A DNA stretch of 64,000 nucleotides from Octopus vulgaris (lineage: Eukaryota): assembly GCA_951406725.2 (NCBI GenBank), contig OX597814.1, positions 196,230,001 to 196,294,000 on the forward strand, read 5' to 3'. Numbering within the stretch: position 1 is the stretch's first letter; every line of letters starts with the position of its first letter. A program made the position numbers and the translations under genes. Under the pieces are notes generated by a model. It worked only from the letters and a program-made list of their open reading frames with translations. It was not told the origin of the DNA and ran no database searches. This document shows, one piece after another, positions 1 to 64,000 of this stretch.

Positions 1-138
1 TAGACACAGAAACGGGCTCCCCGCCTCAGATGGAAGATATTAATGAAGGGTTACAGGTGTGGATGTATGTATTCATACACACGCGGTCACGCAATCCACG
101 CACGCACATATATATAAGTATGTGATCATACATTTATA

Positions 139-301
139 GGCGTAGGAGTGGCTGTGTGGTAAGTAGCTTGCTTACGAACCACAAGGTTCCGGGTTCAGTC
201 CAACTGCGTGGAACCTTGGGCAAGTGTCTTCTACTATAGCCTCGGGCCGACCAAAGCCTTGTGAATGGATTTGGTAGACGGAAACTGAATGAAGCCCGTT
301 G

Positions 302-333
<32 letters not shown>

Positions 334-525
334 TGTATGTATGTATGTGTGCGTTTGTGTGTCTGTGTTTGTACCCCCAACATTGCTTGACAGCCGATGC
401 AAGTGTGTTTACGTCCCCGTAACTTAGCAGTTCGGTAAAAGAGTCCGATAGATTAAGTACTAGGCTCGACTAAAGGTGATGCTCCAGCATTGCCACAGTA
501 AAATGATTGAAACAAGTAAAAGAGA

Positions 526-526
<1 letters not shown>
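139..526 (+). mobile_element. tRNA-derived SINE, family A (full length, internal (TATG)n)
   Basis: Pol III A-box (gtggctgtgtggtaag) and B-box (gggttcagtcc) head; body and tail ...aaatgattgaaacaagtaaaagag match about 10 other copies in the window. Confidence 0.9.
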
Positions 527-584
<58 letters not shown>

Positions 585-622
585 GAACAACCGCGCTCGC
601 GCACGTGTTTATGTATGCGTAT

Positions 623-1031
623 AGGCGCAGGAGTGGCTGTGTGGTAAGAGATTGTTTGGCAACTACGTTTCCGGTTTCAGTCCCTCTACGTAAGAGGGAT
701 TATATCCTCGGATCAACCAAAGCTAAGTGGGTAGATTTCGTAGACGGGAGCTGGAAGAAGCCCGTTGTACACACACACACACACACACGCTCACATATGT
801 TTGTTCGAGTATGTGTGTCTTCCTGTCTGTATTTGTCTCCCTCACCACTGTTACACAACTAGTACTGGTGTATTGCTTTCCTCATAACTTAGAAATTCGG
901 AAATAGGAACCGATAAAATAAGTAGCACTCTTAGCCAAAAATAAGAGCTGGTGACGATGCATTGAACTCGAAATTCCTCAAGGTGGTATCTCAGGATGGC
1001 TGTAGTCTAATGACTGAAAAACGTAAAAGAA
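623..1031 (+). mobile_element. SINE family A, diverged copy
   Basis: Same head (ggcgcaggagtggctgtgtggtaag) and tail (aatgactgaaa..gtaaaaga), with many substitutions. Confidence 0.8.
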
Positions 1032-1041
1032 ACACGACAGA

Positions 1042-1570
<529 letters not shown>

Positions 1571-1654
1571 TATATATATATATAATATTAGGGAATATGA
1601 TTCCAAACTTACAAGATTCCTAATTATATACTATTTATTTATAATTTTGTATAT

Positions 1655-1713
<59 letters not shown>

Positions 1714-1777
1714 TACACATATATACACACACATACATCTCACACTCTATCTCTCAGTCACTCTCCCTTTCTTTTTC

Positions 1778-1822
<45 letters not shown>

Positions 1823-2712
1823 TAGATTTGAATTTTATGTATATCTATCTATATATCCATCTGTCTATCCGTCTATCCATCTACTTATCTATCTATATAT
1901 TATTCTGTCTGTCTGTCTATATACATATGCATATAAATCTGAATGACATATGTAGGTTGGTGAGAATTTCTGTACGCATGCGTGTACATGACAGACAAAT
2001 ATCTCCTTTGATTTTTGATCACTACTTTAAAGATGCAAAATGAAATTGGCGTGTGAGAGAAAGTCTTGTCGTGAGGCACAAACCGAAGCCTTTTATGATG
2101 CGAAATAATCACCAAAGATGCCGTTTGAAGACTTTCTCTGCATCTTACAAAGGCGGCGTCACTCGTCTCGTTTTTTCCATCTGCCCCGAGCTTGAAATAA
2201 TGAATGTAATATATTTAAATAGAGCTTATGCTCTATCGCTAAAGATACAAGAATACATGTCCTCTTTATGAGTATATAAACTTATACATACATGCAGATG
2301 TGTACATACCTATATGTGTGTCAGTCTATGCATGGCTGCGAGCGCAGCGAAGATTTTTTAGACTTGGAAATAAAAGAAATATCGAAACACAATAATACGT
2401 GAAAATGCATACATGTGTATATATGCATGGACGTGATATATGCATGTATGTGTACATACATACTACATATATACATACATTAATACATGCATACTTATAT
2501 ATGTGTATGTGTGTGTATTGTGTGCGCGTGTGTGTGTATAAATGCAAAAAAAAAACGTACATACATTGACACACGCATATAAATAGATAGAAATATGTGG
2601 GGATATATATGTAGGGAATTAGTAATAATGGTACATCCCTCTCACGTGACGAATGGAATAACCTAGTCACCATAAGTAAAGAGAGGTACGTAATAGGCGG
2701 TCAAAGATAGCT

Positions 2713-3378
2713 AAAATAAAGGAAAGAAAATTAAAGGAAACGGTGTATGGTATTAAGTAACCTACCCGAAGAACATTGAAACAGAGAAGAAAATACTCAA
2801 GTTCAACCAAATAGTAAGAGTAAAGATACCAGCATACATATATGCAGAGGATATGAAGGCGATAGTAATTGGAGAAGAAAGTTATAAAATACTACAAGAA
2901 ATGTGTGGAGATAATATCGACCCATCAGGAATAAGGGTGGAATTCAAAGAATTGCCACCAGTAGTGGATTTAGTAGAAATCGAACCACTAATGAAATGTT
3001 ACTAAAAAATAAATAAGTATGTCAAATCGACAGGAAAAAAGAAAAGAAAAAGAAAAAGGAGGAAAAAAAAAAGAAAAGTGTTTTATGTTATATTTAATAA
3101 TATCAGAAAATAGAAGAACATTTTTAGAGAAAAATATAACGGATCAAATAATTGTAATGGTAGACGATAATTATTTGTTAGTTAAATATATGATAAAAAT
3201 GGACAGTTTAAAAAGATTAATGGTAATGCATGTGATGAGGGGCGCATGCAGCCATTCATAACCCCATTATTGTATAATGATTTCATCATATTCGTTTTAT
3301 GTAGTGTCCCCTCTGTGGTGTCCTGTCTGTCCTTGTTTGTCCCCCTCTATGTTTGGGCCCTTGTGGCTAATAAAGAAA
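2713..3378 (+). mobile_element. Non-LTR retroelement fragment 'A' with short ORF remnant and Tx1-like 3' end
   Basis: Flanked by caaagatagct (2702-2712) and cagagatagct (3379-3389); ORF remnant ~2772-3005 ending ...GDNIDPSGIRVEFKELPPVVDLVEIEPLMKCY*; ends gtggctaataaagaaa. Confidence 0.7.
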
Positions 3379-3393
3379 CAGAGATAGCTGTGT

Positions 3394-4191
3394 CTAGACA
3401 AAATTGACCCACTCGGAGTGTTGGTGAAGTTCGACGAACTGCCACTCGTAGATGAACTCAAAGACGTGGATCCTTACATGAGGTATTAAAATGAAAAAAA
3501 AAGAGTAAGTAAAATTGTTTCGAACAAAAAAAAGAGAGGAAAAAAATGATGATTAAGAAAAAACAATACACAAAAATAGAACGATTGTAATATAGTGTGT
3601 ATAAACGTTCAAATGGTACTGCATAGGAGTCGGGCCCATGCAGCCATTTCATTTTTTCCATTTTTATATAACATTCATTCGCATTCGTTTTATGTTTTAT
3701 GGGATCTTTTCGGTTTGACCGGCAGTTTTTAACATAATTTCTAGGTAGCTGAAAAATTTTAAACTTCGTATACAGATAGAATGTGTTTATAAAACATCTT
3801 TTTCTCTTGGCTTTATTGAGAAAATTCTATAGTTTGTAAGATATTTGGTCTTTAATTTCTTGCATTTCGGCAATTTCAACCAATCAATGACCGTCTATTG
3901 AGGTGAAAACATTATGTGCCGTATGAATATGTCTCTCGTTTAAGAAACAGATTGGGTTTATTTACATTTGTGAAGAAAAAAGATACCCTTCCCCCTAACC
4001 CTAACCCTAAAATAGATTGAAATGCAATAGATCGATACTAGCGTCATAATTATGGGTGACAATTTCATATGACACCGATAGAAAAACTGCCGTTCAAACC
4101 GAAAAATTCCGTTTTATGTCTCCACTGTGATGTTGTGTCTGTCCTTGTAGTGTCCTCCTCTGTGTTAGGCCGGGGTGCCAAATAAAGAAAT
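3394..4191 (+). mobile_element. Non-LTR retroelement fragment 'B' (homologous to A), interrupted by a MITE
   Basis: 15-bp TSD cagagatagctgtgt (3379-3393 and 4192-4206); ORF remnant LDKIDPLGVLVKFDELPLVDELKDVDPYMRY*; ends gtgccaaataaagaaa. Confidence 0.7.
3702..4110. mobile_element. MITE, Merlin-like (GG...CC termini, 8-bp TSD)
   Basis: ~28-bp TIRs ggatcttttcggtttga.cggcagttttt; TSD gttttatg at 3694-3701 and 4111-4118; second copy at 12290-12713. Confidence 0.85.
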
Positions 4192-4299
4192 CAGAGATAG
4201 CTGTGTGTTTACTGGTTTTACTGAGTAGACTGTATACCGAAGTGGGCGTTATAACAATCCAACATATAGTTAGGTGAGTCAAAGGTTCGAATGCGTCTG

Positions 4300-5140
4300 A
4301 GGGAATGTAACAAAAAAGTTGCTGTGAAACAGAGTGGGACTCCTGTATGTAAGCCAAAACGAAATGAAAAGTTGCCCACGGTAAAAGTTAAACATTGTTC
4401 AAAAATAGATATTCCGTGGTCGAGTATACACATCGATTTCGCTGGTCCTTTCAGAAATTTGTTAAGTCGAAACAACCAACCACCTCAACTGTGATAAATT
4501 TTTTACACGAATTGTTTGCAAGATTTGACATCTCAAACATGGTAGTGCTTGACAATGGAACGCAATTTGTGTCTAGCGAATTTAAAATGTTTTGTGAAAT
4601 GTGCGCGAGAGAACCTATAACTACTGTGCCATATCATCTCAGATTTAACAGAAAACAGAACGTTTTGATATCTCCAAAAGAGCCCTTAGAAAATCAAATA
4701 AGGAAGTCACGGATGAGGTACCTCTACAACAATTTTTCAGAGTGTACCGTGTGGTACCAAATCCGAATATACCAGAAGGTAGTTCACCTTGATTAATTGC
4801 TAGCTGGCAAGAAAAGAAAAAAATGTTAGGGAAATATAGTAAGATTTTTTAAAGTCGGTGAAAAGGTGTACATGAGGGCATACAAGAATGGAAAGCAGAG
4901 TTGGGAAGATGGCGTAATTACCAAGTGCATAAGGAAAATGTTGTACTAGGTATAAAGTAGAAATGGCGTATATAAGAGACACACGAAGCAACTGAAAAAG
5001 AAATTTGTGGAAAGCAAAGAGGTGGAATGGTTGTACGATACGATCCAAGTACCAACGCTACAACAGGTGATTGAACCCAGGCGGGGAAAAGAAAACATAC
5101 AGAGTTCGTGAAAATAGATGCCAAGCGCAAACCATATTAA
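4300..5140 (+). pseudogene. Gypsy integrase (rve) remnant, frameshifted
   Basis: PWSSIHIDFAGPF, LHELFARFD..VVLDNGTQFVSSEF..FC, TTVPYH and FKVGEKVY spread over several frames. Confidence 0.9.
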
Positions 5141-5216
5141 ATTATATGTAAAAAAAAAAAACTCAAAAAAGTGAGGTGGGTTGAATGAGAAATAATTATT
5201 ACCTAAATAAAATGAC

Positions 5217-5497
5217 GTGGGGGTGCATTGCCTAGCGGTTAGAGCAGCGGGCTCGTGGTCGAGGGATCGCGGGTTGGAATCTCAGACCGGGAGATGTGTC
5301 TGTTTATGAGCGAAACACCTTAGCTTCACGCGGCGAAGGTAATGGCGAACTTCTGCTGACTCTTTCGCCACAACTTTCTCTCACTCTTTCCTCCTGCATC
5401 TTACAGCTCACCTGCGACGGACCAGCGTCTTGTCCAGGTGGGGAACCTTTGCGCCAAGGAGCCCTATGAACCAGGCGTGGCTCGAGAAGGAACAAAC
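5217..5497 (+). mobile_element. tRNA-derived SINE, family C (L2-like tail)
   Basis: tRNA-like head; TSD aaataaaatgac (5205-5216 and 5498-5509); copies at 29393 and 37880. Confidence 0.88.
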
Positions 5498-5791
5498 AAA
5501 TAAAATGACACCGCCTAAGAAAAAACTTTAAAGAAGAGACGTAGGGAATTAATAATAAGTGTACACTCATCTCACGTGACGAATGGGCTAACTTAGTCAT
5601 TGTAAGTAAGGAGAAGTACGTGAAGTACTAGAGTACGTTGTAGGTGTTCAGAGATAGTTGTGTCTTTATTGGTTTTACTAAGTACATTGTATACTGAAGT
5701 GGACGTTATCACAGTCCAGCATTTTAAGGATATAACAATATACAATAATGTTGGTGGCACCAACCAACAACACACATGCACACCTACTCAC

Positions 5792-6137
5792 AGCGGTGAG
5801 CTGACAGAATTGTTAGCACGCCGGGAGAAATGCTTAGCGGTATTTCGTCTGCCGCTACGTTCTGACTTCAAATTCCGCTGAGGTCGACTTTGCATTTCAT
5901 CCTTTCGGGGTCGATAAATTAAGTATCAGTTACACACTGGGGTCGATGTAATCGACTTAATCCGTTTGTCTGTCCTTGTTTGTCCCCTCTGTGTTTAGCT
6001 CCTTGTGGGCAGTAAAGAAATAGGTATTCCGTCTGCCGTTACGTTCTGAGTTCAAATTCCGACGAGGTCGTCTTTGTCTTTCATCCTTTCGGGGTCGATA
6101 ATTTAAGTACCATTTACGCACTGGGGTCGATATAATG
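5792..6137 (+). mobile_element. SINE family D (Meta-domain-like), head-to-tail dimer
   Basis: tRNA-like head; core gcctttcatcctttcggggtcgataaattaagtaccag; tail ...gtgggcagtaaagaaata followed by a second unit starting ggtattccgtctg. Confidence 0.88.
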
Positions 6138-6569
6138 ATAAAGAAATACACCTACTCATATATGCCCTAGTTTTTTTTTGTTTAACAACCGATAGAATGT
6201 GCACTCAATATATGCATAGTGTATAAACATGCACTACTTTCTGTAAATATAAAATTTATATATAACTAATGCATCTATATATACCTAAGGATATGTAGAT
6301 ATATATATACACATATATAAATGTACACACACACGCGCACACACATACACATACAAACAGTATTACGTTGAGACGTGCTAGCGAAACTATGAGTATATCT
6401 ATGTATATATCTGCAGCGAATCAAATTTCGACAATAAATTTTTGTTTTTACATTTCAGCAATCCGGATTAATGTGTCTTATCTCAGCAATAGGATGTAGA
6501 TAAAGAAGATTTTTAATAACAATGCTGGCACTTCTGGGGCTTAAGAACCTCTAGAAGTTACAACGTTAC

Positions 6570-6750
6570 CTGCCTCTCACCCGCCGGGCTCCCGTCGACA
6601 TTATCTTCCTTATTAGCCGGATCGTGGACAACGTCGCCATTAATATTGTCGCCGACATTGTTGTAGTCATCATCATCCTCTCGTCTTCCACTCCCACCTC
6701 CTCATCGTCCTCCTCCAGCTCCACATCCTGTCTCACATGGATGTCGTACA
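6570..6750 (-). other. Possible exon of an unidentified host gene
   Basis: Single-copy GC-richer island; minus-strand open frames (MYDIHVRQDVELEEDDEE... or DDDDYNNVGDNINGDVVHDPANKEDNVDGSPAGERQ) end at a good donor CAG|GTAACG. No product recognised. Confidence 0.25.
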
Positions 6751-6837
6751 TAGCAAGTAAATGTGAAAATAGATATACAGAAAAGCCATATATATATATA
6801 TATACGTGTGTGTGTGTATGTGTGTGATTATATACAG

Positions 6838-6890
<53 letters not shown>

Positions 6891-6955
6891 CATGCATATA
6901 TATATATATATACATACATACATATATGTATATATATACATATATATATATATAC

Positions 6956-6987
<32 letters not shown>

Positions 6988-6988
6988 T

Positions 6989-7184
6989 TTTATTTTATAG
7001 AAGGAGCTTTACAGGACTAGAACTGTTTCATTCAAAAGAAATCATCAGGAAGGCTTCCTGATGATTTCTTTTGAATGAAACAGTTCTAGTCCTGTAGAAG
7101 CTCCTTCTATAAAATAAATTAATTTACTCTGCTATGTATTGAGTACCTTATTTACTGTGGTTAACCCCGACTCAACCCGGGACC

Positions 7185-7186
<2 letters not shown>
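6989..7186. mobile_element. Palindromic Penelope-pLTR-like element containing a type I hammerhead motif
   Basis: 6989-7118 is a near-perfect palindrome; gcttc-CTGATGA-tttcttttgaat-GAAAC-agttctagtcct-GTA-gaagc at 7053-7101; relative at 61070-61183. Confidence 0.75.
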
Positions 7187-7220
<34 letters not shown>

Positions 7221-7223
<3 letters not shown>

Positions 7224-7619
7224 TTTTACTCTCTCTTTTACTTGTTTCAGTCATTTGACTGCGGTCATGCTGGAGCACCACCTTTAGTCGAGCAAATCGA
7301 CCCCGGGACTTATTCTTTGTAAGCCCAGTACTTATTCCATCGGTCACTTTTGCCAAACCGCTAAGTTATGGGGACGCAAACACACCACCGTCGGTTGTCC
7401 AGCAATGCTAGGGGAACAAACACAAACACTCACATACATATATACATACATATATATGACAGGCTTCTTTCAGTTTCCGTCTACCAAATCCACTCACAAG
7501 GCATTGGTCGGCCCAGGACTATAGCAGAAGACACTTGCCCAAGATGCCACGCAGTGGGACTCAACCCGGAACCATGTGGCTGGTTAGCAAGCTACATACC
7601 ACACAGCCACACCTACGCC
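7221..7619 (-). mobile_element. SINE family A, full length
   Basis: Reverse complement of the 139-526 family, head at 7619. Confidence 0.9.
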
Positions 7620-7964
7620 TATATATATATATAAAATATATATAAAAGAGTGAAAAAACTACAGAAGGCTTGTTTTATAAGGTTAAAGAATATACTTAAG
7701 TCGTTATGTTAGAAAAATGTTATAAAATTTTGTATATAGTAACATAGTTTTGGGAGAAATTACCGGTTTCGTGTAAACTTTTCAAATTTCTCAAATGTCT
7801 TTACCTACATCGTGTCATGTATTCATTATGAAGTGCAAAAAGAGTTCCAGCCAGGGGAAGTAAAAAGGGATTTCTTCCGGTATAAGGGAGATAATCGCTT
7901 TATATTTCTTTTCCCCTTTTTTAATGAGATGAGTTTCTCTGTATAAGAATGTTAGGATAAGAAG

Positions 7965-8645
7965 TTCAGGCTTATATTTTTCAATGAAAAATGTTTCCTT
8001 GTTTAATCTAATTTGTGTTGGTGTTCCAATAGCACATTGATAGAATGGAAAGATTAAAAATGGTGGCCGTAGTTGCTTTGCGCATTTCTCAATACGCTCA
8101 CTAAAGGGTATCATTCTGTATTCTGGGAATGCAATCTGTTGTCGATGCAGAGTGCATCTACGTCTGAGTGATAATCCCGTGGACCCTACGTAGTTTTGGT
8201 GGCAGCCCGAGCATCGTATTACATAAATTATGTTTTCAGAAGCAGAAGTAAAATTAGATCTGATCTTGAATTTTTGTCACTCTTTGAAAAGGAATTCTGA
8301 TCCTTCTAGAAGATTTGGGCATGTTGCGCAGTTTGGTGTACCACATTTTTTTACTTTTGCATCCGTAATTTCAGAAAACTACTTTGCCTTTGTGTGAATC
8401 TTTTTAAGTGATTTAGGTTGTTTGTAGCTTTTAATGATTTTATGTATGTTTAGAATTTCCTTTAATTTGGGGTCCTTATGAAGTATTGGTAAATTCTGGG
8501 TGATGATGGTGAAGGCTTCTTTGTTTCTGGGGTTGTATGTGGATATGTAAGGCAGTATTTTCGAGGAAGGTGTGTTGTTGTGTTGAATTTTTCTCAAAGT
8601 TTCTATGTCGATTTCTGCTGCACGTCTGATCCCATCCTCTATGGT
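7965..8645 (-). pseudogene. Penelope-like element: RT linker plus GIY-YIG endonuclease remnant
   Basis: LPYISTYNP...KQPKSLKK, then KCGTPNCATC...NIIYVIRCSGCHQNYVGSTGLSLRRRCTLHRQQI...RLNKETFFIEKYKPEL, with in-frame stops. Confidence 0.9.
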
Positions 8646-8774
8646 TTTCCTAAAGATCAAAGGATTCACAATAAGGATAAATGCGAAATTTTATCTCAGT
8701 AAACAGGTAGCAGTATGACAAATAGCTTCTCATAGGTTCTCAAAGTGTTTTTCTATTAATAATAGCTGAAGTCG

Positions 8775-8776
<2 letters not shown>

Positions 8777-8805
<29 letters not shown>

Positions 8806-8935
8806 GTTATTATTATTATTATTATTATTAGTAGTAGTAGTAGTTGTAGTAGTTGTTGTTGTTGTTGTTGTGGTAGTAGTAGTTGTAGCAACAACAACTT
8901 CAACAGCAATAATAATGATAATAATTATCATAATA
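8777..8935. repeat. Compound trinucleotide microsatellite (TTA)n-(GTA)n-(GTT)n-(CAA)n-(TAA)n
   Basis: Directly visible. Confidence 0.95.
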
Positions 8936-9670
8936 AAAGTGCAGCTCAAGAACAAGCATTAAGGACAAACTGTGTGATGTGTAGAATTGACAACACAACT
9001 GAGAGCGAAAAATACAGAAAGTGTGGGGAGAGAGGGGAGACGTTATGGTACATGCTTCGTGAATGCCCGAAACTGGCACAACAGGAATGCCAAAGACATA
9101 GCAATGTATCAAGAATGATCCATCGGGATCTCTTTCGAAATCACAGCCTACAATGAGCAAAGGCGTGGTATGACCAAATCCCAGAAAGAGTTGTTGAGAA
9201 TGAAGATTGTAAGATCCTGCGGGATGCAATGATTCAGTGTGACCATCAGATCAGGCATCGGAAACCTTAAATTGTTGTAGTGAACAAAAACTAAATATAA
9301 AATACAAACAGACTTGCATGATAATAGACATAGCATGTCCCGGTGAGAACAGGGTCAATGAGAAAGAAGAAAAATTGAACAACTCTGAGGTGAAAATTAC
9401 GCAGGTTTTGGGCAATGAAGAAAGTGGACATGATACTCTTAGTAATTGACGCGCTTGGAAGTATCAACACTCAACTAATAACAAGTCTCAAATAGAATGG
9501 TACAAATGTAAAGATAGAACATCTATAAAAGTCAACATTACTTGAAACTGCAGGAATTCTCCATTGGGTTGTTGAAGCATGGTCAGTAAACAAGTATCAA
9601 CTTAGTCTGCTGGCACTGATGGACATCTGACACTTTCCATCATACCTAGCAATATAATCTGAGTTTTTTC
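8935..9670 (+). pseudogene. R4/Dong-type non-LTR retrotransposon 3' fragment (zinc knuckle plus restriction-like endonuclease)
   Basis: RKCGERGETLWYMLRECPKLAQ, RHSNVSRMIH, AWYDQIPERVVENE..KIL, DHQIRHRKP.IVV, IIDIACPG; flanked by (TAA)n. Confidence 0.85.
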
Positions 9671-9682
9671 ATAATAATAATG

Positions 9683-9740
<58 letters not shown>

Positions 9741-9742
<2 letters not shown>

Positions 9743-10068
9743 TACCTGTTGTCATAGGTGCCCTGGGAATGATAGCGAAAGGGGCTGATGACCCTAAAAT
9801 GCCTAACCCTAAAATGCCAGAAATTCAAAAGATAGTGCTCATGGGAACTGCTCATATCCTACGCAAAATACATTCTATGTAATCTCAAGGTTTAAAACAA
9901 ACATAATTTTTTTTTAGACATCCACTAGTACAACACCAAAACAACCGCCCAAATATATGGCACACTAGGCATAACAACAACGTGAACTTCCAACCTGTTG
10001 TCTCTTGAGAGGTCTCTGGGTGAGACTTGGAACCAACTTGTACAAACATAAAGCAAAAGTCAAACATA
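9741..10068 (+). mobile_element. Second R4/Dong-type 3' fragment in (TAA)n
   Basis: IPVVIGALGMI...EIQKIVLMGTAHILRK* plus 3' UTR; (TAA)n on both sides. Confidence 0.85.
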
Positions 10069-10128
<60 letters not shown>

Positions 10129-10134
10129 TATTAA

Positions 10135-10335
10135 TAAAGCTAATAAACCGCATATTGTTATAAAAGATCAGACAAAAAAGGTGTGTTTATTAATTGACAT
10201 GAGTATTCCTTGCGATCACAATATAGCGGCGAAAGAATTTGACAGGATCAGTAAATATAAAGCTCTGGTCAAACTGTGTCCGTGCAACCCACGCCCGTGT
10301 GGACAATTGACGTTAAATGATGATAATGATGATGT
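10135..10335 (+). mobile_element. Third R4/Dong-type endonuclease fragment joined to an RTE-type tail ending in (GAT)n
   Basis: KANKPHIVIKDQTKKVCLLIDMSIPCDHNIAAKEFDRISKYKAL, then caacccacgcccgtgtggac..gacgttaaatgatgat. Confidence 0.7.
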
Positions 10336-10922
10336 ATATGTGTGTATATGGGTGAGCGTGAATTTTTGAATTTTCTGGTGGTCAAGTTAGACTGCTTGCA
10401 AATTTGGTATTTCGAGTGCGCTATTATAACGTATTTATGCAAAGGCATAACTCCACAGCTGCTTTTTTGATCCAAATCATAAATATTAATCTTTTGTCTG
10501 TTGGTCTTTCTTTGCTCAGCGCTAAATTTGCATGCGTGCGGGAGTATAATACATAAAATTCACATGTGCAGTACGTTATATGTACATATACGGTTTTATA
10601 AGATCAAATGTCATTAGAAAATGCGGAAAAAAACCGGAGTTGTCTTTCACAGTTCATTTTTCTAGTGCTTTACAGGCAGACATAAATACATACATGCGGT
10701 GAGGCACAGACGTAGACAGACATGCAGACAGAGATATATACACACAAACAAAGACACACACATATATATGCACAAGTTTTGTACAAACATATATATATAT
10801 ATACACGCGCACACACATATATATACATATATATATATGTATACGTATATATATATATACATATACATATATATATATATATATACATATATATACATAT
10901 ATATACATATATATCCATATGC

Positions 10923-10953
<31 letters not shown>

Positions 10954-11008
10954 CATATATATACATATATACATATATATACATATATATATACATACAT
11001 ACACACAG

Positions 11009-11065
<57 letters not shown>

Positions 11066-11920
11066 TATAGATGTGTAATACTGAGTACATATTTCATTGG
11101 TCACAATTTTGCCTTTTATCCTTTCACGATCGATAAAATAAATAAAGTCGAATCAATGAGCTAAACCTGTCTTGTATAAATCAAGCGGTATTGTCCCAAT
11201 GGTAGCAGCGATCATTATTTTGAGTTTACTTTCTATTAGAAGCAGTATTTTATTAAATTTTGTTCGTTGAAATTTGCTTTTTTTTTTTTCTCTTCTTTTC
11301 TATGAAGCAGAACACGAACGTCTATACAATGTACTAAGTTTTTATCTCGTATGTTTGACACTAGAAATGGTGTGCTTGCAATTTGAACGATAAATTACTT
11401 TGGAAGTTTTATATGTCTGCTACTAGGAAGCAATTGCCCAGTTACCGAAGCGCCGAGATTTCATCGGATTGGGAATTTTTCTTTAGTTTTGTAAACGAAA
11501 TTTTTTTTTTTCTGTTAAAAAAGCGTCAATTACAAAAAACACGTTTATTTGTTTCAACTTTATTTTACGAGTCCATTATTCTTAAACAAGAACGTTTTCA
11601 CAATGACATCGTAGGACGATGGCTTAGTTGACCGGAACTTCGAAGTTATAAGAAAGAATGTGTGTGTGTGATTGTGTGTATGTGTGTGTGTGACTAAGTG
11701 TATATATACAGGAGGGACATTCAGATCAAACGCTCTCGAAACTTAACGCTAGCAGACTTGATTTTAGTTATTTCGGATAGAAAAGGAAAATCGTGAAATC
11801 GTAGAAGTAAGCTTCCCTGCAGATGTAAACATCTTAAAACAAATCAGCGAGAAAAATAATATCTATAACAAGAGCCTAGAAATCTGTAAGCCCTTTACCC
11901 TGATTATAATTTACATTTCG

Positions 11921-12038
11921 GCTTACGGCCATATCACGTTGAAAGCACCGGTTCTCGTCCGATCACCGAAGTTAAGCAACGTCATGCCTAGTTAGTACTT
12001 AGATGGGAGACCGCTTGGGAAACCGAGGTGCAGTAATC
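11921..12038 (+). rRNA. 5S rRNA-derived sequence, probably a retroposed pseudogene or 5S-SINE
   Basis: 118-nt match to the metazoan 5S pattern (gcttacggccatatcacgttgaaagcaccggttctcgtccgatcaccgaagttaagc...gttagtacttagatgggagaccgc); no oligo-T terminator; 14-bp TSD. Confidence 0.92.
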
Positions 12039-12095
12039 GTCACATATTGTAAAGAAATATATATATATTAGTAAAGAAATATATAATTTACATTT

Positions 12096-12254
12096 TGTCG
12101 TGTGGATGCCCCCAGACAATGAAGTAGGCTAGCCCAATGCATAGACATAGAGGGAGAAGTCTAGACGCCGTCGAGCAAGCTGAGTAGTAGTAGAGAAAGT
12201 AGACTAGAGCATAGTAGAGTTGAGTGGTGGAGGCATCCGACGTACTACATAACA
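12096..12254. mobile_element. Solo LTR (159 bp)
   Basis: TG...CA termini; 5-bp TSD cattt (12091-12095 and 12255-12259); subterminal inverted ggatgcc/ggcatcc. Confidence 0.65.
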
Positions 12255-12289
12255 CATTTATATACCAATAATCATGGTATGCTCTTTTA

Positions 12290-12713
12290 GGATCTTTTCG
12301 GTTTGAACGGCAGTTTTTTTTAGCAGTGTCATATGAAATTGTCACCCATAATTATGATCCTAGTATCGATCTATTGCATTTCAATCTGTTTTAGAGTTAG
12401 GATTAGGGTTAGGGGTGGGGGAAGAGTATCTTTTTTTCTTCACAAATGTAAATAAACCCAATCTGTTTCTTAAACGAGGGACACATTCATACGGCACAGA
12501 ATATTTTTTTAGCTCAACAGACGTCACTGATTGGTTGAAATTGCAGAAATTGAAGAAAAACAAACAACAAATATCTTACAAACCATAGAATTTTCTCAAT
12601 AAAGCCAAGAGAAAAAGATGTTTTATAAACACATTCTACCAGTATACGAAGTTTAAAATTTTTTAGTTACCTAGAAATTATGTTAAAAACTGCCGTTCAA
12701 ACCGAAAAGATCC
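12290..12713. mobile_element. MITE, Merlin-like (opposite orientation to the 3702 copy)
   Basis: Perfect TIRs ggatcttttcggtttgaacggcagttttt; 8-bp TSD ctctttta (12282-12289 and 12714-12721). Confidence 0.9.
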
Positions 12714-12952
12714 CTCTTTTATGTTAGCAAATGTTAAAAGAAACAGTCTGGTAAAGCAAAGAAAGAGGTAGCTTAGAGCCTATATGGCTGCTGTCTGAGT
12801 GTAACAATGAAAATATACGAGCTCGCTATGAAGCAATTATCCTCGTTCTTATATAAATTGCATTTACAAACCAACTCTCTCTTACTGAGATAAATAATAA
12901 ATAAACAAAAATGTATAGACATGCGTAAATGCATACGCACATATGCACATGT

Positions 12953-13185
12953 GGAAGCACTCCGTCGGTTACGACGATGAGAGCTCCGGTTGATCCGAAT
13001 CAACGGAACAGCCTGCTCGTGAAATTAACGTGTAAGTGGCTGAGCACTCCACAGACACGTGTACCCTTAACGTAGTTAAGGTGTTTTCGCTCAATAAACA
13101 CTCACAACGCCCGGTCTGGGAATCGAAACCGCGATCCTATGACCGCGACTCCGCTGCCCTAACCACTGGGCCATTGCGCCTCCAC
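12953..13185 (-). mobile_element. SINE family B with internal deletion
   Basis: Head and tail of the 15531 family joined near 13077; ~150 bp of body missing. Confidence 0.85.
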
Positions 13186-13483
13186 CACATATGCGCATAT
13201 ATAGAATGTGAATAGGAACTCGAGTTCGTCTATAACCGTGTGGTTTTGGTTTCAGTCCCAATACGCGGTACTTTGAGCAAGTGAGGAACAATAACCCGAG
13301 TTTGACTATTTTTTGGTGAATGAATTTGAAAGAAACACTCCTTTCTGTATACTCTCATTCAATTTATAATTATTTTTCATTTCGCAATATCTTTCCTTAT
13401 CCTTCTCGACCATTGTTAACCAATAAGACAATAAATTTTTTCTTCACATAATAATTTCAGTTCAATGAATTAAATATTTTTCC

Positions 13484-13640
13484 AGTGGCTGTGTGGTAGG
13501 TAGCTTGTTTACCAACCACATGGTTCCGGGTTCAGTCACACTGCGTGGCACCTTGGGCAAGTGTCTTCTACTATAGCTTCGGGCCGACCAAAGCCTTGTG
13601 AGTGGATTTGGTAGACGGAAACTGAAAGAAGCCCGTCGTA

Positions 13641-13671
<31 letters not shown>

Positions 13672-13886
13672 GCATGTGTGTGTTTATGTCTGTGTTTGTC
13701 CTTCTAGCATTGCTTGACAACCGATGCTGGTGTGTTTATGTCCCCGTTACTTAGCGGTTCGTCAAAAGAGAACGATAGAATAAGTACTGGGCTTACAAAA
13801 GAATAAAGTCCCGGGGTCGAGTTGCTCGATTAAAGGCGGTGCTCCAGCATGGCCGCAGTCAAATGACTGAAACAAGTAAAAGAATA
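13484..13886 (+). mobile_element. SINE family A
   Basis: Near-identical to other family A copies. Confidence 0.9.
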
Positions 13887-14447
13887 AAAAAGAAAAAAGA
13901 AAATCACTATCTTAAATATATTAAACACCGCTGGATTACAACAGTTCAGCTTATAAACCGTTCGATCGTACACAAAACCGTATAATCACCATATCTAAAC
14001 ATCTATCTAAACAACAATCATCCTTTTTACAAAAGAGAACAACAAATTTCATTTCGCTTATTTTACGAAAAAATATATACAGGATTTTGTTACTTATCGG
14101 CAATCCAAATTTGCTCACCAGTCAATACGTCGTCATTCATTTACAATATTGGGAAACGTAAATGTGACATTTTCTATTTTGCTCTTCCAAAAATCAAACA
14201 AAGCTATACGCATGTATACGGAAACAATGGAACTGAATTCTAGTTTTTTTTTTTTTGTTTTTGTTCCTATCGAAATCATTCTCTTAATCTAATCTTTTAT
14301 ATGTCCCCGCAAGTTATAGATTCTCCTCTACTCACAAAGACTACATTTCGTTGTTCCTTTCTTTGTTTCTTGTGTTCTATTGAATTCTTCCCAGTGGTTT
14401 TGCTTTCTACACATCTATTCCGTTCCTGTACACTCTATTCACGAATG

Positions 14448-14507
<60 letters not shown>

Positions 14508-14686
14508 GTGTGTGTGTTTGTGTGTATATATATGTGTGTGTATATATATATATATGTACATATATAAATAATATATATATATACATATGTACGTATATAT
14601 ACATATATATAAATACATACATATATACACATATATAAATACATACATTATATATATATACACATAATACATACTTAAATACATAC

Positions 14687-14754
<68 letters not shown>

Positions 14755-15329
14755 GTATGTACTATTTATGATGTATTAGAATTTATGAACAATGCTATCA
14801 TTGGTTTTTATGTTTTTAATAGATTAATCCCCTTTTTACTGTTTCTCTCTGATGGCAACAATGATATATAAAAAAAAGACATCTGTAACTCATTGAGTTT
14901 CATTTTTAAACTGCGGATTTTCCCGATATAGGGCGAACTGTATAAAGACACCCGCATACAAGTACATAGGCACAAGTACACAAAGACACTGACACACAAA
15001 GACGCATGCACACACACACACACACTCACACACGCTCACGGACGGAGGGACTCACATTAATATAATATGTAAGAATACATCAAAAAGGCGCATAATGGAT
15101 ACAGAATTTGAATTTTCCAGTTACCTATTTATCTATGAAGAGCCATTACGAAACACTATTTGGTTCTTCTCTTTTATCCATAACATTGCAGTATGAGCTT
15201 TCAAGCTATACTCCTATCTACAAAGAACTCTTATGAACTCCTGCTTTTCTGATTTCCCTGTGTCTGATTAGTTATATTTATACTCACTTCTCTATAGCTT
15301 CGATGCATTTAATAACTACTTAACCAACT

Positions 15330-15388
15330 TATATTTTAGCGTACTTGAGCCTACGCCAGATAGGCTCAAGTACGCTAAAATATAAGTT
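15330..15388. repeat. Perfect hairpin (~27-bp arms)
   Basis: acttatattttagcgtacttgagccta-cgccaga-taggctcaagtacgctaaaatataagt. Confidence 0.85.
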
Positions 15389-15530
15389 TTTCTCTTGCAC
15401 TCTCTCTTAACAAACACACACACACACACACATCCATACATACAATTCCTAAACATCACCTAGTCTCCACATCCAGTTGTAACTTTCACACTTGATAAAC
15501 TCCGTCGTACATGTACTAGAGCTAATAGCG

Positions 15531-15928
15531 TGGAGGCGCAATGGCCCAGTGGTTAGGGCAGCGGACTCGCGGTCGTAGGATCGTGGTTTCGATTCCCAGA
15601 CCGGGCGTTGTGAGTGTTTATTGAGCGAAAACACCTAAAGCTCCACGAGGCTCCAGTCAGGGGATGGTGGTGATCCCTGCTGTACTCTTTCACCACAACT
15701 TTCTCTCACTCTTACTTCCTGTTTCTGTTGTACCTGTATTTCAAAGGGCCGGCCTTGTCACTCTCTGTGTCACGCTGAATATCCCCGAGAACTACGTTAA
15801 GGGTACAGGTGTCTGTGGAGTGCTCAGCCACTTACACGTTAATTTCACGAGCAGGCTGTTCCGTTGATTCGGATCAACCGGAACCCTCGTCGTTGTAACC
15901 GACGGAGCGCTTCAAGAAAAAAAAAAAA
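15531..15928 (+). mobile_element. tRNA(Arg)-like SINE family B, full length
   Basis: tRNA head with tcgcg loop; A-tail; 12-bp TSD agagctaatagc (15518-15529 and 15929-15940). Confidence 0.92.
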
Positions 15929-15944
15929 AGAGCTAATAGCAACG

Positions 15945-16070
15945 TTTCAAGGTTACCTAACTGAAAAGAAGACCTACATCGGGCTAATCGAAGGCGATTT
16001 CAAAACAGCGGCACATAGACGAAATTAATGTCACTATTTTGGCGAGCAAGTTATGCAGTTTGAAAACAAA
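15945..16070 (+). pseudogene. Small Penelope GIY-YIG remnant
   Basis: KTYIGLIEGDFK...TILASKL motif. Confidence 0.5.
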
Positions 16071-16284
16071 TTACACGCCCAGTCGGTGGGCCACGATTGT
16101 TATGTTTTCCGATATGGTTACCCTTTATTTAGGAAGGGAAACTGCGTATAATATCATTATTATTGAAGATAGCGGACTCAAAATTCACGTGGAATAGTAG
16201 AAATAAACATTAAATACAACTATGTTGTTAAACTTAATGAATATTAAAGTAATTGCAAAAAATAGGAATGAAAGTCAATATACC

Positions 16285-16692
16285 GCAGGAGTGGCTGTGT
16301 GGTAAGTAGCTTGCCTACCAACCACATGGTTCTGGGTTCAGTCCCACTGCGTGGCATCTTGGGCAAGTGTCTTCTGCTATAGCCTCGGGCCGACCAATGC
16401 CTTGTGAGTGGATTTGGTAGACGGAAACTGAAAGAAGCCTGTCGTATATATGTATATATATGTATGTATGTGTATGTATATGTTTGTGTGTCTGTGTTTG
16501 TCCCTCTAGCATTGCTTGACAACCGATGCTGGTGTGTTTACGTCCCCGTCACTTAGCGGTTCGACAAAAGAGACCGATAGAATAAGTACTGGGCTTACAA
16601 AGAATAAGTCCTGGGGTCGATTTGCTCAACTAAAGGCGGTGCTCCAGCATGGCTGCAGTCAAATGACTGATACAAGTAAAGAGTAAAGAGAG
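16285..16692 (+). mobile_element. SINE family A
   Basis: Near-identical to other copies. Confidence 0.9.
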
Positions 16693-17059
16693 TATACTGT
16701 GAAAAAACATAAGAAAATGGACGTTTTTTCAGACAAAGTGGTGAGATTTTCCAATTTGGGGCAATGGAAGATGAAAAATTCACCATGAGTATGGTAAAGA
16801 GGTATAGTTCCTTCATTTCAGTGACATCTAGGGAGTTAGACAAATATTTCCAATGGTTACCTGTATATCCCATATTTCCATTTTTTTAATAGCCTCGAGA
16901 CTCACCTTTACTCTTAAAAAGCTGTTTACCTAATTACCTGACAGGTTGTGCGAATGACAACCAGTGAAAATGTCATCACCATAGACCCAGGAACACTGTG
17001 GTACCATCAAACTAAAGTTGCAGGGGGGGGGGGTGCAACAAAAGTGCACATTTCTGGAT

Positions 17060-17260
17060 CTGGCCCACTGACTAGCCACCTTCAATCAAGAAGAGAATCA
17101 ATGAGGAATCCAAGCCATATCAAAAGGGGGTCTAAGAAATGCTTATACGTAGCAGAAAGATCATATGTTTTTGTTAGATACAAGATTTCCACAACACTAC
17201 TCAGTCCCAGATCTGAAGATTTTAACAGGTACAAATACATGGAAAGGTTTCTTCAAACAG
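17060..17260 (+). pseudogene. Penelope endonuclease C-terminal remnant
   Basis: SKPYQKGSKKCL...AERSYV...LLSPRSE.FNR.KY resembles the PY..GSK.C.LC..EK...LNKRSE...C.H C-terminus. Confidence 0.6.
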
Positions 17261-17699
17261 GCGTACACATCTGCTCCAGATTGAGTAGCTGTCATGTAGA
17301 ATTTCGTATACTTTCTGTTATGTTCCTCTGCACTAGTTACATCAACTATGCTTATGGTTTCTATAGCAAAAGTGGAAGAAAATCTTGATTTTCTTTTCTT
17401 TTCTTGTCTCTCGTTCCTCTTTTTGCGTCAACCTTTTTGGCGTTTTACTTCTCGCTTTTTGTTTTCTCACTTTCTCATCTCAGAGTCCAGCGTCCTGGTT
17501 TTTAAACTATATTTAACGCATGAGACAGTAAATGAAAGATTGCTTGCAGATACATAACCTACTTTATAAATCTGCCAATTTAAAGTGTCGTAAGGATATG
17601 TAACTATTAGCAACTCATCTGAAATTGTATATTAAGTTGATATATATAATATAGAATATATATGTGCACACACTTATAATATATATCTATATATATATA

Positions 17700-17740
<41 letters not shown>

Positions 17741-17770
17741 ATTATATATATATGTACATATATATATGCG

Positions 17771-17845
<75 letters not shown>

Positions 17846-17848
<3 letters not shown>

Positions 17849-18082
17849 AGGCGCAATGGCCTAGTGTGGAGGCGCAATGGCCTAGTGGTTAGGGCAGCGG
17901 ACTTGCGGTCGGAGGATCGCGGTTTCGATTCCCAGACCGGGCGTTGTGTGTGTTTATTGAGCGAAAACACCTAAAAGCTCCACGAGGCTCCGGTAGGAGG
18001 TGGTGATCCCTGCTGTACTCTTTCACCACTCTAAAAGGCGGTGCTCCAGCATGGCCGCAGTCAAATGACTGAAACAAGTACA
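17846..18082 (+). mobile_element. Chimeric SINE: duplicated family B head plus family A tail
   Basis: tggaggcgcaatggcctagtg occurs twice; family B body to ~18029; then aaaggcggtgctccagcatggccgcagtcaaatgactgaaacaagta. Confidence 0.85.
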
Positions 18083-18143
18083 GAAAAAAAAAAAAAAAAA
18101 TATATACATATATGTATGTATATATACATACATATATGTGTAT

Positions 18144-18174
<31 letters not shown>

Positions 18175-18235
18175 ATATACATATATATATATGTGTATTA
18201 TATATATATATATACATATTTATATATGTGTGTAT

Positions 18236-18270
<35 letters not shown>

Positions 18271-18271
18271 G

Positions 18272-18336
<65 letters not shown>

Positions 18337-18337
18337 G

Positions 18338-18376
<39 letters not shown>

Positions 18377-18437
18377 GTATATATGTATATATATATTATA
18401 TATATAACATATATATATATAATATATATATAATATT

Positions 18438-18485
<48 letters not shown>

Positions 18486-18951
18486 CATCTGTGAATATAT
18501 ATATATATATCTATATATTGATACATACGTTTGACATATGTCTGTGTACATACACATACACACACACACGCACGCATGCACATAAACACACACACACACA
18601 CACACACACATGCACACATACACGTATACACATATACATTTATGTCCTTTATTTTTCTCGCCGTCTTGCTCAATCTCCGCGTTGCTTCGGTTAGTAATTC
18701 GTTTATGGAAAGAGAAGAAATCTATGATTCAAAAACGGTTATGACATAAGCAGAAAGAATGCGTTTCTACCAAAGAAAACAGAATCGTCTCATTAGTTGT
18801 ATTCTTTTCGCTACACGTCTTCCAATTAGGTCTCAAAATACAGACATACGCGCGCGCGCGTATTAGTGTGTGTGCGCGCATGCGTGTGTGCATGCGATGA
18901 GTGTATGTATTTCTGCATGTATTTCCATATATGTACGTATGTGCACATGAG

Positions 18952-18990
<39 letters not shown>

Positions 18991-19026
18991 ATTATAATTT
19001 TATATATATATATATATATATACATA

Positions 19027-19062
<36 letters not shown>

Positions 19063-19161
19063 CATATGTACACACACGCACGTACACATATATACACACA
19101 CACACACACATATACATCCATAATTTTCTCAGAATTAATAGAATACAAACATATATTATAT

Positions 19162-19203
<42 letters not shown>

Positions 19204-19254
19204 GTATCACTATGTATATACATGCATGCATATACACATATATATATGTATGTA

Positions 19255-19295
<41 letters not shown>

Positions 19296-20060
19296 AACTG
19301 TGTAAGATTGTGTGCATGTCTGTATGGGTATATATCCTAAGCATTCTTATTTGTATAAGTGGATGTGTCTATATATATATATGTGTGTGTTACTGTGTGT
19401 ATGTTAGTGTGTGTGTGTGTGTTAGTGTGTTTGTGTGTGTGTATGTGTCTTTCATATATATGTCTGTTTGAATAGTTTTCTGTCTGGAAGCGGTACGCTC
19501 ATTAAATTAAGGTGTCAAAAAAGTATGAACAAAAGGCGACAAAATGTTGAGAAATTCAATTTTATAGTATCATTAACGACACATATATTGGTAGCGAGAA
19601 TAAATTATGAGCGCAGAAGGCAGATGCAAGGAGTTGAGAGGGAGTATGTTACTACTGACATATATGAAAGAGGAACGGGGAGGGCAAGGTGCTGTGATAT
19701 GCAGGGGAGAGCATAGAGGAAGAAGGAGTAGGAGGAGTAGGAGTATAAGGAGGAGGAGAAGGAACAGGAAGATGGAAACGGGAGGGAAACTGCAACAGAG
19801 AATCAGGAAACTTCTGAAGAGAACGTTAGAAAGTGGAGGAATGGAATATGTGGGGTGCAATATAGGATTTTAGGGGTTGCGATTTAGGAACAGATTTCAA
19901 TAATGTTAGAGAGGACGGAAGGAATATAAAGAAAATTTTTAAAAATTCAAAAGAAAGAAGAAATAGTGGAAAATGAGTGAAAAGAAAGAATGTATAGGGG
20001 AGGAAATAGAGTCAAGGTTGAAGATTATGGTGGAATGGAGAAATTGGAACAAGAGAGGCA

Positions 20061-20128
20061 GGATTGGAGGACATTCAAAATAGGTCATATATATATATAT
20101 ATGACCTATTTTGAATGTCCTCCAATCC
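20061..20128. repeat. Palindrome centred on (TA)n
   Basis: ggattggaggacattcaaaataggtca-(ta)n-tgacctattttgaatgtcctccaatcc. Confidence 0.85.
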
Positions 20129-20144
20129 ATATATATATATATAT

Positions 20145-21085
20145 AAGTTCAGTAAAATTTAGATTCAGTTGAATATGATAGTTAATTTAAAGGCACCAGA
20201 ATTAAGTATGGTATTATCCATATAATTGAAAATGGGGTGATTACAATAAAAATAAGCAACAAGAATATCCAGAAGTAAGGCGGTACGATCGTTAGTCTAT
20301 ATTTTTATGCATCTGAAGATTGCTCTACATTTTAAAAGTGATGTAATATTTGCATTGTTCAATTAAATGGAGTCGCATGAAACGATCGTACTGCATTACC
20401 TCTGGATATCCTTGTTACTTATTTTGATTATATATGTTATATATATATATATATATATACATACACATATATGTATCCTAGAACTGGAATGCATCACGGG
20501 AAGTTTGTAGCTTATTTCCCCTTCCTATACCTAATTAATTTTAATAAGTTATGCTTCTCTTACACCCTCATCTCTGCTTCTATTATTTTTCTTTCCTTTT
20601 TAATAATGACAAATACACTGTACCTATTGTTAACCGTTTATTATATGTATTGGCCACCCCCTAACCACTTAGACCCTCTGCAGAAGCCTAGGGGTGCACT
20701 CATCATCCAAACTTTGTCTGCACATCCCTACAGAACACTGAAGATACGAAGATGCCACGGAGGATTTTGTTACCTCTTGGCAGAAACGGCTGTAATGAAC
20801 TGATCTTTTGCTCTTTTCTGTAATATTGATACATGTGTGAAAAACATAATGTGTACAACTAAGTAAAATTCTCTATTTATTTGTGCAGCTGATGATAGCA
20901 CTGCATTTAAATTGATGTAATGATTGCATTGTTCAATTAAAACGTTTGAAACGGACGCACCGCATCACTTCTTGATATCCTGTTGCTTATTTTGATTTTA
21001 TTCACCTTACTTCAAGCTGTGCGGATAATACTGGACTGATGTGGTGCTTCAACTTAAGTACCTAATTCAACTGAATCTCAATTAC
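20145..21085. mobile_element. Cluster of Penelope-pLTR-like fragments with three hammerhead-like motifs
   Basis: Motifs at 20307-20396, 20735-20797 and 20883-20965; 20248-20293 is inverted relative to 20381-20426; 20155-20293 is inverted relative to ~20950-21082. Confidence 0.7.
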
Positions 21086-21095
21086 ATACATACAT

Positions 21096-21166
<71 letters not shown>

Positions 21167-21435
21167 TATACACACAAACACTCATATATGTGTGTGTGTA
21201 TATATATATATAGATATATATATACAATGAAGAAATGTATTCCCACGCAGGAAAGAGTTATTAATAAATTCATGCTTTACGATCCTTTAATTTGGCAAAT
21301 TTATAAAGCATCTATCTCCAAGCCATCTTTCATGGTCTTTTCATGTGCTCGATATATTTGAAAGATAGAACGCTGGACTGTGAGAAAGTGAGATAATATA
21401 TATAAATACATTCTACTATTTACTATTTATTTGAT

Positions 21436-21914
21436 GAGCGGTACATCATTTGTACGATGTGGAAAATATACCGCCAACTTTGCCCAAACGACCTAAACAT
21501 TAGCTTCAAGGTTCATCCGAGACTTGGACCACTGGCTATACGTCCCCTGCCAAATTCAAGATCACAACATACATGTACACTGCAACATAATTTCTTTTCC
21601 TCAACAGGCCCTGCCCTATTTAACATTGTCCCGAGGGAGATCAAAGAGGAAAAGGATCCCATCAACTTCAAACAGAGTCTGGATAGATTCCTTCAAAGAA
21701 TACCAGACAAGCCACCCATAATTGGATACAACTCACCCAACAAGAACTCACTACTTGAACAAAACTGGATACAACTCACCCAACAAGAACTCACTACTTG
21801 AACAAAACTTGACTTAAACAGGATTCGAATAATCCTATCAGGTGGTGCTATTAAGTTAGACATGGCCTGGACCAATCTCTGGTCGAAACATATCTAAGTT
21901 TTATCTAAGTTTTA
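21436..21914 (+). pseudogene. CR1-group LINE 3' end
   Basis: ERYIICTMWKI...FFSSTGPALFNIVPREIK...FKQSLDRFLQRIPDKP..GY..NSLLE; terminal (tatctaagttt)2; internal ~42-bp tandem duplication at 21729-21810. Confidence 0.8.
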
Positions 21915-22039
21915 TTGTTTTTGTACTTTATTGATATTTAGAAACAGGTTTTTATAGTATGTTGTCTATATAGTGTGAATGACATCTTTCCTTATTGAAT
22001 TGTTTTATAGAGGTTTTCCTCTAAATTATATATATATAT

Positions 22040-22225
22040 CGCCATGATAGATCGGTAGCCACTACACACATTTTTTCTCTCCTTGTTTTTTTCTGTCTCC
22101 CTTTCTGTAGAGGAGCGTAGGCACGAAACGTAAAATACTTTTTCTATTCCCGAGCGTTATACTAATACATCTGTTTGTTTTGTACACCACTTGTCTTCGT
22201 CTTTTGTTTTTTTCGTGAACTCTCT

Positions 22226-22226
<1 letters not shown>
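22040..22226 (+). mobile_element. Short (TA)n-associated element, family E, with minimal hammerhead-like motif
   Basis: Near-identical copy at 41415-41598; relatives at 25510-25680, 57395-57565, 61230-61430, 61490-61630 and 61790-61995. Confidence 0.75.
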
Positions 22227-22323
<97 letters not shown>

Positions 22324-23147
22324 CTTTTTCCCTGTTAACTAAAGTTCCCGTAGTTTTTATCAGACCCAAGAAATGCTATCTTATATATAGAGAGTTCACA
22401 ACACTCTTTTTATAATTTCAACAACTTCCATTCGTTTATGGCTACGAGCACCATTGTCGCATTGACAGTCTATTACTGACCTTCACTCATATCTCAAACA
22501 TCAGTAATCTCTCGTTGTCGTGGAATTTTGCGGAAGCAGTCCTGTTGCTCCCCGTATAAGCAAACTTTTTCATAGTGCTTGGCATGTGACTTTCTCTTTT
22601 ATCAACTCATCCATCATGATTGGGAGGCATTCTGTCAGTTCACACTACACTGCGTCTTATAATGACAATGCTTTGGACAGAATTACATGCTTGCATTAAC
22701 ACTCCGCTCTCTATGGAATATAGATAATCTCCGATTCTTCTCTACTCTTCTTGAATCTTGGTTGTCTCTTCTGGTTGTCTCCAGTTGAATCGTTTCAGTT
22801 CTGCCTCGGTAACACGCTTACATCTATATTTAGATTGTCCTCTCTTTCACCTCATCTGCATGTTCACATGTTTCATATATGGAAGGACTCTTTCTCCTGT
22901 CTTCTTGGTTTGAATAAATTGTTCTGTAACTTACGTATCACCTAGGTACTGTTGTCGCTATAGCAACCCATATTTCACTTTGGGACGTAATTGATCATAT
23001 TAATATGTCCAGCTTCAGAGGCCTACCAGGCGTTTGCACTCCATTGATACAGCTCTCTTAATTGAGGTACAGAACCTCAATTAAACTGAGAGGACTGGGC
23101 CAGCAACAAGGACTGACCCTTGTGCTTTAATATTCGATAAAAAAAAC

Positions 23148-23637
23148 CTTTTAAAGCATAGCCAGGCTCATGGGCCCGGTTTCCCGGTTTCTATGGCGTA
23201 TGTGTTCCCCAGCTGGACGGGACGCCAGTCCATCGCATCGTTACTCATTTTTGCCAGCTGAGTGGACTGGAGCAACGTGAAATAAAGTGCTTTGCTCGAG
23301 AACACAACGCGTCGCCCGATCCAGGAATCGAAACCACAATCTTACGATCATAATGCTGACACCCTAGCCACGAAGCCACACGCCTATACTGCGCCCTTTT
23401 AAAGCCTAGCCAGGCTCATAGGTCCAGTTTCCCATTTTCTATGGCGTATGTGTTCCCCAGCTGGACAGGACGTCAGTCAATCGCAGCGTTACTCACTTTT
23501 GCCAGCTGAGTTGACTCGAGCAACGTAAAATGAAATGTTTTGCTCAAGAAAACAACGCGTCGCCCGGTCCAGGAATCGAAACCACAATCTTACGATCATG
23601 ATGCTGACACCCTAACCAATAAGCCACGCGCCTCCAC
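23148..23637 (-). mobile_element. Two tandem CORE-type tRNA SINEs
   Basis: Two ~245-bp units (23148-23391 and 23395-23637), each with tRNA head, cttgagcaaaacatttcatttcacgttgctccagtccactcagctg-type core, and a tail related to family C. Confidence 0.85.
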
Positions 23638-23882
23638 TTAATATTTGATAATGATATGAAATTGAGAGACAAAGGTCGATGTCAAAATATTGAAAACTGA
23701 ACAGATATCTGTAAACACAGTTTGCATCATCGACCATTTTTATTTCATTTTGCCTGCAAGACATTTCAATATGAAATGAAAATATTTCCTAGTATTTTAT
23801 TCCGCGATGCAGTTCCTTTTTACCTCAACACAATGATCAGAAATTTATAAGACGCCTTAATTACAAATATGATATATTTATT

Positions 23883-24200
23883 CTTTTATTCTTTTATTTG
23901 TTTGTCATTTGACTGCGCCGTGCTGGAGCACCGTCTTTCTCAAACAAATCGACCCCAGGACTTATTATTTGTAAGCCTTGTACTTATTCAATATTTATAT
24001 TGCTTTTTCTTTGTATCACACAATGGATTGCAGCCATTTAACCCCTTAAAATCCTTCACCGACGTGAAGGGTTTTAATTGAACTAATCGATCCCACTAAT
24101 TATTACTTAAGGCTACAACTTATTCTATCAGTATCTTTTACCAAACCACCAAGTCACGGGGACGTAAACAAGTCAACAGTGGTTGCCATGAAGGACAAAC
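23883..24200 (-). mobile_element. SINE family A 3' portions, degenerate
   Basis: tcatttgactgc..tgctggagcaccg and aagtcacggggacgtaaaca motifs. Confidence 0.7.
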
Positions 24201-24274
24201 ACACACACACACACACGCACACACAGACACAGACACACACACAGACACACACACACACACACACACACACAAAC

Positions 24275-24432
24275 CAGCGTAAGCACATAAATGCGAAACA
24301 AGGGGGAGAAAATAGTACTCGAATACCAGAGGTAGAGCAATATACTTTATTAAAAAGCAGCAAAAATATCACACAAACTGTTACTCAGAGTTTCACATTC
24401 CACTTCGTGATATTTCTGGTGTTTTTCATAAA

Positions 24433-24435
<3 letters not shown>
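24275..24435. mobile_element. Fold-back element family F (Penelope pLTR-like)
   Basis: Homologous to 28515-28700 and 63760-63935; internal inverted repeat around actgttactcagagtttcac. Confidence 0.7.
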
Positions 24436-24471
<36 letters not shown>

Positions 24472-24845
24472 CTCCAGAGGTACGTATAAACATACATACA
24501 TACATGGGGAATATAATCAGGCACGGACAAATAACCGGGAAAAACAGTAGGGGATAAAAACCACGAAGTGTTTGAGTAATATGAAAACTAATCAAAGGTA
24601 AGTATGATACACATGTAAGGTTGTTTGATGACTGGGGAAAATGGACGAAGAAGTTAGCATTTCTTATACATCCCCTACGATCACTCTTGGCTGGTGCTGG
24701 CAACAATTTTCACTTTTAATGGATCCATTTATTTACATCGATTTTCTCATCGATTGCAAACATTTCTAAGATATGTCCTAAAGAATGCTATAAACAAGTG
24801 TTTTTAGATGAATCTTCGAAGTGAAGCTTCGATTGAATGATAATT

Positions 24846-24999
24846 GTAGCTGTGTGGTAAGTAGATTGCTTACCAACAACATGGTTCCGGGTTCAGTCCC
24901 ACTGCGTGGCGCCTTGGGCAAGTGTCTTCTACTTTAGCCTCGGGCCGACCAAAGCCTTGTGAGTGGATATGGTAGACGGAAACTGAAAGAAGCCCGTCG

Positions 25000-25070
<71 letters not shown>

Positions 25071-25270
25071 TTCTGTGTCTGCGTTTGTCCCCCCAGCATC
25101 GTTTGACAACCGATGCTGGTGTCTTTACGTCCCCGTAACCTAGCGATTCGGCAAAAAATCGATAGAATAAGTACTAGGCTTACAGAGAATAAGTCCTGTG
25201 GTCGATTTGCTCGACCAATGGCGGTACTTCAGCATGGCCGCAGTCAAATGACTGAAACAAGTAAAAGAGT
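24846..25270 (+). mobile_element. SINE family A
   Basis: Near-identical to other copies. Confidence 0.9.
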
Positions 25271-26937
25271 ATATGTAACTAAGTAATCACGCATTTTATA
25301 CATTTAATATTTTCAGCATAGTTACATGTCTCTAAGTACTACCTTTTTCATCAAGATGGTAATCCAACTGTATCGAAAGTATAATATAATCCGAGAATTA
25401 AGGTAATCTTAAGTATTGGTCGTGTAAACGTCGAAGGTGTTAATCACAATCTTTCTCACACCCCAACAACACCTCGTCTCTCCTCTCACACATACCTACA
25501 CATACACAAGCACTTTCTTCCCTCTCTTCCTATCCCTCTTGGACTTCCCTTTAGTATGCGATGAAGGACCTGTGCCCGAAACGTTATACATTTACCCTTC
25601 CTTACTTCAGCGTCACACTAATGCTATGAACAGCAAATGTAGCTTTAACTTTTGTTTTTCTTTTTTAATTGTGTTTAGTATCTTTGAAGATCCCCAATGT
25701 CTACAAGCTCGTATATTATGAAACATTTTCCTAGTTATTAAATTATAATTGAAACGTAGATTTGGTAGTGTATTGACTGCTATTTCTAGCAAGACGTGAC
25801 CGCATAAGTTTGGACTCCCCCGTTGTCTCGTTATACTCCATGCCTGTGTCAGTGGCGGCAACTTCTGGAAAAATATATTTAATTACATTTGTAGCGAGTT
25901 CAAAAGACGATTTGACTGAATGCCAAAGGGTAAAAGAGAAATAGAAACAATTTGTAAAAAAAAAATAATAATATTGTATCTACAATAGGTATAATGAAGA
26001 ATGAGGGGAATAAGTAAAAAAGAGAATTTAGAAAACACATTTACCCAAAAAATATAACAGCAAAAAAACAAAACACCATGTCCCACATTACTTAGTATTA
26101 CTATCTCACATACATACTCACAGACCTATTCGTACTTTAAAATGCATATACACAAATTCACAGGCAAATATATACACATATAAGCACATTCACACATATA
26201 CACAGATATTCACATATCTCACATACATACTTGTTTAAAGAGTAACAAAGACATGCACGTATATAGACAAACGCACATGTTCAAACACAAACATGGATAA
26301 AGGAAACACATGTACACATAAACAGACTCACACAGATAATCACACAGACAGACACACACACATTGAGTTTCACATTCAAGGCTAACAGAAAATACGTTTA
26401 TATACAGGCATACACACACAAATACTCAAACACAAAAACATGTATAGAGGAGAACAAACATATGACTGCAGACAGACACTCGTAAAGTGTCATTCACATA
26501 CGAACATTAACATGATAAAAAAAACTAACAGAAAACACGTTCGTAGAAGGGATGCATACATACTTACTCATATAGAAACATGCACAAAGACACACACATT
26601 CACACACAGATACACATGAACACACACACACACACACACTCACACACACGTCACGCGCTCGAATACTCACAAACACATATACACAGATCTTCACAAACAC
26701 GCATGCACTCATATAGCAGTACTGTCACACGTGCTCACACACGACAGATCGTGCCAGGAATAATTATAGTATTTTAGTATATTTTCGACATCTGTTTTGT
26801 CTGTTTACAACAAACATAACGAATATTCACTAGCAATAGATTTAGTTTAATTACAAGTTTCTGTATAATTGATAACATATACAATCTCAAATAACTAGGT
26901 TTGTCATTTGAACGTATATATATATATATATACACAT

Positions 26938-27008
<71 letters not shown>

Positions 27009-27092
27009 GGCAAAAAAATTTTTTAGAATCTTATTGCCACCAGCGGCCTAGTGGGAAAAAATTAAATAGTCATAAACCATTTTTAAGTTCAA

Positions 27093-27366
27093 CATCACAA
27101 TCAAGGAACGGCCATAATAGGCCATTCACCCACTAGAAATAGCATCCAAAAGCTTCAACCGCAAAATAACATCAATTCCGTAAACCAGGAGAAAATTAAA
27201 AAAACATTTACCCTGTAATTTCTTATAAGATCGTATAAGAAATTACAGGGTAAATGTTTTTTTAATTTTCTCCTGGTTTACGGAATTGATGTTATTTTGC
27301 GGTTGAAGCTTTTGGCTGCTATTTCTAGTGGGTGAATGGCCTATTATGGCCGTTCCTTGATTGTGA

Positions 27367-27368
<2 letters not shown>
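27093..27368. repeat. Near-perfect 276-bp hairpin (135-bp arms, 6-nt loop)
   Basis: 27093-27227 is the reverse complement of 27234-27368, with about 1 mismatch. Confidence 0.9.
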
Positions 27369-27410
<42 letters not shown>

Positions 27411-27523
27411 GTTGGTATATGACGCTTGACATACATATATACAAATACATACATGTATATATAAATATATATGTGTATATACGTACATGCACATATACAA
27501 ATTTATAAATGTGTGTGTATATA

Positions 27524-27564
<41 letters not shown>

Positions 27565-27609
27565 CTGCGAGTGTTTATGTCTATAAACACTCATATATAC
27601 ATGTATGCA

Positions 27610-27686
<77 letters not shown>

Positions 27687-28042
27687 TTTTGTGTGTATGT
27701 ATGTATGTATGTATGTATGTATGTATGTATGTATGTATATATACATATTGTGTGGTCTAAGTCCTATATTTTATACACTAGAATGACCTGTCATTTATTG
27801 ATCATATAACAGTGAACTGTTATGATACGCCAAAATTTACATCCTCTATGATCTAAATTATATTTATGTATGTCGCCTTTTTTCCTGACTTGCTTTTTGC
27901 GTGTGTAAATACCGTATGCACATTACGCACATATATACACAGACATATACGCACACAAAACCAAACACATGTACAAACGTATCAAATACATGCGCGCTGG
28001 TATATCTATCTCTCTATTTATGCACTGAAACTCTCACACATA

Positions 28043-28086
<44 letters not shown>

Positions 28087-28225
28087 TTGTGTGAACGGAA
28101 AAATGCATTAATTGTATGTAAAATGCAACATAAATATGGCCAGTTTAATATGTAACATCGTCTTGTTTCCAACTATCTCTCTCTATATATATAATCAAAA
28201 TAAGCAACAAGGATATCCAAAGGTA

Positions 28226-28313
28226 ATGCAGTACGATCGTTTCAAGCAACTCCATTTAACTGAACAAGGTAATCATTACATCAGTTTAAATGCAGAGCAA
28301 TCATCAGCTGCAT
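28226..28313 (-). ncRNA. Type I minimal hammerhead ribozyme motif
   Basis: Minus strand: atgcag-CTGATGA-(long stem II)-GAAAC-gatc-GTA-ctgcat; 6-bp stem I; palindromic stem III acgatcgt. Confidence 0.7.
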
Positions 28314-28417
28314 AAAGACATAGAACTTAATTAAATTAAAACAGATGGACAGTAAAATTTAACCTAAAACACCGTACGAAACTCTAGTGCCTCAACTTAA
28401 GTACCATATTCATCTGA

Positions 28418-28514
<97 letters not shown>

Positions 28515-28515
<1 letters not shown>

Positions 28516-28700
28516 AAAACAATATAGTTTATTGAAAAGCAGCGGAAATATCACAAAAACCGTTACTCAGAGTTTCACGTTCCCGTTCGTCTGACAGTTT
28601 TGTTCTGCTGTTTTTCAATAAAGCACATTACTCTACCTCTGGTATTCAAGTACTATTTTTTCAATCTTGTTTCGCATTTATGTGCTTACTCCAGTATATA
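28515..28700. mobile_element. Fold-back element family F with hammerhead-like motif
   Basis: Minus strand 28601-28555: aaaactgt-CAGACGA-acg-ggaa-cgt-GAAAC-tctga-GTA-acggtttt. Confidence 0.7.
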
Positions 28701-29011
28701 TAACGATATGTATATATAACGAAGAAACAGTTGGTATCAAAACGATGCTACATATTATACTGGCCATAGTCATGTTGCATATTGCACACAATTGATATCT
28801 TTTCCGTTAACACAAGTACACATACACACACACACACGTATATGTGTGCGCGTTTCAGTGCATGAAAAGAAAGATAGATAGATAGATATACCAGTGTGCA
28901 TATATATGATACGTTTGTGCATGTGTTTGTTTTTGTGTGTCTGTGCCTGTGTACATGTATTTTTGTATATATATATATATACATATGTATGTGTTTGTAT
29001 ATATCTATCTA

Positions 29012-29062
<51 letters not shown>

Positions 29063-29392
29063 TCACATCATTTAATATACCAAATATTTAAATGGAGATA
29101 CTATTAACTTCATGCTGTGAAAACACGACGGTCGGACAAGCTTGTATAGCACGCCATATCTTTCCAAAAATCTAAGAGACTCAAATATACGGTATCGTTG
29201 GTCTTTGAAAGAACAAAAACAAAAAAACAAAATGAACAGAAACATGAAAAGAACAGGAAGGATTTGAATGACAAATGCGGAAAGAAACAGAAAGAACAGA
29301 AAATTAAAGGAGGATGCCTTTGGAGTGCATCAGAATTACTATAGTTAATATATATTAATCAACAATTAATATAGTATATGTTGTTTTTGTCG

Positions 29393-29682
29393 TTGTTTGT
29401 TCCTTCTCGAGCCACGCCTGGCTCATAGGGCCGGTTTCCCGGTTTACTTGGCGTATATGTTTCCCCCCTGGACGGGACGCCGGTCCGTCGAATGTGAGCT
29501 GCGAGATGCTGAGGGAAAGAGTGAGAGAAAGTTGTGGCGAAAGAGTCAGCAGAAGTTCGCCAGAGCCGCGCGGAGCTTAGGTGTTTCGCTCATAAACACT
29601 CACATTTCCCGGTCTGAGATTCGAACCCGTGATCCCTCGACCGCGAGTCCGCTGCTCTAACCACTAGGCCAAGTGTCTCCAC
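29393..29682 (-). mobile_element. SINE family C
   Basis: Reverse complement of the 5217/37880 family; flanking direct repeat aatatagtatatg. Confidence 0.88.
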
Positions 29683-30075
29683 AATATAGTATATGATGTA
29701 AATTAATTAAACGGAAAGTCAAAGATTATAAATTAATATATAAATACATATAAAAAATATACTCTCTCTCTCACACACACACACATGCATGCTATCATTC
29801 GAGTGTTGTCTTTAAGAACAAATAATGAGCGAGCTCTTTGCTAGAGACGTTGACATCAATATTTTTATTATAATATTTCATTTATATTTCTAACATTCGT
29901 ATAAGTACAGGATTTCTGTACAAATACAGAATTAGAAACAACATATCAGAATATTACATTGACACCGGTATTTGACTGTTACTTCATTATATCGACTCTT
30001 GAAAAATGTCTGTCTGTCTGTCTATCTGTCTGTACGTCTGTCTACCTGTCTATTAATGCATAGTGGTTGACAATG

Positions 30076-30458
30076 TGGAGGCGCAATGGCCTGGTGGTTA
30101 GGGCAGTGGACTCGCGGTCATAGGATCGCGGTTTCGATTCCTAGACCGGGCGTTGTGAGTGTTTATTGAGCGAAAACACCTAAAGCTTCACGAGGCTCCG
30201 GCAGGGATGGTGGTGATCCCTGCTGTACTCTTTCACCACAACTTTCTCTCACTCTTACTTCCTGTTTCTGTTGTACCTGTACTTCAAAGGGCCGGCCTTG
30301 TCACTCTCTGTGTCACGCTGAATATCCCCGAGAACTACGTTAAGGGTACACGTGTCTGTGGAGTGCTCAGCCACTTACACGTTAATTTCACGAGCAGGCT
30401 GTTCCGTTGATTCGGATCAACCGGAACCCTCATCGTCGTAACTGACGGAGTGCTTCCT
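30076..30458 (+). mobile_element. SINE family B, full length
   Basis: Near-identical to 15531; TSD tagtggttgaca / tagtggctgaca. Confidence 0.92.
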
Positions 30459-30461
30459 CCC

Positions 30462-30769
30462 TAGTGGCTGACATTGACTTCGAAGTTTCGGCCAGCTAAA
30501 CCTAGGCCACGACTTGGAAATCACAGTCAATACTATTATCTTAAAAGAATATTGAATATTTGCAAAGAGTATTGAGTAATCATTCAGTTTAACGTAAAAT
30601 TGTTGTCATGTCGTGTTATAATGAAAACAAATTTACGTTAAACTGAATGACTACTCAATACTCTTTGCAAATATTTAATATTATTTTAAGATAATAGTTT
30701 TGATTGTGACTTCCAAGTCATGGCCTAGGTTTAGTTGGCCGAAACTTCGAAGTCAGTGTCAACCACTAT
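30462..30769. repeat. Fold-back element with ~137-bp arms
   Basis: 30462-30598 aligns to the reverse complement of 30632-30768; carries ggcc..ggcc-GAAAC-ttcgaa-GTC (hammerhead 3' half only). Confidence 0.85.
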
Positions 30770-30951
30770 ACTTGTAACAGATTTTTATTTATTTATTTAT
30801 GTATGTATGTATGTATGTATGTATGTATGTATGTATGTATGTATGTATGTATGTATGTATGTATGTATGTATGTATGTATGTATGTATATATATATACAT
30901 ATATATATATATATACATATATATACATATATATATATACATACATACATA

Positions 30952-30983
<32 letters not shown>

Positions 30984-30985
30984 CA

Positions 30986-31017
<32 letters not shown>

Positions 31018-31037
31018 CATATATATATACATACATA

Positions 31038-31069
<32 letters not shown>

Positions 31070-31092
31070 CATACATATATATATACAAATAT

Positions 31093-31156
<64 letters not shown>

Positions 31157-31182
31157 GGTTTGTATGATTGTGCATAGGGGGA

Positions 31183-31435
31183 TATATATTATTCAAAGAA
31201 ATTCCAACTGAAACACTCCTATCACAGCCTGGGACTTTGAAGGCTGCTTTAATGCTAGGAAGTATACTAGTCCCTTAACATTTGATATTCAATATTTCAT
31301 CTAATCAGTAAGACAATCAATACTTCAATTCATTTTATTATATATATTATTTATACTATATATTCTATATTCTACATTAATATTATAAAGAATATAAATA
31401 TAACATAAAAAACAGAGTTGGAATTTCTTTGAATA

Positions 31436-31440
<5 letters not shown>
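31183..31440. mobile_element. Small element in (TA)n with ~25-bp terminal inverted repeats
   Basis: tatattattcaaagaaattccaact (~31185) and agttggaatttctttgaatagtata (~31416). Confidence 0.6.
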
Positions 31441-31532
<92 letters not shown>

Positions 31533-32661
31533 TAACGAATAATTTACACCTGGTAGCTTACTGGTGAAGCACGGTCACATTCACAGTGATCGTTATGTAT
31601 ATTGTAAATGAAAAACGGAAGATAGAATATATAAATTCTCGTATATTCCATCTTCCATCTTTCATTTACCATAAATATATATATGAAATCCTATAAGACG
31701 AAATTTATCGTCTATTAGTATATCTCCTGTTACACGAAAGTGGATGGACATTAATGGGTGAATGACGTCGTCTCATTGTATGTTGCGAATTGCAGAAAAA
31801 TTTATGGAACGCAGCGCTTCAGTAGCGTCGGACGTGCCTCGCCTATGTGTTTCTACATGCGTATATACAGAAACATACATCACCCATATATATATATATA
31901 TATATATACACATACATATGCATACATATGTATACACATATATACTTATATGTGTGAGTGTATGTGTTTGTGAGTGTTTTTGTGTGTGTATGCGAAAAAT
32001 CTTGAAATGCCTTAAACTTATACTCATCCAATCAATATCAATATAATAGAGCATTATCTATGCAACAACTGTCACATTGAACATTAATCATGATAATATA
32101 CATAGCATTGGATTAACAACAAATCAATTTCTAAAGAGATTCTATCAACACAAGTATAATACCAAAATATGTTGATACTGGCCTAGCGATACATAAATGA
32201 TATTTGAAAAATTTTTTAGCAATATTAAATCAGCTCTTTCAGACAAAAATAATACATCATTACCCAATCTAGCCCATTCAGTTGATGTTATGCTCTTGAT
32301 AAACTCGTAAACCTTTAATACAGTACTAAAATATTAAGTATCTTTCATCAACTGATATCTTTGCGCTCACATATGCGGAAAAAACTTACGTTCCTCACCA
32401 ATCATATGTTGGAATTTCGATAGAAGGAGATATCTTTGTTTCTTTTCAAAACTATTTAACTCCTTAGTGTAACACCTGTGTGACATTCTCTTAACAATAA
32501 TTCTTCTAAAGCCGTCAGAATAATGGATCTTTGTATATGGACTGGATTTTCTCCCTATGTATATCTCTTTTCATAGAAGAAACAAATATACATAGGGAAA
32601 AAAATCATATAGAAAATATACTAATAGAAATTTCGTCTTATGGGATTTCATATATACATAT

Positions 32662-32945
32662 GAAGTCCACTGCCATCTCAACTCGAACTAAGCGCCGCTT
32701 ATTTAGTTCAAACGTAAAATCTGTGCTTTTGTATGGCTCTGAAACATGGAGAGCCACCTGCAGCAACTACAAGAAGATCCAGACTTTCATCAACAAATGT
32801 CTCCGTCAGATCCTCCATCTGAAGTGGTTCGACAGAGTGCCAAACACCGACCTGTGGGAAAGGGCCAACCAGGAGCCTATACATGTTCAGATTAGACGAA
32901 GGAAATGGAAATGGATCGATCGTACACACTGCGGAAAGAACCCTT
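32662..32945 (+). pseudogene. RTE-clade LINE C-terminal fragment
   Basis: ISTRTKRRLFSSNVKSVLLYGSETW...IQTFINKCLRQIL...W...QIRRRKWKWI..TLRK. Confidence 0.9.
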
Positions 32946-33921
32946 CAGTAGCAGTCGTGTATCTAACTGTATACGCAAGATACATTAAAATATATTAGCA
33001 AAATAAAATTTCCCAGTGTTTGTTGCCACATCCCTAAACAGACATTTTAGTTCGTGACTCCTCTATTTGCAATTGTAATTCTAATTTACTTTGATGTATT
33101 TTTACGCGTTGGATATTAAGCTTCATTGCACGGTTCGTCTGTTTGCTTTCGTGATCGATACAACTGTTTGCTTCAACTACTTTCACTAGAACAACACAAT
33201 TGCTGAAAGATGAAAGTAGTCACTTCCTTATTGAGATTTGAACTCGAGACAAAGGGAGTTAGACACTATTGTCTCCGACACATTTTATCTGATACTTAAT
33301 ACTTTACACTTCTTGTATATTATAGACATTTTATTTCATAACATTTTCTGTCCTGCTAATAAACAAGTTGAAAAAAATATGGTTTAGATAGACAACAATT
33401 AATGATGGCGATAAAGATAAACGAACTTGCTGTGATAATTATCCTTCTGAAAATCTAACATATATATTTCTGATTTTTTTTTTGTGTTATAAGTAGCAGC
33501 GATATTTGTAATTATTAAAAATGTTCTTTCAATTAAGTGAATAGTTATAATTAGCTAATATTTACGTGACCATAATTTATAACTAAAATTCCTTATAGCT
33601 CCTAGTTGTTTAACTATCTGGCAATTAATTAAAAGGTCAAATATTAATATCGTGTAAATGGTAATAAAACACTTAAAATGTAATTAACAAAATTTGTAAA
33701 TAAGGGCCATGGGGAGATAAGCTATAATTCTACAGTAGATTACAGTGCTAATACAAATCTGATGTGTTAAATCAATGTCGAATACTGGTTTTGTGTAATT
33801 TTGAATCTCGAATATGGTGTCGAATTACCGTCTAAGGCTATGGTTTCCCATCCTCAGATAGACAGGTAGATAGATAGATGGAGAAGGAGAAAGTGAGTGA
33901 GAGAGAGAGAGACGATAGTAT

Positions 33922-34155
33922 CTATTTCTTTACTACTCACAAGGGGCTAAACACAGAGAGGACAAACAAGGACAGACAGACGGATTAAGTCGATTATATC
34001 GACCCCAGTGCGTAACTGGTACTTAATTTATCGACCCCGAAAGGATGAAAGGCAAAGTCGACCTCGGCGGAATTTGAAGTCAAAACGTAGCGGCAGGAGA
34101 AATACGGCTACGCATTTTGCCCGGCGTGCTAACGATTCTGCCAGATCGCCGCCTT
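33922..34155 (-). mobile_element. SINE family D monomer
   Basis: Full head and tail; 14-bp TSD agagacgatagtat. Confidence 0.9.
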
Positions 34156-34622
34156 AAGAGACGATAGTATTAGCTTGTTCACGCCCATTTCTTTCTTGGT
34201 ATAGCGTTTCAACTAGAAATCGAAACTGTAACTAAATGATCATCAGTCCCGAATGTTATCGCTAGACAGTGGAGTTCTCAAAAGTTTTGTAAACAAGAGG
34301 GTTAGGAGATTAGATTTTGGTCACTTCAATCCGTGAAAGTTATAAACTTCAGAGCATTTACAATAATGTGATAAACTACAGAACAATTAAGGAGAATAGT
34401 TCTCGAGGTCACGTGTCATATACAAATGTTTGTTTAACGAGACGGCTTGAAATTAAATTCAATCATGAATATCGATCCAATTACTCAAGCACATCCATGG
34501 CTGATCAATAACCACAAAAATTAACCAACTTAATGATATGTATATTGAATCAGGAAACTTGAATATTAAATGCTCCAATTATAAAATGTAACAAGGGAAG
34601 TCTTGAATTATTTTTTTATCAA

Positions 34623-34928
34623 GGCGCAGGCTTGGCTTGGCTGTGTGGTAAAATGTTTGCCTACCAGCCACATGGGTTCGAGTTCAAGTCTTTTCTACTA
34701 TAGCCTCAGACACACTAATGCCTCGTGAATGGATCTGTTCGGCGGAAACCAAAAGAAGCCGCGTCGTACAGGCATGCTTGGTGTTGCTTTGCTTACGTTC
34801 CAGTTTTGTAGCAGTTCAGCAAAAGAGACCGATAAATAAGCATCGGGGCCATTTATTTGGCTAAAGGACTTCAACGCTGTACTGTAGCGTGGCCGCAGTT
34901 CAGTGAATGAAACAAGTAAAAGATAAAA
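34623..34928 (+). mobile_element. SINE family A, degenerate
   Basis: ggctgtgtggtaa head; tail tgaaacaagtaaaaga. Confidence 0.7.
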
Positions 34929-35289
34929 GCTGTTAATATATTCCATCACCATCTCTTACAGATTAGAGCTACAATCGAAAGCCTTCCATCCTAGACCATC
35001 CTGTTTTAATTTCAGTCGTACATTCATTGCAAAATCATTTCGTGCATCTTCGCTTAAAAAGATGTTGGATAATGTCTGGAGAGAAATTTGGCTGCTATTT
35101 CTAGCAAATCAACTGATGACATGTAGAGTTCTTCGGTGGATTTTACAAAGTTGTGTGTTTTTCTTTTTAATCTGTTGCGAGTAATCTAACAGTGCATGGT
35201 GTTAGAGACTGGGTTTCGATTCCTCTAAGAACCATTTCTTCCATACGTAGCATTCTACATATTATGTTACCTTATTAATGAATACACAT

Positions 35290-36520
35290 GGGTTTCATAT
35301 TTTAGCACAAGGCCAGTAATTTCAAGGGAATTAAGTTTCCTATATCGACCCCAGAGCTCAACTGATACTTATTTTATCGAAGCCGAATTTGACCTCAGCA
35401 GAATTTGAACTCAGAACATAAAGACGGACAGAATGCTGCTAAGAATTTTGATTTCCACCTCGCAGCCTTGTTAATGAATATACAGGGTGTTCAAAAAGGC
35501 TCTCCGAAGTAAGTCCTTTATTGCAAAATAAATATTTATAAGCTCGTATAGAATATATTAGACTTTACAAGACTTTAAAAACCTTTATAAGAGGTGTTGA
35601 AAGTGTCGTCCTTCATTTTCAATACGTAAGTTGACTCTTCTGTACATGTTTTGAAACATATCTTGGAGAGTCTGACGCGATATGGACCGTGTGAAGGTTA
35701 TGATTGCGTCTTTTAGCTCATTAATCGTTTTTCGGGCAATTCTTGTACACCGATCCTTTACTTGCACCCCAGAAAAAAATGTCTGGTAGTGTTAAAACCA
35801 AGTGATCTTTGTGGCCAAAGTCTCTTCGAAATAATCCGTTCACTGAAAAATTCACTGCGGCAGACTTTTTGAACACCCTGTATATCGATCTTTAGATGTT
35901 AGTACAAGGCCAGAAAATTTTGGAGAATTGACTTCAGTCGATTATATCGACCTCAGTGATCAAAATCTTTATTTTATCGATCCTGAAAGAATGAAAGGCA
36001 TTTGACGAAATGCCGCTAAGTGTTTTTCCCGGCATGTTAAAGATTCTACTCACTCGCCGCCTTATTGGTGAGAGCATATTCTTTTCTACTCTAGGGACAA
36101 GGCCCGAAAATTTTGAGGAGGAGGCCAGTCGATTCGACCGACTACAGTACGCAACTGATACTTAATTAATCGACCCCAAAAGGATAGAAGACGAAATGTC
36201 ACTAAGTATTTCGCCCGGCGTGCTAACCTTTCTGTCAGCTCACCTTTTTGGTGAGAATATATTACGATAACAAAGTACTAAGATTATTTTAAATTCTCAT
36301 CAAGGAATGAAATCATAGTGTAGTTATATTGGTTTCAAATTTTGACTCAAGGCCAGCAATTATATCAACCCTAGTGTTCAACAGGTACTTATTTTATCGA
36401 CCACGAAAATATGAAATGTAAATTCCACCTTGGTAGAATTTGAACTCAGAACGTGAAGACGAATGAACTGTGGCTAAACATTTTGCCAGCGTGCTAATAA
36501 TTCTGCCAGCTCACTGCCTT
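35290..36520 (-). mobile_element. Four degenerate family D-related SINEs (35290-35470, 35900-36062, 36078-36245, 36330-36520)
   Basis: Repeated acaaggcc...tatatcgacc...acttattttatcgac...gaatttgaactcagaac motifs. Confidence 0.75.
35483..35880 (-). mobile_element. Internally deleted Tc1/mariner-superfamily DNA transposon
   Basis: TIR cagggtgttcaaaaag; TA on both sides; minus strand encodes a transposase C-terminus (WPQRS...FF...VKDR...TINELKDAI...MYRRVNLRIENEGRHFQHLL*). Confidence 0.9.
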
Positions 36521-37329
36521 AGCTAGTTTAGTTATATTGGCATTATTTCCGTAAACGCTGTTTATATCTCATTATTTAATCTCTCGGATTGAGACGATTG
36601 TGTAACTGTTTGGAGGTTGGTGATATGCAAGACTGACAGGAGATTTAGCCTGTTTTGGCAACAATAACTTTTGGCCGTGGAGACAAATACACTGAGTTAG
36701 CTAACTAGATAGATAGATAGATAAAGCGATAGCGAGATAAAATGAGAGAGAGCGAGAGACGGAGAATGCAAAACAGAGAGAGAAGTGAGAGAAAGAGAAA
36801 CAGACATTACAGCTGTATACGATTGACATAAACACTTCCCTGCATCTGATACACATGACGAGAAATATGCTTACACACACACACACACACACACGCACGC
36901 GCGCGCGCACATACCCACACAAATATACGCAGAGAGGAAGGAGGGTGACGGAAAGAAACATTAAAACGACTAACGTCAAATAAGTCAGCGTTGAATCAGC
37001 GACACCAGAGAGGTGGTACCAAACTAGTATGTCAAACTGTCCCATACCCTTAATCTCTATACTCTGTGTTCAAATTCAACGTCAACTTTACTCCTCATAA
37101 ATTCGAGGTTAACACAACAAACGCCAATAATCTGAAGCATTTAATCCCTTATATTGACGGATTACTGCCTGTAGAACCTTGAAGTAATTCACCCCTATTG
37201 GTTTTGGCAGTGGTGGAAGTTGTGGTAGCTGTCTACTGATTGAACTAAGGGACTTTATATTTCCATTGTTATTTCACATTGCTGATACTACCTGTGAGCT
37301 GCTACTTCTGTCTAACCTAAAGGAGGTAC

Positions 37330-37582
37330 TCCAGGCCTAGGTCTCCAGTCCTGGGTCTCAAAGGGCCGGTTACCTGGTCTCCAAGCTGTATAAGTGACCG
37401 AGATCACAATAAAATACCCCGAAAGGGAGGCTAGTCCGTCACAAGGTTGCTCCTTTGCAACAGATTATGTGAAATAAAAAGTTTTGATTAAGAACACAAC
37501 GCACATACCAGTGAGGGAATCGAAACCATGAGCTTGCGATATTCAGTGAAACATTCTAACCACTAGGCTGCGTGCCTTCACA
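37330..37582 (-). mobile_element. Degenerate CORE-type SINE
   Basis: aagaacacaacgc...ggaatcgaaacc...ctaaccactaggc, as in the 23148 family. Confidence 0.65.
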
Positions 37583-37879
37583 TATTTCTGACATTAATAT
37601 CACCATTTTTCAGTGTCTGGGCAGGACTTGATCTCAGAATGCGTGGAGCTGCATTAGACACTGCAAAACATAAAGTACAACGCCCTAATAATTTCGGAAG
37701 TTCACTGCCCTTGACAGTTACTTATTTTGTCGACCTCGAAAGATATATTGAAATGTTGACTGCTACGCAATTTGAACCCATGCTGCAGAGTACTAGAACA
37801 AATACCACAAATATTCTATCTGACATTCTAAAGGTTCATCAATATCATCATCTAAAGGCTCATCCAGCTAAGTAAAGCA

Positions 37880-38180
37880 GGGGAGGCACATGGCCTAGTG
37901 GCTAGAGCAGCGGACTCGTGGTCGAGGGATCGCGGGTTCGAATCTCAGACCGGGCGATGTGTGTGTTTATGAGTGAAACACGAAAGCTCCACGCGGCTCT
38001 GGCAGAAGGTAATGGCGAATGTCTGCTGACTCTCTCGCCACAACTTTCTCTCACTCTTTCCTCCTGCATTTTGCAGCTCACCTGCGACGGACCGGCGTCC
38101 CGTCCTGGTGGGGAACCTATACGCCAAGAAAGCTGGGAAACCGGCCCTTATGAGCTAGGCGTGGCTCGAGAAGGAACAAA
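37880..38180 (+). mobile_element. SINE family C
   Basis: Full length; flanking direct repeat aagtaa(a/g)gcaggg. Confidence 0.88.
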
Positions 38181-38189
38181 CAGCAAGTA

Positions 38190-38850
38190 AGGCAGGGATT
38201 TAGCAGAATCGTTGGCAGCCGGGCGAAATGCTTAGCGGCATTTCGTCCGGTCTTTACGTTCTGAGTTTAAATTCTGCCGAGGTCGAGTTTGCCTTTCATC
38301 CTTTCAGGAAAAAATAAGTACCAGCTGAGTTCTAAGGTCCATGTAATCGATCGACTCCCTCCCCTGAAATTGGCCTTGTGCCAAAATTTGAAACCAGTAT
38401 TGGAAAGCTAAGAAAATGTGGCGTGGCAGCAGAATCGGTAGCACGCCGGACAAAATGCTTAGGGGCATTTCGTCAGGTCTTTACGTTATGAGTTCAAATT
38501 CCACCGAGGTTGACTTTACCCTTCATCCTTTCAGTGTCGATAAACTACGCACGAGTGAATCACTTGGGGTTCAATTTAATCGACTATCCCTCTGTCCCCG
38601 AATTTATAGTAGAAAGGCATTTAGAAAGCTAAGTAGTCATTGAATTGACAGGTTCAGTGCAACAACGTTAGATACAGTCTTGCATTATTTTGTTACAAGT
38701 CTTTACTTTCAGAGTTCAAATCCGCCTGAGGTCAATTTTGCATTTCGGTCTCCCAGGACAAATATAATAAATTACCAAACAAATACTGGGATTGATATAA
38801 TCAACAAACTCTCTCCTCCAAATTTCAGTTCATTTCCTAAGTAAGAAATC
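38190..38850 (+). mobile_element. Three family D-related SINEs in tandem, increasingly degenerate
   Basis: gcagaatcg.tagcacgcc..aaatgcttag...gagttcaaattc...tttcatcctttc motifs. Confidence 0.75.
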
Positions 38851-38995
38851 TCTCCAAGAAAGCTAACAGGGAAATGAAGCTGACGGATAACAGTAATCTC
38901 TCAACCACATACTTAACATATTCAGTCGGAGTTTTACGGTCCTGGATTCGAAGCCTTTCATATCAGCTGCACCATTCATCGTTTGTGGTTGAAGC

Positions 38996-39227
38996 CTATT
39001 TCTTTACTACCCACAAGGGGCTAAACACAGAGAGGACAAACAGGTTCAGACAAACGGATTAAGTTGATTGCATCGACCCCAGTGCGTAAATGGTACTTAA
39101 TTTATCGACCCCGAAATGATGAAAGGCAAAGTCGACCTCGGCAGAATTTGAACTCAGAACGTAACGGCAGACGAAATACCGCTAAGTATCTCGCCCGACG
39201 TGCTAACGTTTCTGCCAGCTCGCCCCC
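38996..39227 (-). mobile_element. SINE family D monomer
   Basis: 15-bp TSD tttgtggttgaagcc. Confidence 0.9.
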
Positions 39228-40142
39228 TTTTTGTGGTTGAAGCCGTCCACAGCAGTTCCCTACTAAAACTTACACAAATTACTACAGAAGGATTTACTAA
39301 CGACATTAATACTTTCGGTACAAAATACTTTTTGGAAATATTCTTTTCCTATTTATCGCTCTCGTTGTTACTAGCAACCCTGACCAATAGGAAAATGTTT
39401 TCTCGAATACTCTACTTTCTGCCAGAAAGTGACTCGCACAGACCAATACACAAATGCATTCAGATGCACACCAACAGAGAAAATAGCAACACACGCACAC
39501 ATACATTCGCACGCACAAAAAGCACATATACACACATATAGACCTACACTCATATACACACACTCACATACAGAAATACTACAAAGCAGTTGTGCTAATT
39601 AGCCGCAATTCGGAATGGTTATCGTCTCTTGTCATGCTGTCCTCATCAACATAATAGTTTCTTTGCAAATCCATCGTGACTTTTGCAACTTAAAAATAAA
39701 CAAGAAATATAAAAAACAAAAAGACAAGCAAAAATGCATAACAAAAAATAAACAAAAAAAACACCAAACAAAAATAGAGGAATGTATGTTAGTTCGATTT
39801 CTCTAACAATGATGAAACGTTAAGCCATAACAGTGTATAGCTTCAGGCTAAATAAATATCAACATGAATAGGTCGAACAGAAGAGACAGAAACGTCTGGT
39901 ACAATAAGAATGTGCGCGCAGCATGTTTTCCTAACCTTTTACTAACCACACACAAGTCTATTATGCTTTTTCTTCGATTGCAGTTGTATTAAATTTGTTC
40001 TTTTTTATATTTTATTTATTTTCAGTGCAGTTTAATGTGTTAAATTCGAAACGTTTGTGTAACAAGTTTTTTTTTTTCATCTTTCAAAGACTATATTTTT
40101 GTGTTTTATAAATAGACTTTTATTTTTTTGTCGAAATCTCTC

Positions 40143-40193
<51 letters not shown>

Positions 40194-40512
40194 GATGATG
40201 ATCATGATGATCATGAGGATAATTTTTGAGTATGGTACATCGCTTTTGTAACTTGTTTTGACATTTTAAAAAATGGTAAATTGTCATGCAACGGTGGAGC
40301 TGTCGAAGACCATATTATATCATCATCCTCACTGAAGACAAAGAGAAAGAAAGAGAGAAAGAGAGAGAGAGAGGAAGAGAGGGAGAGAGGAAGAGAGGGA
40401 GAGAGAGAGAATGAAGAAGAAAAAAGACATGAAACGATAAACTCGTGATGGTCTTCGTCGGTGTGAATTAGATTAGAAAATATAAACGAAACTGATATAT
40501 AATGGACGTTCC

Positions 40513-40547
<35 letters not shown>

Positions 40548-41414
40548 TGATGTTAAAAAGCGAAATGATCGAATGATTTTTGCAACTGGGGTGAGGGGTG
40601 AAGTAGAGATATAATTTAGGTAAAAAGTTTATAACGATGGAAATTGTGAAAAAAGAGAATAAAGTTTAAAAAGCGCTGCCCAAGCAGAAAAAAAGTGATG
40701 AATAGCATTAGAATATAGGGTAAAAAAAAATCAAAGAAAGGAAAATAACCCAGAAGCAAAAGGTGTTCCTAGTACTGTAGGAGAATATTAGAGTGGGGGT
40801 GGGGGGGATTATGATAAATGAATGGGAAGAATCGCGACGATAATGGGAATTTTTTTGAAAGACATACAGAAATATATAGGTTGTTCGCAACGATGATTGA
40901 AAGACATAATAAAAACCCTGCATATACATACATTGTAAATATGTTTACATACGTATATAGACTTAAGAGAATTAAGTCGAAAGAAGTTAGAGATGTACAC
41001 TCAAATACACGCAAGGGCAGCTAAAAGAAGATGATTTGCTGAGAGATTAACCACGAAGTTAAAAGCTGAGAGAGACAATATGTGTACGTAATGAGTTTGT
41101 AAATACACACATACATACATACATACATACATACAGTATATGCACAGATACACACACATATACGTATATGTATATATACTTATATGTATACATATATATA
41201 TATGTATATATGTATACATACGTAAATATATATATATATATACATGTAAATATACATATATATATATACATGTAAATATATATATATTCACATATATGTA
41301 TGTGTGTATATATATATATATGTGTGTGTATACATACACACACGTATATATATGTATGTATGTACTATCTATAGACACACACTCACACACCCACAGACAC
41401 ACACATATATATAC

Positions 41415-41598
41415 AGATCGGTAGCAACTACACACATTTTTTTCTCACCTTGTTTTTTTCTTCTGTGTCCCTTTCTGTAGAAGAGCGTAGGCTCGAAACG
41501 TAAAATACTTTTTCTATTCCTAAGCGTTATACTAATACACCTGTTTGTTTTATACACCACCTGTCTTCGTCTTTTGTTTTTTTTTTCGTGAACTCTCC
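41415..41598 (+). mobile_element. Family E element
   Basis: Near-identical to 22049-22226; GAAGAG-cgtagg-CTC-GAAAC-GTA. Confidence 0.78.
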
Positions 41599-41603
41599 TT
41601 ATA

Positions 41604-41639
<36 letters not shown>

Positions 41640-41663
41640 TGTATGTATGTATGTATGTATGTA

Positions 41664-41704
<41 letters not shown>

Positions 41705-42054
41705 AGTTGGATGGAATATATACGTGAAGTAGTTAATGTTCTCAGGTTACGAACATAAGTCGCGGTTTGCTTTCTAAACCGGGCGGTGTGTACTGTCCGT
41801 GAGCAAAGCGCAGAACCTCCGAACCATATTTAATGTAAAAAGAGGTGAAAGACCATCTGCGCTTGATGAAATAAGTGAGCAATCATATTTGCTTAAATCT
41901 GGCGTTCTTTGTGAATATTTACTTTATTCTCTAAAACACTGAGCAATTTCTTTTCAAGTTACTCTATTTTAACATTAGAAATATTGAATTTCTAAATGTC
42001 TCAGAAAGACATGAGAGGTGGTGGGGCGATATAGTGGTTGTATACTGTCAAAAC

Positions 42055-42838
42055 ATATATATTTTTTAATTTGAAACAAAATTACTTCTCTACGAAACGC
42101 TTAGAGCCATAAAACAGACAGTAGACTAAATTCTAGGTTAATATTAATTGTTTGGGGAATTTTTCAGATGTTGATATAGTTAAGGGCTGATTGCTATGAC
42201 GTAAGGTTGTTAAAAAAGAGGTTGTATACTGTCAACACAACGTGACAGTCCCGTAAAGGGAATCACACCACCGCTATTTAGTCCTAGGAAGCATCGACGC
42301 TTCCTATCAGCTTTGACACATTTCCTGCATCCTTATATTTGCAAAGTGGAGGCAAGCACCCCCACCAGCTAGGATTCACACCTGAAAACATGTTTCTGGG
42401 TCTTGCCCGTCATCAGTCCAGAGTAGTAACTCCTGCTAGCTGAAATGGCTGCGACCACTTTGCAAATATATAATATTTTCAGCGAAAAATATTCCCAGAA
42501 ACATGTCTTCGGATGCTAATCCTAGCTGGCGGGGGTGCTTGCCTCCCCTTTGCAAATATAAGGATGCAGGAAATGTGTCAAGGCTGACAGGAAGCGTCGA
42601 TGCTTCCTAGGACTAAATAGCGGTGGTGTGATTCCCTTTACGGGACTGTCACGTTGTGTTGACAGTATACAACCTCTTTTTTAACAACCTTACGTCATAG
42701 CAATCAGCCCTTACCTATATCAACATCTGAAAAATTCCCCAAACAATTAATATTAACCTAGAATTTAGTCTACTGTCTGTTCTATGGCTGTAAGCGTTTC
42801 GTAGAGAAGTAATTTTGTTTCAAATTAAAAAATATATA
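42055..42838. mobile_element. Large fold-back element (~345-bp arms, ~95-bp spacer) with hammerhead motif
   Basis: 42055-42399 aligns to the reverse complement of 42494-42838; minus strand 42422-42381: tctgga-CTGATGA-cgggcaagaccca-GAAAC-at-GTT-ttcagg. Confidence 0.85.
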
Positions 42839-44018
42839 TAGAGAGATTAATATCAAGTTTTTTTGTATTTGAAGAAATACGAATATAATCTCAAGAGACT
42901 TTAACTTTTAGAAAATGGTTTAAAGTGAATGTTTCTGGTATCAGCTTGAGCAGAAATTGTAGAAAACTTTATGGTCAATGAGTTAATTATCTCTGGTATA
43001 GCTCCAAGGAAATTTCTCTTATCTCGTAACAAGGACTCACTGCCTTTGAAAACTAGTTTGGTATAGTTAGTACAGAGTAATATTTACCAATAGCTGTAGT
43101 AAAGCAATCTTGTGCAAATGACTGATTAATAGAACTTTCTGGACAGTTTGATAACAATGGTTTTAGATGTCTTCTTACTTCTTATTTGTATAATCCCATC
43201 TCAAGATTAAGATAATAAATCTTCCTTTAAAAAGAATAAAGAAAGAATTTTAATTTCGTCAGACGTTTTCTAAATTTACGATTATTGAATTATAATTCAC
43301 TTTGGAATATTTGTTTTCTTTTCCGTAAACACGTTCTGAACTAATGGTTGTGCATCAACTTCCGGTATCTCGAAACACGCGATATATAAATAAATTTCCA
43401 GTTGCTTTCGAAAACTATTAGTTCTTTAAACAGATGTATATCGCTGCCTGTTTCAGTCAGAATCACACTTTCCTTTACCGAGTTAACGTTGTAGACAAAT
43501 ATCAATAAATACATCGTAATGTACGTCAAACCCGCTACGAAAGTAAATGATTGTTAAACAATTTCATACATCAACTGCGATCTTTATTTGCAAGCAAAAT
43601 ACGGCAAAGTTAATTAATTTAGAACCGATATATCTTTCGAGTTATCTGCACCTTATAACTGCCTCGAGATACCATTGAAGTATACGGTCACAGATATAGA
43701 GATTAATGGCTATTTGCCGTGTATGAACAGTCATGTTCAAACGTATTATGTATATCTATGCGGAATTCAAAAAATCTGTGTCTGTGTACATTTAAATGAA
43801 AATAAGGTTATGTGTACGAGAATAAACGTGGATGGATTTTTAAACCCACATATTATCTAATTAGGTAACGTGAATATGTTGTGGATGACAGGTCAAAGAT
43901 GCGATGCGTACAGCAATGTGTTCCCTGCGTCAGTGTATGAGCGAAACTGAATAACAGTACATATATATATATATATACATACATACATGTATGTATTTAT
44001 ATATATACACACATATGC

Positions 44019-44051
<33 letters not shown>

Positions 44052-44168
44052 CGTGAATATATATATATATATATATATTTACATGTATACATATATATTT
44101 GTATATATACCGCTCTCTCTCGCTCTGCCTCTGTCTGTCTGTCTGTCTGTCTCTGTCTCTCTCTCTGC

Positions 44169-44279
<111 letters not shown>

Positions 44280-45176
44280 GCAAGCAGGAATTAGAACTGG
44301 TTTTCTGAGACATTTGCGACAAGAGTGAATGTCTTTTTGCCAATGCATTGTGCGTATGAAATATTGGACAGTAAAGAATTAACCTCATTGCTCAAGCATC
44401 AGGCTTTTCTGACGTCTCCCTTTCTAATTGATTTATAGAAGATTCCATTTCTTTCTTTGAAAGATTCTTCTGTAATTCATAGCGTTAACTTAACAAATTG
44501 AGAATGGCAAAGGCTACCATTGAGTTGATTATAACATAAAGACTATGTTAATGGATGCCAACGGCTCCTCATAAAAAAAAAAAAATTCTTTTAAAAAAAA
44601 AAAACTTAACAATCTTTCACTATTGAAATTCTTTCAATATTATTCTTTAATGAAAGTGATGGACGTCATTTATACGCTAAAGAGATCTCAGGCAACAATA
44701 GATCATTTGAAGTCGCCCGAGTCTCTGATTTTATGTCCAGCTGTGTTTACAATCAAGGCATCAATGACGACCAAGTTACAGGTCCCCTTCTCTTCAATTT
44801 AGTCTTCACATCCGTAAAGAAACTTCGCACGTCACTGTACTAACCCCTATTAGTCTTTGTTCCTTCCGAGGGAGTTTCCTGTCAAATTGCTTCTTCTTTT
44901 TCTTATTTTCCTTCCTTTTTTTGTTATCAAGTGTAATATATTAATTTTCGCATATTTCCTGTCGTTCTTTTAAAATTATTTTTTGAAGGAATCTGAAACA
45001 ACACAGTTAGCAACAGAAGGGTGAATGATAGCAGTTGCAAACTAGATTTGCGTTTTAAAAAATTAGATTCACTACTTTAAACGTCATATCGTTTAAACTC
45101 CACATTAGAAGGAAAAGCGACAACAAACCAGATTATAATATTTCTGGCATATGTCCATCAATAGCATATACTGCAT

Positions 45177-46074
45177 AAGGCAGAAACGTTAGCACGCAGG
45201 GAGAAATGCTTAGCGGTGTTTCGTCTGATTTTACATTCTGAGTTCAAATTCCACCAAGGTTGACTTTGCCTTTCACCCTTTTGGGGTCGACAAACTAAGT
45301 ACCAGTTGCGTACTGGGGTCGATATAATCGTCTTAATCCGTTTGTCTGTCCTTGTTTGTCCCCTCTATGTTCAGCCCCTTGTGGGTAGTAAAGAAATAGG
45401 TATTTCGTCTGTCGTTACGTTTTGAGTTCAAATTACACCGAGGTCGACTTAGCCTTTCATCCTTTAGGGGTCGATAAATTAAGTACCAGTTGCGTACTGG
45501 GCTCGATCTAATCGACAGACTCCCTCCCTCAAAATTAATGGCATTGTTACTAGAGTAGAAAAGAATATTTAAGTCGGCGAGCTGGCAGAAACCTTAGCAC
45601 GCCGGGCGAAATGCTTTGTGGTATTTCGTCCGCCGTTACGTTCTGAGTTCAGATTCCGCCGAGGTCAACTTTGCCGTTCATACTTTCGGGTTCGACAAAT
45701 TAAGTACGAGTTACGCACTGGGGTTGATGTAACAGACTTAATCCGTTTGTCTGTCCTTGTTTGTCCCCTCTGTGTGTAGCCCCTTGTGGGTAGTAAAGAA
45801 ATAGGTATTTCGTCTGCCGCTACGTTCTGAGTTCAAATTCCGCCGAGGTCGACTTTGCCTTTCATCCTTTCGCGGTCGATTAAGTAAGCACCAGTTACGC
45901 ACTGGGGTCGATATAATCGACTTAATCCGTTTGTTTGTCCTTGTTTGTCCTCTCTGTGTGTAGCCCCTTGTGGGTAGTAAAGAATAGGTATTACGTCTGC
46001 CGTTTAGTTCTGAGTTGAGATTCCACCGAGGTAGACTTTCAACCTTTCGGGGGTCGATAAATTAAGTACTAGTT
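45177..46074 (+). mobile_element. Array of family D SINE units (dimer 45177-45568, trimer 45574-46074)
   Basis: Each tail gtagtaaaga(a)ata is followed by ggtatt(t/a)cgtctg. Confidence 0.9.
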
Positions 46075-46075
46075 G

Positions 46076-46477
46076 CTCTTTTACTTCTTTCAGTCATTTG
46101 ACTGCGGCCATGCTGGAGCACCACCTTAGTCGGGCAAATCGATCCCAGGATTTATTCTTTGTAAGCCTAGTACCTATTCTACCGGTTTCTTTTTGCCAAA
46201 CCGCTAAGTTACGGGGACGTGAACACACGAGCATCGGTTGTCAAGGGATGCTGGTGGGACACAGACACAAACAAACACACACAGATACACACATACACAC
46301 ACACACACACACATATATATATACATATATACGACAGGCTTCTTTCAGTTTCTGTCTACCAAATCCACTCACAAGGCTTTGGTCAGCCCAAGGCTATAGT
46401 CGAAGACACTTGCCCAAGGTGCCACGCAGTGGGACTGAACCTGAAACAATGTGGTTGTTAAGCAAGCAACTTACCAC
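46076..46477 (-). mobile_element. SINE family A
   Basis: Reverse-complement copy. Confidence 0.88.
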
Positions 46478-46699
46478 GCGTTTATATATACACACGTTTA
46501 TATATTTACACACACACATGTACATACATATACGTACACGTTTATATATACACACGCATAGGCAGCCACGTACATACATATACAGAAAGGCGATAAATAC
46601 ATACATGCATTTATAAGCATATATATCTATATATAAATATGCGTATATATACAGGTATATATATACATATATATGTATATACACACGCATATTTATATA

Positions 46700-47010
46700 T
46701 TATATTATAAAATAAGATCAGGAAAATTACATCAAAAACTCATCACAGAAGATATAATTGCAAAATAGTATTGTATTAATAGATAGAAGTATAAATATAT
46801 AAGTTTGATTATTTAAAAAATTTAAAGTTTAAAATATCTTACTAATAAGTTTAAAATATCTTACTATAAGGTATTTTAGACTTTTAAACTTTTTAAATAA
46901 CCGTACTTTATATATTTATACATCTGTCTATAAATGCAATAATATTTTGACGTTTATCTTCGGTGATAATTTTTTTTATCTAATTTTCTTGCACTTATTT
47001 TATAATATAA
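46700..47010. repeat. Diverged AT-rich fold-back (~150-bp arms)
   Basis: tatattataaaataag...tttaaaaaatttaaagtttaaaatatctta versus taaggtattttagacttttaaactttttaaa...cttatttttataatata. Confidence 0.65.
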
Positions 47011-47205
47011 CATATAATCGCTCTTATTAAATGTCTAAATACCTTTAAAGTTTTAGACATTCCCTGCCGCGAGCACTTATTAGAAAATGAGTATATCGTA
47101 TTTTAATTTAGATATATTTGATTAACGATATATATATATATATATATATACACATACATATTTATATACATACATATTTATATACATACATATATATATA
47201 CATAC

Positions 47206-47299
<94 letters not shown>

Positions 47300-47640
47300 G
47301 GGTGTCAAGTATGAATGTTTGTCCATGATTTTGCAAAAATACGAGACGAAAGTGAAATGTTATTTAACACAGAGAAGGTGAAGAACATTTTTTTAGAAAT
47401 ATAGAATCCAGTGTTCTGTAGTTATATCAATCGATAATATATATATGTATATGCGTGTATTTGTCTGCAGGTTTGTATGCGTATATATACACATTTTGGA
47501 TGTTGTATCACGTTTATATATATATATATATATACTTATAATAATATAGGGTGAAACTAATTAATTTGGAATAATCATTAATTTCACCAAGTAGATTTCG
47601 GCATGTAAAAGCCCCATTCGAGGAAGGTTTAAGTAATACT

Positions 47641-47900
47641 AAGTAATTAAGGGTTTAGCAACGATTTGCCTCACCACACACCGAATTTAGAAATAGCAGT
47701 CAAAGAGTTATGGCTATTCTTTCTACTTAAAAGGGAGATCTCAGTAAAACCACAGCACTTAAAAGGCAAACAACGCAGGCAAAAGAGAAAGAAATGACGA
47801 CAATCAGACTTAATATAGAAAGAATAGCCATAACTCTTTGACTGCTATTTCTAAATTCAGTGTGTGGTGAGGCAAATCGTTGCTAAACCCTTAATTACTT
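47641..47900. repeat. Inverted repeat, 80-bp arms with 100-bp spacer, within a (TA)n-flanked element
   Basis: 47641-47720 is the reverse complement of 47821-47900, with about 1 mismatch. Confidence 0.88.
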
Positions 47901-47917
47901 ATATATACTTATATATA

Positions 47918-47995
<78 letters not shown>

Positions 47996-48043
47996 CACAC
48001 ACACACACATACATACATATACGTACATACATGCATAAATAAG

Positions 48044-48126
<83 letters not shown>

Positions 48127-48211
48127 ATATGTACAGGTATGTATACTTGTATATCCATTTACACGCACATATATCTATGAGTTTATACTTATATACACAC
48201 CCACACATATG

Positions 48212-48255
<44 letters not shown>

Positions 48256-49381
48256 TATAAAAATATATACCTTAGTGTTTTGTCGTTTATATATTTTTGC
48301 TTTATACAGAAAGACGATAAATAGCGTGTCATATGTTGACACTATGAGCCAATAATGTCTAAAATATAAGCGGAAAAATAGTCTAAAATGCAGGAAGAAT
48401 AACAATATCAGCAGCAACGATAACAGAAGCTCTAACAGGAACAACAATAGCGACAACAACAAGGGTAACATTAAGCAGTAATAATAGAATCATTGCTAAC
48501 AACAGGAAAACACTAGCAAGAACAAAATATCAATTAGAAATACTCACGATTAATAATATCAATAGAAGAGACAAGAAGTAAAGAATAACATTGCAGTCGA
48601 ACGAATAAAATCGTATAGAAACATGAAAAATAATGAAACAATTAATGGCGATATCAGTATGTTTTCTGGTTTTCTGGTTTTCGCTTTTTTTTTTGCTTTT
48701 CTTTTTAACCTCAATAAGAATAACAACGCAAATCGGAGCCAGAGTGATCGTCAATGTAAGCAGGACGGTTTCACTATTATGAAACAATAATACAGATAAA
48801 CGTCTCTGAAAAGACACTGAATAAAGGTATAGTGGGTTAATGGAAAACTTTAAATAATGTTTAGATGTTGCTTGCTACGTTTTTATTTATTCAGTAACTT
48901 AACGATGTGCGTTCACCTTAAACAATAAACAACGTAAGTGCGAGCTCTGGTTATGAAGATAACACATGATTCCCGATGTGATAGTATATAGTATAAATGT
49001 GATAAACTCTAATAGCAAATTGGAAAAAAAAAAATAAAGGATATTTATTATAACTGTATAGCACCTTTGTTACAATATTTCTCTTGAAATACAAAGGCTT
49101 TGTATCAATTAATTTTCAATATCATGAAGAATATGTTAAAATAATGTTGTTATTAAGCTGGTGTTTAGAGCGAAAATTAACATGAACTTATGATTGAAGT
49201 TTTTAATTTAGATTATTTTAAAACTTCTATCATAAAACCACAGGCAGCCAAAACAGAGTGGCATCAAAAATGTTAATATTTCTACGTTAGAAAGATCTCA
49301 ATATTACAATAGAAAGGTGGGATTAAGATTGTGTGACACCACTGGCTTTAAAAAACAGTCATTATATAAAATCAAATAAAA

Positions 49382-49707
49382 GGAACACTCCGTCGGTTAC
49401 GACGACGAGGGTCCCAGCTGATACGATCAACTGAACAGCCTGCTCGGGAAATTAACGTGCTAGTGACTGAGTAATCCACAGAAACGCGTACCCGGAACGT
49501 AGTTCTCAGGGAGATTAAGCATGACACAGAGTGTGACAAGGCCGGTCCTTTGAAATACAGGTACAACTCATTTTTGCCAGCTGAGTGGACTGGAGCAACG
49601 TGAAATAAAGTGTCTTGCTCAAGGACAAAGCGCGTCGCCGGGAATGGAACTCACGACCTTACAATTGTAAGCCGAATGCCCTAACCACTAAGCCACGCGC
49701 CTTCCAC
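49382..49707 (-). mobile_element. SINE combining a CORE-type head/core with the family B 3' half
   Basis: 49565-49707 matches the 23148 family; 49382-49565 matches the family B 3' half. Confidence 0.85.
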
Positions 49708-50035
49708 ATCAAATCAAATAATGAGAGGGAAACTCCCGTCTTTCAGTTCGAGCCACACTGTGAGGTTAACTATCAACCTGTGGAATACACTGCCTTCAGT
49801 TGTTTCCAGATGGTTGTTGTTTCACCCCAGGTCATATCTCATCCATTAGACATAGTCTCAAGGCGATCTAGTCGAGAGATTTATCTTAAAATTTCCCTAC
49901 AATCTGGGCCAGCGTTCCATGAACACGATTTGCTAAGTCTCTATCTTTCATTGCATAAGACAGAACTGACTGAAATACATATTAAGCGCTATTAATTGCC
50001 AGCCTGACAAACACATATACACTCACACGTATATG

Positions 50036-50430
50036 CTCTTTACTGTTTTACTCTTTTACTTGTTTTAGCCATTTGACTGCGGCCATGCTGGAGCACCGCC
50101 TTTAGTCGAGCAAATCGACTCCAGGACTTATTCTTTGTAAACCTAGTACTTATTCTATCGGTGTCTTTTGCCGAACCGCTAAGTTACAGGAACGTAAACA
50201 CACCAGCATCGGTTGTCAAACGATGTTGTGGGGAACAAACACACACACATATATACATATACGTATATACGAGGGGCTTCTTTCAGTTTCCGTCTACCAA
50301 ATTCACTCACAAGGCTTTGGTCGGCCCGAGGCTATATTAAAATACACCTGCTCAAGGTGCCACGCAGTAGGACTGAACCCGGAACCACGTAGCTGTTAAG
50401 CAAGCTACTTACCACACAGCCACTCCTGCG
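50036..50430 (-). mobile_element. SINE family A
   Basis: Full-length reverse copy. Confidence 0.9.
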
Positions 50431-50561
50431 CTATCACACACATTCTACATAATCCGCTAAGTTATATGTAGGTAAAGAAACCATCACTGGTTATCAAGCG
50501 GTGGTAGACGAAAACTACGCTACAGCCATACACATACGTATGTATAAAGGTGTGGACATGG

Positions 50562-50600
<39 letters not shown>

Positions 50601-50653
50601 CATCCATCAATCTATCTATCTATCTATCTTTCTATCTATCTATCTATCTATCT

Positions 50654-52537
50654 GCCCATCACTCTGCTTAATGGAGACTTGAAAATTTTGGCCAAGGTGC
50701 TAGCCAAGAGGTTGGCGCTTGTCATCGAGAATCTGGTCGACAGGGCGCAAACATGCGCCGTGCCGGGCCAGACCATCCATGACAACCTCCACCTGATGCG
50801 CTACATCATAGACAGGGTAGTTAACGAACCTGGCATGGGTGGGGCGCTGATCAATTTGGATCAATCGAAAGCTTTCGATAGGGTAGACCATCGATACTTG
50901 GAGGCGGTCCTCAGAGCGGCAGGCTTCGGTCCCGTCTTCCGCGGCTGGATAGCCGCTTTGTACAGAGGCATCCGTTCGGTAATTCGCGTGAATGGACATC
51001 TATCGAGACCCTTCGACATCGCACGTTCGGTCCGTCAGGGATGCCCCCTCTCGTCGCTTCTATACGTATTGACTCTCGAGCCATTATTGCGGAAGCTGGC
51101 AACTTTGAGGGGCATCCCGCGAGAACTGGGATGCGGGACGAGCGTGTCTGCATACGCGGACGACGTCACCGTCATAGTGTCTAGCCACGAGCACATCGAG
51201 CAGGTCGGCGAGACACTGAAAAACTACGAAGCGGTGACAGGAGCGAAAATCAACCGGGAAAAGTCAGTGGGCTTGCGACTAGGCACCTGGAGAAGCAAGC
51301 CCATGCCGTCCACCAGCGCCTCCGTCGTGGGACGCTGGACCGACGGCCCGGTTGAGTTGCTCGGGGTCTGGTTTGGTTCGGACCTCCAAGTGGAGAAGAA
51401 CTGGAACGAGATAACGAGTAGGGTGGTTACTCTCGCCCGGCAATGGGCCGAGAGGAAACTGTCCCTAAAAGGTCGGGCGGAGGTGGCGAACACGTACATC
51501 GCGTCCGTCATCTACTACCGCCTGACCGTCGTACCTTGTCCCGACCCTACCATCACCAAACTACAACGCATTCTCTTTCGCTTCTTGTGGAAAGGATGCG
51601 TCCCGATGGTCAGGCGATCCATTTGCTGTCAACACCCGCTAAAAGGAGGGCTGGGCATGCCGTGGTTGATGATGCGCAGACACGCGCTGAGACTGCGACA
51701 TCTCTGGCTCTATGTAGACGACGGTGAACAGGTGTGGTCGCCGTTTGTGAGGTACGCTTTCCCGCAGCTCGTCTCCATGACCGAACTGCAGTCGTGGATC
51801 AAAAAGAGGCCGAGGAAGGGCGATTGGCACCGCGAGTGTCGCGTTGCGCTCAAGCAACTCTGCCGTCCCGGGTCGACCTTGAGTGACTTCAACACAACCA
51901 AAGCATTCTATAGGGGATTAGTGGAGGGGAGGTACGACGACGAGCTCGGGGCGAACCTGGACGTCGACGAGGAGTACCTGACCCGCCTGTTCAGGACGAC
52001 TTTCGGGCCAGGGCCCATGGACAACTTCCAGAGATCCCTGGCCTGGCAGTGCTACCGAGAAGCGCTACCCGTTCGGGATAAGCTCTACAGACACGGCTCG
52101 AGAAACACGGGGCCGACCTGCCCGAGATGCGGTCAGAGCGACGAAACCGTTCTGCACGCACCCGTGCAGTGTCCAACAATTTCCGACCTGTGGGCTTATG
52201 TCGAACAACTGCTGTCACGTGTGGGACGAGTCGGTTTATCAGCTGAGTCTATCGTCAATATTGTCACGCCTCCTTCCTTCAAACGGGAAGGAAGAGCTAT
52301 TTTCATCATCCTTGTGGCTATGGCGAAAGAATGTATCTGGTGGACGCGTCTGAAGGGATTGGAGACAAACAATTTCCTCTCTGGTCAATCTCTCATCAAC
52401 TTCTTCAAGTACCACTTGAAAAGGAAAGTGAAAGTAGAGAGGCAAGTTTTGTCTAGCGAATGTTTTAAAAAAGATGGATGAATGTAGCAAGGATGGCACG
52501 TATGAATGACGAAGCCACCTTGAGCATAATCCTATGA
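50654..52537 (+). CDS. L1/Tx1-clade ORF2, 5'-truncated: reverse transcriptase plus C-terminal CCHC zinc finger
   Basis: PITLLNGDLKILAKVLA.RL, LDQSKAFDRVDH, VRQGCPLS.LLY, AYADD, KGGLG, CPRC...ETVLH...C; open to 52481, and a single-A frameshift gives the likely native end (KRWMN...LSIIL*) at 52537. The listed ORF's N-terminus is only (TATC)n. Confidence 0.95.
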
Positions 52538-53003
52538 ACCCAGAAATTGAAAACAGAGGGTTACCCACTTGCAAACAAATGTGGTAACATATAACAATAT
52601 TGACCAAGGTTACCGTGGTCTTTTTCGTAGGCTTTTCTTCCCACGGATAAACCTTACTTGCTTTCCCCTTTACACTATATATCATAACACTGTGATACAC
52701 GATCCCTATTGATCGTCCTTTTTTTTCCTCTTCCCCTTTTTTCCCCCTTTTTTCTTCTTTTTTCATTTCTCTTTCCTTTTGTTCCTTTTCCTTTTCTTTT
52801 TTTTCTTTTTATTCTATTTATTTTATTCAATTTTTTTTTGTTTTTGTTCTTTTCTTCCCTTTTACGATCCCTCTTGATCGAAAACCTACGCCACCCCCTT
52901 TTTTTTTTCTTTTGTTTTTTGTTCTCTTCATCCCCCAAAAGAAAAGCTCTACCTTGTAACTTGTCCCATCTGTGTGCAGCCCTGTGTGGCCAATAAAGAA
53001 ACT
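50654..53003 (+). mobile_element. Tx1-like LINE inserted in (TATC)n
   Basis: GC-rich ORF, T-rich 3' UTR, ends gtggccaataaagaaact; (TATC)n at 50563-50653 and 53004-53090. Confidence 0.9.
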
Positions 53004-53010
53004 TATCTAT

Positions 53011-53092
<82 letters not shown>

Positions 53093-53286
53093 CCCTCCCT
53101 CCCTACTGACCTACCTACCTATCTACCTACCTACATATCTACCTACATACCTATCTACCAACCTATCTATCTATCTATCTATCTCCCTGTCTCCCTCTCT
53201 CCCTACCGACCTACCTACCTATCTACCTACCTACCGACCTATCTACCTACCTACCTATCTATCTACCTACCTATCTACCTACCTAC

Positions 53287-53356
<70 letters not shown>

Positions 53357-53617
53357 GTCTCCCATTTTTCTTCTTTTTTCATTTCTCTTTTCTTTTGTTC
53401 CTTTTCTTTTTCTTCTTTTTTTATTTATTTTATTTTTTATTTTTTTTATTCTATTATTTTTGTTCTTCTTTTTCCCTTTTACGATCCCTTTAGATCGAAA
53501 ACCTACGCCACCACTTTTTTTTGTTTCCTTTTTTTTTTTTTTTCATCCTCCAAAAGAAAAGCTCTGCCTTGTAACTTGTCCCATCTGTGTGCAGCCCTGT
53601 GTGGCCAATAAAGAAAC

Positions 53618-53618
<1 letters not shown>
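53357..53618 (+). mobile_element. Second, 3'-UTR-only copy of the same LINE in (TATC)n
   Basis: Homologous to 52742-53003 but diverged; same 3' junction aataaagaaact|tatcta. Confidence 0.9.
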
Positions 53619-53683
<65 letters not shown>

Positions 53684-53692
53684 GTCTATCTA

Positions 53693-53728
<36 letters not shown>

Positions 53729-54092
53729 CAACATATACACATTTACAGACGTATGTACGCGTATATATATGTTTATACGTGTGTTCATATGTGTACACAT
53801 GCTTATGCGTGTGTGTGTGTGTGTGCGTGCGTATGTATGTGTGTGTATACGTCTTTGTACGTATGAGCGCGTAGGTATATTTGTGTTTGCACGAGTACTA
53901 GTGTTTATATATATACGTATATGTGCGTCTGTGTGTGTGTAAGTTGAAAATTTAATTTCAAGACGTGTCTCATTATTATAAAAGAACAATAACAAAAAAA
54001 GAATCTCACTTTTTTTTTTTCGCTGAAGTCGACAGACTTACCGCTTCACACTCGTCAACTTTATTATCATGAACATCATCCGTTAATCCAAC

Positions 54093-54282
54093 TCTCCTCC
54101 TCTCCCCCCTCATCTCCCTCCCCGTCTCCTTATCATCCTCTTCTTCCTCCCCCTCCTTATCCTCCTCGTCTCCTTTCTCATCCTCCTCCTCTTCGATTCC
54201 TCATCCTAATCCTCATCCCCTTCGTCTCCTACTCATCTTCTTCCTCTCCTCCTCCTCCTCTATAGTCCTAGTCTTCTTCCTC
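54093..54282. repeat. Degenerate (TCC)n pyrimidine-rich tract
   Basis: Directly visible. Confidence 0.85.
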
Positions 54283-54315
54283 TTATTTCTACTACGCAAT
54301 TTATTTAAAATCCCC

Positions 54316-54387
<72 letters not shown>

Positions 54388-54455
54388 TGCATATATATAT
54401 AAGTGTGTCTGTATATATGTATGTATTACTCTATTTTATCGCTGATTGTTTGGTG

Positions 54456-54506
<51 letters not shown>

Positions 54507-54554
54507 AAATACATGTATCCGTATATATACATACAAAAATACATATATATATGT

Positions 54555-54591
<37 letters not shown>

Positions 54592-54617
54592 CACATATAT
54601 ATGTGTGTTTGTGTGCG

Positions 54618-54668
<51 letters not shown>

Positions 54669-55408
54669 GTATATATATATATGCACATACAGAGCCAGCG
54701 ATAGCATGCAGTAATCGTATTTTAATTCAGCTTACAGTTAAGCGACATTATCCCATATGTTACCTTTCTTTTCTTCCTTTTACTTACAATTTCTCTTCCT
54801 CATCCTCATCCGTTTGCTCTTCCTCTTCTCTGTTTAGTCTCTTTACCCTCATTTCCCTTTTCTCCAACTTTCTCTCTTTTACTCTGTCTTACTCTCTCTC
54901 ACTCTCTTTCTTTCTCGCATACGCACATACGTTCTCGCCTTTTCTCGCCTCTCCATTGAAATTCATTTCGTCTTTTTACGAACAGGTAAATGTTTTCAGA
55001 TAAACTAACTGTAAACATTGCGTACAGCAGCTTTCATATGAAAGATTCTATTAAAAGTAATCAAGTACAGACAAGTCACTGGGGGAGCAATACTTCTGCC
55101 TTTATAATCTAGTTATCATATAATGTCTTCAACAATAGCGGCATTCAAAATTTATTGGTGGCCATACAGCAATCTCTCTAGAGTCAACGATACTATTAAA
55201 CAAGTGACGCGAGATCTAACAATATCTTGCCTTTAGCTTCCTTATTTTTCTTCTTCTCTCGCTATATAATATACGTTTTATTTTATTATAGTTTAAATTA
55301 TGTTCTTTTTTTTTTCGTAGTTTTTGCATTTGTTTTGCATTTTATGATTAACAATGTGAAAGCTAAGTCACATTATACCTATGTATATACGTACGTACAT
55401 TTGCACGC

Positions 55409-55798
<390 letters not shown>

Positions 55799-57573
55799 GA
55801 GAGAGAGATATATATAAAAGGAATATACAGTTGCCTTTGAAATTAATGGCGATTATGTATCTATCATTACAGATTTAATGTATTATTTTTTTATTGAAAG
55901 TCTTGTAGTTTTTAACCGCCGTATGTCACCCCACCACACACGCATACACCCCCACACACATATGTATACAAATATATATATGTATGCATACACATTTGTA
56001 TGACTTTGTACGTGTGTGCGTGTGTGTGTATACTAACGATGACAATAACAACCAGACAGGTAATACCGAGAATAATTACGACAATGATGCGAAAAATATA
56101 CCTACATCAAGACGATGATGACGTTACTGCTGCTGATGCGTGTAGTGCTTCGACTAGTATTGTTGCTGATGACGACGATGATGATGGTGATGGTGAAGTT
56201 TTTGTTCTTGTCATGATTATGATGTCGACGACACAACTTTGATAATGCTGATGGTAATGAATGCGGTTTGAGAGAGATTCGGCTGTTATTACTAGCGGGT
56301 TTAACGACTGCCTAATACTGCTTTCACTAGTTTGTGTACATTTAGTTTCCTCTCACCTCGTATTTTATCTGTCTTTATGAAGTGTATAATAGACAGTAAG
56401 AGTAAAGTGAACTTGCCGTAAGCAGCAGCAAGTCCAACGTTTCGGAATTATTGTTTCTTCATGAGAAAAGTTGAAAGGAGAGAAATAAATGAGTAGCAGC
56501 ACAGTCTTACATTGTCTGTGTTAAAGAAAACGTGAAGCCAGTTTGTTTTTTAAACATAGAGAATGTAAAACACTTCTGTCTCTCTTTATTTCTCTCCTTT
56601 CAACCTTTCCTCTGAAAAAGACTGTTCGAAATTCTGGATGTTCCACTCCCCATAGGAAGTTCACTGTACTTTTTTTAATCGGTTTTACTACATAAATCTT
56701 GCCGACACAGAACGACAGCAGCCCCCTAGGAGTCTCTTTGATCATATTTTCTAAAGATACTCCATCCAAGGTTCTGAAATGTTTTTACATGTTACTATTC
56801 CTCATTGGTCATTTTACCCATTGTTTTCTAGCGGTAAGTAGGAAATTCCTGATATCCAAAGTTGTCCCTGCTACTACTGTTATTGTTGTTGAATGCTCAC
56901 GGTTTGGGTACATTTGACCGTAGGCAGACCTAGGATCAGAACAGATATCTACGAATAAACGTTAAATCAGTGGCATTACTTCTACTACATTAGGCTCTGT
57001 TTTCCCAGGATCGAATTATGAAATGTGCCCTTCGTTTGCAAGATGTTAATTATCCTTTGAAGGATATTTATTCCTATGTCCAATAGGTTTGTATACAATG
57101 TTCTCTAAACATATTTTCGTTACCTTTTACGCGTTTTAATCACTTGACTGCGACTATGTTGCAGCAATGTTTTACAGGATCTAGATTAACAAATCGATTC
57201 CTGTAGTGAGTTTTAAAAGCAATCATTCTACCGTTCCCTTTTACCGAAACGTTATGTTACAGGGATGTAAACTAATCAGTATCGGTCATAATGCGATGGT
57301 GGAAACAAAGGCACACAGACACACACACGCACAATACACGCGCAAATACACATAGACACACAAACAAAGGCACACAATTACTTACACACACAAATCTTTT
57401 CCTCGTTTTTCTTTTGGACTTCCATTTGTCTCCTGACTTCGATGAAGAGATTTCCTCGAAACGTAAAGCAACTACTCTTTCCTTCTCTGAGCGTCTTACT
57501 AATACTTTGCATGTACCAAGTCCTCACGTGGTTGTATTTTCTTGTCATTTTTCTCTGCTGTTTTAATTAATTG

Positions 57574-57616
<43 letters not shown>

Positions 57617-58076
57617 GGGGAATTCACCAATTAAAAAACAGAAGATGAAGACCCTTTTTCCAATTCAGTCTGTTGTTACCATTCCTCTCGGGGGCGGAGC
57701 TCTCCCTCCTCTGTAGGGGTATGCGCTTCATCTCTCTCACTCCATCCAGCAACGTATTTCGGACTCGCGCCGATATCCACAGCTTTGCGCGCCGTGTTAG
57801 GCTGTGTGCGCTTTTCCACGACACTCCACCTGCATCTGATGAGGAGGACTGCTTCACCGACCTGGGCCGCCAACCTGGGCCGCCGACCTGGGCCGCCGAC
57901 CTGGGCCGCCGACCATGCCTGTGGACGCCAGTTCCTGGCCATTTCCAAGCAGTCAATCTTTTTGCGGGCGCCTGCCAGCGTGCTGTGGACCGGTTTAACT
58001 TTTCCAGGCGTCCCCGTCAGCTGAACATAGCTCCAGCCGAATTCTCGGCTCTTCCATGTTTCCGGTGCCGCACTGA
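57617..58076 (+). pseudogene. Penelope-like ORF N-terminal fragment
   Basis: LSGAELSLLCRGMRF...DIHSFARRVRL...WTPVPG...NIAPAEFSAL..FR.RTD fits the PLE N-terminal pattern preceding IKPADKG; GC-rich; bounded by (TA)n/(CA)n; internal 13-bp repeat (cgacctgggccgc) x4. Confidence 0.8.
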
Positions 58077-58116
58077 CACACACACACACACACATACATA
58101 TATACATATATATATA

Positions 58117-58157
<41 letters not shown>

Positions 58158-58224
58158 AGATCATATAGAATCAGCAATCATATAGAAACATATCTTATCG
58201 GTTACAACATGTAATATCACCACT

Positions 58225-58620
58225 ATCATCATAATCATCATCATCATCATTTAACGTACGTTTTCTATCAAGGCTGTGTTAAACGGCTTGACCCGGTTCT
58301 ATTCTGTGTTTTGGTATGATTTCTACAGTTCGATGTCCTTCCTAATGCTAACCAATTTGCAGAGTGTACTGAGTGCCTTTTTGTGTGGTACCAGCACCAG
58401 AACTTTTTGCGAGGCACTAGCATCGGTGCTTTTTACTTGACACCACCAGCGAAGCTTTTTATGTGGGCGCTAGCAGCAGCGCTCTCTATGTGGAACCAGC
58501 AGCGGTGGTTTTTGTGTGACACCAGCAGCGGTGCTTTTTACGTGACACAAAAGCTGACAGGGTCACCAAGCACTTTGCAAGACAAAGTCACCTCAATTAT
58601 GCGTGGGAAGTAGCACTGAG
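58225..58620 (-). mobile_element. RTE-tailed SINE, degenerate, with internal ~27-bp minisatellite
   Basis: (CAT)n-tttaacgt tail; ggttagcattaggaaggacatc on minus strand; about 7 units of ggtgctttttatgtggcaccagcagc-like sequence at 58372-58547. Confidence 0.7.
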
Positions 58621-59073
58621 GGGATGTATCTTTGTGTCGGTTGAGAGATGTGAGGTATAGAAAAATGTCTAGTATGCCAGTGATTATATATAGTTGCACC
58701 ATATACTTCAAGTTTACTATGATGTAGTGCAGATATCGAAATAATTTCTTAGTTCTAAAGTTTTAAAGTTCTCTCTAGAATTCTGTATCTCCAGTCGCGT
58801 TGAGACTAAAACCAGATTACCGTCATTATACAGCAAGTATGTACGTGCTGTAACGTATTCGGGGGGACACGAAATCTCTTCGCTTCATTGTGTTTTATAA
58901 ACTTCTTCACAGCAGTTGTTAAATTTTGAAGACTCTGCCAACCTTTCACTTTTAGAAGTAAACGTGATTGCCTATTATTATTTAAATACTTCAAGTGATA
59001 TTTCAATTAATGCCTGATAACATATATATATAAAGGATATATATATATGTCTATATGTTGATATACATGTGTA

Positions 59074-59235
<162 letters not shown>

Positions 59236-60228
59236 TATATGTGTGTGTTTGAGCCTGTATGTCCGTGTGTGAATGCATGTGTTTGTGTGTGTGTAGTTAG
59301 CTAGTCAGCGATTTACACCTGTCAACATAACAGTGAGCTGAGGACGAATCGCTGTCACTGTTTTTCAATAACGAAGAATTACAAACAGCAACATATTCAC
59401 ATGAAATTCTGTTTCCAATTGGAAATCTTCCATAGCTAGTTTGCAGAGTTTCTTTTTTTCGGCTTCAGCAGTTGCCGTGAATATAATCTATGAAGACGTT
59501 ACTTTGATTACTAGTCTAGCTGTTTTATAGTCATGCCTCAAATTTGGTTAGAAAAGTTAAGAGGGTCACACATCCTGTTGAAAAATATAGTATTGCATTT
59601 TCTAATTTAGACACACACTGAGGAAAGTTTGTCGATTCAACGGAACACAGTTCACTGGGACGTATTTTGACGATCTTAGAATATTGAAAGGTGACCCAGT
59701 ACAGGTGTGGGAGGGGGTCACCTGTCATAAGCCATCTTACGATAACAAGTACTACCAGAAGCTAAACTGGAAAATATGTTCGCCAATTCACTAACGTGTA
59801 TTACAGAAAGTCATTGGTATTTTCTCTATTCAAACCACATGCACAAACTTTACATATTTTTCCAAAAACGACCAAAAGCGTCGATTGATTTGAATCAATT
59901 GTGAATCGCTGGAAATTGTCAGAAGAATCAGCTGGAAGACTTCTGCTGATATATGGACTCAACGTGAGTGACTTGTTGTTAAATAGCATCAACAGTTCAG
60001 CATCACCACCGCCGCCGTCGCTACCCCCCCCCCCCAACAACAACACAGAAAATAACAATACACATAGAACACAACAGCAAAGCTAGGTTGGAGCCTCTCT
60101 ATAGACAGTCGACTAGCTAGAAATATGAGTCACCGTGTATCCCCCCAAAAAGGACGCGATGGATGCAAATACTAACAAATTTGATTGCCTATTTTTCAAA
60201 GTAATTAAGGGATTTAATAATATTTTCG

Positions 60229-60599
60229 TCGGGCGAAATGCTTAGTGGTATTTCGTCTGTCTTTACGTACTGAGTTCAAATTCCACCGTGGTCGACTTTA
60301 CCTTCATCCTTTCGGGGTCGATTAAATACGTACCAGTTACGCACTGGGGTCGATATAATCGACTTAATCCGTTTGTCTGTCCTTGTTTGTCCCTTCTGTG
60401 TTTATCCCCTTGTGGGTAGTAAAGAAATAGGTATTTCGTCTGTCTTTACGTTCTGAGTTCAAGTTTCGCCGAGGTCGACTTTGCCTTTAATCCTTTCGGG
60501 ATCGATAAATTAAGCACCACTTGCGTAATGGGGTCGATCTAATCGACTGGTCCCCTCCCCCCAAAATTTCGGGCCTTGTGCCTAGAGTAGAAAAGAATA
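60229..60599 (+). mobile_element. SINE family D dimer
   Basis: Unit 1 with gtaaagaaata tail; unit 2 with gtgcctagagtagaaaagaat tail; flanking direct repeat aataatattttcgt. Confidence 0.9.
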
Positions 60600-60925
60600 A
60601 TATTTTCGTACAACTTGCAGCAGGCCCTACATGAAAGGTATACTTATCCTATGAATAATGAGCTTAACACATATATTCATTGGCGCCTGGCTGACGTACA
60701 GATGTTTCCCATATGCATTTTGGGTGGATTCATAGTTCCGTTGACGCAGTTGATTGATTTATCGATTGTAAAAATGGAACGACATTCACAAAGTAATACC
60801 ATCTTCAGATTCCGAGCAGTATGTCAGTCAGAATAGCTGGTTTATTTGTATTAACCGAGCCTAAGAAGCATCTTGCTACCGGATTAGTAATCCCTTATTA
60901 ATAATTATCTATCTATCCCTGTCTA

Positions 60926-61002
<77 letters not shown>

Positions 61003-61019
61003 GTCTATCTATCTATCTG

Positions 61020-61060
<41 letters not shown>

Positions 61061-61069
61061 ATATATATA

Positions 61070-61181
61070 TTTTATAGAAGGAGCTTCTACAGGACTAGAA
61101 CTGTTTCATTCAGATGAAATCTTTACTCTGCTATGTATTGAGTACCTTATTCACTGTGGTTAACCTCGACTCAACCCGGGA

Positions 61182-61183
<2 letters not shown>
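61070..61183. mobile_element. One-armed relative of the 6989 palindromic element
   Basis: tttatagaaggagcttctacaggactagaactgtttcattc...tttactctgctatgtattgagtacc...caacccgggacc. Confidence 0.8.
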
Positions 61184-61236
<53 letters not shown>

Positions 61237-62111
61237 ATTTTCCAATCATTCGCCATTTTGGACCGCTGAAATCTACGAGCTCTTTTTATTCTCTCTGTTT
61301 ATTTTCTCTTATTCCTTTCCGTTGAAGAGCATAAGCCCGAAACGTAAAAGACGTTTCATTTTACCCGTAAAACTAATACACTTGTTTGTTGTTCATAGAC
61401 CTGTCTTCTTATTTTTTCTATAAATTCGAAATATACACATACATACATATCTACAAACACACACACAAACTAAATGTTAACTGTTGGCGATTCGTTTCCT
61501 CCTTTTCTTTTGGACTTTCCTATGTCTCTTGTTTCCGAAGAAGAGCTTTGCTTGAAACGTAAAACAACCACTCTTTCTTTCCTTCTCTGAAGTCTTATCA
61601 CTACTTTGCATGTACCACGTCCTCACGTTGTACATACGAGGGGTTCCACACGGTTTCCGTGATAAATTCCTTCACAAGGCATTGATTGGCCGGGTCTCTA
61701 GTAGAAAGCTTTTGCCCTTGGTGTCGTGGCACTGAATAATCCCTTATTAATAAGTAACAAACTATATATAAATCTTTTTTCCCCAAACATTCGCCATGTT
61801 CGAGCGCTGAAGTCTGCAAGTTATTTTTTTCATTCTCTCTCTGTTTATTTTCTCTTATTCCTTTCTGGTGAAGAGCGTAGGCTCAAAACATAAAATACTT
61901 TTTTCATTTTTACCCCAGCGTGAAACTAATACACTTGTTCGCTGTTCATATACCTATCTGGTTTTTTTGGGGGGGAGGGGTCTATAAATTCCAACTATAT
62001 ACATACATACATACACACATACGTACATACATACACACACTCATATATATACTTATACATTCATACATACATACCTACATACCTACATACATACATATAT
62101 ATCTACACACG

Positions 62112-62142
<31 letters not shown>

Positions 62143-63184
62143 GTATACATGTATGCATGTATGTATATGTAACTGAAGATAAGCATTAAATTATATGTAA
62201 AAAAAATATATTGACCATAAGGGAAAGGACGTTTTCTGTTTAATATCCTTTCAGTTTCGGTTAGCATTAAAAAAACCGCCAAAACAAATGAACAATTACC
62301 GAGTTCAATCTGACAGCATCGATTTAGAAGAAAAATACTCGTATATAACACTGAATTGACACGATTGTTGCCTGTCTAGTATTTTAATTGCCTTCTGTTG
62401 GATAGCAAAATCACCTTATTGGATACATTATTCATTATCACGACATATTGAATATCAACGCAATCAAGATCTTTGAAGGGGTCTTCAACATGGGAGCTCA
62501 TCCATCATCTTCAGATGGATGCTGCGTTACCAGCTACAAAAGCATTCTTAGAAAATCCTCCACGTCAACGAAGGTAGTACAAGAGGCATTCTAATGTGTA
62601 GATACTACATACAAAATGCCAATCGCTCCTGAATGCATGATATAATAATAGATAAAATTAAATCCAACCTCTTTGTTGCGCAATTAATTTTCAGACCTTA
62701 AATATAGTCTTTATTCTCCCATCTCTAGCTATTCAAACTCATTATGTCACATTAAAACTAATAACACTGCAAAAAAAAAAACAAAAAAAATTCGCAAAAG
62801 CAAAGAACAACAAATATTAAGAATTCTAAAAAAAAAAATTAATTGGTGAATATATTATTCGTGGCAATTCTTGTTTTCTCGCATAAACTATAATGAGTGT
62901 GAATACACTATAATGAGAAAGAATACACTATTTTATTGTGAAAGGACAGACAGACAGACACACACACACACAAACACGCACGCGCGCGCACATAGCACCA
63001 TGAGCAAGAATGGAGAAAATCACATCATTATGATTACATAATTCATTACCTACACTATTTATTCTTGTATGTATGTCATTATCCAGTTTATTTTAAAATG
63101 TCTTGCCAATAGAGAAAGAACCGGTTTCTAACCTAGATCCAAGGCTCCTTCATTGGAATTTCAATATCAACAACAAGGTATTTT

Positions 63185-63505
63185 CGTTTGTATGTATGTG
63201 CAGATTGGTATGTTTTAGGTATGTATTCTCATTCATATAGTTACATATCTAGATATGCTCATATATATTTAAATGATAAACTTCTGGAAAGTTTTACAGA
63301 TTTGTACAGTTCCGGTGATGGATTGGATCTGTAGTATTCGAATTAGCTTTCTCCTTTCTAGTCTTGAGAAGCCCAATTTCTCAAGATTGGTATTTAAGCA
63401 GTGTGTTTACACACCCAAGTGCCCCAATAATTACAGGTATAAACCTGAACTTGTAATCTGGATAGAGTATCTGCAGATTTCTTAATAGTTCAGCATAGCT
63501 GTTCC
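63185..63505 (-). pseudogene. R4/Dong-type 3' fragment beside (CATA)n
   Basis: NSYAELLRNLQILYPDYKFRFIPVIIGALG..., homologous to 11745-12760. Confidence 0.8.
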
Positions 63506-63759
63506 ATTTTCCATTGATATGTATATATGCCTGTATGTATGTACGTACGTATGTATGTATGTATGTATGTATGTAAGTATGTATGTATGTATGTATATTT
63601 TTATGTATGTATATATGCATGTATGTATGCATCTATGTATGTATGTATGTATGTATGAATGGATGGATGGAAGAATGGATGGATGAATGTATGCATGTAT
63701 GTATGTTTGTGTGCATTTATGTACTGACGTACGTACGTATGTATATATATATATATATA

Positions 63760-63935
63760 TTATTTAAAAGCAGCAGGAATATAACAAAAACTGTTACTCG
63801 GAGTTTCACGGGGACGTGGAACTCTGAGTAACAGCTTCTGTTATATTTCTGCTGCTTTTGAATAAAGCATATTACTCTACCTCTTGTATTTGAGAACTAT
63901 TTTTCGCCCTTGCTTCACATTTATGTGCTTACTCC
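63760..63935. mobile_element. Fold-back element family F
   Basis: aaaagcagcaggaatataac..ctgttactcggagtttcacg / cgtggaactctgagtaacag..gttatatttctgctgctttt. Confidence 0.8.
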
Positions 63936-63981
<46 letters not shown>

Positions 63982-64000
63982 GGTTAAGTAATTGAGATTC

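Follow-up and report, generated by a model that had tools for sequence, protein, structure and literature searches.

Probable ORF1-only, HAL1-like LINEs stacked in a Gypsy-type LTR of Octopus vulgaris, with a possible positional preference past the TATA-like box

The half-L1 (HAL1) of mammals was reportedly described by Bao and Jurka in 2010. HAL1 is a non-autonomous LINE derivative that carries ORF1 alone and has long kept its coding capacity, and the supply of ORF2p in trans has been inferred for it (PMC5753468, PMC3627910). Tx1 elements are associated with target preference: PMC4494074 describes, in the part compared here, a preference of the crocodilian families Tx1-8_Crp and Tx1-4_AMi for specific LTR retrotransposons and the occurrence of Xenopus Tx1 in Tx1D. 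The same part covers crocodilian Tx1-Mar/SINEU and non-autonomous partners that share the target, with transcription from flanking host sequence proposed for SINEU, and treats a Tx1 family as target-specific when one sequence type makes up >20% of its flanks (Kojima 2015; PMC4494074). A third system, TRE5-A of Dictyostelium, is a non-LTR element whose ORF1p binds TBP, Brf1, and Bdp1 (TFIIIB), and TRE5 elements insert strictly 44-54 bp upstream of Pol III genes in antisense orientation, according to the sections of PMC5911963 used here.

In the window, that is, the whole stretch of 64,000 nucleotides of O. vulgaris DNA analysed, two elements designated A and B lie one behind the other in the 5' LTR of a deleted Gypsy-type element [Table 1]. 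As the preliminary description of this DNA had it, the site motif occurs three times in the 5' LTR, at 2702 (CAAAGATAGCT, one mismatch, 11 bp) and at 3379 and 4192 (CAGAGATAGCTGTGT, exact, 15 bp), and once in the 3' LTR, at 5649. Its observation that A and B are diverged and yet encode homologous C-termini also holds, as the two are 74% identical over 312 columns with many gaps and share CATGCAGCCATT (at 3245 and 3637) and a tail ending AATAAAGAAA. When aligned with the 3' LTR, positions 2611-2710 and 4191-4265 are 83% and 85% identical, respectively, so that the two LTRs are as alike as random W copies (85%). The ORF remnant of A is interrupted by an in-frame stop at 2754-2756. The nearest fetched copy of A is 93.7% identical, the nearest fetched copies of B are 84-87% identical, and B carries a MITE; B thus looks older than A, which fits an order in which new copies stack ahead of old ones. 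A second copy of the MITE (89%) lies at 12295-12714. Elsewhere in the window, SINE copies at 5967, 33978, 45343, 45748, and 60374 have a tail core 81-88% like the A/B tail, and an empty solo LTR of a second family, X, at about 12095-12255 adjoins the second MITE copy with its 8-bp duplication. Just upstream of this solo LTR, about 11950-12030 resembles a 5S rRNA fragment. A 5'-truncated copy of a very young LINE family, with its 3' end duplicated, lies in (CTAT)n repeats at 50654-53616; this family numbers no fewer than 150 copies that are 97-99% identical in protein, and in many of them an ORF2 of 1149 aa is still open.

Table 1. Features of the stacked locus, in positions of the window.
Feature	Position	Strand	Remarks
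Gypsy-type remnant, LTR family W	2610-5737	+	ATATA flanks at 2605-2609 and 5738-5742
Left (U3) part of 5' LTR, deleted Gypsy-type element, family W	2610..2701	+	TATA-like box CATAAGT at 2671; short form, 17 bp missing
Left target-site duplication (TSD) of A, CAAAGATAGCT	2702..2712	+	begins 31 nt past TATA-like box
Element A, very probably a 5'-truncated ORF1-only LINE, A lineage	2713..3378	+	ORF remnant up to stop 3003-3005; 3' UTR; tail 3324-3378
Shared duplication CAGAGATAGCTGTGT, right TSD of A and left TSD of B	3379..3393	+	
Element B, very probably a 5'-truncated ORF1-only LINE, B lineage	3394..4191	+	last 31 codons to stop 3487-3489; 3' UTR; tail 4136-4191
MITE inside 3' UTR of B	3702..4110	.	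terminal inverted repeats; 8-bp duplication GTTTTATG; 409 bp
Right TSD of B	4192..4206	+	perfect 15-bp duplication
Right part of 5' LTR	4207..4265	+	last ~15 nt missing; PBS, gag, RT gone
Gypsy-type internal remnant	4266..5539	+	polypurine tract; integrase broken (rve at 4392-4676, E 7e-7)
Empty 3' LTR, long form	5540..5737	+	TATA-like box 5601; usual site GAGTAC +30, CAGAG +48

A and B are very probably dead, 5'-truncated representatives of two lineages of non-autonomous LINEs of HAL1 type that carry only ORF1 and measure ~1.9 kb. A genome search with the A peptide, which had been proposed earlier, gave 151 scored matches of 1264 candidates in the 2.8-Gb genome (a second search, 150 of 14403), and longer copies extend the peptide to a natural full ORF of 417 aa. 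What had been described as short-ORF elements are therefore really the truncated ends of ~1.9-kb elements with an ORF1 of 400 aa-plus; full-length copies bounded by TSDs measure 1.8-1.9 kb, and the spacing from stop to tail is mostly 280-400 nt. ORF1 comprises two predicted RRMs, a CCHC knuckle (zf-CCHC, E 0.0016), a charged linker, and a C-terminal domain of 90 aa, which is the part seen in the window. Modelling of the full ORF, also proposed earlier, was informative for the N-terminal part, whose confident model matches tandem RRM proteins (best E 4e-5), but for the C-terminal domain the model is weak (pLDDT 66) and gave only generic ferredoxin-like matches (best Z 6.3). With this domain, Foldseek returned no match at E 0.001 or better and Atlas no usable match, and Pfam returned nothing for the A peptide. 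The domain is common to A, B, and a third ORF1-only family, and it was not found in the ORF1 of autonomous Tx1-type elements at the 24 loci scanned.

The N-terminal 200 aa (about 195 aa aligned) are 31-38% identical to the ORF1 that precedes full APE-RT-zinc-finger ORF2s in the same genome, and no endonuclease or RT was found before the tail in A/B copies, which bears out the proposal that the family lacks RT and has its relatives among the L1/Tx1-type LINEs of this genome. Within loci L001-L230, a query with ORF2 matched only neighbouring elements, L122 being ambiguous (an ORF2 fragment abuts a truncated B). The ORF1 read upstream in longer copies rules out that the peptide is a restriction-like endonuclease or an ORF2 end. 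The dN/dS ratio, in bins set by synonymous distance and with saturated pairs excluded, is 0.5-0.6 for closely similar copies and falls to 0.14-0.23 for divergent ones, with both ORF1 domains alike; judged by these ratios, ORF1 is under purifying selection. The anatomy of ORF1, its homology to autonomous ORF1, the lack of ORF2, and this selection together indicate HAL1-like half-LINEs. Homologs outside this genome were found only in proteins of Octopus bimaculoides, of both A and B type.

The hallmarks of target-primed reverse transcription are present, namely variable 5' truncation, TSDs, and, for A, a tail in common with its candidate partner T2. A TSD score of at least 11 was obtained for 44 of 128 copies, whereas shuffled pairings reached it in 3 of 128 cases, and the duplications of 11-22 bp have a median of 17 bp (58 copies). 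More distant ORF1-only families (29-41% identity) occur in stacks at L265, L269, L342, and L343; the C-terminal domain is present in one of these families and seems to be missing from some. A tandem array with a period of 144-146 bp that holds the A/T2 tail was seen at G000:C21:42754223-42757328 (11 matches).

Candidates for the autonomous partner were sought through the tails. The last ~40 nt of A are the tail of the autonomous family T2, whose junction is fixed at GGATG; none of 44 T2 flanks lies in X or W, for which reason T2 was rejected as the sole cause of LTR targeting. About 9 of 30 T2 copies (L271, L311-L340) occupy one site of another repeat. For B, no ORF2 was attached in the 70 examined of 114 tail-pattern matches. 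A second autonomous family, T3, has 1 of 37 flanks in X or W, this copy lying at the W site with a 17-bp TSD. T3 (L261, L446-L457, L465-L485) is ~5.1 kb long, its tail resembles the abundant SINE of the window, and some copies have a TATA-containing 5' leader; internally deleted derivatives, in which the ORF2 start or ORF1 is fused to the ORF2 end, recur (L285, L286, L287, L293). The LINE at 50654 was discarded as a partner because it has a different tail and lies in (CTAT)n. The ORF2 of locus L263 contains Exo_endo_phos, RVT_1, and zf-RVT, and those of T2 and T3 are about 50-60% identical to it. The Tx1 label of A, B, and these candidate partners is a provisional one that follows domain layout and the preliminary description, and the 120 matches listed include no named Tx1 reference. 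With no ORF2 found on the B tails examined and no X or W in the T2 flanks, the engine that moved A and B is one that we infer.

We then took a census of landing sites in 180 distinct copies gathered by protein similarity or exact tail pattern and not by flank, many short copies being assigned by the tail alone; this set leaves out 11 rows (SINE tails, distant families), 6 rows (T2-like or unassigned), and copies without a detectable tail. The 3' flanks cluster in LTR X (19 copies), a non-LTR repeat (17), LTR W (10), four more LTR-like families (4, 4, 3, and 2; 13 in total), another repeat (3), and six other pairs, and 106 are singletons. About 50 of the 180 copies, including 8 manual additions, lie in small LTRs of Gypsy type that belong to six or more families, and ~70% of copies lie outside recognisable LTRs. 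The additional LTR-like families open with TGT at 75-120 nt upstream; in several, the terminal ACA is followed by a PBS-like or gag-like stretch. The LTR start motif was found 70-120 nt upstream in 11 of 58 TSD-defined sites, compared with 1-3 in other intervals; PBS-like TGGCGACGAG follows 9 of 19 X and 3 of 10 W insertions, and matches to DUF7083, RVP, and rve beside X and W LTRs indicate a Gypsy-type host. Insertions in LTRs are nearly all in sense orientation (19 sense and 1 antisense in X). In the X LTRs (L171-L200), the purine-rich stretch past the TATA-like box varies greatly in length and sequence, and repeated PBS-like units follow many of them.

As shares of the 180 flanks, X accounts for 10.6%, W for 5.6%, and pooled LTRs for 23-28%; within clades, X accounts for 18 of 70 copies of the A-tail clade and W for 6 of 6 copies of one B subclade. 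Exact marker matches in the genome number 275 for X and 67 for W, and since an exact marker was present in 9 of the 21 X cases and 2 of the 9 W cases already known, corrected copy numbers are roughly 640 (X) and 300 (W). A 50-nt sense interval in 640 X copies would cover ~6e-6 of oriented positions, against 0.106 observed, and control flanks (319 kb) contain one W LTR and no X LTR. LTR enrichment is thus >1000-fold for the two families counted (X, W), even if the copy numbers were ten times too low. Seen from the LTR side, such an insert occupies 1 of 30 X copies and 3 of 30 W matches, two of the latter being B and one T3; one locus, through duplicates, accounts for three of the 30 W matches. 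The preliminary description had spoken of a parasite of an LTR retrotransposon, and the LTR preference is real, but other LTR families and the non-LTR repeat are used as often or more. It had also named random flanks of other copies as evidence against its view, and 106 of the 180 flanks are the singletons given above. CAGAGATAGCTGTGT as the target of the family has to be given up, since the tail followed by CAGAGATAGYYGTG occurs twice in the genome, both times in the window, and the other 9 of 10 W copies sit 7-18 nt further upstream. The 17 copies in the non-LTR repeat are B copies (L131, L139, L145, L376, L401, L407, and others) sharing one site near the end of this uncommon repeat, which has 1 match in 596 kb of control loci; an inverted repeat of Helitron/Helentron type was found upstream of this target in 0 of 15 cases.

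We prefer the reading that landing is directed by position, near TATA+31 of the LTRs, and that A and B were inserted by a borrowed Tx1-type endonuclease/RT 31 nt past the TATA-like box, the predicted transcription start of a small Gypsy-type LTR; we put its probability at roughly 0.55. All six ORF1-only W insertions that retain the 5' half have their junction 31-33 nt past the TATA-like box, and one T3 copy has it at 31. Of the 15 W LTRs measured, 12 are long-form, with GAGTAC at TATA+30 and CAGAG at +48, and most other W insertions are at GAGTAC, 18 nt upstream of the window site. In the short-form 5' LTR of the window, CAGAG lies at +31, and both A and B are there although a GAGTAC-like motif persists at about +13. 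At this one locus, the 17-bp deletion (relative to the 3' LTR) shifted the site 18 nt along the sequence and yet preserved the TATA distance. In X, distances from TATA to junction are spread over 18-41 nt, and TSDs are weak.

A statistical comparison used the 58 TSD-defined sites, with 4 doubtful calls excluded and an interval of -38..-26. A motif chosen post hoc, after X and W had been seen, occurs in 12 of 58 (p 6e-7), TATAWA in 6 of 58 (p 8e-4), and the neutral motif TATAWAWR with 1 mismatch in 10 of 58 (p 0.025). By lineage, TATAWAWR is found in 7 of 28 B sites (p 0.009) and in 3 of 30 A sites, the latter not significant, and at non-LTR sites there is no signal (4 of 38, p 0.78). For T3, with this interval fixed beforehand, TATAWAWR (1 mismatch) occurs in 9 of 18 sites, mostly non-LTR (p 0.0009), and the T2 control gave 2 of 14 (p 1). 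A fixed promoter distance is seen in W, as a bias in T3, and loosely in X, and for A/B copies it is not seen outside LTRs.

A purely sequence-directed choice, in which a Tx1-type endonuclease with a short purine-rich preference acts together with pairing of target-derived RNA ends, and the TATA distance is a by-product of TCAG/GAG motifs shared by the LTRs, is a serious but less probable alternative. Targets do cluster by lineage on the 3'-UTR tree (49 changes, against 66.8 when shuffled). The B subclade found entirely in W (starred on the tree) has near-identical junctions, and of two further copies found by its tail, one is in W and one at the head of a W-like element; likewise, a single group, itself with weak support, takes in 16 of the 17 copies located in the non-LTR repeat. 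The fixed site of these 17 requires sequence recognition there. A junctions begin with G in 19 of 30 cases, the T2 junction is fixed as described above, and the endonuclease mainly sets the target according to Kojima 2015 in the part of PMC4494074 compared here. The 5' ends of full-length copies resemble the post-TATA region of their hosts, even in copies outside that host, which speaks for sequence guidance and is also what transcription of source copies from the host promoter would lead one to expect. However, the minor LTR families are spread over unrelated lineages (U 5 changes in 5 rows, V 4 in 4, Y 4 in 4), and both the T3 bias at mostly non-LTR sites and the shifted site in the short-form LTR of the window speak against sequence guidance alone.

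That ORF1p aims the element, its extra C-terminal domain tethering the RNP to the Pol II pre-initiation complex by analogy with the TFIIIB contacts of TRE5-A ORF1p (PMC5911963, in the sections used here), appears improbable. Such a role would suit a domain that is conserved (dN/dS about 0.2), present in A, B, and a third ORF1-only family, and not found in the autonomous ORF1 regions scanned, and it would suit A, which has the tail of T2 but not its targets. Nevertheless, T3 shows the strongest TATA bias without the domain, the bias is weakest in the A lineage, which does possess the domain, and the fold model offers no more than the generic matches given above.

The insertions are independent of one another: upstream of the tail, at distances of 457-2441 nt, the corresponding U3 half is present in 11 of the 15 X cases and 5 of the 7 W cases that were checked, so that truncation points differ, and occupied W halves are not specially related (84.8% to each other, 84.7% to empty halves). 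It is accordingly very unlikely, and largely refuted, that A and B belong permanently to an LTR subfamily and are propagated together with the Gypsy element (a possibility already raised in the preliminary description), or that the LTR flanks are 3' transductions or chance, since in spite of the near-identical junctions of the W-only subclade, 29 of 30 sampled X LTRs and the 3' LTR of the window are empty.

Under position-directed landing, ORF1p would package its RNA in cis and ORF2p would be supplied in trans, in line with what has been proposed for HAL1, the borrowed machinery most likely being of T3 type for B and of T2 type for A. Nicking would favour open promoter DNA near the start site, and pairing between the nicked strand and a few bases of read-through sequence, carried at the 3' end of the RNA, may fine-tune the site. 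Through this pairing step, a lineage born in one host would tend to return to it, newcomers would stack ahead of older copies, and the LTR promoter of the host could then drive transcription of the inserted copy. If this is true, non-LTR target choice here involves more than the sequence specificity of an endonuclease, and a parasite can put a rival LTR element out of action and at the same time take over its promoter. The reason why non-autonomous LINEs keep ORF1 for so long also becomes testable, both lineages having homologs in a second Octopus species. The small conserved C-terminal domain, for which the searches run found no relative, may be an object of interest in itself.

Compared with HAL1 as presented in PMC5753468 and PMC3627910, the octopus elements are likewise ORF1-only with a long-maintained ORF1; they differ in that this ORF1 is RRM-RRM-CCHC and related to the Tx1-like LINEs of the genome and not to mammalian L1, in a tail ending AATAAAGAAA without poly(A), in the extra C-terminal domain, and in their target preference, none being reported for HAL1 in the portions of those two papers compared here. 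With Tx1-clade elements they share a preference for other transposons, including LTR retrotransposons, whereas the crocodilian and Xenopus Tx1 of PMC4494074 are autonomous with SINEs as partners, and the octopus elements are protein-coding and ORF1-only. The octopus elements also enter LTRs of at least six families, apparently at a set distance from a TATA-like box, a difference that concerns the text of PMC4494074. TRE5-A and yeast Ty3 insert at a set position relative to a promoter (PMC5911963, in the sections used here), and the octopus elements may do likewise; unlike these, they do so in sense orientation at presumed Pol II LTR promoters, with a partial preference and by a mechanism proposed from sequence. 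A bolder extension, which we regard as doubtful, is that an octopus LINE clade has machinery able to recognise core promoters of Pol II and to nick the DNA where transcription starts, and that old, promoterless ORF1-only parasites with a new C-terminal domain exploit it to colonise and hijack many unrelated LTR promoters; an animal non-LTR element would then offer a Pol II counterpart of tRNA-gene targeting by TRE5 and Ty3. Outside Repbase Reports and subscription journals, we found no account of ORF1-only Tx1 derivatives in octopus or of LINE insertion at TATA+30. In essence, two known behaviours, ORF1-only LINEs as in HAL1 and the preference of Tx1 elements for transposons as in the LTR-preferring crocodilian families, are joined here with a proposed positional rule of ~31 nt past a TATA-like box, facing forward; the parts are known, and the searches turned up no description of their combination with TATA-relative landing.

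Follow-up and report, generated by a model that had tools for sequence, protein, structure and literature searches.

A full-length 5S rRNA retrocopy with a borrowed SINE-type 3' end in the genome of Octopus vulgaris

The stretch of Octopus vulgaris DNA analyzed here (the window, 64,000 nucleotides, numbered from its first letter) contains a retroposed copy of 5S ribosomal RNA with a borrowed 3' end. Retroposition had already been proposed in the first-pass annotation and is supported by both the anatomy of the insertion and its target-site duplication (TSD). At the highest level, the architecture of the locus reads 5S + trailer + TAGTAAAGAAATA. The insertion and its immediate surroundings comprise the following features.

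11750-11904 (+): left host sequence (frameshifted translations; contig depth slightly raised at 11800-11839)
11905-11918 (+): 5' copy of the TSD, 14 bp, exact repeat
11919-11920 (+): two extra bases, CG (from the sequence; the listed loose-end consensus before 11921 does not end in CG)
11921-12039 (+): full-length copy derived from 5S rRNA (Rfam, 93.6 bits; variant table; control genes)
12037-12048 (+): degraded version of the 3' trailer that other 5S copies have in common (listed loose-end consensus; ungapped pieces to 12043-12048)
12049-12081 (+): added tail, with GTAAAGAAATA twice at 22-nt spacing (from the sequence; last 13 nt equal to the SINE-D end)
12082-12095 (+): 3' copy of the TSD, 14 bp, exact repeat
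12096-12254 (no strand): distinct TGT...ACA element, its inverted ends imperfect, with CATTT (5 bp) duplicated (from the sequence)
12255-12284 (+): host sequence, which likely resumes here (CATTT repeated; the translation would continue, with a hydrophobic stretch)

The 5S portion matches the Rfam family RF00001 over the full length of the model (positions 1-120). It is the sole match at gathering score in the window, and the sole 5S match among the best 150 of 293 Rfam rows at E<=0.5. Its span equals the 118-nt 5S described earlier plus the 'g' that had been assigned to the tail. The insert starts two nucleotides before 5S base 1 and lacks upstream spacer; the earlier layout of TSD, 5S and tail is accurate overall, except that it passed over these two bases, which are likely untemplated. 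The TSD copies, TATAATTTACATTT, are indeed identical and constitute the only exact repeat of at least 8 nt between both tested edge regions. In a null test, a non-simple exact 14-mer repeat was found in 5 of 20,000 random position pairs at the same spacing. The two copies enclose 163 nt, made up of the 5S with the extra bases in front and a tail of 42 nt behind.

Two features of a functional 5S gene, a T-run terminator directly downstream and intact helices, are lacking at 11921-12039. The first run of four T after the 5S end appears only at 12093, in agreement with the terminator-free end reported before, and several non-standard pairs are present in the Rfam alignment; the z-score of the minimum free energy is 0.40, although this is a weak test. 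The control eukaryotic 5S genes L010 and L012 carry a T-run immediately 3' of the gene. Compared with the control genes, the copy shows 18 differences in 119 nt, and its internal control region is recognizable, with changes at 11984 and 12008. It is probably inert. According to the covered part of the SINEBase description (PMC3531059), a SINE3 head is at least 60% identical to 5S rRNA across 60 nt or more, and a SINE is short (<1 kb), interspersed and non-tandem; the copy surpasses the former value, and a 163-nt insertion that holds the window's one 5S at gathering score agrees with the latter. The controls stem from four prokaryote genome records (L009-L012) that contain eukaryote-type 5S with 84-90% identity and different flanks; one of them, L012, has two 5S copies about 510 nt apart. 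These sequences are probably contamination. The 5' motif of the 5S has no match in viral contigs and matches four loci in prokaryote genome contigs.

The statement that the insertion lies inside a LINE remnant needs to be revised for its right side, where the TGT...ACA element directly follows the TSD and is inserted inside its 3' copy. We take this element to be solo-LTR-like or a Ginger-type MITE. All four sequencing runs introduced below show its first ~72 nt at high copy number, and the remainder departs from the common form; in run X1 its depth reaches up to 101,169 versus 15.7 in the flank, and 72 X1 contigs have unrelated flanks before 12096. On the left side, frameshifted peptides are found. 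They resemble, as we presume, the C-terminus of a restriction-like endonuclease (RLE-type LINE), so that the left host sequence is likely a decayed C-terminal piece of such an element, a candidate label. Searches for a homolog gave no match among PDB sequences or in the protein index and only unnamed clusters in the Atlas; a single match to a representative protein was rejected as spurious. An origin of the 5S from an LTR of the Cassandra/Ajax type is dismissed as well: 5S copies begin at 5S base 1-3 with unrelated flanks, and the adjoining TGT...ACA element is bracketed by a duplication of its own.

A 3' trailer that recurs in other 5S copies is matched by the first ~10 nt of what had been called the tail. 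Among the matches listed, the trailer consensus behind 12036 has the same start in X1 (29 contigs), X2 (28) and X5 (10). At the locus, 12037-12048 is a decayed version of it, and we infer that this first part belongs to the 5S source, probably as its pre-terminator trailer. Hence, the possibility that the tail is nothing but normal 5S spacer, raised at the outset, is borne out in part. For the downstream continuation of the trailer, no match was obtained in the window. Matches to the trailer motif elsewhere (three metagenome, two viral and three prokaryote genome contigs) were discarded as chance, with an Rfam match at none of the eight loci.

The remainder of the tail leads to the SINE and LINE families of the window, for which the following features are relevant.

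38997-39228 (-): comparison monomer of SINE D, terminated by the shared 13 nt and flanked by a 15-bp TSD (repeat alignment)
33923-34154 (-): second terminal SINE-D monomer, 14-bp TSD (comparison copy)
50655-53002 (+): 5'-truncated LINE with RVT_1 and zf-RVT (Pfam), 3' end resembling the SINE-D end
38997-39070 (-), 33924-33997 (-), 3307-3380, 4120-4193, 52931-53004: shared 3' ends (alignment)

GTAAAGAAATA occurs at 12049 and again at 12071, as reported; this repeat is part of a larger tandem duplication of ~22 nt, which takes in four nucleotides of the TSD. The last 13 nt (12069-12081) are identical (13/13) and in the same orientation to the end of the SINE-D monomer, one or two nucleotides more than the 11-12 nt recognized previously. 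A 13-nt match has a chance of ~1e-7 per position, and the 13-mer is terminal in both elements. Yet the motif does not always terminate SINE D: six copies in the window carry it, two of which end there with their own TSD, while four run into a second SINE unit. In both terminal monomers, the TSD directly follows the shared motif, and these TSDs measure 14 and 15 bp, as would be expected if the same type of enzyme had made the 5S insertion. The motif has no match in viral contigs or prokaryote genome contigs.

One could also imagine two separate events or a DNA-level orphon, in which a 5S fragment arrived first and a 13-nt SINE-D stub later, or in which the 13-nt match arose by chance. The tail is AT-rich, and the TGT...ACA element inside the 3' TSD points to an insertion hot spot. 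We nevertheless consider this scenario very improbable, given that both parts lie within a single TSD, that the insert starts two nucleotides before 5S base 1 without upstream spacer, and that the 13-mer is both rare by expectation and terminal in the two elements.

SINE D is ~230 nt long, with a head that we take to be of tRNA type and a presumably Deu/Nin-like middle; ARAGORN found no tRNA in it. Its copies differ by 5.7-9.1% from their majority, which is near the overall divergence of the 5S copy. Dimers or oligomers are present at 5793-6136, 45179-46060 and 60227-60599, where a headless second unit follows the end motif; these second units begin at the same internal position, and some finish in a different tail. 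Over its 3' ~55 nt, SINE D can be aligned to the 3' terminus of the RVT_1 and zf-RVT containing LINE, as well as to the ends of two more elements (near 3378 and 4190). In a search for a conserved hairpin, none of four SINE/LINE 3' ends folded better than shuffled sequences (z -0.10 to 1.49). The 5S tail shares only the terminal 13 nt of this SINE-D/LINE end; that the upstream shared part is missing is more readily explained by a switch of template after initiation than by an RNA that bore the entire signal.

The LINE at 50655-53002, whose closest named protein (65% identity) is from Argonauta hians, encodes a candidate relative of the mobilizing enzyme; a search with its reverse transcriptase protein gave no host contigs. 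The Tx1-like label used before for the enzyme comes from no tool, Pfam giving only RVT_1 and zf-RVT; we take the LINE to be L1/Tx1-like. On this assumption, the alignment of the 3' ends suggests that the L1/Tx1 group contains a SINE partner with which the tail is shared. Such a partner is absent from the covered rows of the partner table in PMC3747384. The 3' UTR and end of the LINE are locally duplicated (52742-53092 and 53358-53868). A protein named from a bacterial MAG (P0005) is 63% identical to the LINE protein of the window and probably reflects host contamination of that MAG.

The window contains further mobile elements. Two LINE-type 3' ends (3295-3393 and 4108-4206), ~800 nt apart, are each followed by the same 14-nt target, AGAGATAGCTGTGT, which suggests a sequence-specific element; between them lies a MITE (3701-4105) related to 12295-12714. 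Decayed coding remnants are found at 4392-4796, 8902-9153, 7815-8690, 32510-32998 and 21406-21801, which we presume to be integrase-like, RLE-type LINE, Penelope-like, RTE-like and CR1-like, respectively. The remnant at 8902-9153 yielded neither a Pfam family nor a homolog.

In order to estimate copy numbers, contigs of four public DNA runs with four organism labels (X1, X2, X5 and X8) were compared with the locus at 80% likeness. These are four of the eight runs with a word share of at least 0.2 among 24 runs listed; the other 16, including all RNA runs (0.02-0.07), have a word share of at most 0.07. X1 may be the window's own sample. The mean depth of the 5S body is 228,036 in X1 (flank 15.7), 397,572 in X2, 308,131 in X5 and 62,523 in X8; summed contig depth is not copy number, and all depth figures are to be read as orders of magnitude. 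In all four runs, contigs that enter the 5S at 11921 or 11923 have 5' flanks that are long, AT-rich and unrelated to one another (36+28, 30+35, 28+22 and 32+37 contigs at the two positions among the matches listed). The agreement among these flanks is 0.41-0.47. Unrelated flanks at the same start indicate dispersed full-length 5S copies in every run. Thus, 5S-like DNA is very abundant and partly dispersed, and the 5S of the locus is not a lone copy. There are likely hundreds of dispersed full-length copies, an estimate that mixes tandem-array and dispersed copies.

The tail behaves differently from the body. None of the 26 longest 5S pieces listed (from the best 32 of 5,702), which have 10-22 differences each, runs past 12048 or into GTAAAGAAATA. 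In X1, the tail reaches a depth of 559-759 versus 15.7 in the flank, that is, fewer than 50 single-copy equivalents with unrelated matches included. The ratio of tail to body depth is 0.25-0.33% in X1, 0.07% in X5, 1.1-1.7% in X2 and 6.9-23.5% in X8. The X8 pieces listed extend from 12049 to 12086 and are preceded by sequence other than 5S; they are probably SINE-D ends followed by TA repeats. Tailed relatives may be undercounted, inasmuch as mismatches of the 5S copy near 12022-12041 lower contig placement there (depth about 7-fold down in X1). Moreover, a young family would break into short pieces in contigs, and a shared body or tail could be hidden by the 3' loose ends, which are shorter (median 44-86) than the 5' ones (106-255). 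The 5' junction of the insertion is present without difference in X1 and X2. A joint that skips the insert, i.e. an empty site, was found in none of the four runs, where X5 has no cover of the flank and X8 partial cover. Among the contigs listed, none spans the 3' half of the 5S copy; like the gaps in flank cover, this is evidence neither for nor against the insertion. The low tail depth is compatible with up to ~20 related copies that carry the junction. The question of a single copy, on which the first-pass annotation had made its SINE proposal depend, is therefore to be answered separately: 5S retrocopies in general are numerous, and the tailed form is likely close to single.

These data bear on the first of two origins considered in that annotation, a SINE3 family member or a template-switch chimera. 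A true SINE3 family of at least 100 copies, consisting of 5S, trailer and SINE-D/LINE-type tail and moved by a Tx1-like LINE, would be in line with the 13-nt terminal identity and the matching TSD length. Two listed loose-end consensus lines are also A-rich after the trailer (X5 behind 12036, X2 behind 12024), and the run listings comprise only the best 32 of 5,702 pieces and the best 24 of 665 loose-end rows. We regard such a family as improbable, because the listed 5S pieces do not reach the tail, because tail depth is so low in X1 and X5, and because the rest of the shared SINE-D/LINE end is missing. Judged indirectly by contig depth, the combined 5S and tail modules stay below the at least 100 copies named in the covered part of SINEBase (PMC3531059), which for simple SINEs also asks for diagnostic changes relative to the gene. 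The chimera is the origin that fits better.

Private changes of the 5S copy are confined to 11984-12041, and none falls within 11921-11983 (variant table; contig breaks at 11949). Clustering of the 8-10 private changes in the 3' half has a p of about 0.001-0.004, and the TSD copies remain identical; clustered changes next to identical TSD copies are a poor fit to neutral decay. The source may itself have been a 5S-derived locus that had diverged beforehand; alternatively, abundant 5S copies may have converted the 5' half, or a further switch onto true 5S rRNA may have taken place. The letters of the copy at 11985 and 12008 account for at most 0.32% and 0.13% of X1 depth, respectively, and non-majority letters at these non-CpG positions for 0.02-1.25% across the runs, a homogeneity expected of rDNA arrays or of a very young family. 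By X1 allele depth, a small SINE-like subfamily is capped at roughly 20-25 single-copy equivalents. Allele classes of the 5S pool vary by run: T at 11959 makes up 24-33% in three runs and 91% in X5, A at 11981 ranges from 57 to 85%, and roughly half of the dispersed copies begin with GT, not GC (position 11922). The classes at 11922, 11959 and 11981 point to at least two source 5S types.

It is possible, though less likely, that the source was not rRNA but the master of a 5S-derived SINE. This could be a tail-variable simple 5S SINE, one copy of which gained a SINE-D end at the locus, similar to MEG-RS, reportedly a simple SINE of 5S plus tail, or a small subfamily of ~20 copies or fewer sharing the 3'-half changes. 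The dozens of full-length dispersed copies per run (58-69 contigs at both main start positions together), the varying allele shares at 11959, 11981 and 5S position 2, and the 3' concentration of private changes are in agreement with such a master. So are published counts, seen here in part: the O. vulgaris annotation lists four SINE/5S families over 9.83 Mb (PMC13282606), and ~24,000 5S-derived loci, many called likely SINEs, are given for the giant squid Architeuthis dux (PMC6962438). However, most of the 5S depth is homogeneous, as for rDNA arrays, neither a SINE body nor a diagnostic substitution relative to the true gene was found, and 5S type-1 promoters need upstream signals and are often silent in retrocopies, according to the covered part of PMC3272025.

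Our favored reading, to which we give a somewhat better than even chance, is a one-off or few-copy chimera: the reverse transcriptase of a LINE would have started at an RNA end of the SINE-D type before switching to a 5S transcript that carried the trailer. It is preferred on account of the exact TSD, the TSD lengths of SINE D, the shared trailer, the scarce tail, the rare private letters and the published switch mechanisms. As expected for chimeras, one TSD encloses a small RNA together with a retroelement 3' end, and the end of an abundant retroelement, in the same orientation, makes up the 3' part. According to this model, an enzyme of the L1/Tx1 type, which is probably the partner of SINE D, would nick the AT-rich target and prime on the SINE-type 3' end, aided by TA microhomology with the target. 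The ~22 nt could have been doubled by slippage during priming or by later replication slippage. The enzyme would then jump to the 3' end, terminating in U, of a 5S transcript not yet processed, copy this transcript to base 1 and add two bases, and repair would produce the 14-bp duplication. As a more tentative extension, octopods might harbor an undescribed simple 5S SINE with hundreds to thousands of dispersed copies, moved by the L1/Tx1-type LINE that serves their dominant tRNA-SINE; the locus would then record a second-generation step, by which a diverged 5S master gained a 3' end recognized by this LINE.

As a chimera, the locus has small biological weight and offers a clean, unamplified snapshot of the presumed founding step of 5S-SINEs, i.e. 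the switch from a tRNA-SINE end to 5S RNA. Abundant, partly dispersed 5S-derived DNA also inflates counts of rRNA genes. At stake are whether cephalopods possess an independent SINE3 and whether an L1/Tx1-type LINE can act as a tail-recognizing SINE partner.

The following comparisons with known systems refer to the covered parts of the sources. The O. vulgaris annotation also includes 80 L1-Tx1 families (PMC13282606), and its repeat library may already contain the 5S family of the locus. Like the window, both this genome and that of A. dux feature high-copy 5S-derived DNA labelled SINE-like; the likeness is by description, as the covered texts give no structure, tail or partner LINE. In the literature covered, cephalopod 5S DNA is tabulated as SINE/5S but not dissected: the structure of a cephalopod SINE3 is absent from the covered parts of PMC6472339, PMC10886601, PMC3747384, PMC8967140, PMC4758252, PMC5786205 and PMC10946416, and neither such a structure nor a SINE3-Tx1 pairing was found in the open-licence literature. 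Tailless 5S retropseudogenes (PMC5322556) resemble the locus in being LINE-made and flanked by TSDs, and number hundreds per genome; they are 3'-truncated at loops, whereas the octopus copy is full-length with trailer and tail. SINE3 families, namely zebrafish SINE3, AmnSINE1, OS-SINE1, Ped-1 and MEG-RS/RL (tables in PMC3747384 and PMC10946416), likewise have a 5S-derived 5' part retroposed with a TSD. In contrast, the octopus copy has no body and its tailed copies number fewer than 100 as far as tested; the SINE3 partners in the covered table rows are CR1/L2-type, RSg-1 or BovB, not Tx1.

Closer parallels are found among chimeric retrocopies. Template-switch chimeras have been treated in PMC4494074, and for 5S rRNA/LINE-1 and U6/LINE-1 chimeras, template switching or RNA ligation has been proposed (bioRxiv 10.1101/2025.02.02.635956). 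In both, as at the locus, the small RNA lies 5' of a retroelement 3' end, with one TSD around both parts, and the U6/L1 forms share with it the full-length, sense arrangement. Human 5S/L1 chimeras are mostly truncated and antisense, whereas the octopus 5S is full-length, sense and provided with a 3' trailer; its 3' partner, unlike theirs, is only 13 nt of a SINE-type end without poly(A). For HaSE3 of Helicoverpa armigera (PMC3272025), a template switch from a tRNA-SINE RNA to 5S rRNA has been proposed, as we do here. HaSE3, however, took a whole body and tail and became a multi-copy family with an RTE partner, whereas the octopus copy acquired 13 nt and gives no indication of having been amplified. 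In copy number, the locus thus falls short of a tailed SINE3 as far as tested, and it resembles the proposed founding step of such SINEs.

What the first reader, a model, noticed from the sequence alone, without database searches (positions are those of the whole stretch)
52950..53003. One non-poly(A) 3' terminus links a Tx1-like LINE to three kinds of passenger
Seen: LINE end ccttgtaacttgtcccatctgtgtgcagccctgtgtggccaataaagaaa (52952-53001 and 53567-53616). SINE D end ccttgtttgtcccctctgtgtttagccccttgtgggtagtaaagaaa (near 6019, 33925, 38998, 45395, 45801, 60426). Elements A and B end ccttgtttgtccccctctatgtttgggcccttgtggctaataaagaaa (3378) and ccttgtagtgtcctcctctgtgttaggccggggtgccaaataaagaaa (4190). 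The 5S copy shares only the last ~11 nt, gtaaagaaata. None has poly(A), and SINE D monomers, element B and the 5S copy have 14-15 bp TSDs. Established: mammalian L1 recognises poly(A), whereas stringent tail sharing is typical of L2/CR1/RTE pairs. Inference: a stringent Tx1-clade enzyme mobilises a guild of tRNA-SINE, short-ORF and 5S RNAs via this ~50-nt signal. I cannot confirm that this is undescribed.
Basis: partly seen in the sequence, partly recalled or inferred. Interest (0 to 1): 0.8.

Follow-up and report, generated by a model that had tools for sequence, protein, structure and literature searches.

The report
Octopus retrotransposons share one tail hairpin
An octopus jumping gene of the Tx1/L1 group, two half-elements that encode only its RNA-binding protein and a short repeat all end in the same 50-letter tail without poly(A), which suggests that these elements are copied by recognising a small RNA hairpin, unlike human L1.

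Summary
The shared tail is real. A 5'-truncated L1-group (Tx1-like) LINE, elements A and B and SINE D share about 50 terminal bases (0 of 2000 shuffles reach the scores). None of 8 termini has poly(A). A 3-bp hairpin lies 14 nt from each end, with compensatory changes at two pairs, but folding energy is no better than shuffles. Corrections: (1) A and B are not short-ORF RNAs but 5'-truncated elements carrying the C-terminus of a CCHC ORF1p found in Octopus, with no ORF2 before the tail (HAL1-like). (2) SINE D is closer to A (86-87% over 55-56 nt) than to this LINE (74-80% over 50). Both LINE ends sit in a (TATC)n array, whereas D, A, B and 5S sit elsewhere, so the driver is probably a sister Tx1 family. 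(3) Five of seven D tails are internal to dimers. (4) The single 5S copy lacks the hairpin and carries 13 bases of D's end: a template-switch chimera, not a tail-bearing passenger. (5) 12-15 bp TSDs also flank unrelated SINEs. Stringent tail sharing is known for L2/CR1/RTE and three plant or algal L1 pairs; my searches found no animal Tx1 case. Repbase and Dfam could not be searched.

The parts
50649..52537 (+). 5'-truncated ORF2 of an L1-group (Tx1-like) LINE: RT and zf-RVT; one frameshift near the C-terminus
   Evidence: Pfam RVT_1 E=4e-27, zf-RVT E=7e-7; 71% identity to P0143 over 50649-52472; PDB best match human L1 ORF2p 96 bits vs R2 54 bits or less; full-length relatives about 1150 aa with endonuclease+RT+zf-RVT
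52538..53001 (+). LINE 3' UTR (T-rich); only the last ~50 nt (52952-53001) are shared with A, B and D
   Evidence: best local alignment of the A UTR to the LINE UTR covers only the terminal 51 columns
53355..53616 (+). second, shorter copy of the same LINE 3' UTR
   Evidence: 234 matches, 30 mismatches to copy 1; flanked by TATC arrays
50562..50653 (+). (TATC)n array at the LINE 5' junction; further arrays at 53004-53360 and 53619-53728 follow both 3' ends: likely target
2713..3378 (+). Element A: 5'-truncated ORF1-only (HAL1-like) element; ORF1p C-terminus 2721-3005, A-rich UTR, shared tail; TSD 11 bp with 1 mismatch (2702-2712 / 3379-3389)
   Evidence: related copies in Logan contigs end at 3378 (records 6, 21, 29)
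3394..4190 (+). Element B: diverged relative of A (last ~31 codons of ORF1, UTR, tail), in tandem with A at the same LTR site; 15-bp TSD 3379-3393 / 4192-4206
   Evidence: (217 matches, 80 mismatches to A; tblastn 45% to P0121)
3702..4105 (.). DNA transposon-like insertion inside B (terminal inverted repeats, 8-bp target duplication); second copy at 12295-12713
   Evidence: 85% identity; joint 3693-4111 with 8 letters fitting both sides
2610..5722 (+). Old LTR retrotransposon hosting A and B in its 5' LTR (about 2610-4265; 3' LTR about 5541-5722; integrase remnant 4392-4793)
   Evidence: Pfam rve E=1.5e-6, below its curated cut-off; contigs joining across A+B in 4 of 4 runs (table 5)
33922..34156 (-). 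SINE D monomer with terminal tail, 14-bp TSD
38997..39229 (-). SINE D monomer with terminal tail, 15-bp TSD
5793..6147 (+). SINE D dimer: internal tail at 6020, second unit shortened and ending in a short D-type end; 11-bp TSD
45179..46076 (+). SINE array D+E, then D+D+partial unit; D tails at 45396, 45801 and 45985 are internal
60230..60597 (+). D+E heterodimer inserted as one unit (14-bp TSD); D tail at 60427 is internal; E tail has a related hairpin and a different end
11921..12082 (+). 5S rRNA retrocopy plus a 43-nt linker holding the D-type terminal 11-mer twice; 14-bp TSD 11905-11918 / 12082-12095

Best explanation
A radiation of octopus Tx1-group LINEs recognises its RNA by a conserved ~50-nt 3' tail: a pyrimidine-rich stretch, a 3-4 bp hairpin with a 5-6 nt G/U-rich loop, and a purine-rich end where reverse transcription starts, without poly(A). 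The copy at 50.6-53.6 kb belongs to a family that inserts in (TATC)n. Sister families with variant tails and other or looser targets are inferred to have given rise, by loss of ORF2, to ORF1-only elements (A, B), and to have donated the tail to, and mobilise, SINE D (perhaps also SINE E/E2, which keep the hairpin). The 5S copy arose when the enzyme started on a D-type 3' end, slipped once and switched template to 5S rRNA. Shown: sequence sharing, hairpin pairing pattern, ORF identity, TSDs, insertion sites. Inferred: protein-RNA recognition, the sister families as drivers, loss of ORF2 in full-length A/B, the template switch.
For: Tail similarity far above shuffles, also without the A-rich end. 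Conservation is confined to the last ~50 nt while the UTRs upstream are unrelated. A 3-bp core lies 14 nt from the end in LINE, A, B and D; pair 2 is C-G in LINE/A/D and G-C in B/E/E2; pair 3 is C-G in D and G-C in the others. On a 12-row alignment 84.8% of cells pair (3 of 500 shuffles) and covariation is 0.364 (4 of 500), above all six slid controls. The A ORF is 68-71% identical to the C-terminus of CCHC proteins of Octopus bimaculoides; P0121 aligns with the RRM-plus-knuckle ORF1 part of a fish ORF1-ORF2 gene model from the LINE's own homolog set (P0266, pairwise E=3e-5). In A and B the ORF1 stop is followed by UTR and tail, no RT. D is 86-87% like A, 74-80% like the LINE. A and B lie in tandem at one LTR site with a TSD between them, as described for Tx1-mobilised SINEU-3 and for LTR-targeting crocodilian Tx1 (PMC4494074). 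O. vulgaris holds 80 L1-Tx1 families, 13 recently active (PMC13282606).
Against: Folding energies of 6 of 6 tails are no better than shuffles (z -0.34 to +0.80); the stem is only 3-4 bp, 7 of 12 rows are not independent of SINE D or its relatives, and the number of pairs with double changes (2) is not above shuffles (281 of 500). One D copy and two E copies break the stem. No sister LINE with a D/A-type tail was seen: no genome is held and collection scans gave no octopus DNA. No tree with named Tx1 references could be built. A profile comparison of the ORF1 region lost significance once the zinc knuckle was removed (probability 0.14%). Only 5'-truncated A and B were seen.
Confidence: 0.6

Rival explanations
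1. One reading: this very LINE family supplies the one enzyme that mobilises SINE D, A, B and 5S RNA through the same 50-nt signal.
For: It is the only RT-bearing element in the window with the tail; similarity is significant; TSDs of D, B and 5S are alike, 14-15 bp.
Against: 2 of 2 LINE 3' ends and the 5' junction lie in (TATC)n, 0 of 7 passenger insertions with a TSD (A, B, D5793, D33925, D38999, D+E 60230, 5S) do; D is closer to A than to the LINE; the 5S copy lacks the hairpin and is not significantly like the LINE tail.
Confidence: 0.12
2. Tail capture: the tail belongs to another LINE clade or to an abundant SINE, and this Tx1 family and A/B acquired it by template switching or by an insertion in their 3' UTR; Tx1 recognition need not be stringent.
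For: The LINE tail is the most divergent of the group; octopus has many RTE, CR1 and Dong-R4 families (PMC13282606); tail exchange by template switching is proposed for SINE superfamilies (PMC4824008 passages); unrelated SINEs have similar TSD lengths.
Against: The tail is exactly terminal in LINE, A and B, three diverged lineages that all carry L1-group proteins; LINE, A and B share AATAAA where D has a variant, so D is not the obvious donor; the two LINE copies differ at 1 of the last 70 nt but at 11% of the UTR.
Confidence: 0.15
3. The tail is kept as a 3'-end formation and priming signal (AATAAA plus A-rich end), not as an ORF2p-binding hairpin; recognition is relaxed and any RNA ending in the short A-rich motif can be copied.
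For: Weak folding; the 5S chimera and the shortened unit ending at 6146 carry only the terminal 9-13 nt; LINE, A and B have AATAAA.
Against: Similarity persists without the last 10 nt; D keeps the upstream 40 nt without AATAAA; two compensatory pair changes.
Confidence: 0.13

Closest known systems
Stringent LINE/SINE pairs (UnaL2/UnaSINE, ZfL2, CR1, RTE; PMC4176376 and PMC3747384, passages)
   Same: Shared 3' tail with a small stem-loop, no need for poly(A)
   Different: Here the LINE is L1-group (Tx1-like), not L2/CR1/RTE; no tandem microsatellite end; the hairpin is weak and untested
Stringent L1-clade pairs of plants and algae: LINE1-1_ZM with ZmSINE2/3, L1-1_CR with SINEX-3_CR (PMC3472496, passages)
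   Same: L1-group LINE sharing a ~45-80 nt structured end with a SINE; compensatory changes in a variable stem
   Different: Animal host; Tx1-like, microsatellite-associated LINE; no poly(A). That survey found only three L1-tail SINEs among 58 pairs, the ones named being plant or algal
Crocodilian Tx1-Mar and SINEU (PMC4494074, parts 2-4 of 5 read)
   Same: Tx1 families mobilising short elements; tandem insertions around a TSD; Tx1 families targeting microsatellites or LTR elements; template-switch chimeras with small RNAs
   Different: SINEU end in poly(A) and no LINE sharing the SINEU-1 3' terminus was found; the link there is target preference, here a shared tail
HAL1, HeT-A, Ag-Sponge: ORF1-only non-autonomous LINEs (PMC5786205 and PMC5753468, passages)
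   Same: ORF1p followed directly by UTR and LINE 3' end, no RT
   Different: Those derive from L1, Jockey and CR1; A/B have a CCHC ORF1p with an extra ~85-aa C-terminal domain seen only in Octopus among 6 named hits, and a Tx1-like tail
Small-RNA/L1 chimeric retrocopies (U6-L1 type; as discussed in PMC4494074)
   Same: Small RNA 5' part, short retroelement 3' end, TSD
   Different: 5S rRNA, with only 13 nt of a SINE D-type end, partly repeated

Membership tests
L1 group (L1/Tx1) non-LTR retrotransposon | RT closest to L1 ORF2p; endonuclease-RT-C-terminal Zn domain in one ORF2 | tested here: met
   PDB: L1 ORF2p 96 bits over residues 2-350, R2 54 or less; RVT_1 + zf-RVT; relatives of about 1150 aa mostly with PF03372+PF00078+PF13966. 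The endonuclease itself is truncated away in this copy
Tx1 clade | RT phylogeny grouping with named Tx1 elements | not testable with these tools
   No named Tx1 reference among the hits; Repbase not available
Tx1 clade | ORF1 of RRM plus CCHC type in relatives | tested here: met
   6 gene models among the RT homologs carry an ORF1-type region with CCHC knuckles; this ORF1 type is tied to Tx1 in PMC5203782 (passages). The window copy's own ORF1 is missing
Tx1 clade | Insertion into a specific repeat target | tested here: inconclusive
   2 of 2 3' ends and the 5' junction in (TATC)n, but all in one neighbourhood
Stringent LINE/SINE pair | Shared 3'-terminal sequence above chance | tested here: met
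Stringent LINE/SINE pair | Conserved stem-loop with compensatory changes | tested here: inconclusive
   For. Against: folding z-scores about 0; few independent families
Stringent LINE/SINE pair | Tail required for mobilisation | not testable with these tools
   needs a retrotransposition assay
ORF1-only non-autonomous LINE (HAL1-like), elements A/B | ORF1p homolog followed by UTR and LINE end, no ORF2 | tested here: met
   holds for the 3' parts seen in 2 of 2 elements
ORF1-only non-autonomous LINE (HAL1-like), elements A/B | Dispersed family with defined 3' end and TSDs | tested here: met
   TSDs; other copies end at 3378 and LTR copies without A+B exist
ORF1-only non-autonomous LINE (HAL1-like), elements A/B | Full-length 5' end derived from an identified autonomous LINE | not testable with these tools
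   no genome; no contig spans the element
tRNA-derived SINE (SINE D) | tRNA-like head with Pol III A and B boxes | tested here: inconclusive
   A-box-like motif in 2 of 3 copies by regex, strict B box in 0 of 3; a B-box-like stretch is visible by eye; ARAGORN and Rfam find no tRNA
MetaSINE (SINE D) | 66-bp Meta domain after the head | tested here: inconclusive
   D body motifs absent from the paper's supplement and, by eye, unlike the BivaMeta-SINE1 rows shown; the Meta consensus is in a figure that is not held
5S-derived SINE (SINE3) | Multicopy family with 5S head, body and LINE tail | tested here: inconclusive
   one copy in the window, no body, no hairpin; other loci could not be searched

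The most novel reading that the evidence does not exclude
Octopus Tx1 LINEs are stringent, poly(A)-independent L1-group elements whose conserved 3' hairpin is used by an abundant SINE lineage (D, perhaps E/E2) and by a diverse family of ORF1-only Tx1 derivatives with an octopus-specific C-terminal domain: an animal L1-group LINE/SINE tail pair, and a test case for the idea that stringent recognition is ancestral in the L1 group.
Probability: 0.45. Interest if true: 0.65.

Novelty: new variant of a known kind. Interest (0 to 1): 0.45.

Why it matters
Ohshima's survey found only three SINEs with L1-type tails among 58 pairs and proposed that relaxed poly(A) recognition evolved from a stringent ancestor (PMC3472496). 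An animal Tx1-group example without poly(A) would extend this to metazoans and give a 50-nt signal that can be tested directly. It would also name the likely driver of a common octopus SINE (SINEs are 11.6% of the O. vulgaris genome, mostly unclassified among recent families; PMC13282606). It also suggests that several Octopus 'CCHC-type' gene models are ORF1-only retroelements. The principle itself (shared LINE/SINE tails, half-LINEs, template-switch chimeras) is established.

Tried and rejected
No whole genome is held, so the genome-wide clustering could not be run. Scans for LINE relatives in metagenome, genome and viral contigs gave none. Tail-pattern scans gave 0, 0, 6, 3 and 0 loci; the 9 loci are chance matches with no similarity beyond 28 nt. 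No RNA holder was listed for 2600-6200. The one read-laying run (4 of 24 listed runs, stretch 2560-4300) was dominated by the DNA transposon in B, so loose ends at A and B were not shown; depth rises about 100-fold at the A tail but the tool says depth is no copy number. The idea that A/B carry an ORF2 C-terminus was rejected: no match among 120 RT homologs (best E 0.43). AlphaFold of the 82-aa A peptide failed (pLDDT 44); in P0121 residues ~300-380 model well but match only generic small alpha/beta folds (best Z 5.5, rmsd 3.3, 77 aligned; Foldseek no E below 0.001). ESM Atlas neighbours of P0121 are CCHC and ZCCHC3-like clusters at 0.87-0.90, a lead only. My first guess that D is a MetaSINE found no support; a recalled likeness of its body to Deu/Nin-type domains could not be tested. 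'TX1' in PMC4176376 is a mutant name, not the clade. SINE C's A-rich end is unrelated to the tail. Earlier scan findings: none.

Full report
Setting. The window is microsatellite- and SINE-rich animal DNA (36% GC). The closest named relatives of its element proteins come from Octopus bimaculoides, O. sinensis and Argonauta hians, so I infer an octopus genome. No whole genome is held, so everything below rests on the window, protein searches and one read-laying run.

The observation. The 50-nt LINE end occurs at 52952-53001 and 53567-53616 and matches A (3378), B (4190) and SINE D at 6020, 33925(-), 38999(-), 45396, 45801, 45985 and 60427. Against dinucleotide shuffles the LINE tail scores 48-60 with A, B and three D copies (null about 20; 0 of 2000 each), and stays significant without the last 10 nt (0-9 of 1000). 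Among 12,788 window 60-mers these 11 loci rank first, with a gap from 48 to 33. The longest A run at 8 of 8 termini is 3. TSDs of 14, 15, 15 and 14 bp flank D33925, D38999, B and the 5S copy; 0 of 400 random pairs reach 14. However, 5 of 7 D tails are internal: each is followed directly by a headless second SINE unit, and the composites at 5793-6147 and 60230-60597 have their own TSDs, so they moved as dimers. SINEs F and G, whose tails are unrelated, also have exact TSDs of 11-13 bp, so TSD length does not identify the enzyme.

The LINE. 50649-52537 is a 5'-truncated ORF2 with RVT_1 and zf-RVT, 71% identical to P0143 and with one frameshift near its end. Its best solved relative is human L1 ORF2p (96 bits; R2 54 or less). 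Full-length relatives are about 1150 aa with endonuclease, RT and zf-RVT, and 6 gene models among them carry CCHC-type ORF1 regions, the ORF1 type linked to Tx1 in PMC5203782 (passages). No named Tx1 reference was available, so Tx1 is a well-supported but untreed assignment. Both 3' ends and the 5' junction lie in (TATC)n arrays. Microsatellite-targeting Tx1 families are known (PMC4494074). The two copies differ at 30 of 264 aligned UTR positions but at 1 of the last 70.

Elements A and B. The A peptide found 9 proteins among 1.84 billion; the best are 71% and 68% identical C-termini of 386- and 297-aa proteins. Seven of the nine carry a species name, six O. bimaculoides and one O. sinensis, and five have a CCHC knuckle. 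P0121 aligns over 137 residues with the ORF1 part of P0266, a fish ORF1-ORF2 model from the LINE's homolog set (E=3e-5); a small profile comparison was significant only with the knuckle included. B carries the last 31 codons of the same ORF. In both, the stop is followed by an A-rich UTR and the tail, with no RT. They are therefore best read as 5'-truncated ORF1-only elements, like HAL1, HeT-A and Ag-Sponge (PMC5786205). They sit in tandem, a TSD between them, within 1 nt of the same site of an old LTR. Contigs that join across A+B occur in 4 of 4 runs laid, and three long contigs follow A from 3208 to exactly 3378. This recalls tandem SINEU-3 insertions and LTR-targeting Tx1 families in crocodilians. 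P0123 joins a C-terminal domain to a second ORF1, which fits such tandems elsewhere (inference).

Who is closest to whom. D matches A at 86-87% over 55-56 nt, the LINE at 74-80% over 50, and A matches the LINE at 75%. The UTRs of A and the LINE share nothing upstream of the tail. With the different insertion sites, this points to a sister family, not this one, as the partner of D and parent of A/B. O. vulgaris has 80 L1-Tx1 families, 13 recently active (PMC13282606, part 1 of 3 and supplement search).

Structure. A 3-bp stem closes a 5-6 nt loop 14 nt from the end in LINE, A, B and D, and 18 nt from the analysed end in SINEs E and E2, which share D's head and body but end differently. The loop-closing pair is C-G; pair 2 is C-G in LINE, A, D and G-C in B, E, E2; pair 3 is C-G in D and G-C elsewhere. 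On a 12-row alignment 84.8% of cells pair (3 of 500 shuffles), covariation 0.364 (4 of 500), better than all six slid registers, but the count of doubly changed pairs is not above shuffles (281 of 500) and rows are related. Folding energies of 6 of 6 tails are ordinary. The hairpin is plausible, not shown.

The 5S copy. A full 5S (11921-12039, 93.6 bits) is followed by 43 nt holding an 11-mer twice that otherwise occurs only at D-type ends (6 other places); the linker shares 13 nt with D, 8 with the LINE. Its end is not significantly like the LINE tail (371 of 2000) and has no hairpin. I read it as a chimera: reverse transcription began on a D-type end, restarted, and switched to 5S rRNA, as for small-RNA/L1 chimeras. 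It supports the same machinery but not use of the 50-nt signal by 5S RNA.

Mechanism. Most likely (0.6): Tx1-group ORF2p binds a conserved 3' tail and primes at its purine-rich end without poly(A); different families pair this with different targets; ORF1-only derivatives and SINE D keep the tail to be copied in trans. Rivals: this exact family drives all (0.12); tail capture from another clade (0.15); the tail is only an end-formation and priming signal (0.13).

Comparison and novelty. Stringent pairs are standard for L2, CR1 and RTE (PMC4176376, PMC3747384, passages). In the L1 clade only three tail-sharing SINEs were found among 58, those named being from maize and Chlamydomonas (PMC3472496, passages). 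Tx1-mobilised SINEU end in poly(A) and share no 3' terminus with a LINE (PMC4494074, parts 2-4). Nine paper searches showed no animal Tx1 tail pair and no ORF1-only Tx1 element; Repbase, Dfam, figures and the 1994 octopus SINE paper could not be seen, and SINE D is so common that it is probably catalogued. Verdict: a real, new variant of a known kind; interest 0.45.

Noticed in passing
window 36080-36252(-), 38188-38600(+), 36345-36520(-), 45400-45565(+), 60430-60597(+): SINEs E and E2 share D's head and body but end differently; their tails keep the hairpin loop with a different stem. E and E2 monomers have 12-17 bp TSD-like repeats.
   Followed up: partly
window 6021, 45397, 45802, 45986, 60428: All five internal D tails are joined to the same internal position of the next SINE unit, in both D+D and D+E composites: either one ancestral dimer or repeated insertion at one site in the SINE head.
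   Followed up: partly
window 135-520, 620-1035, 7225-7617, 13484-13890, 16280-16690, 24845-25272, 46076-46477, 50047-50434: SINE family C (~400 bp, internal microsatellite, short repeated A-rich end); no convincing TSD in 5 copies tested, so probably a different LINE partner.
   Followed up: partly
window 5216-5499, 29390-29688, 37882-38182; 15530-15913, 30075-30456, 12953-13186, 49381-49724, 23147-23654: SINE families F and G with tRNA-like heads and mosaic bodies and tails; G copies at 15530 and 30075 are 96% identical.
   Followed up: no
window 3702-4105 and 12295-12713: High-copy ~410-bp DNA transposon-like element with terminal inverted repeats and an 8-bp target duplication; it dominates read depth.
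   Followed up: partly
window 1162-1478, 7005-7105, 27106-27355, 30462-30768, 42055-42839, 47653-47888: Several near-perfect inverted repeats or palindromes (89-99% identity) of 70-780 bp.
   Followed up: no
P0121 residues 296-386 (homolog of window 2721-3005): The ORF1p C-terminal domain has named relatives only in Octopus, models confidently and resembles only generic small alpha/beta folds.
   Followed up: partly
P0147: A protein 63% identical to the LINE ORF2 is labelled as a bacterial MAG protein, probably host DNA in a metagenome bin.
   Followed up: no
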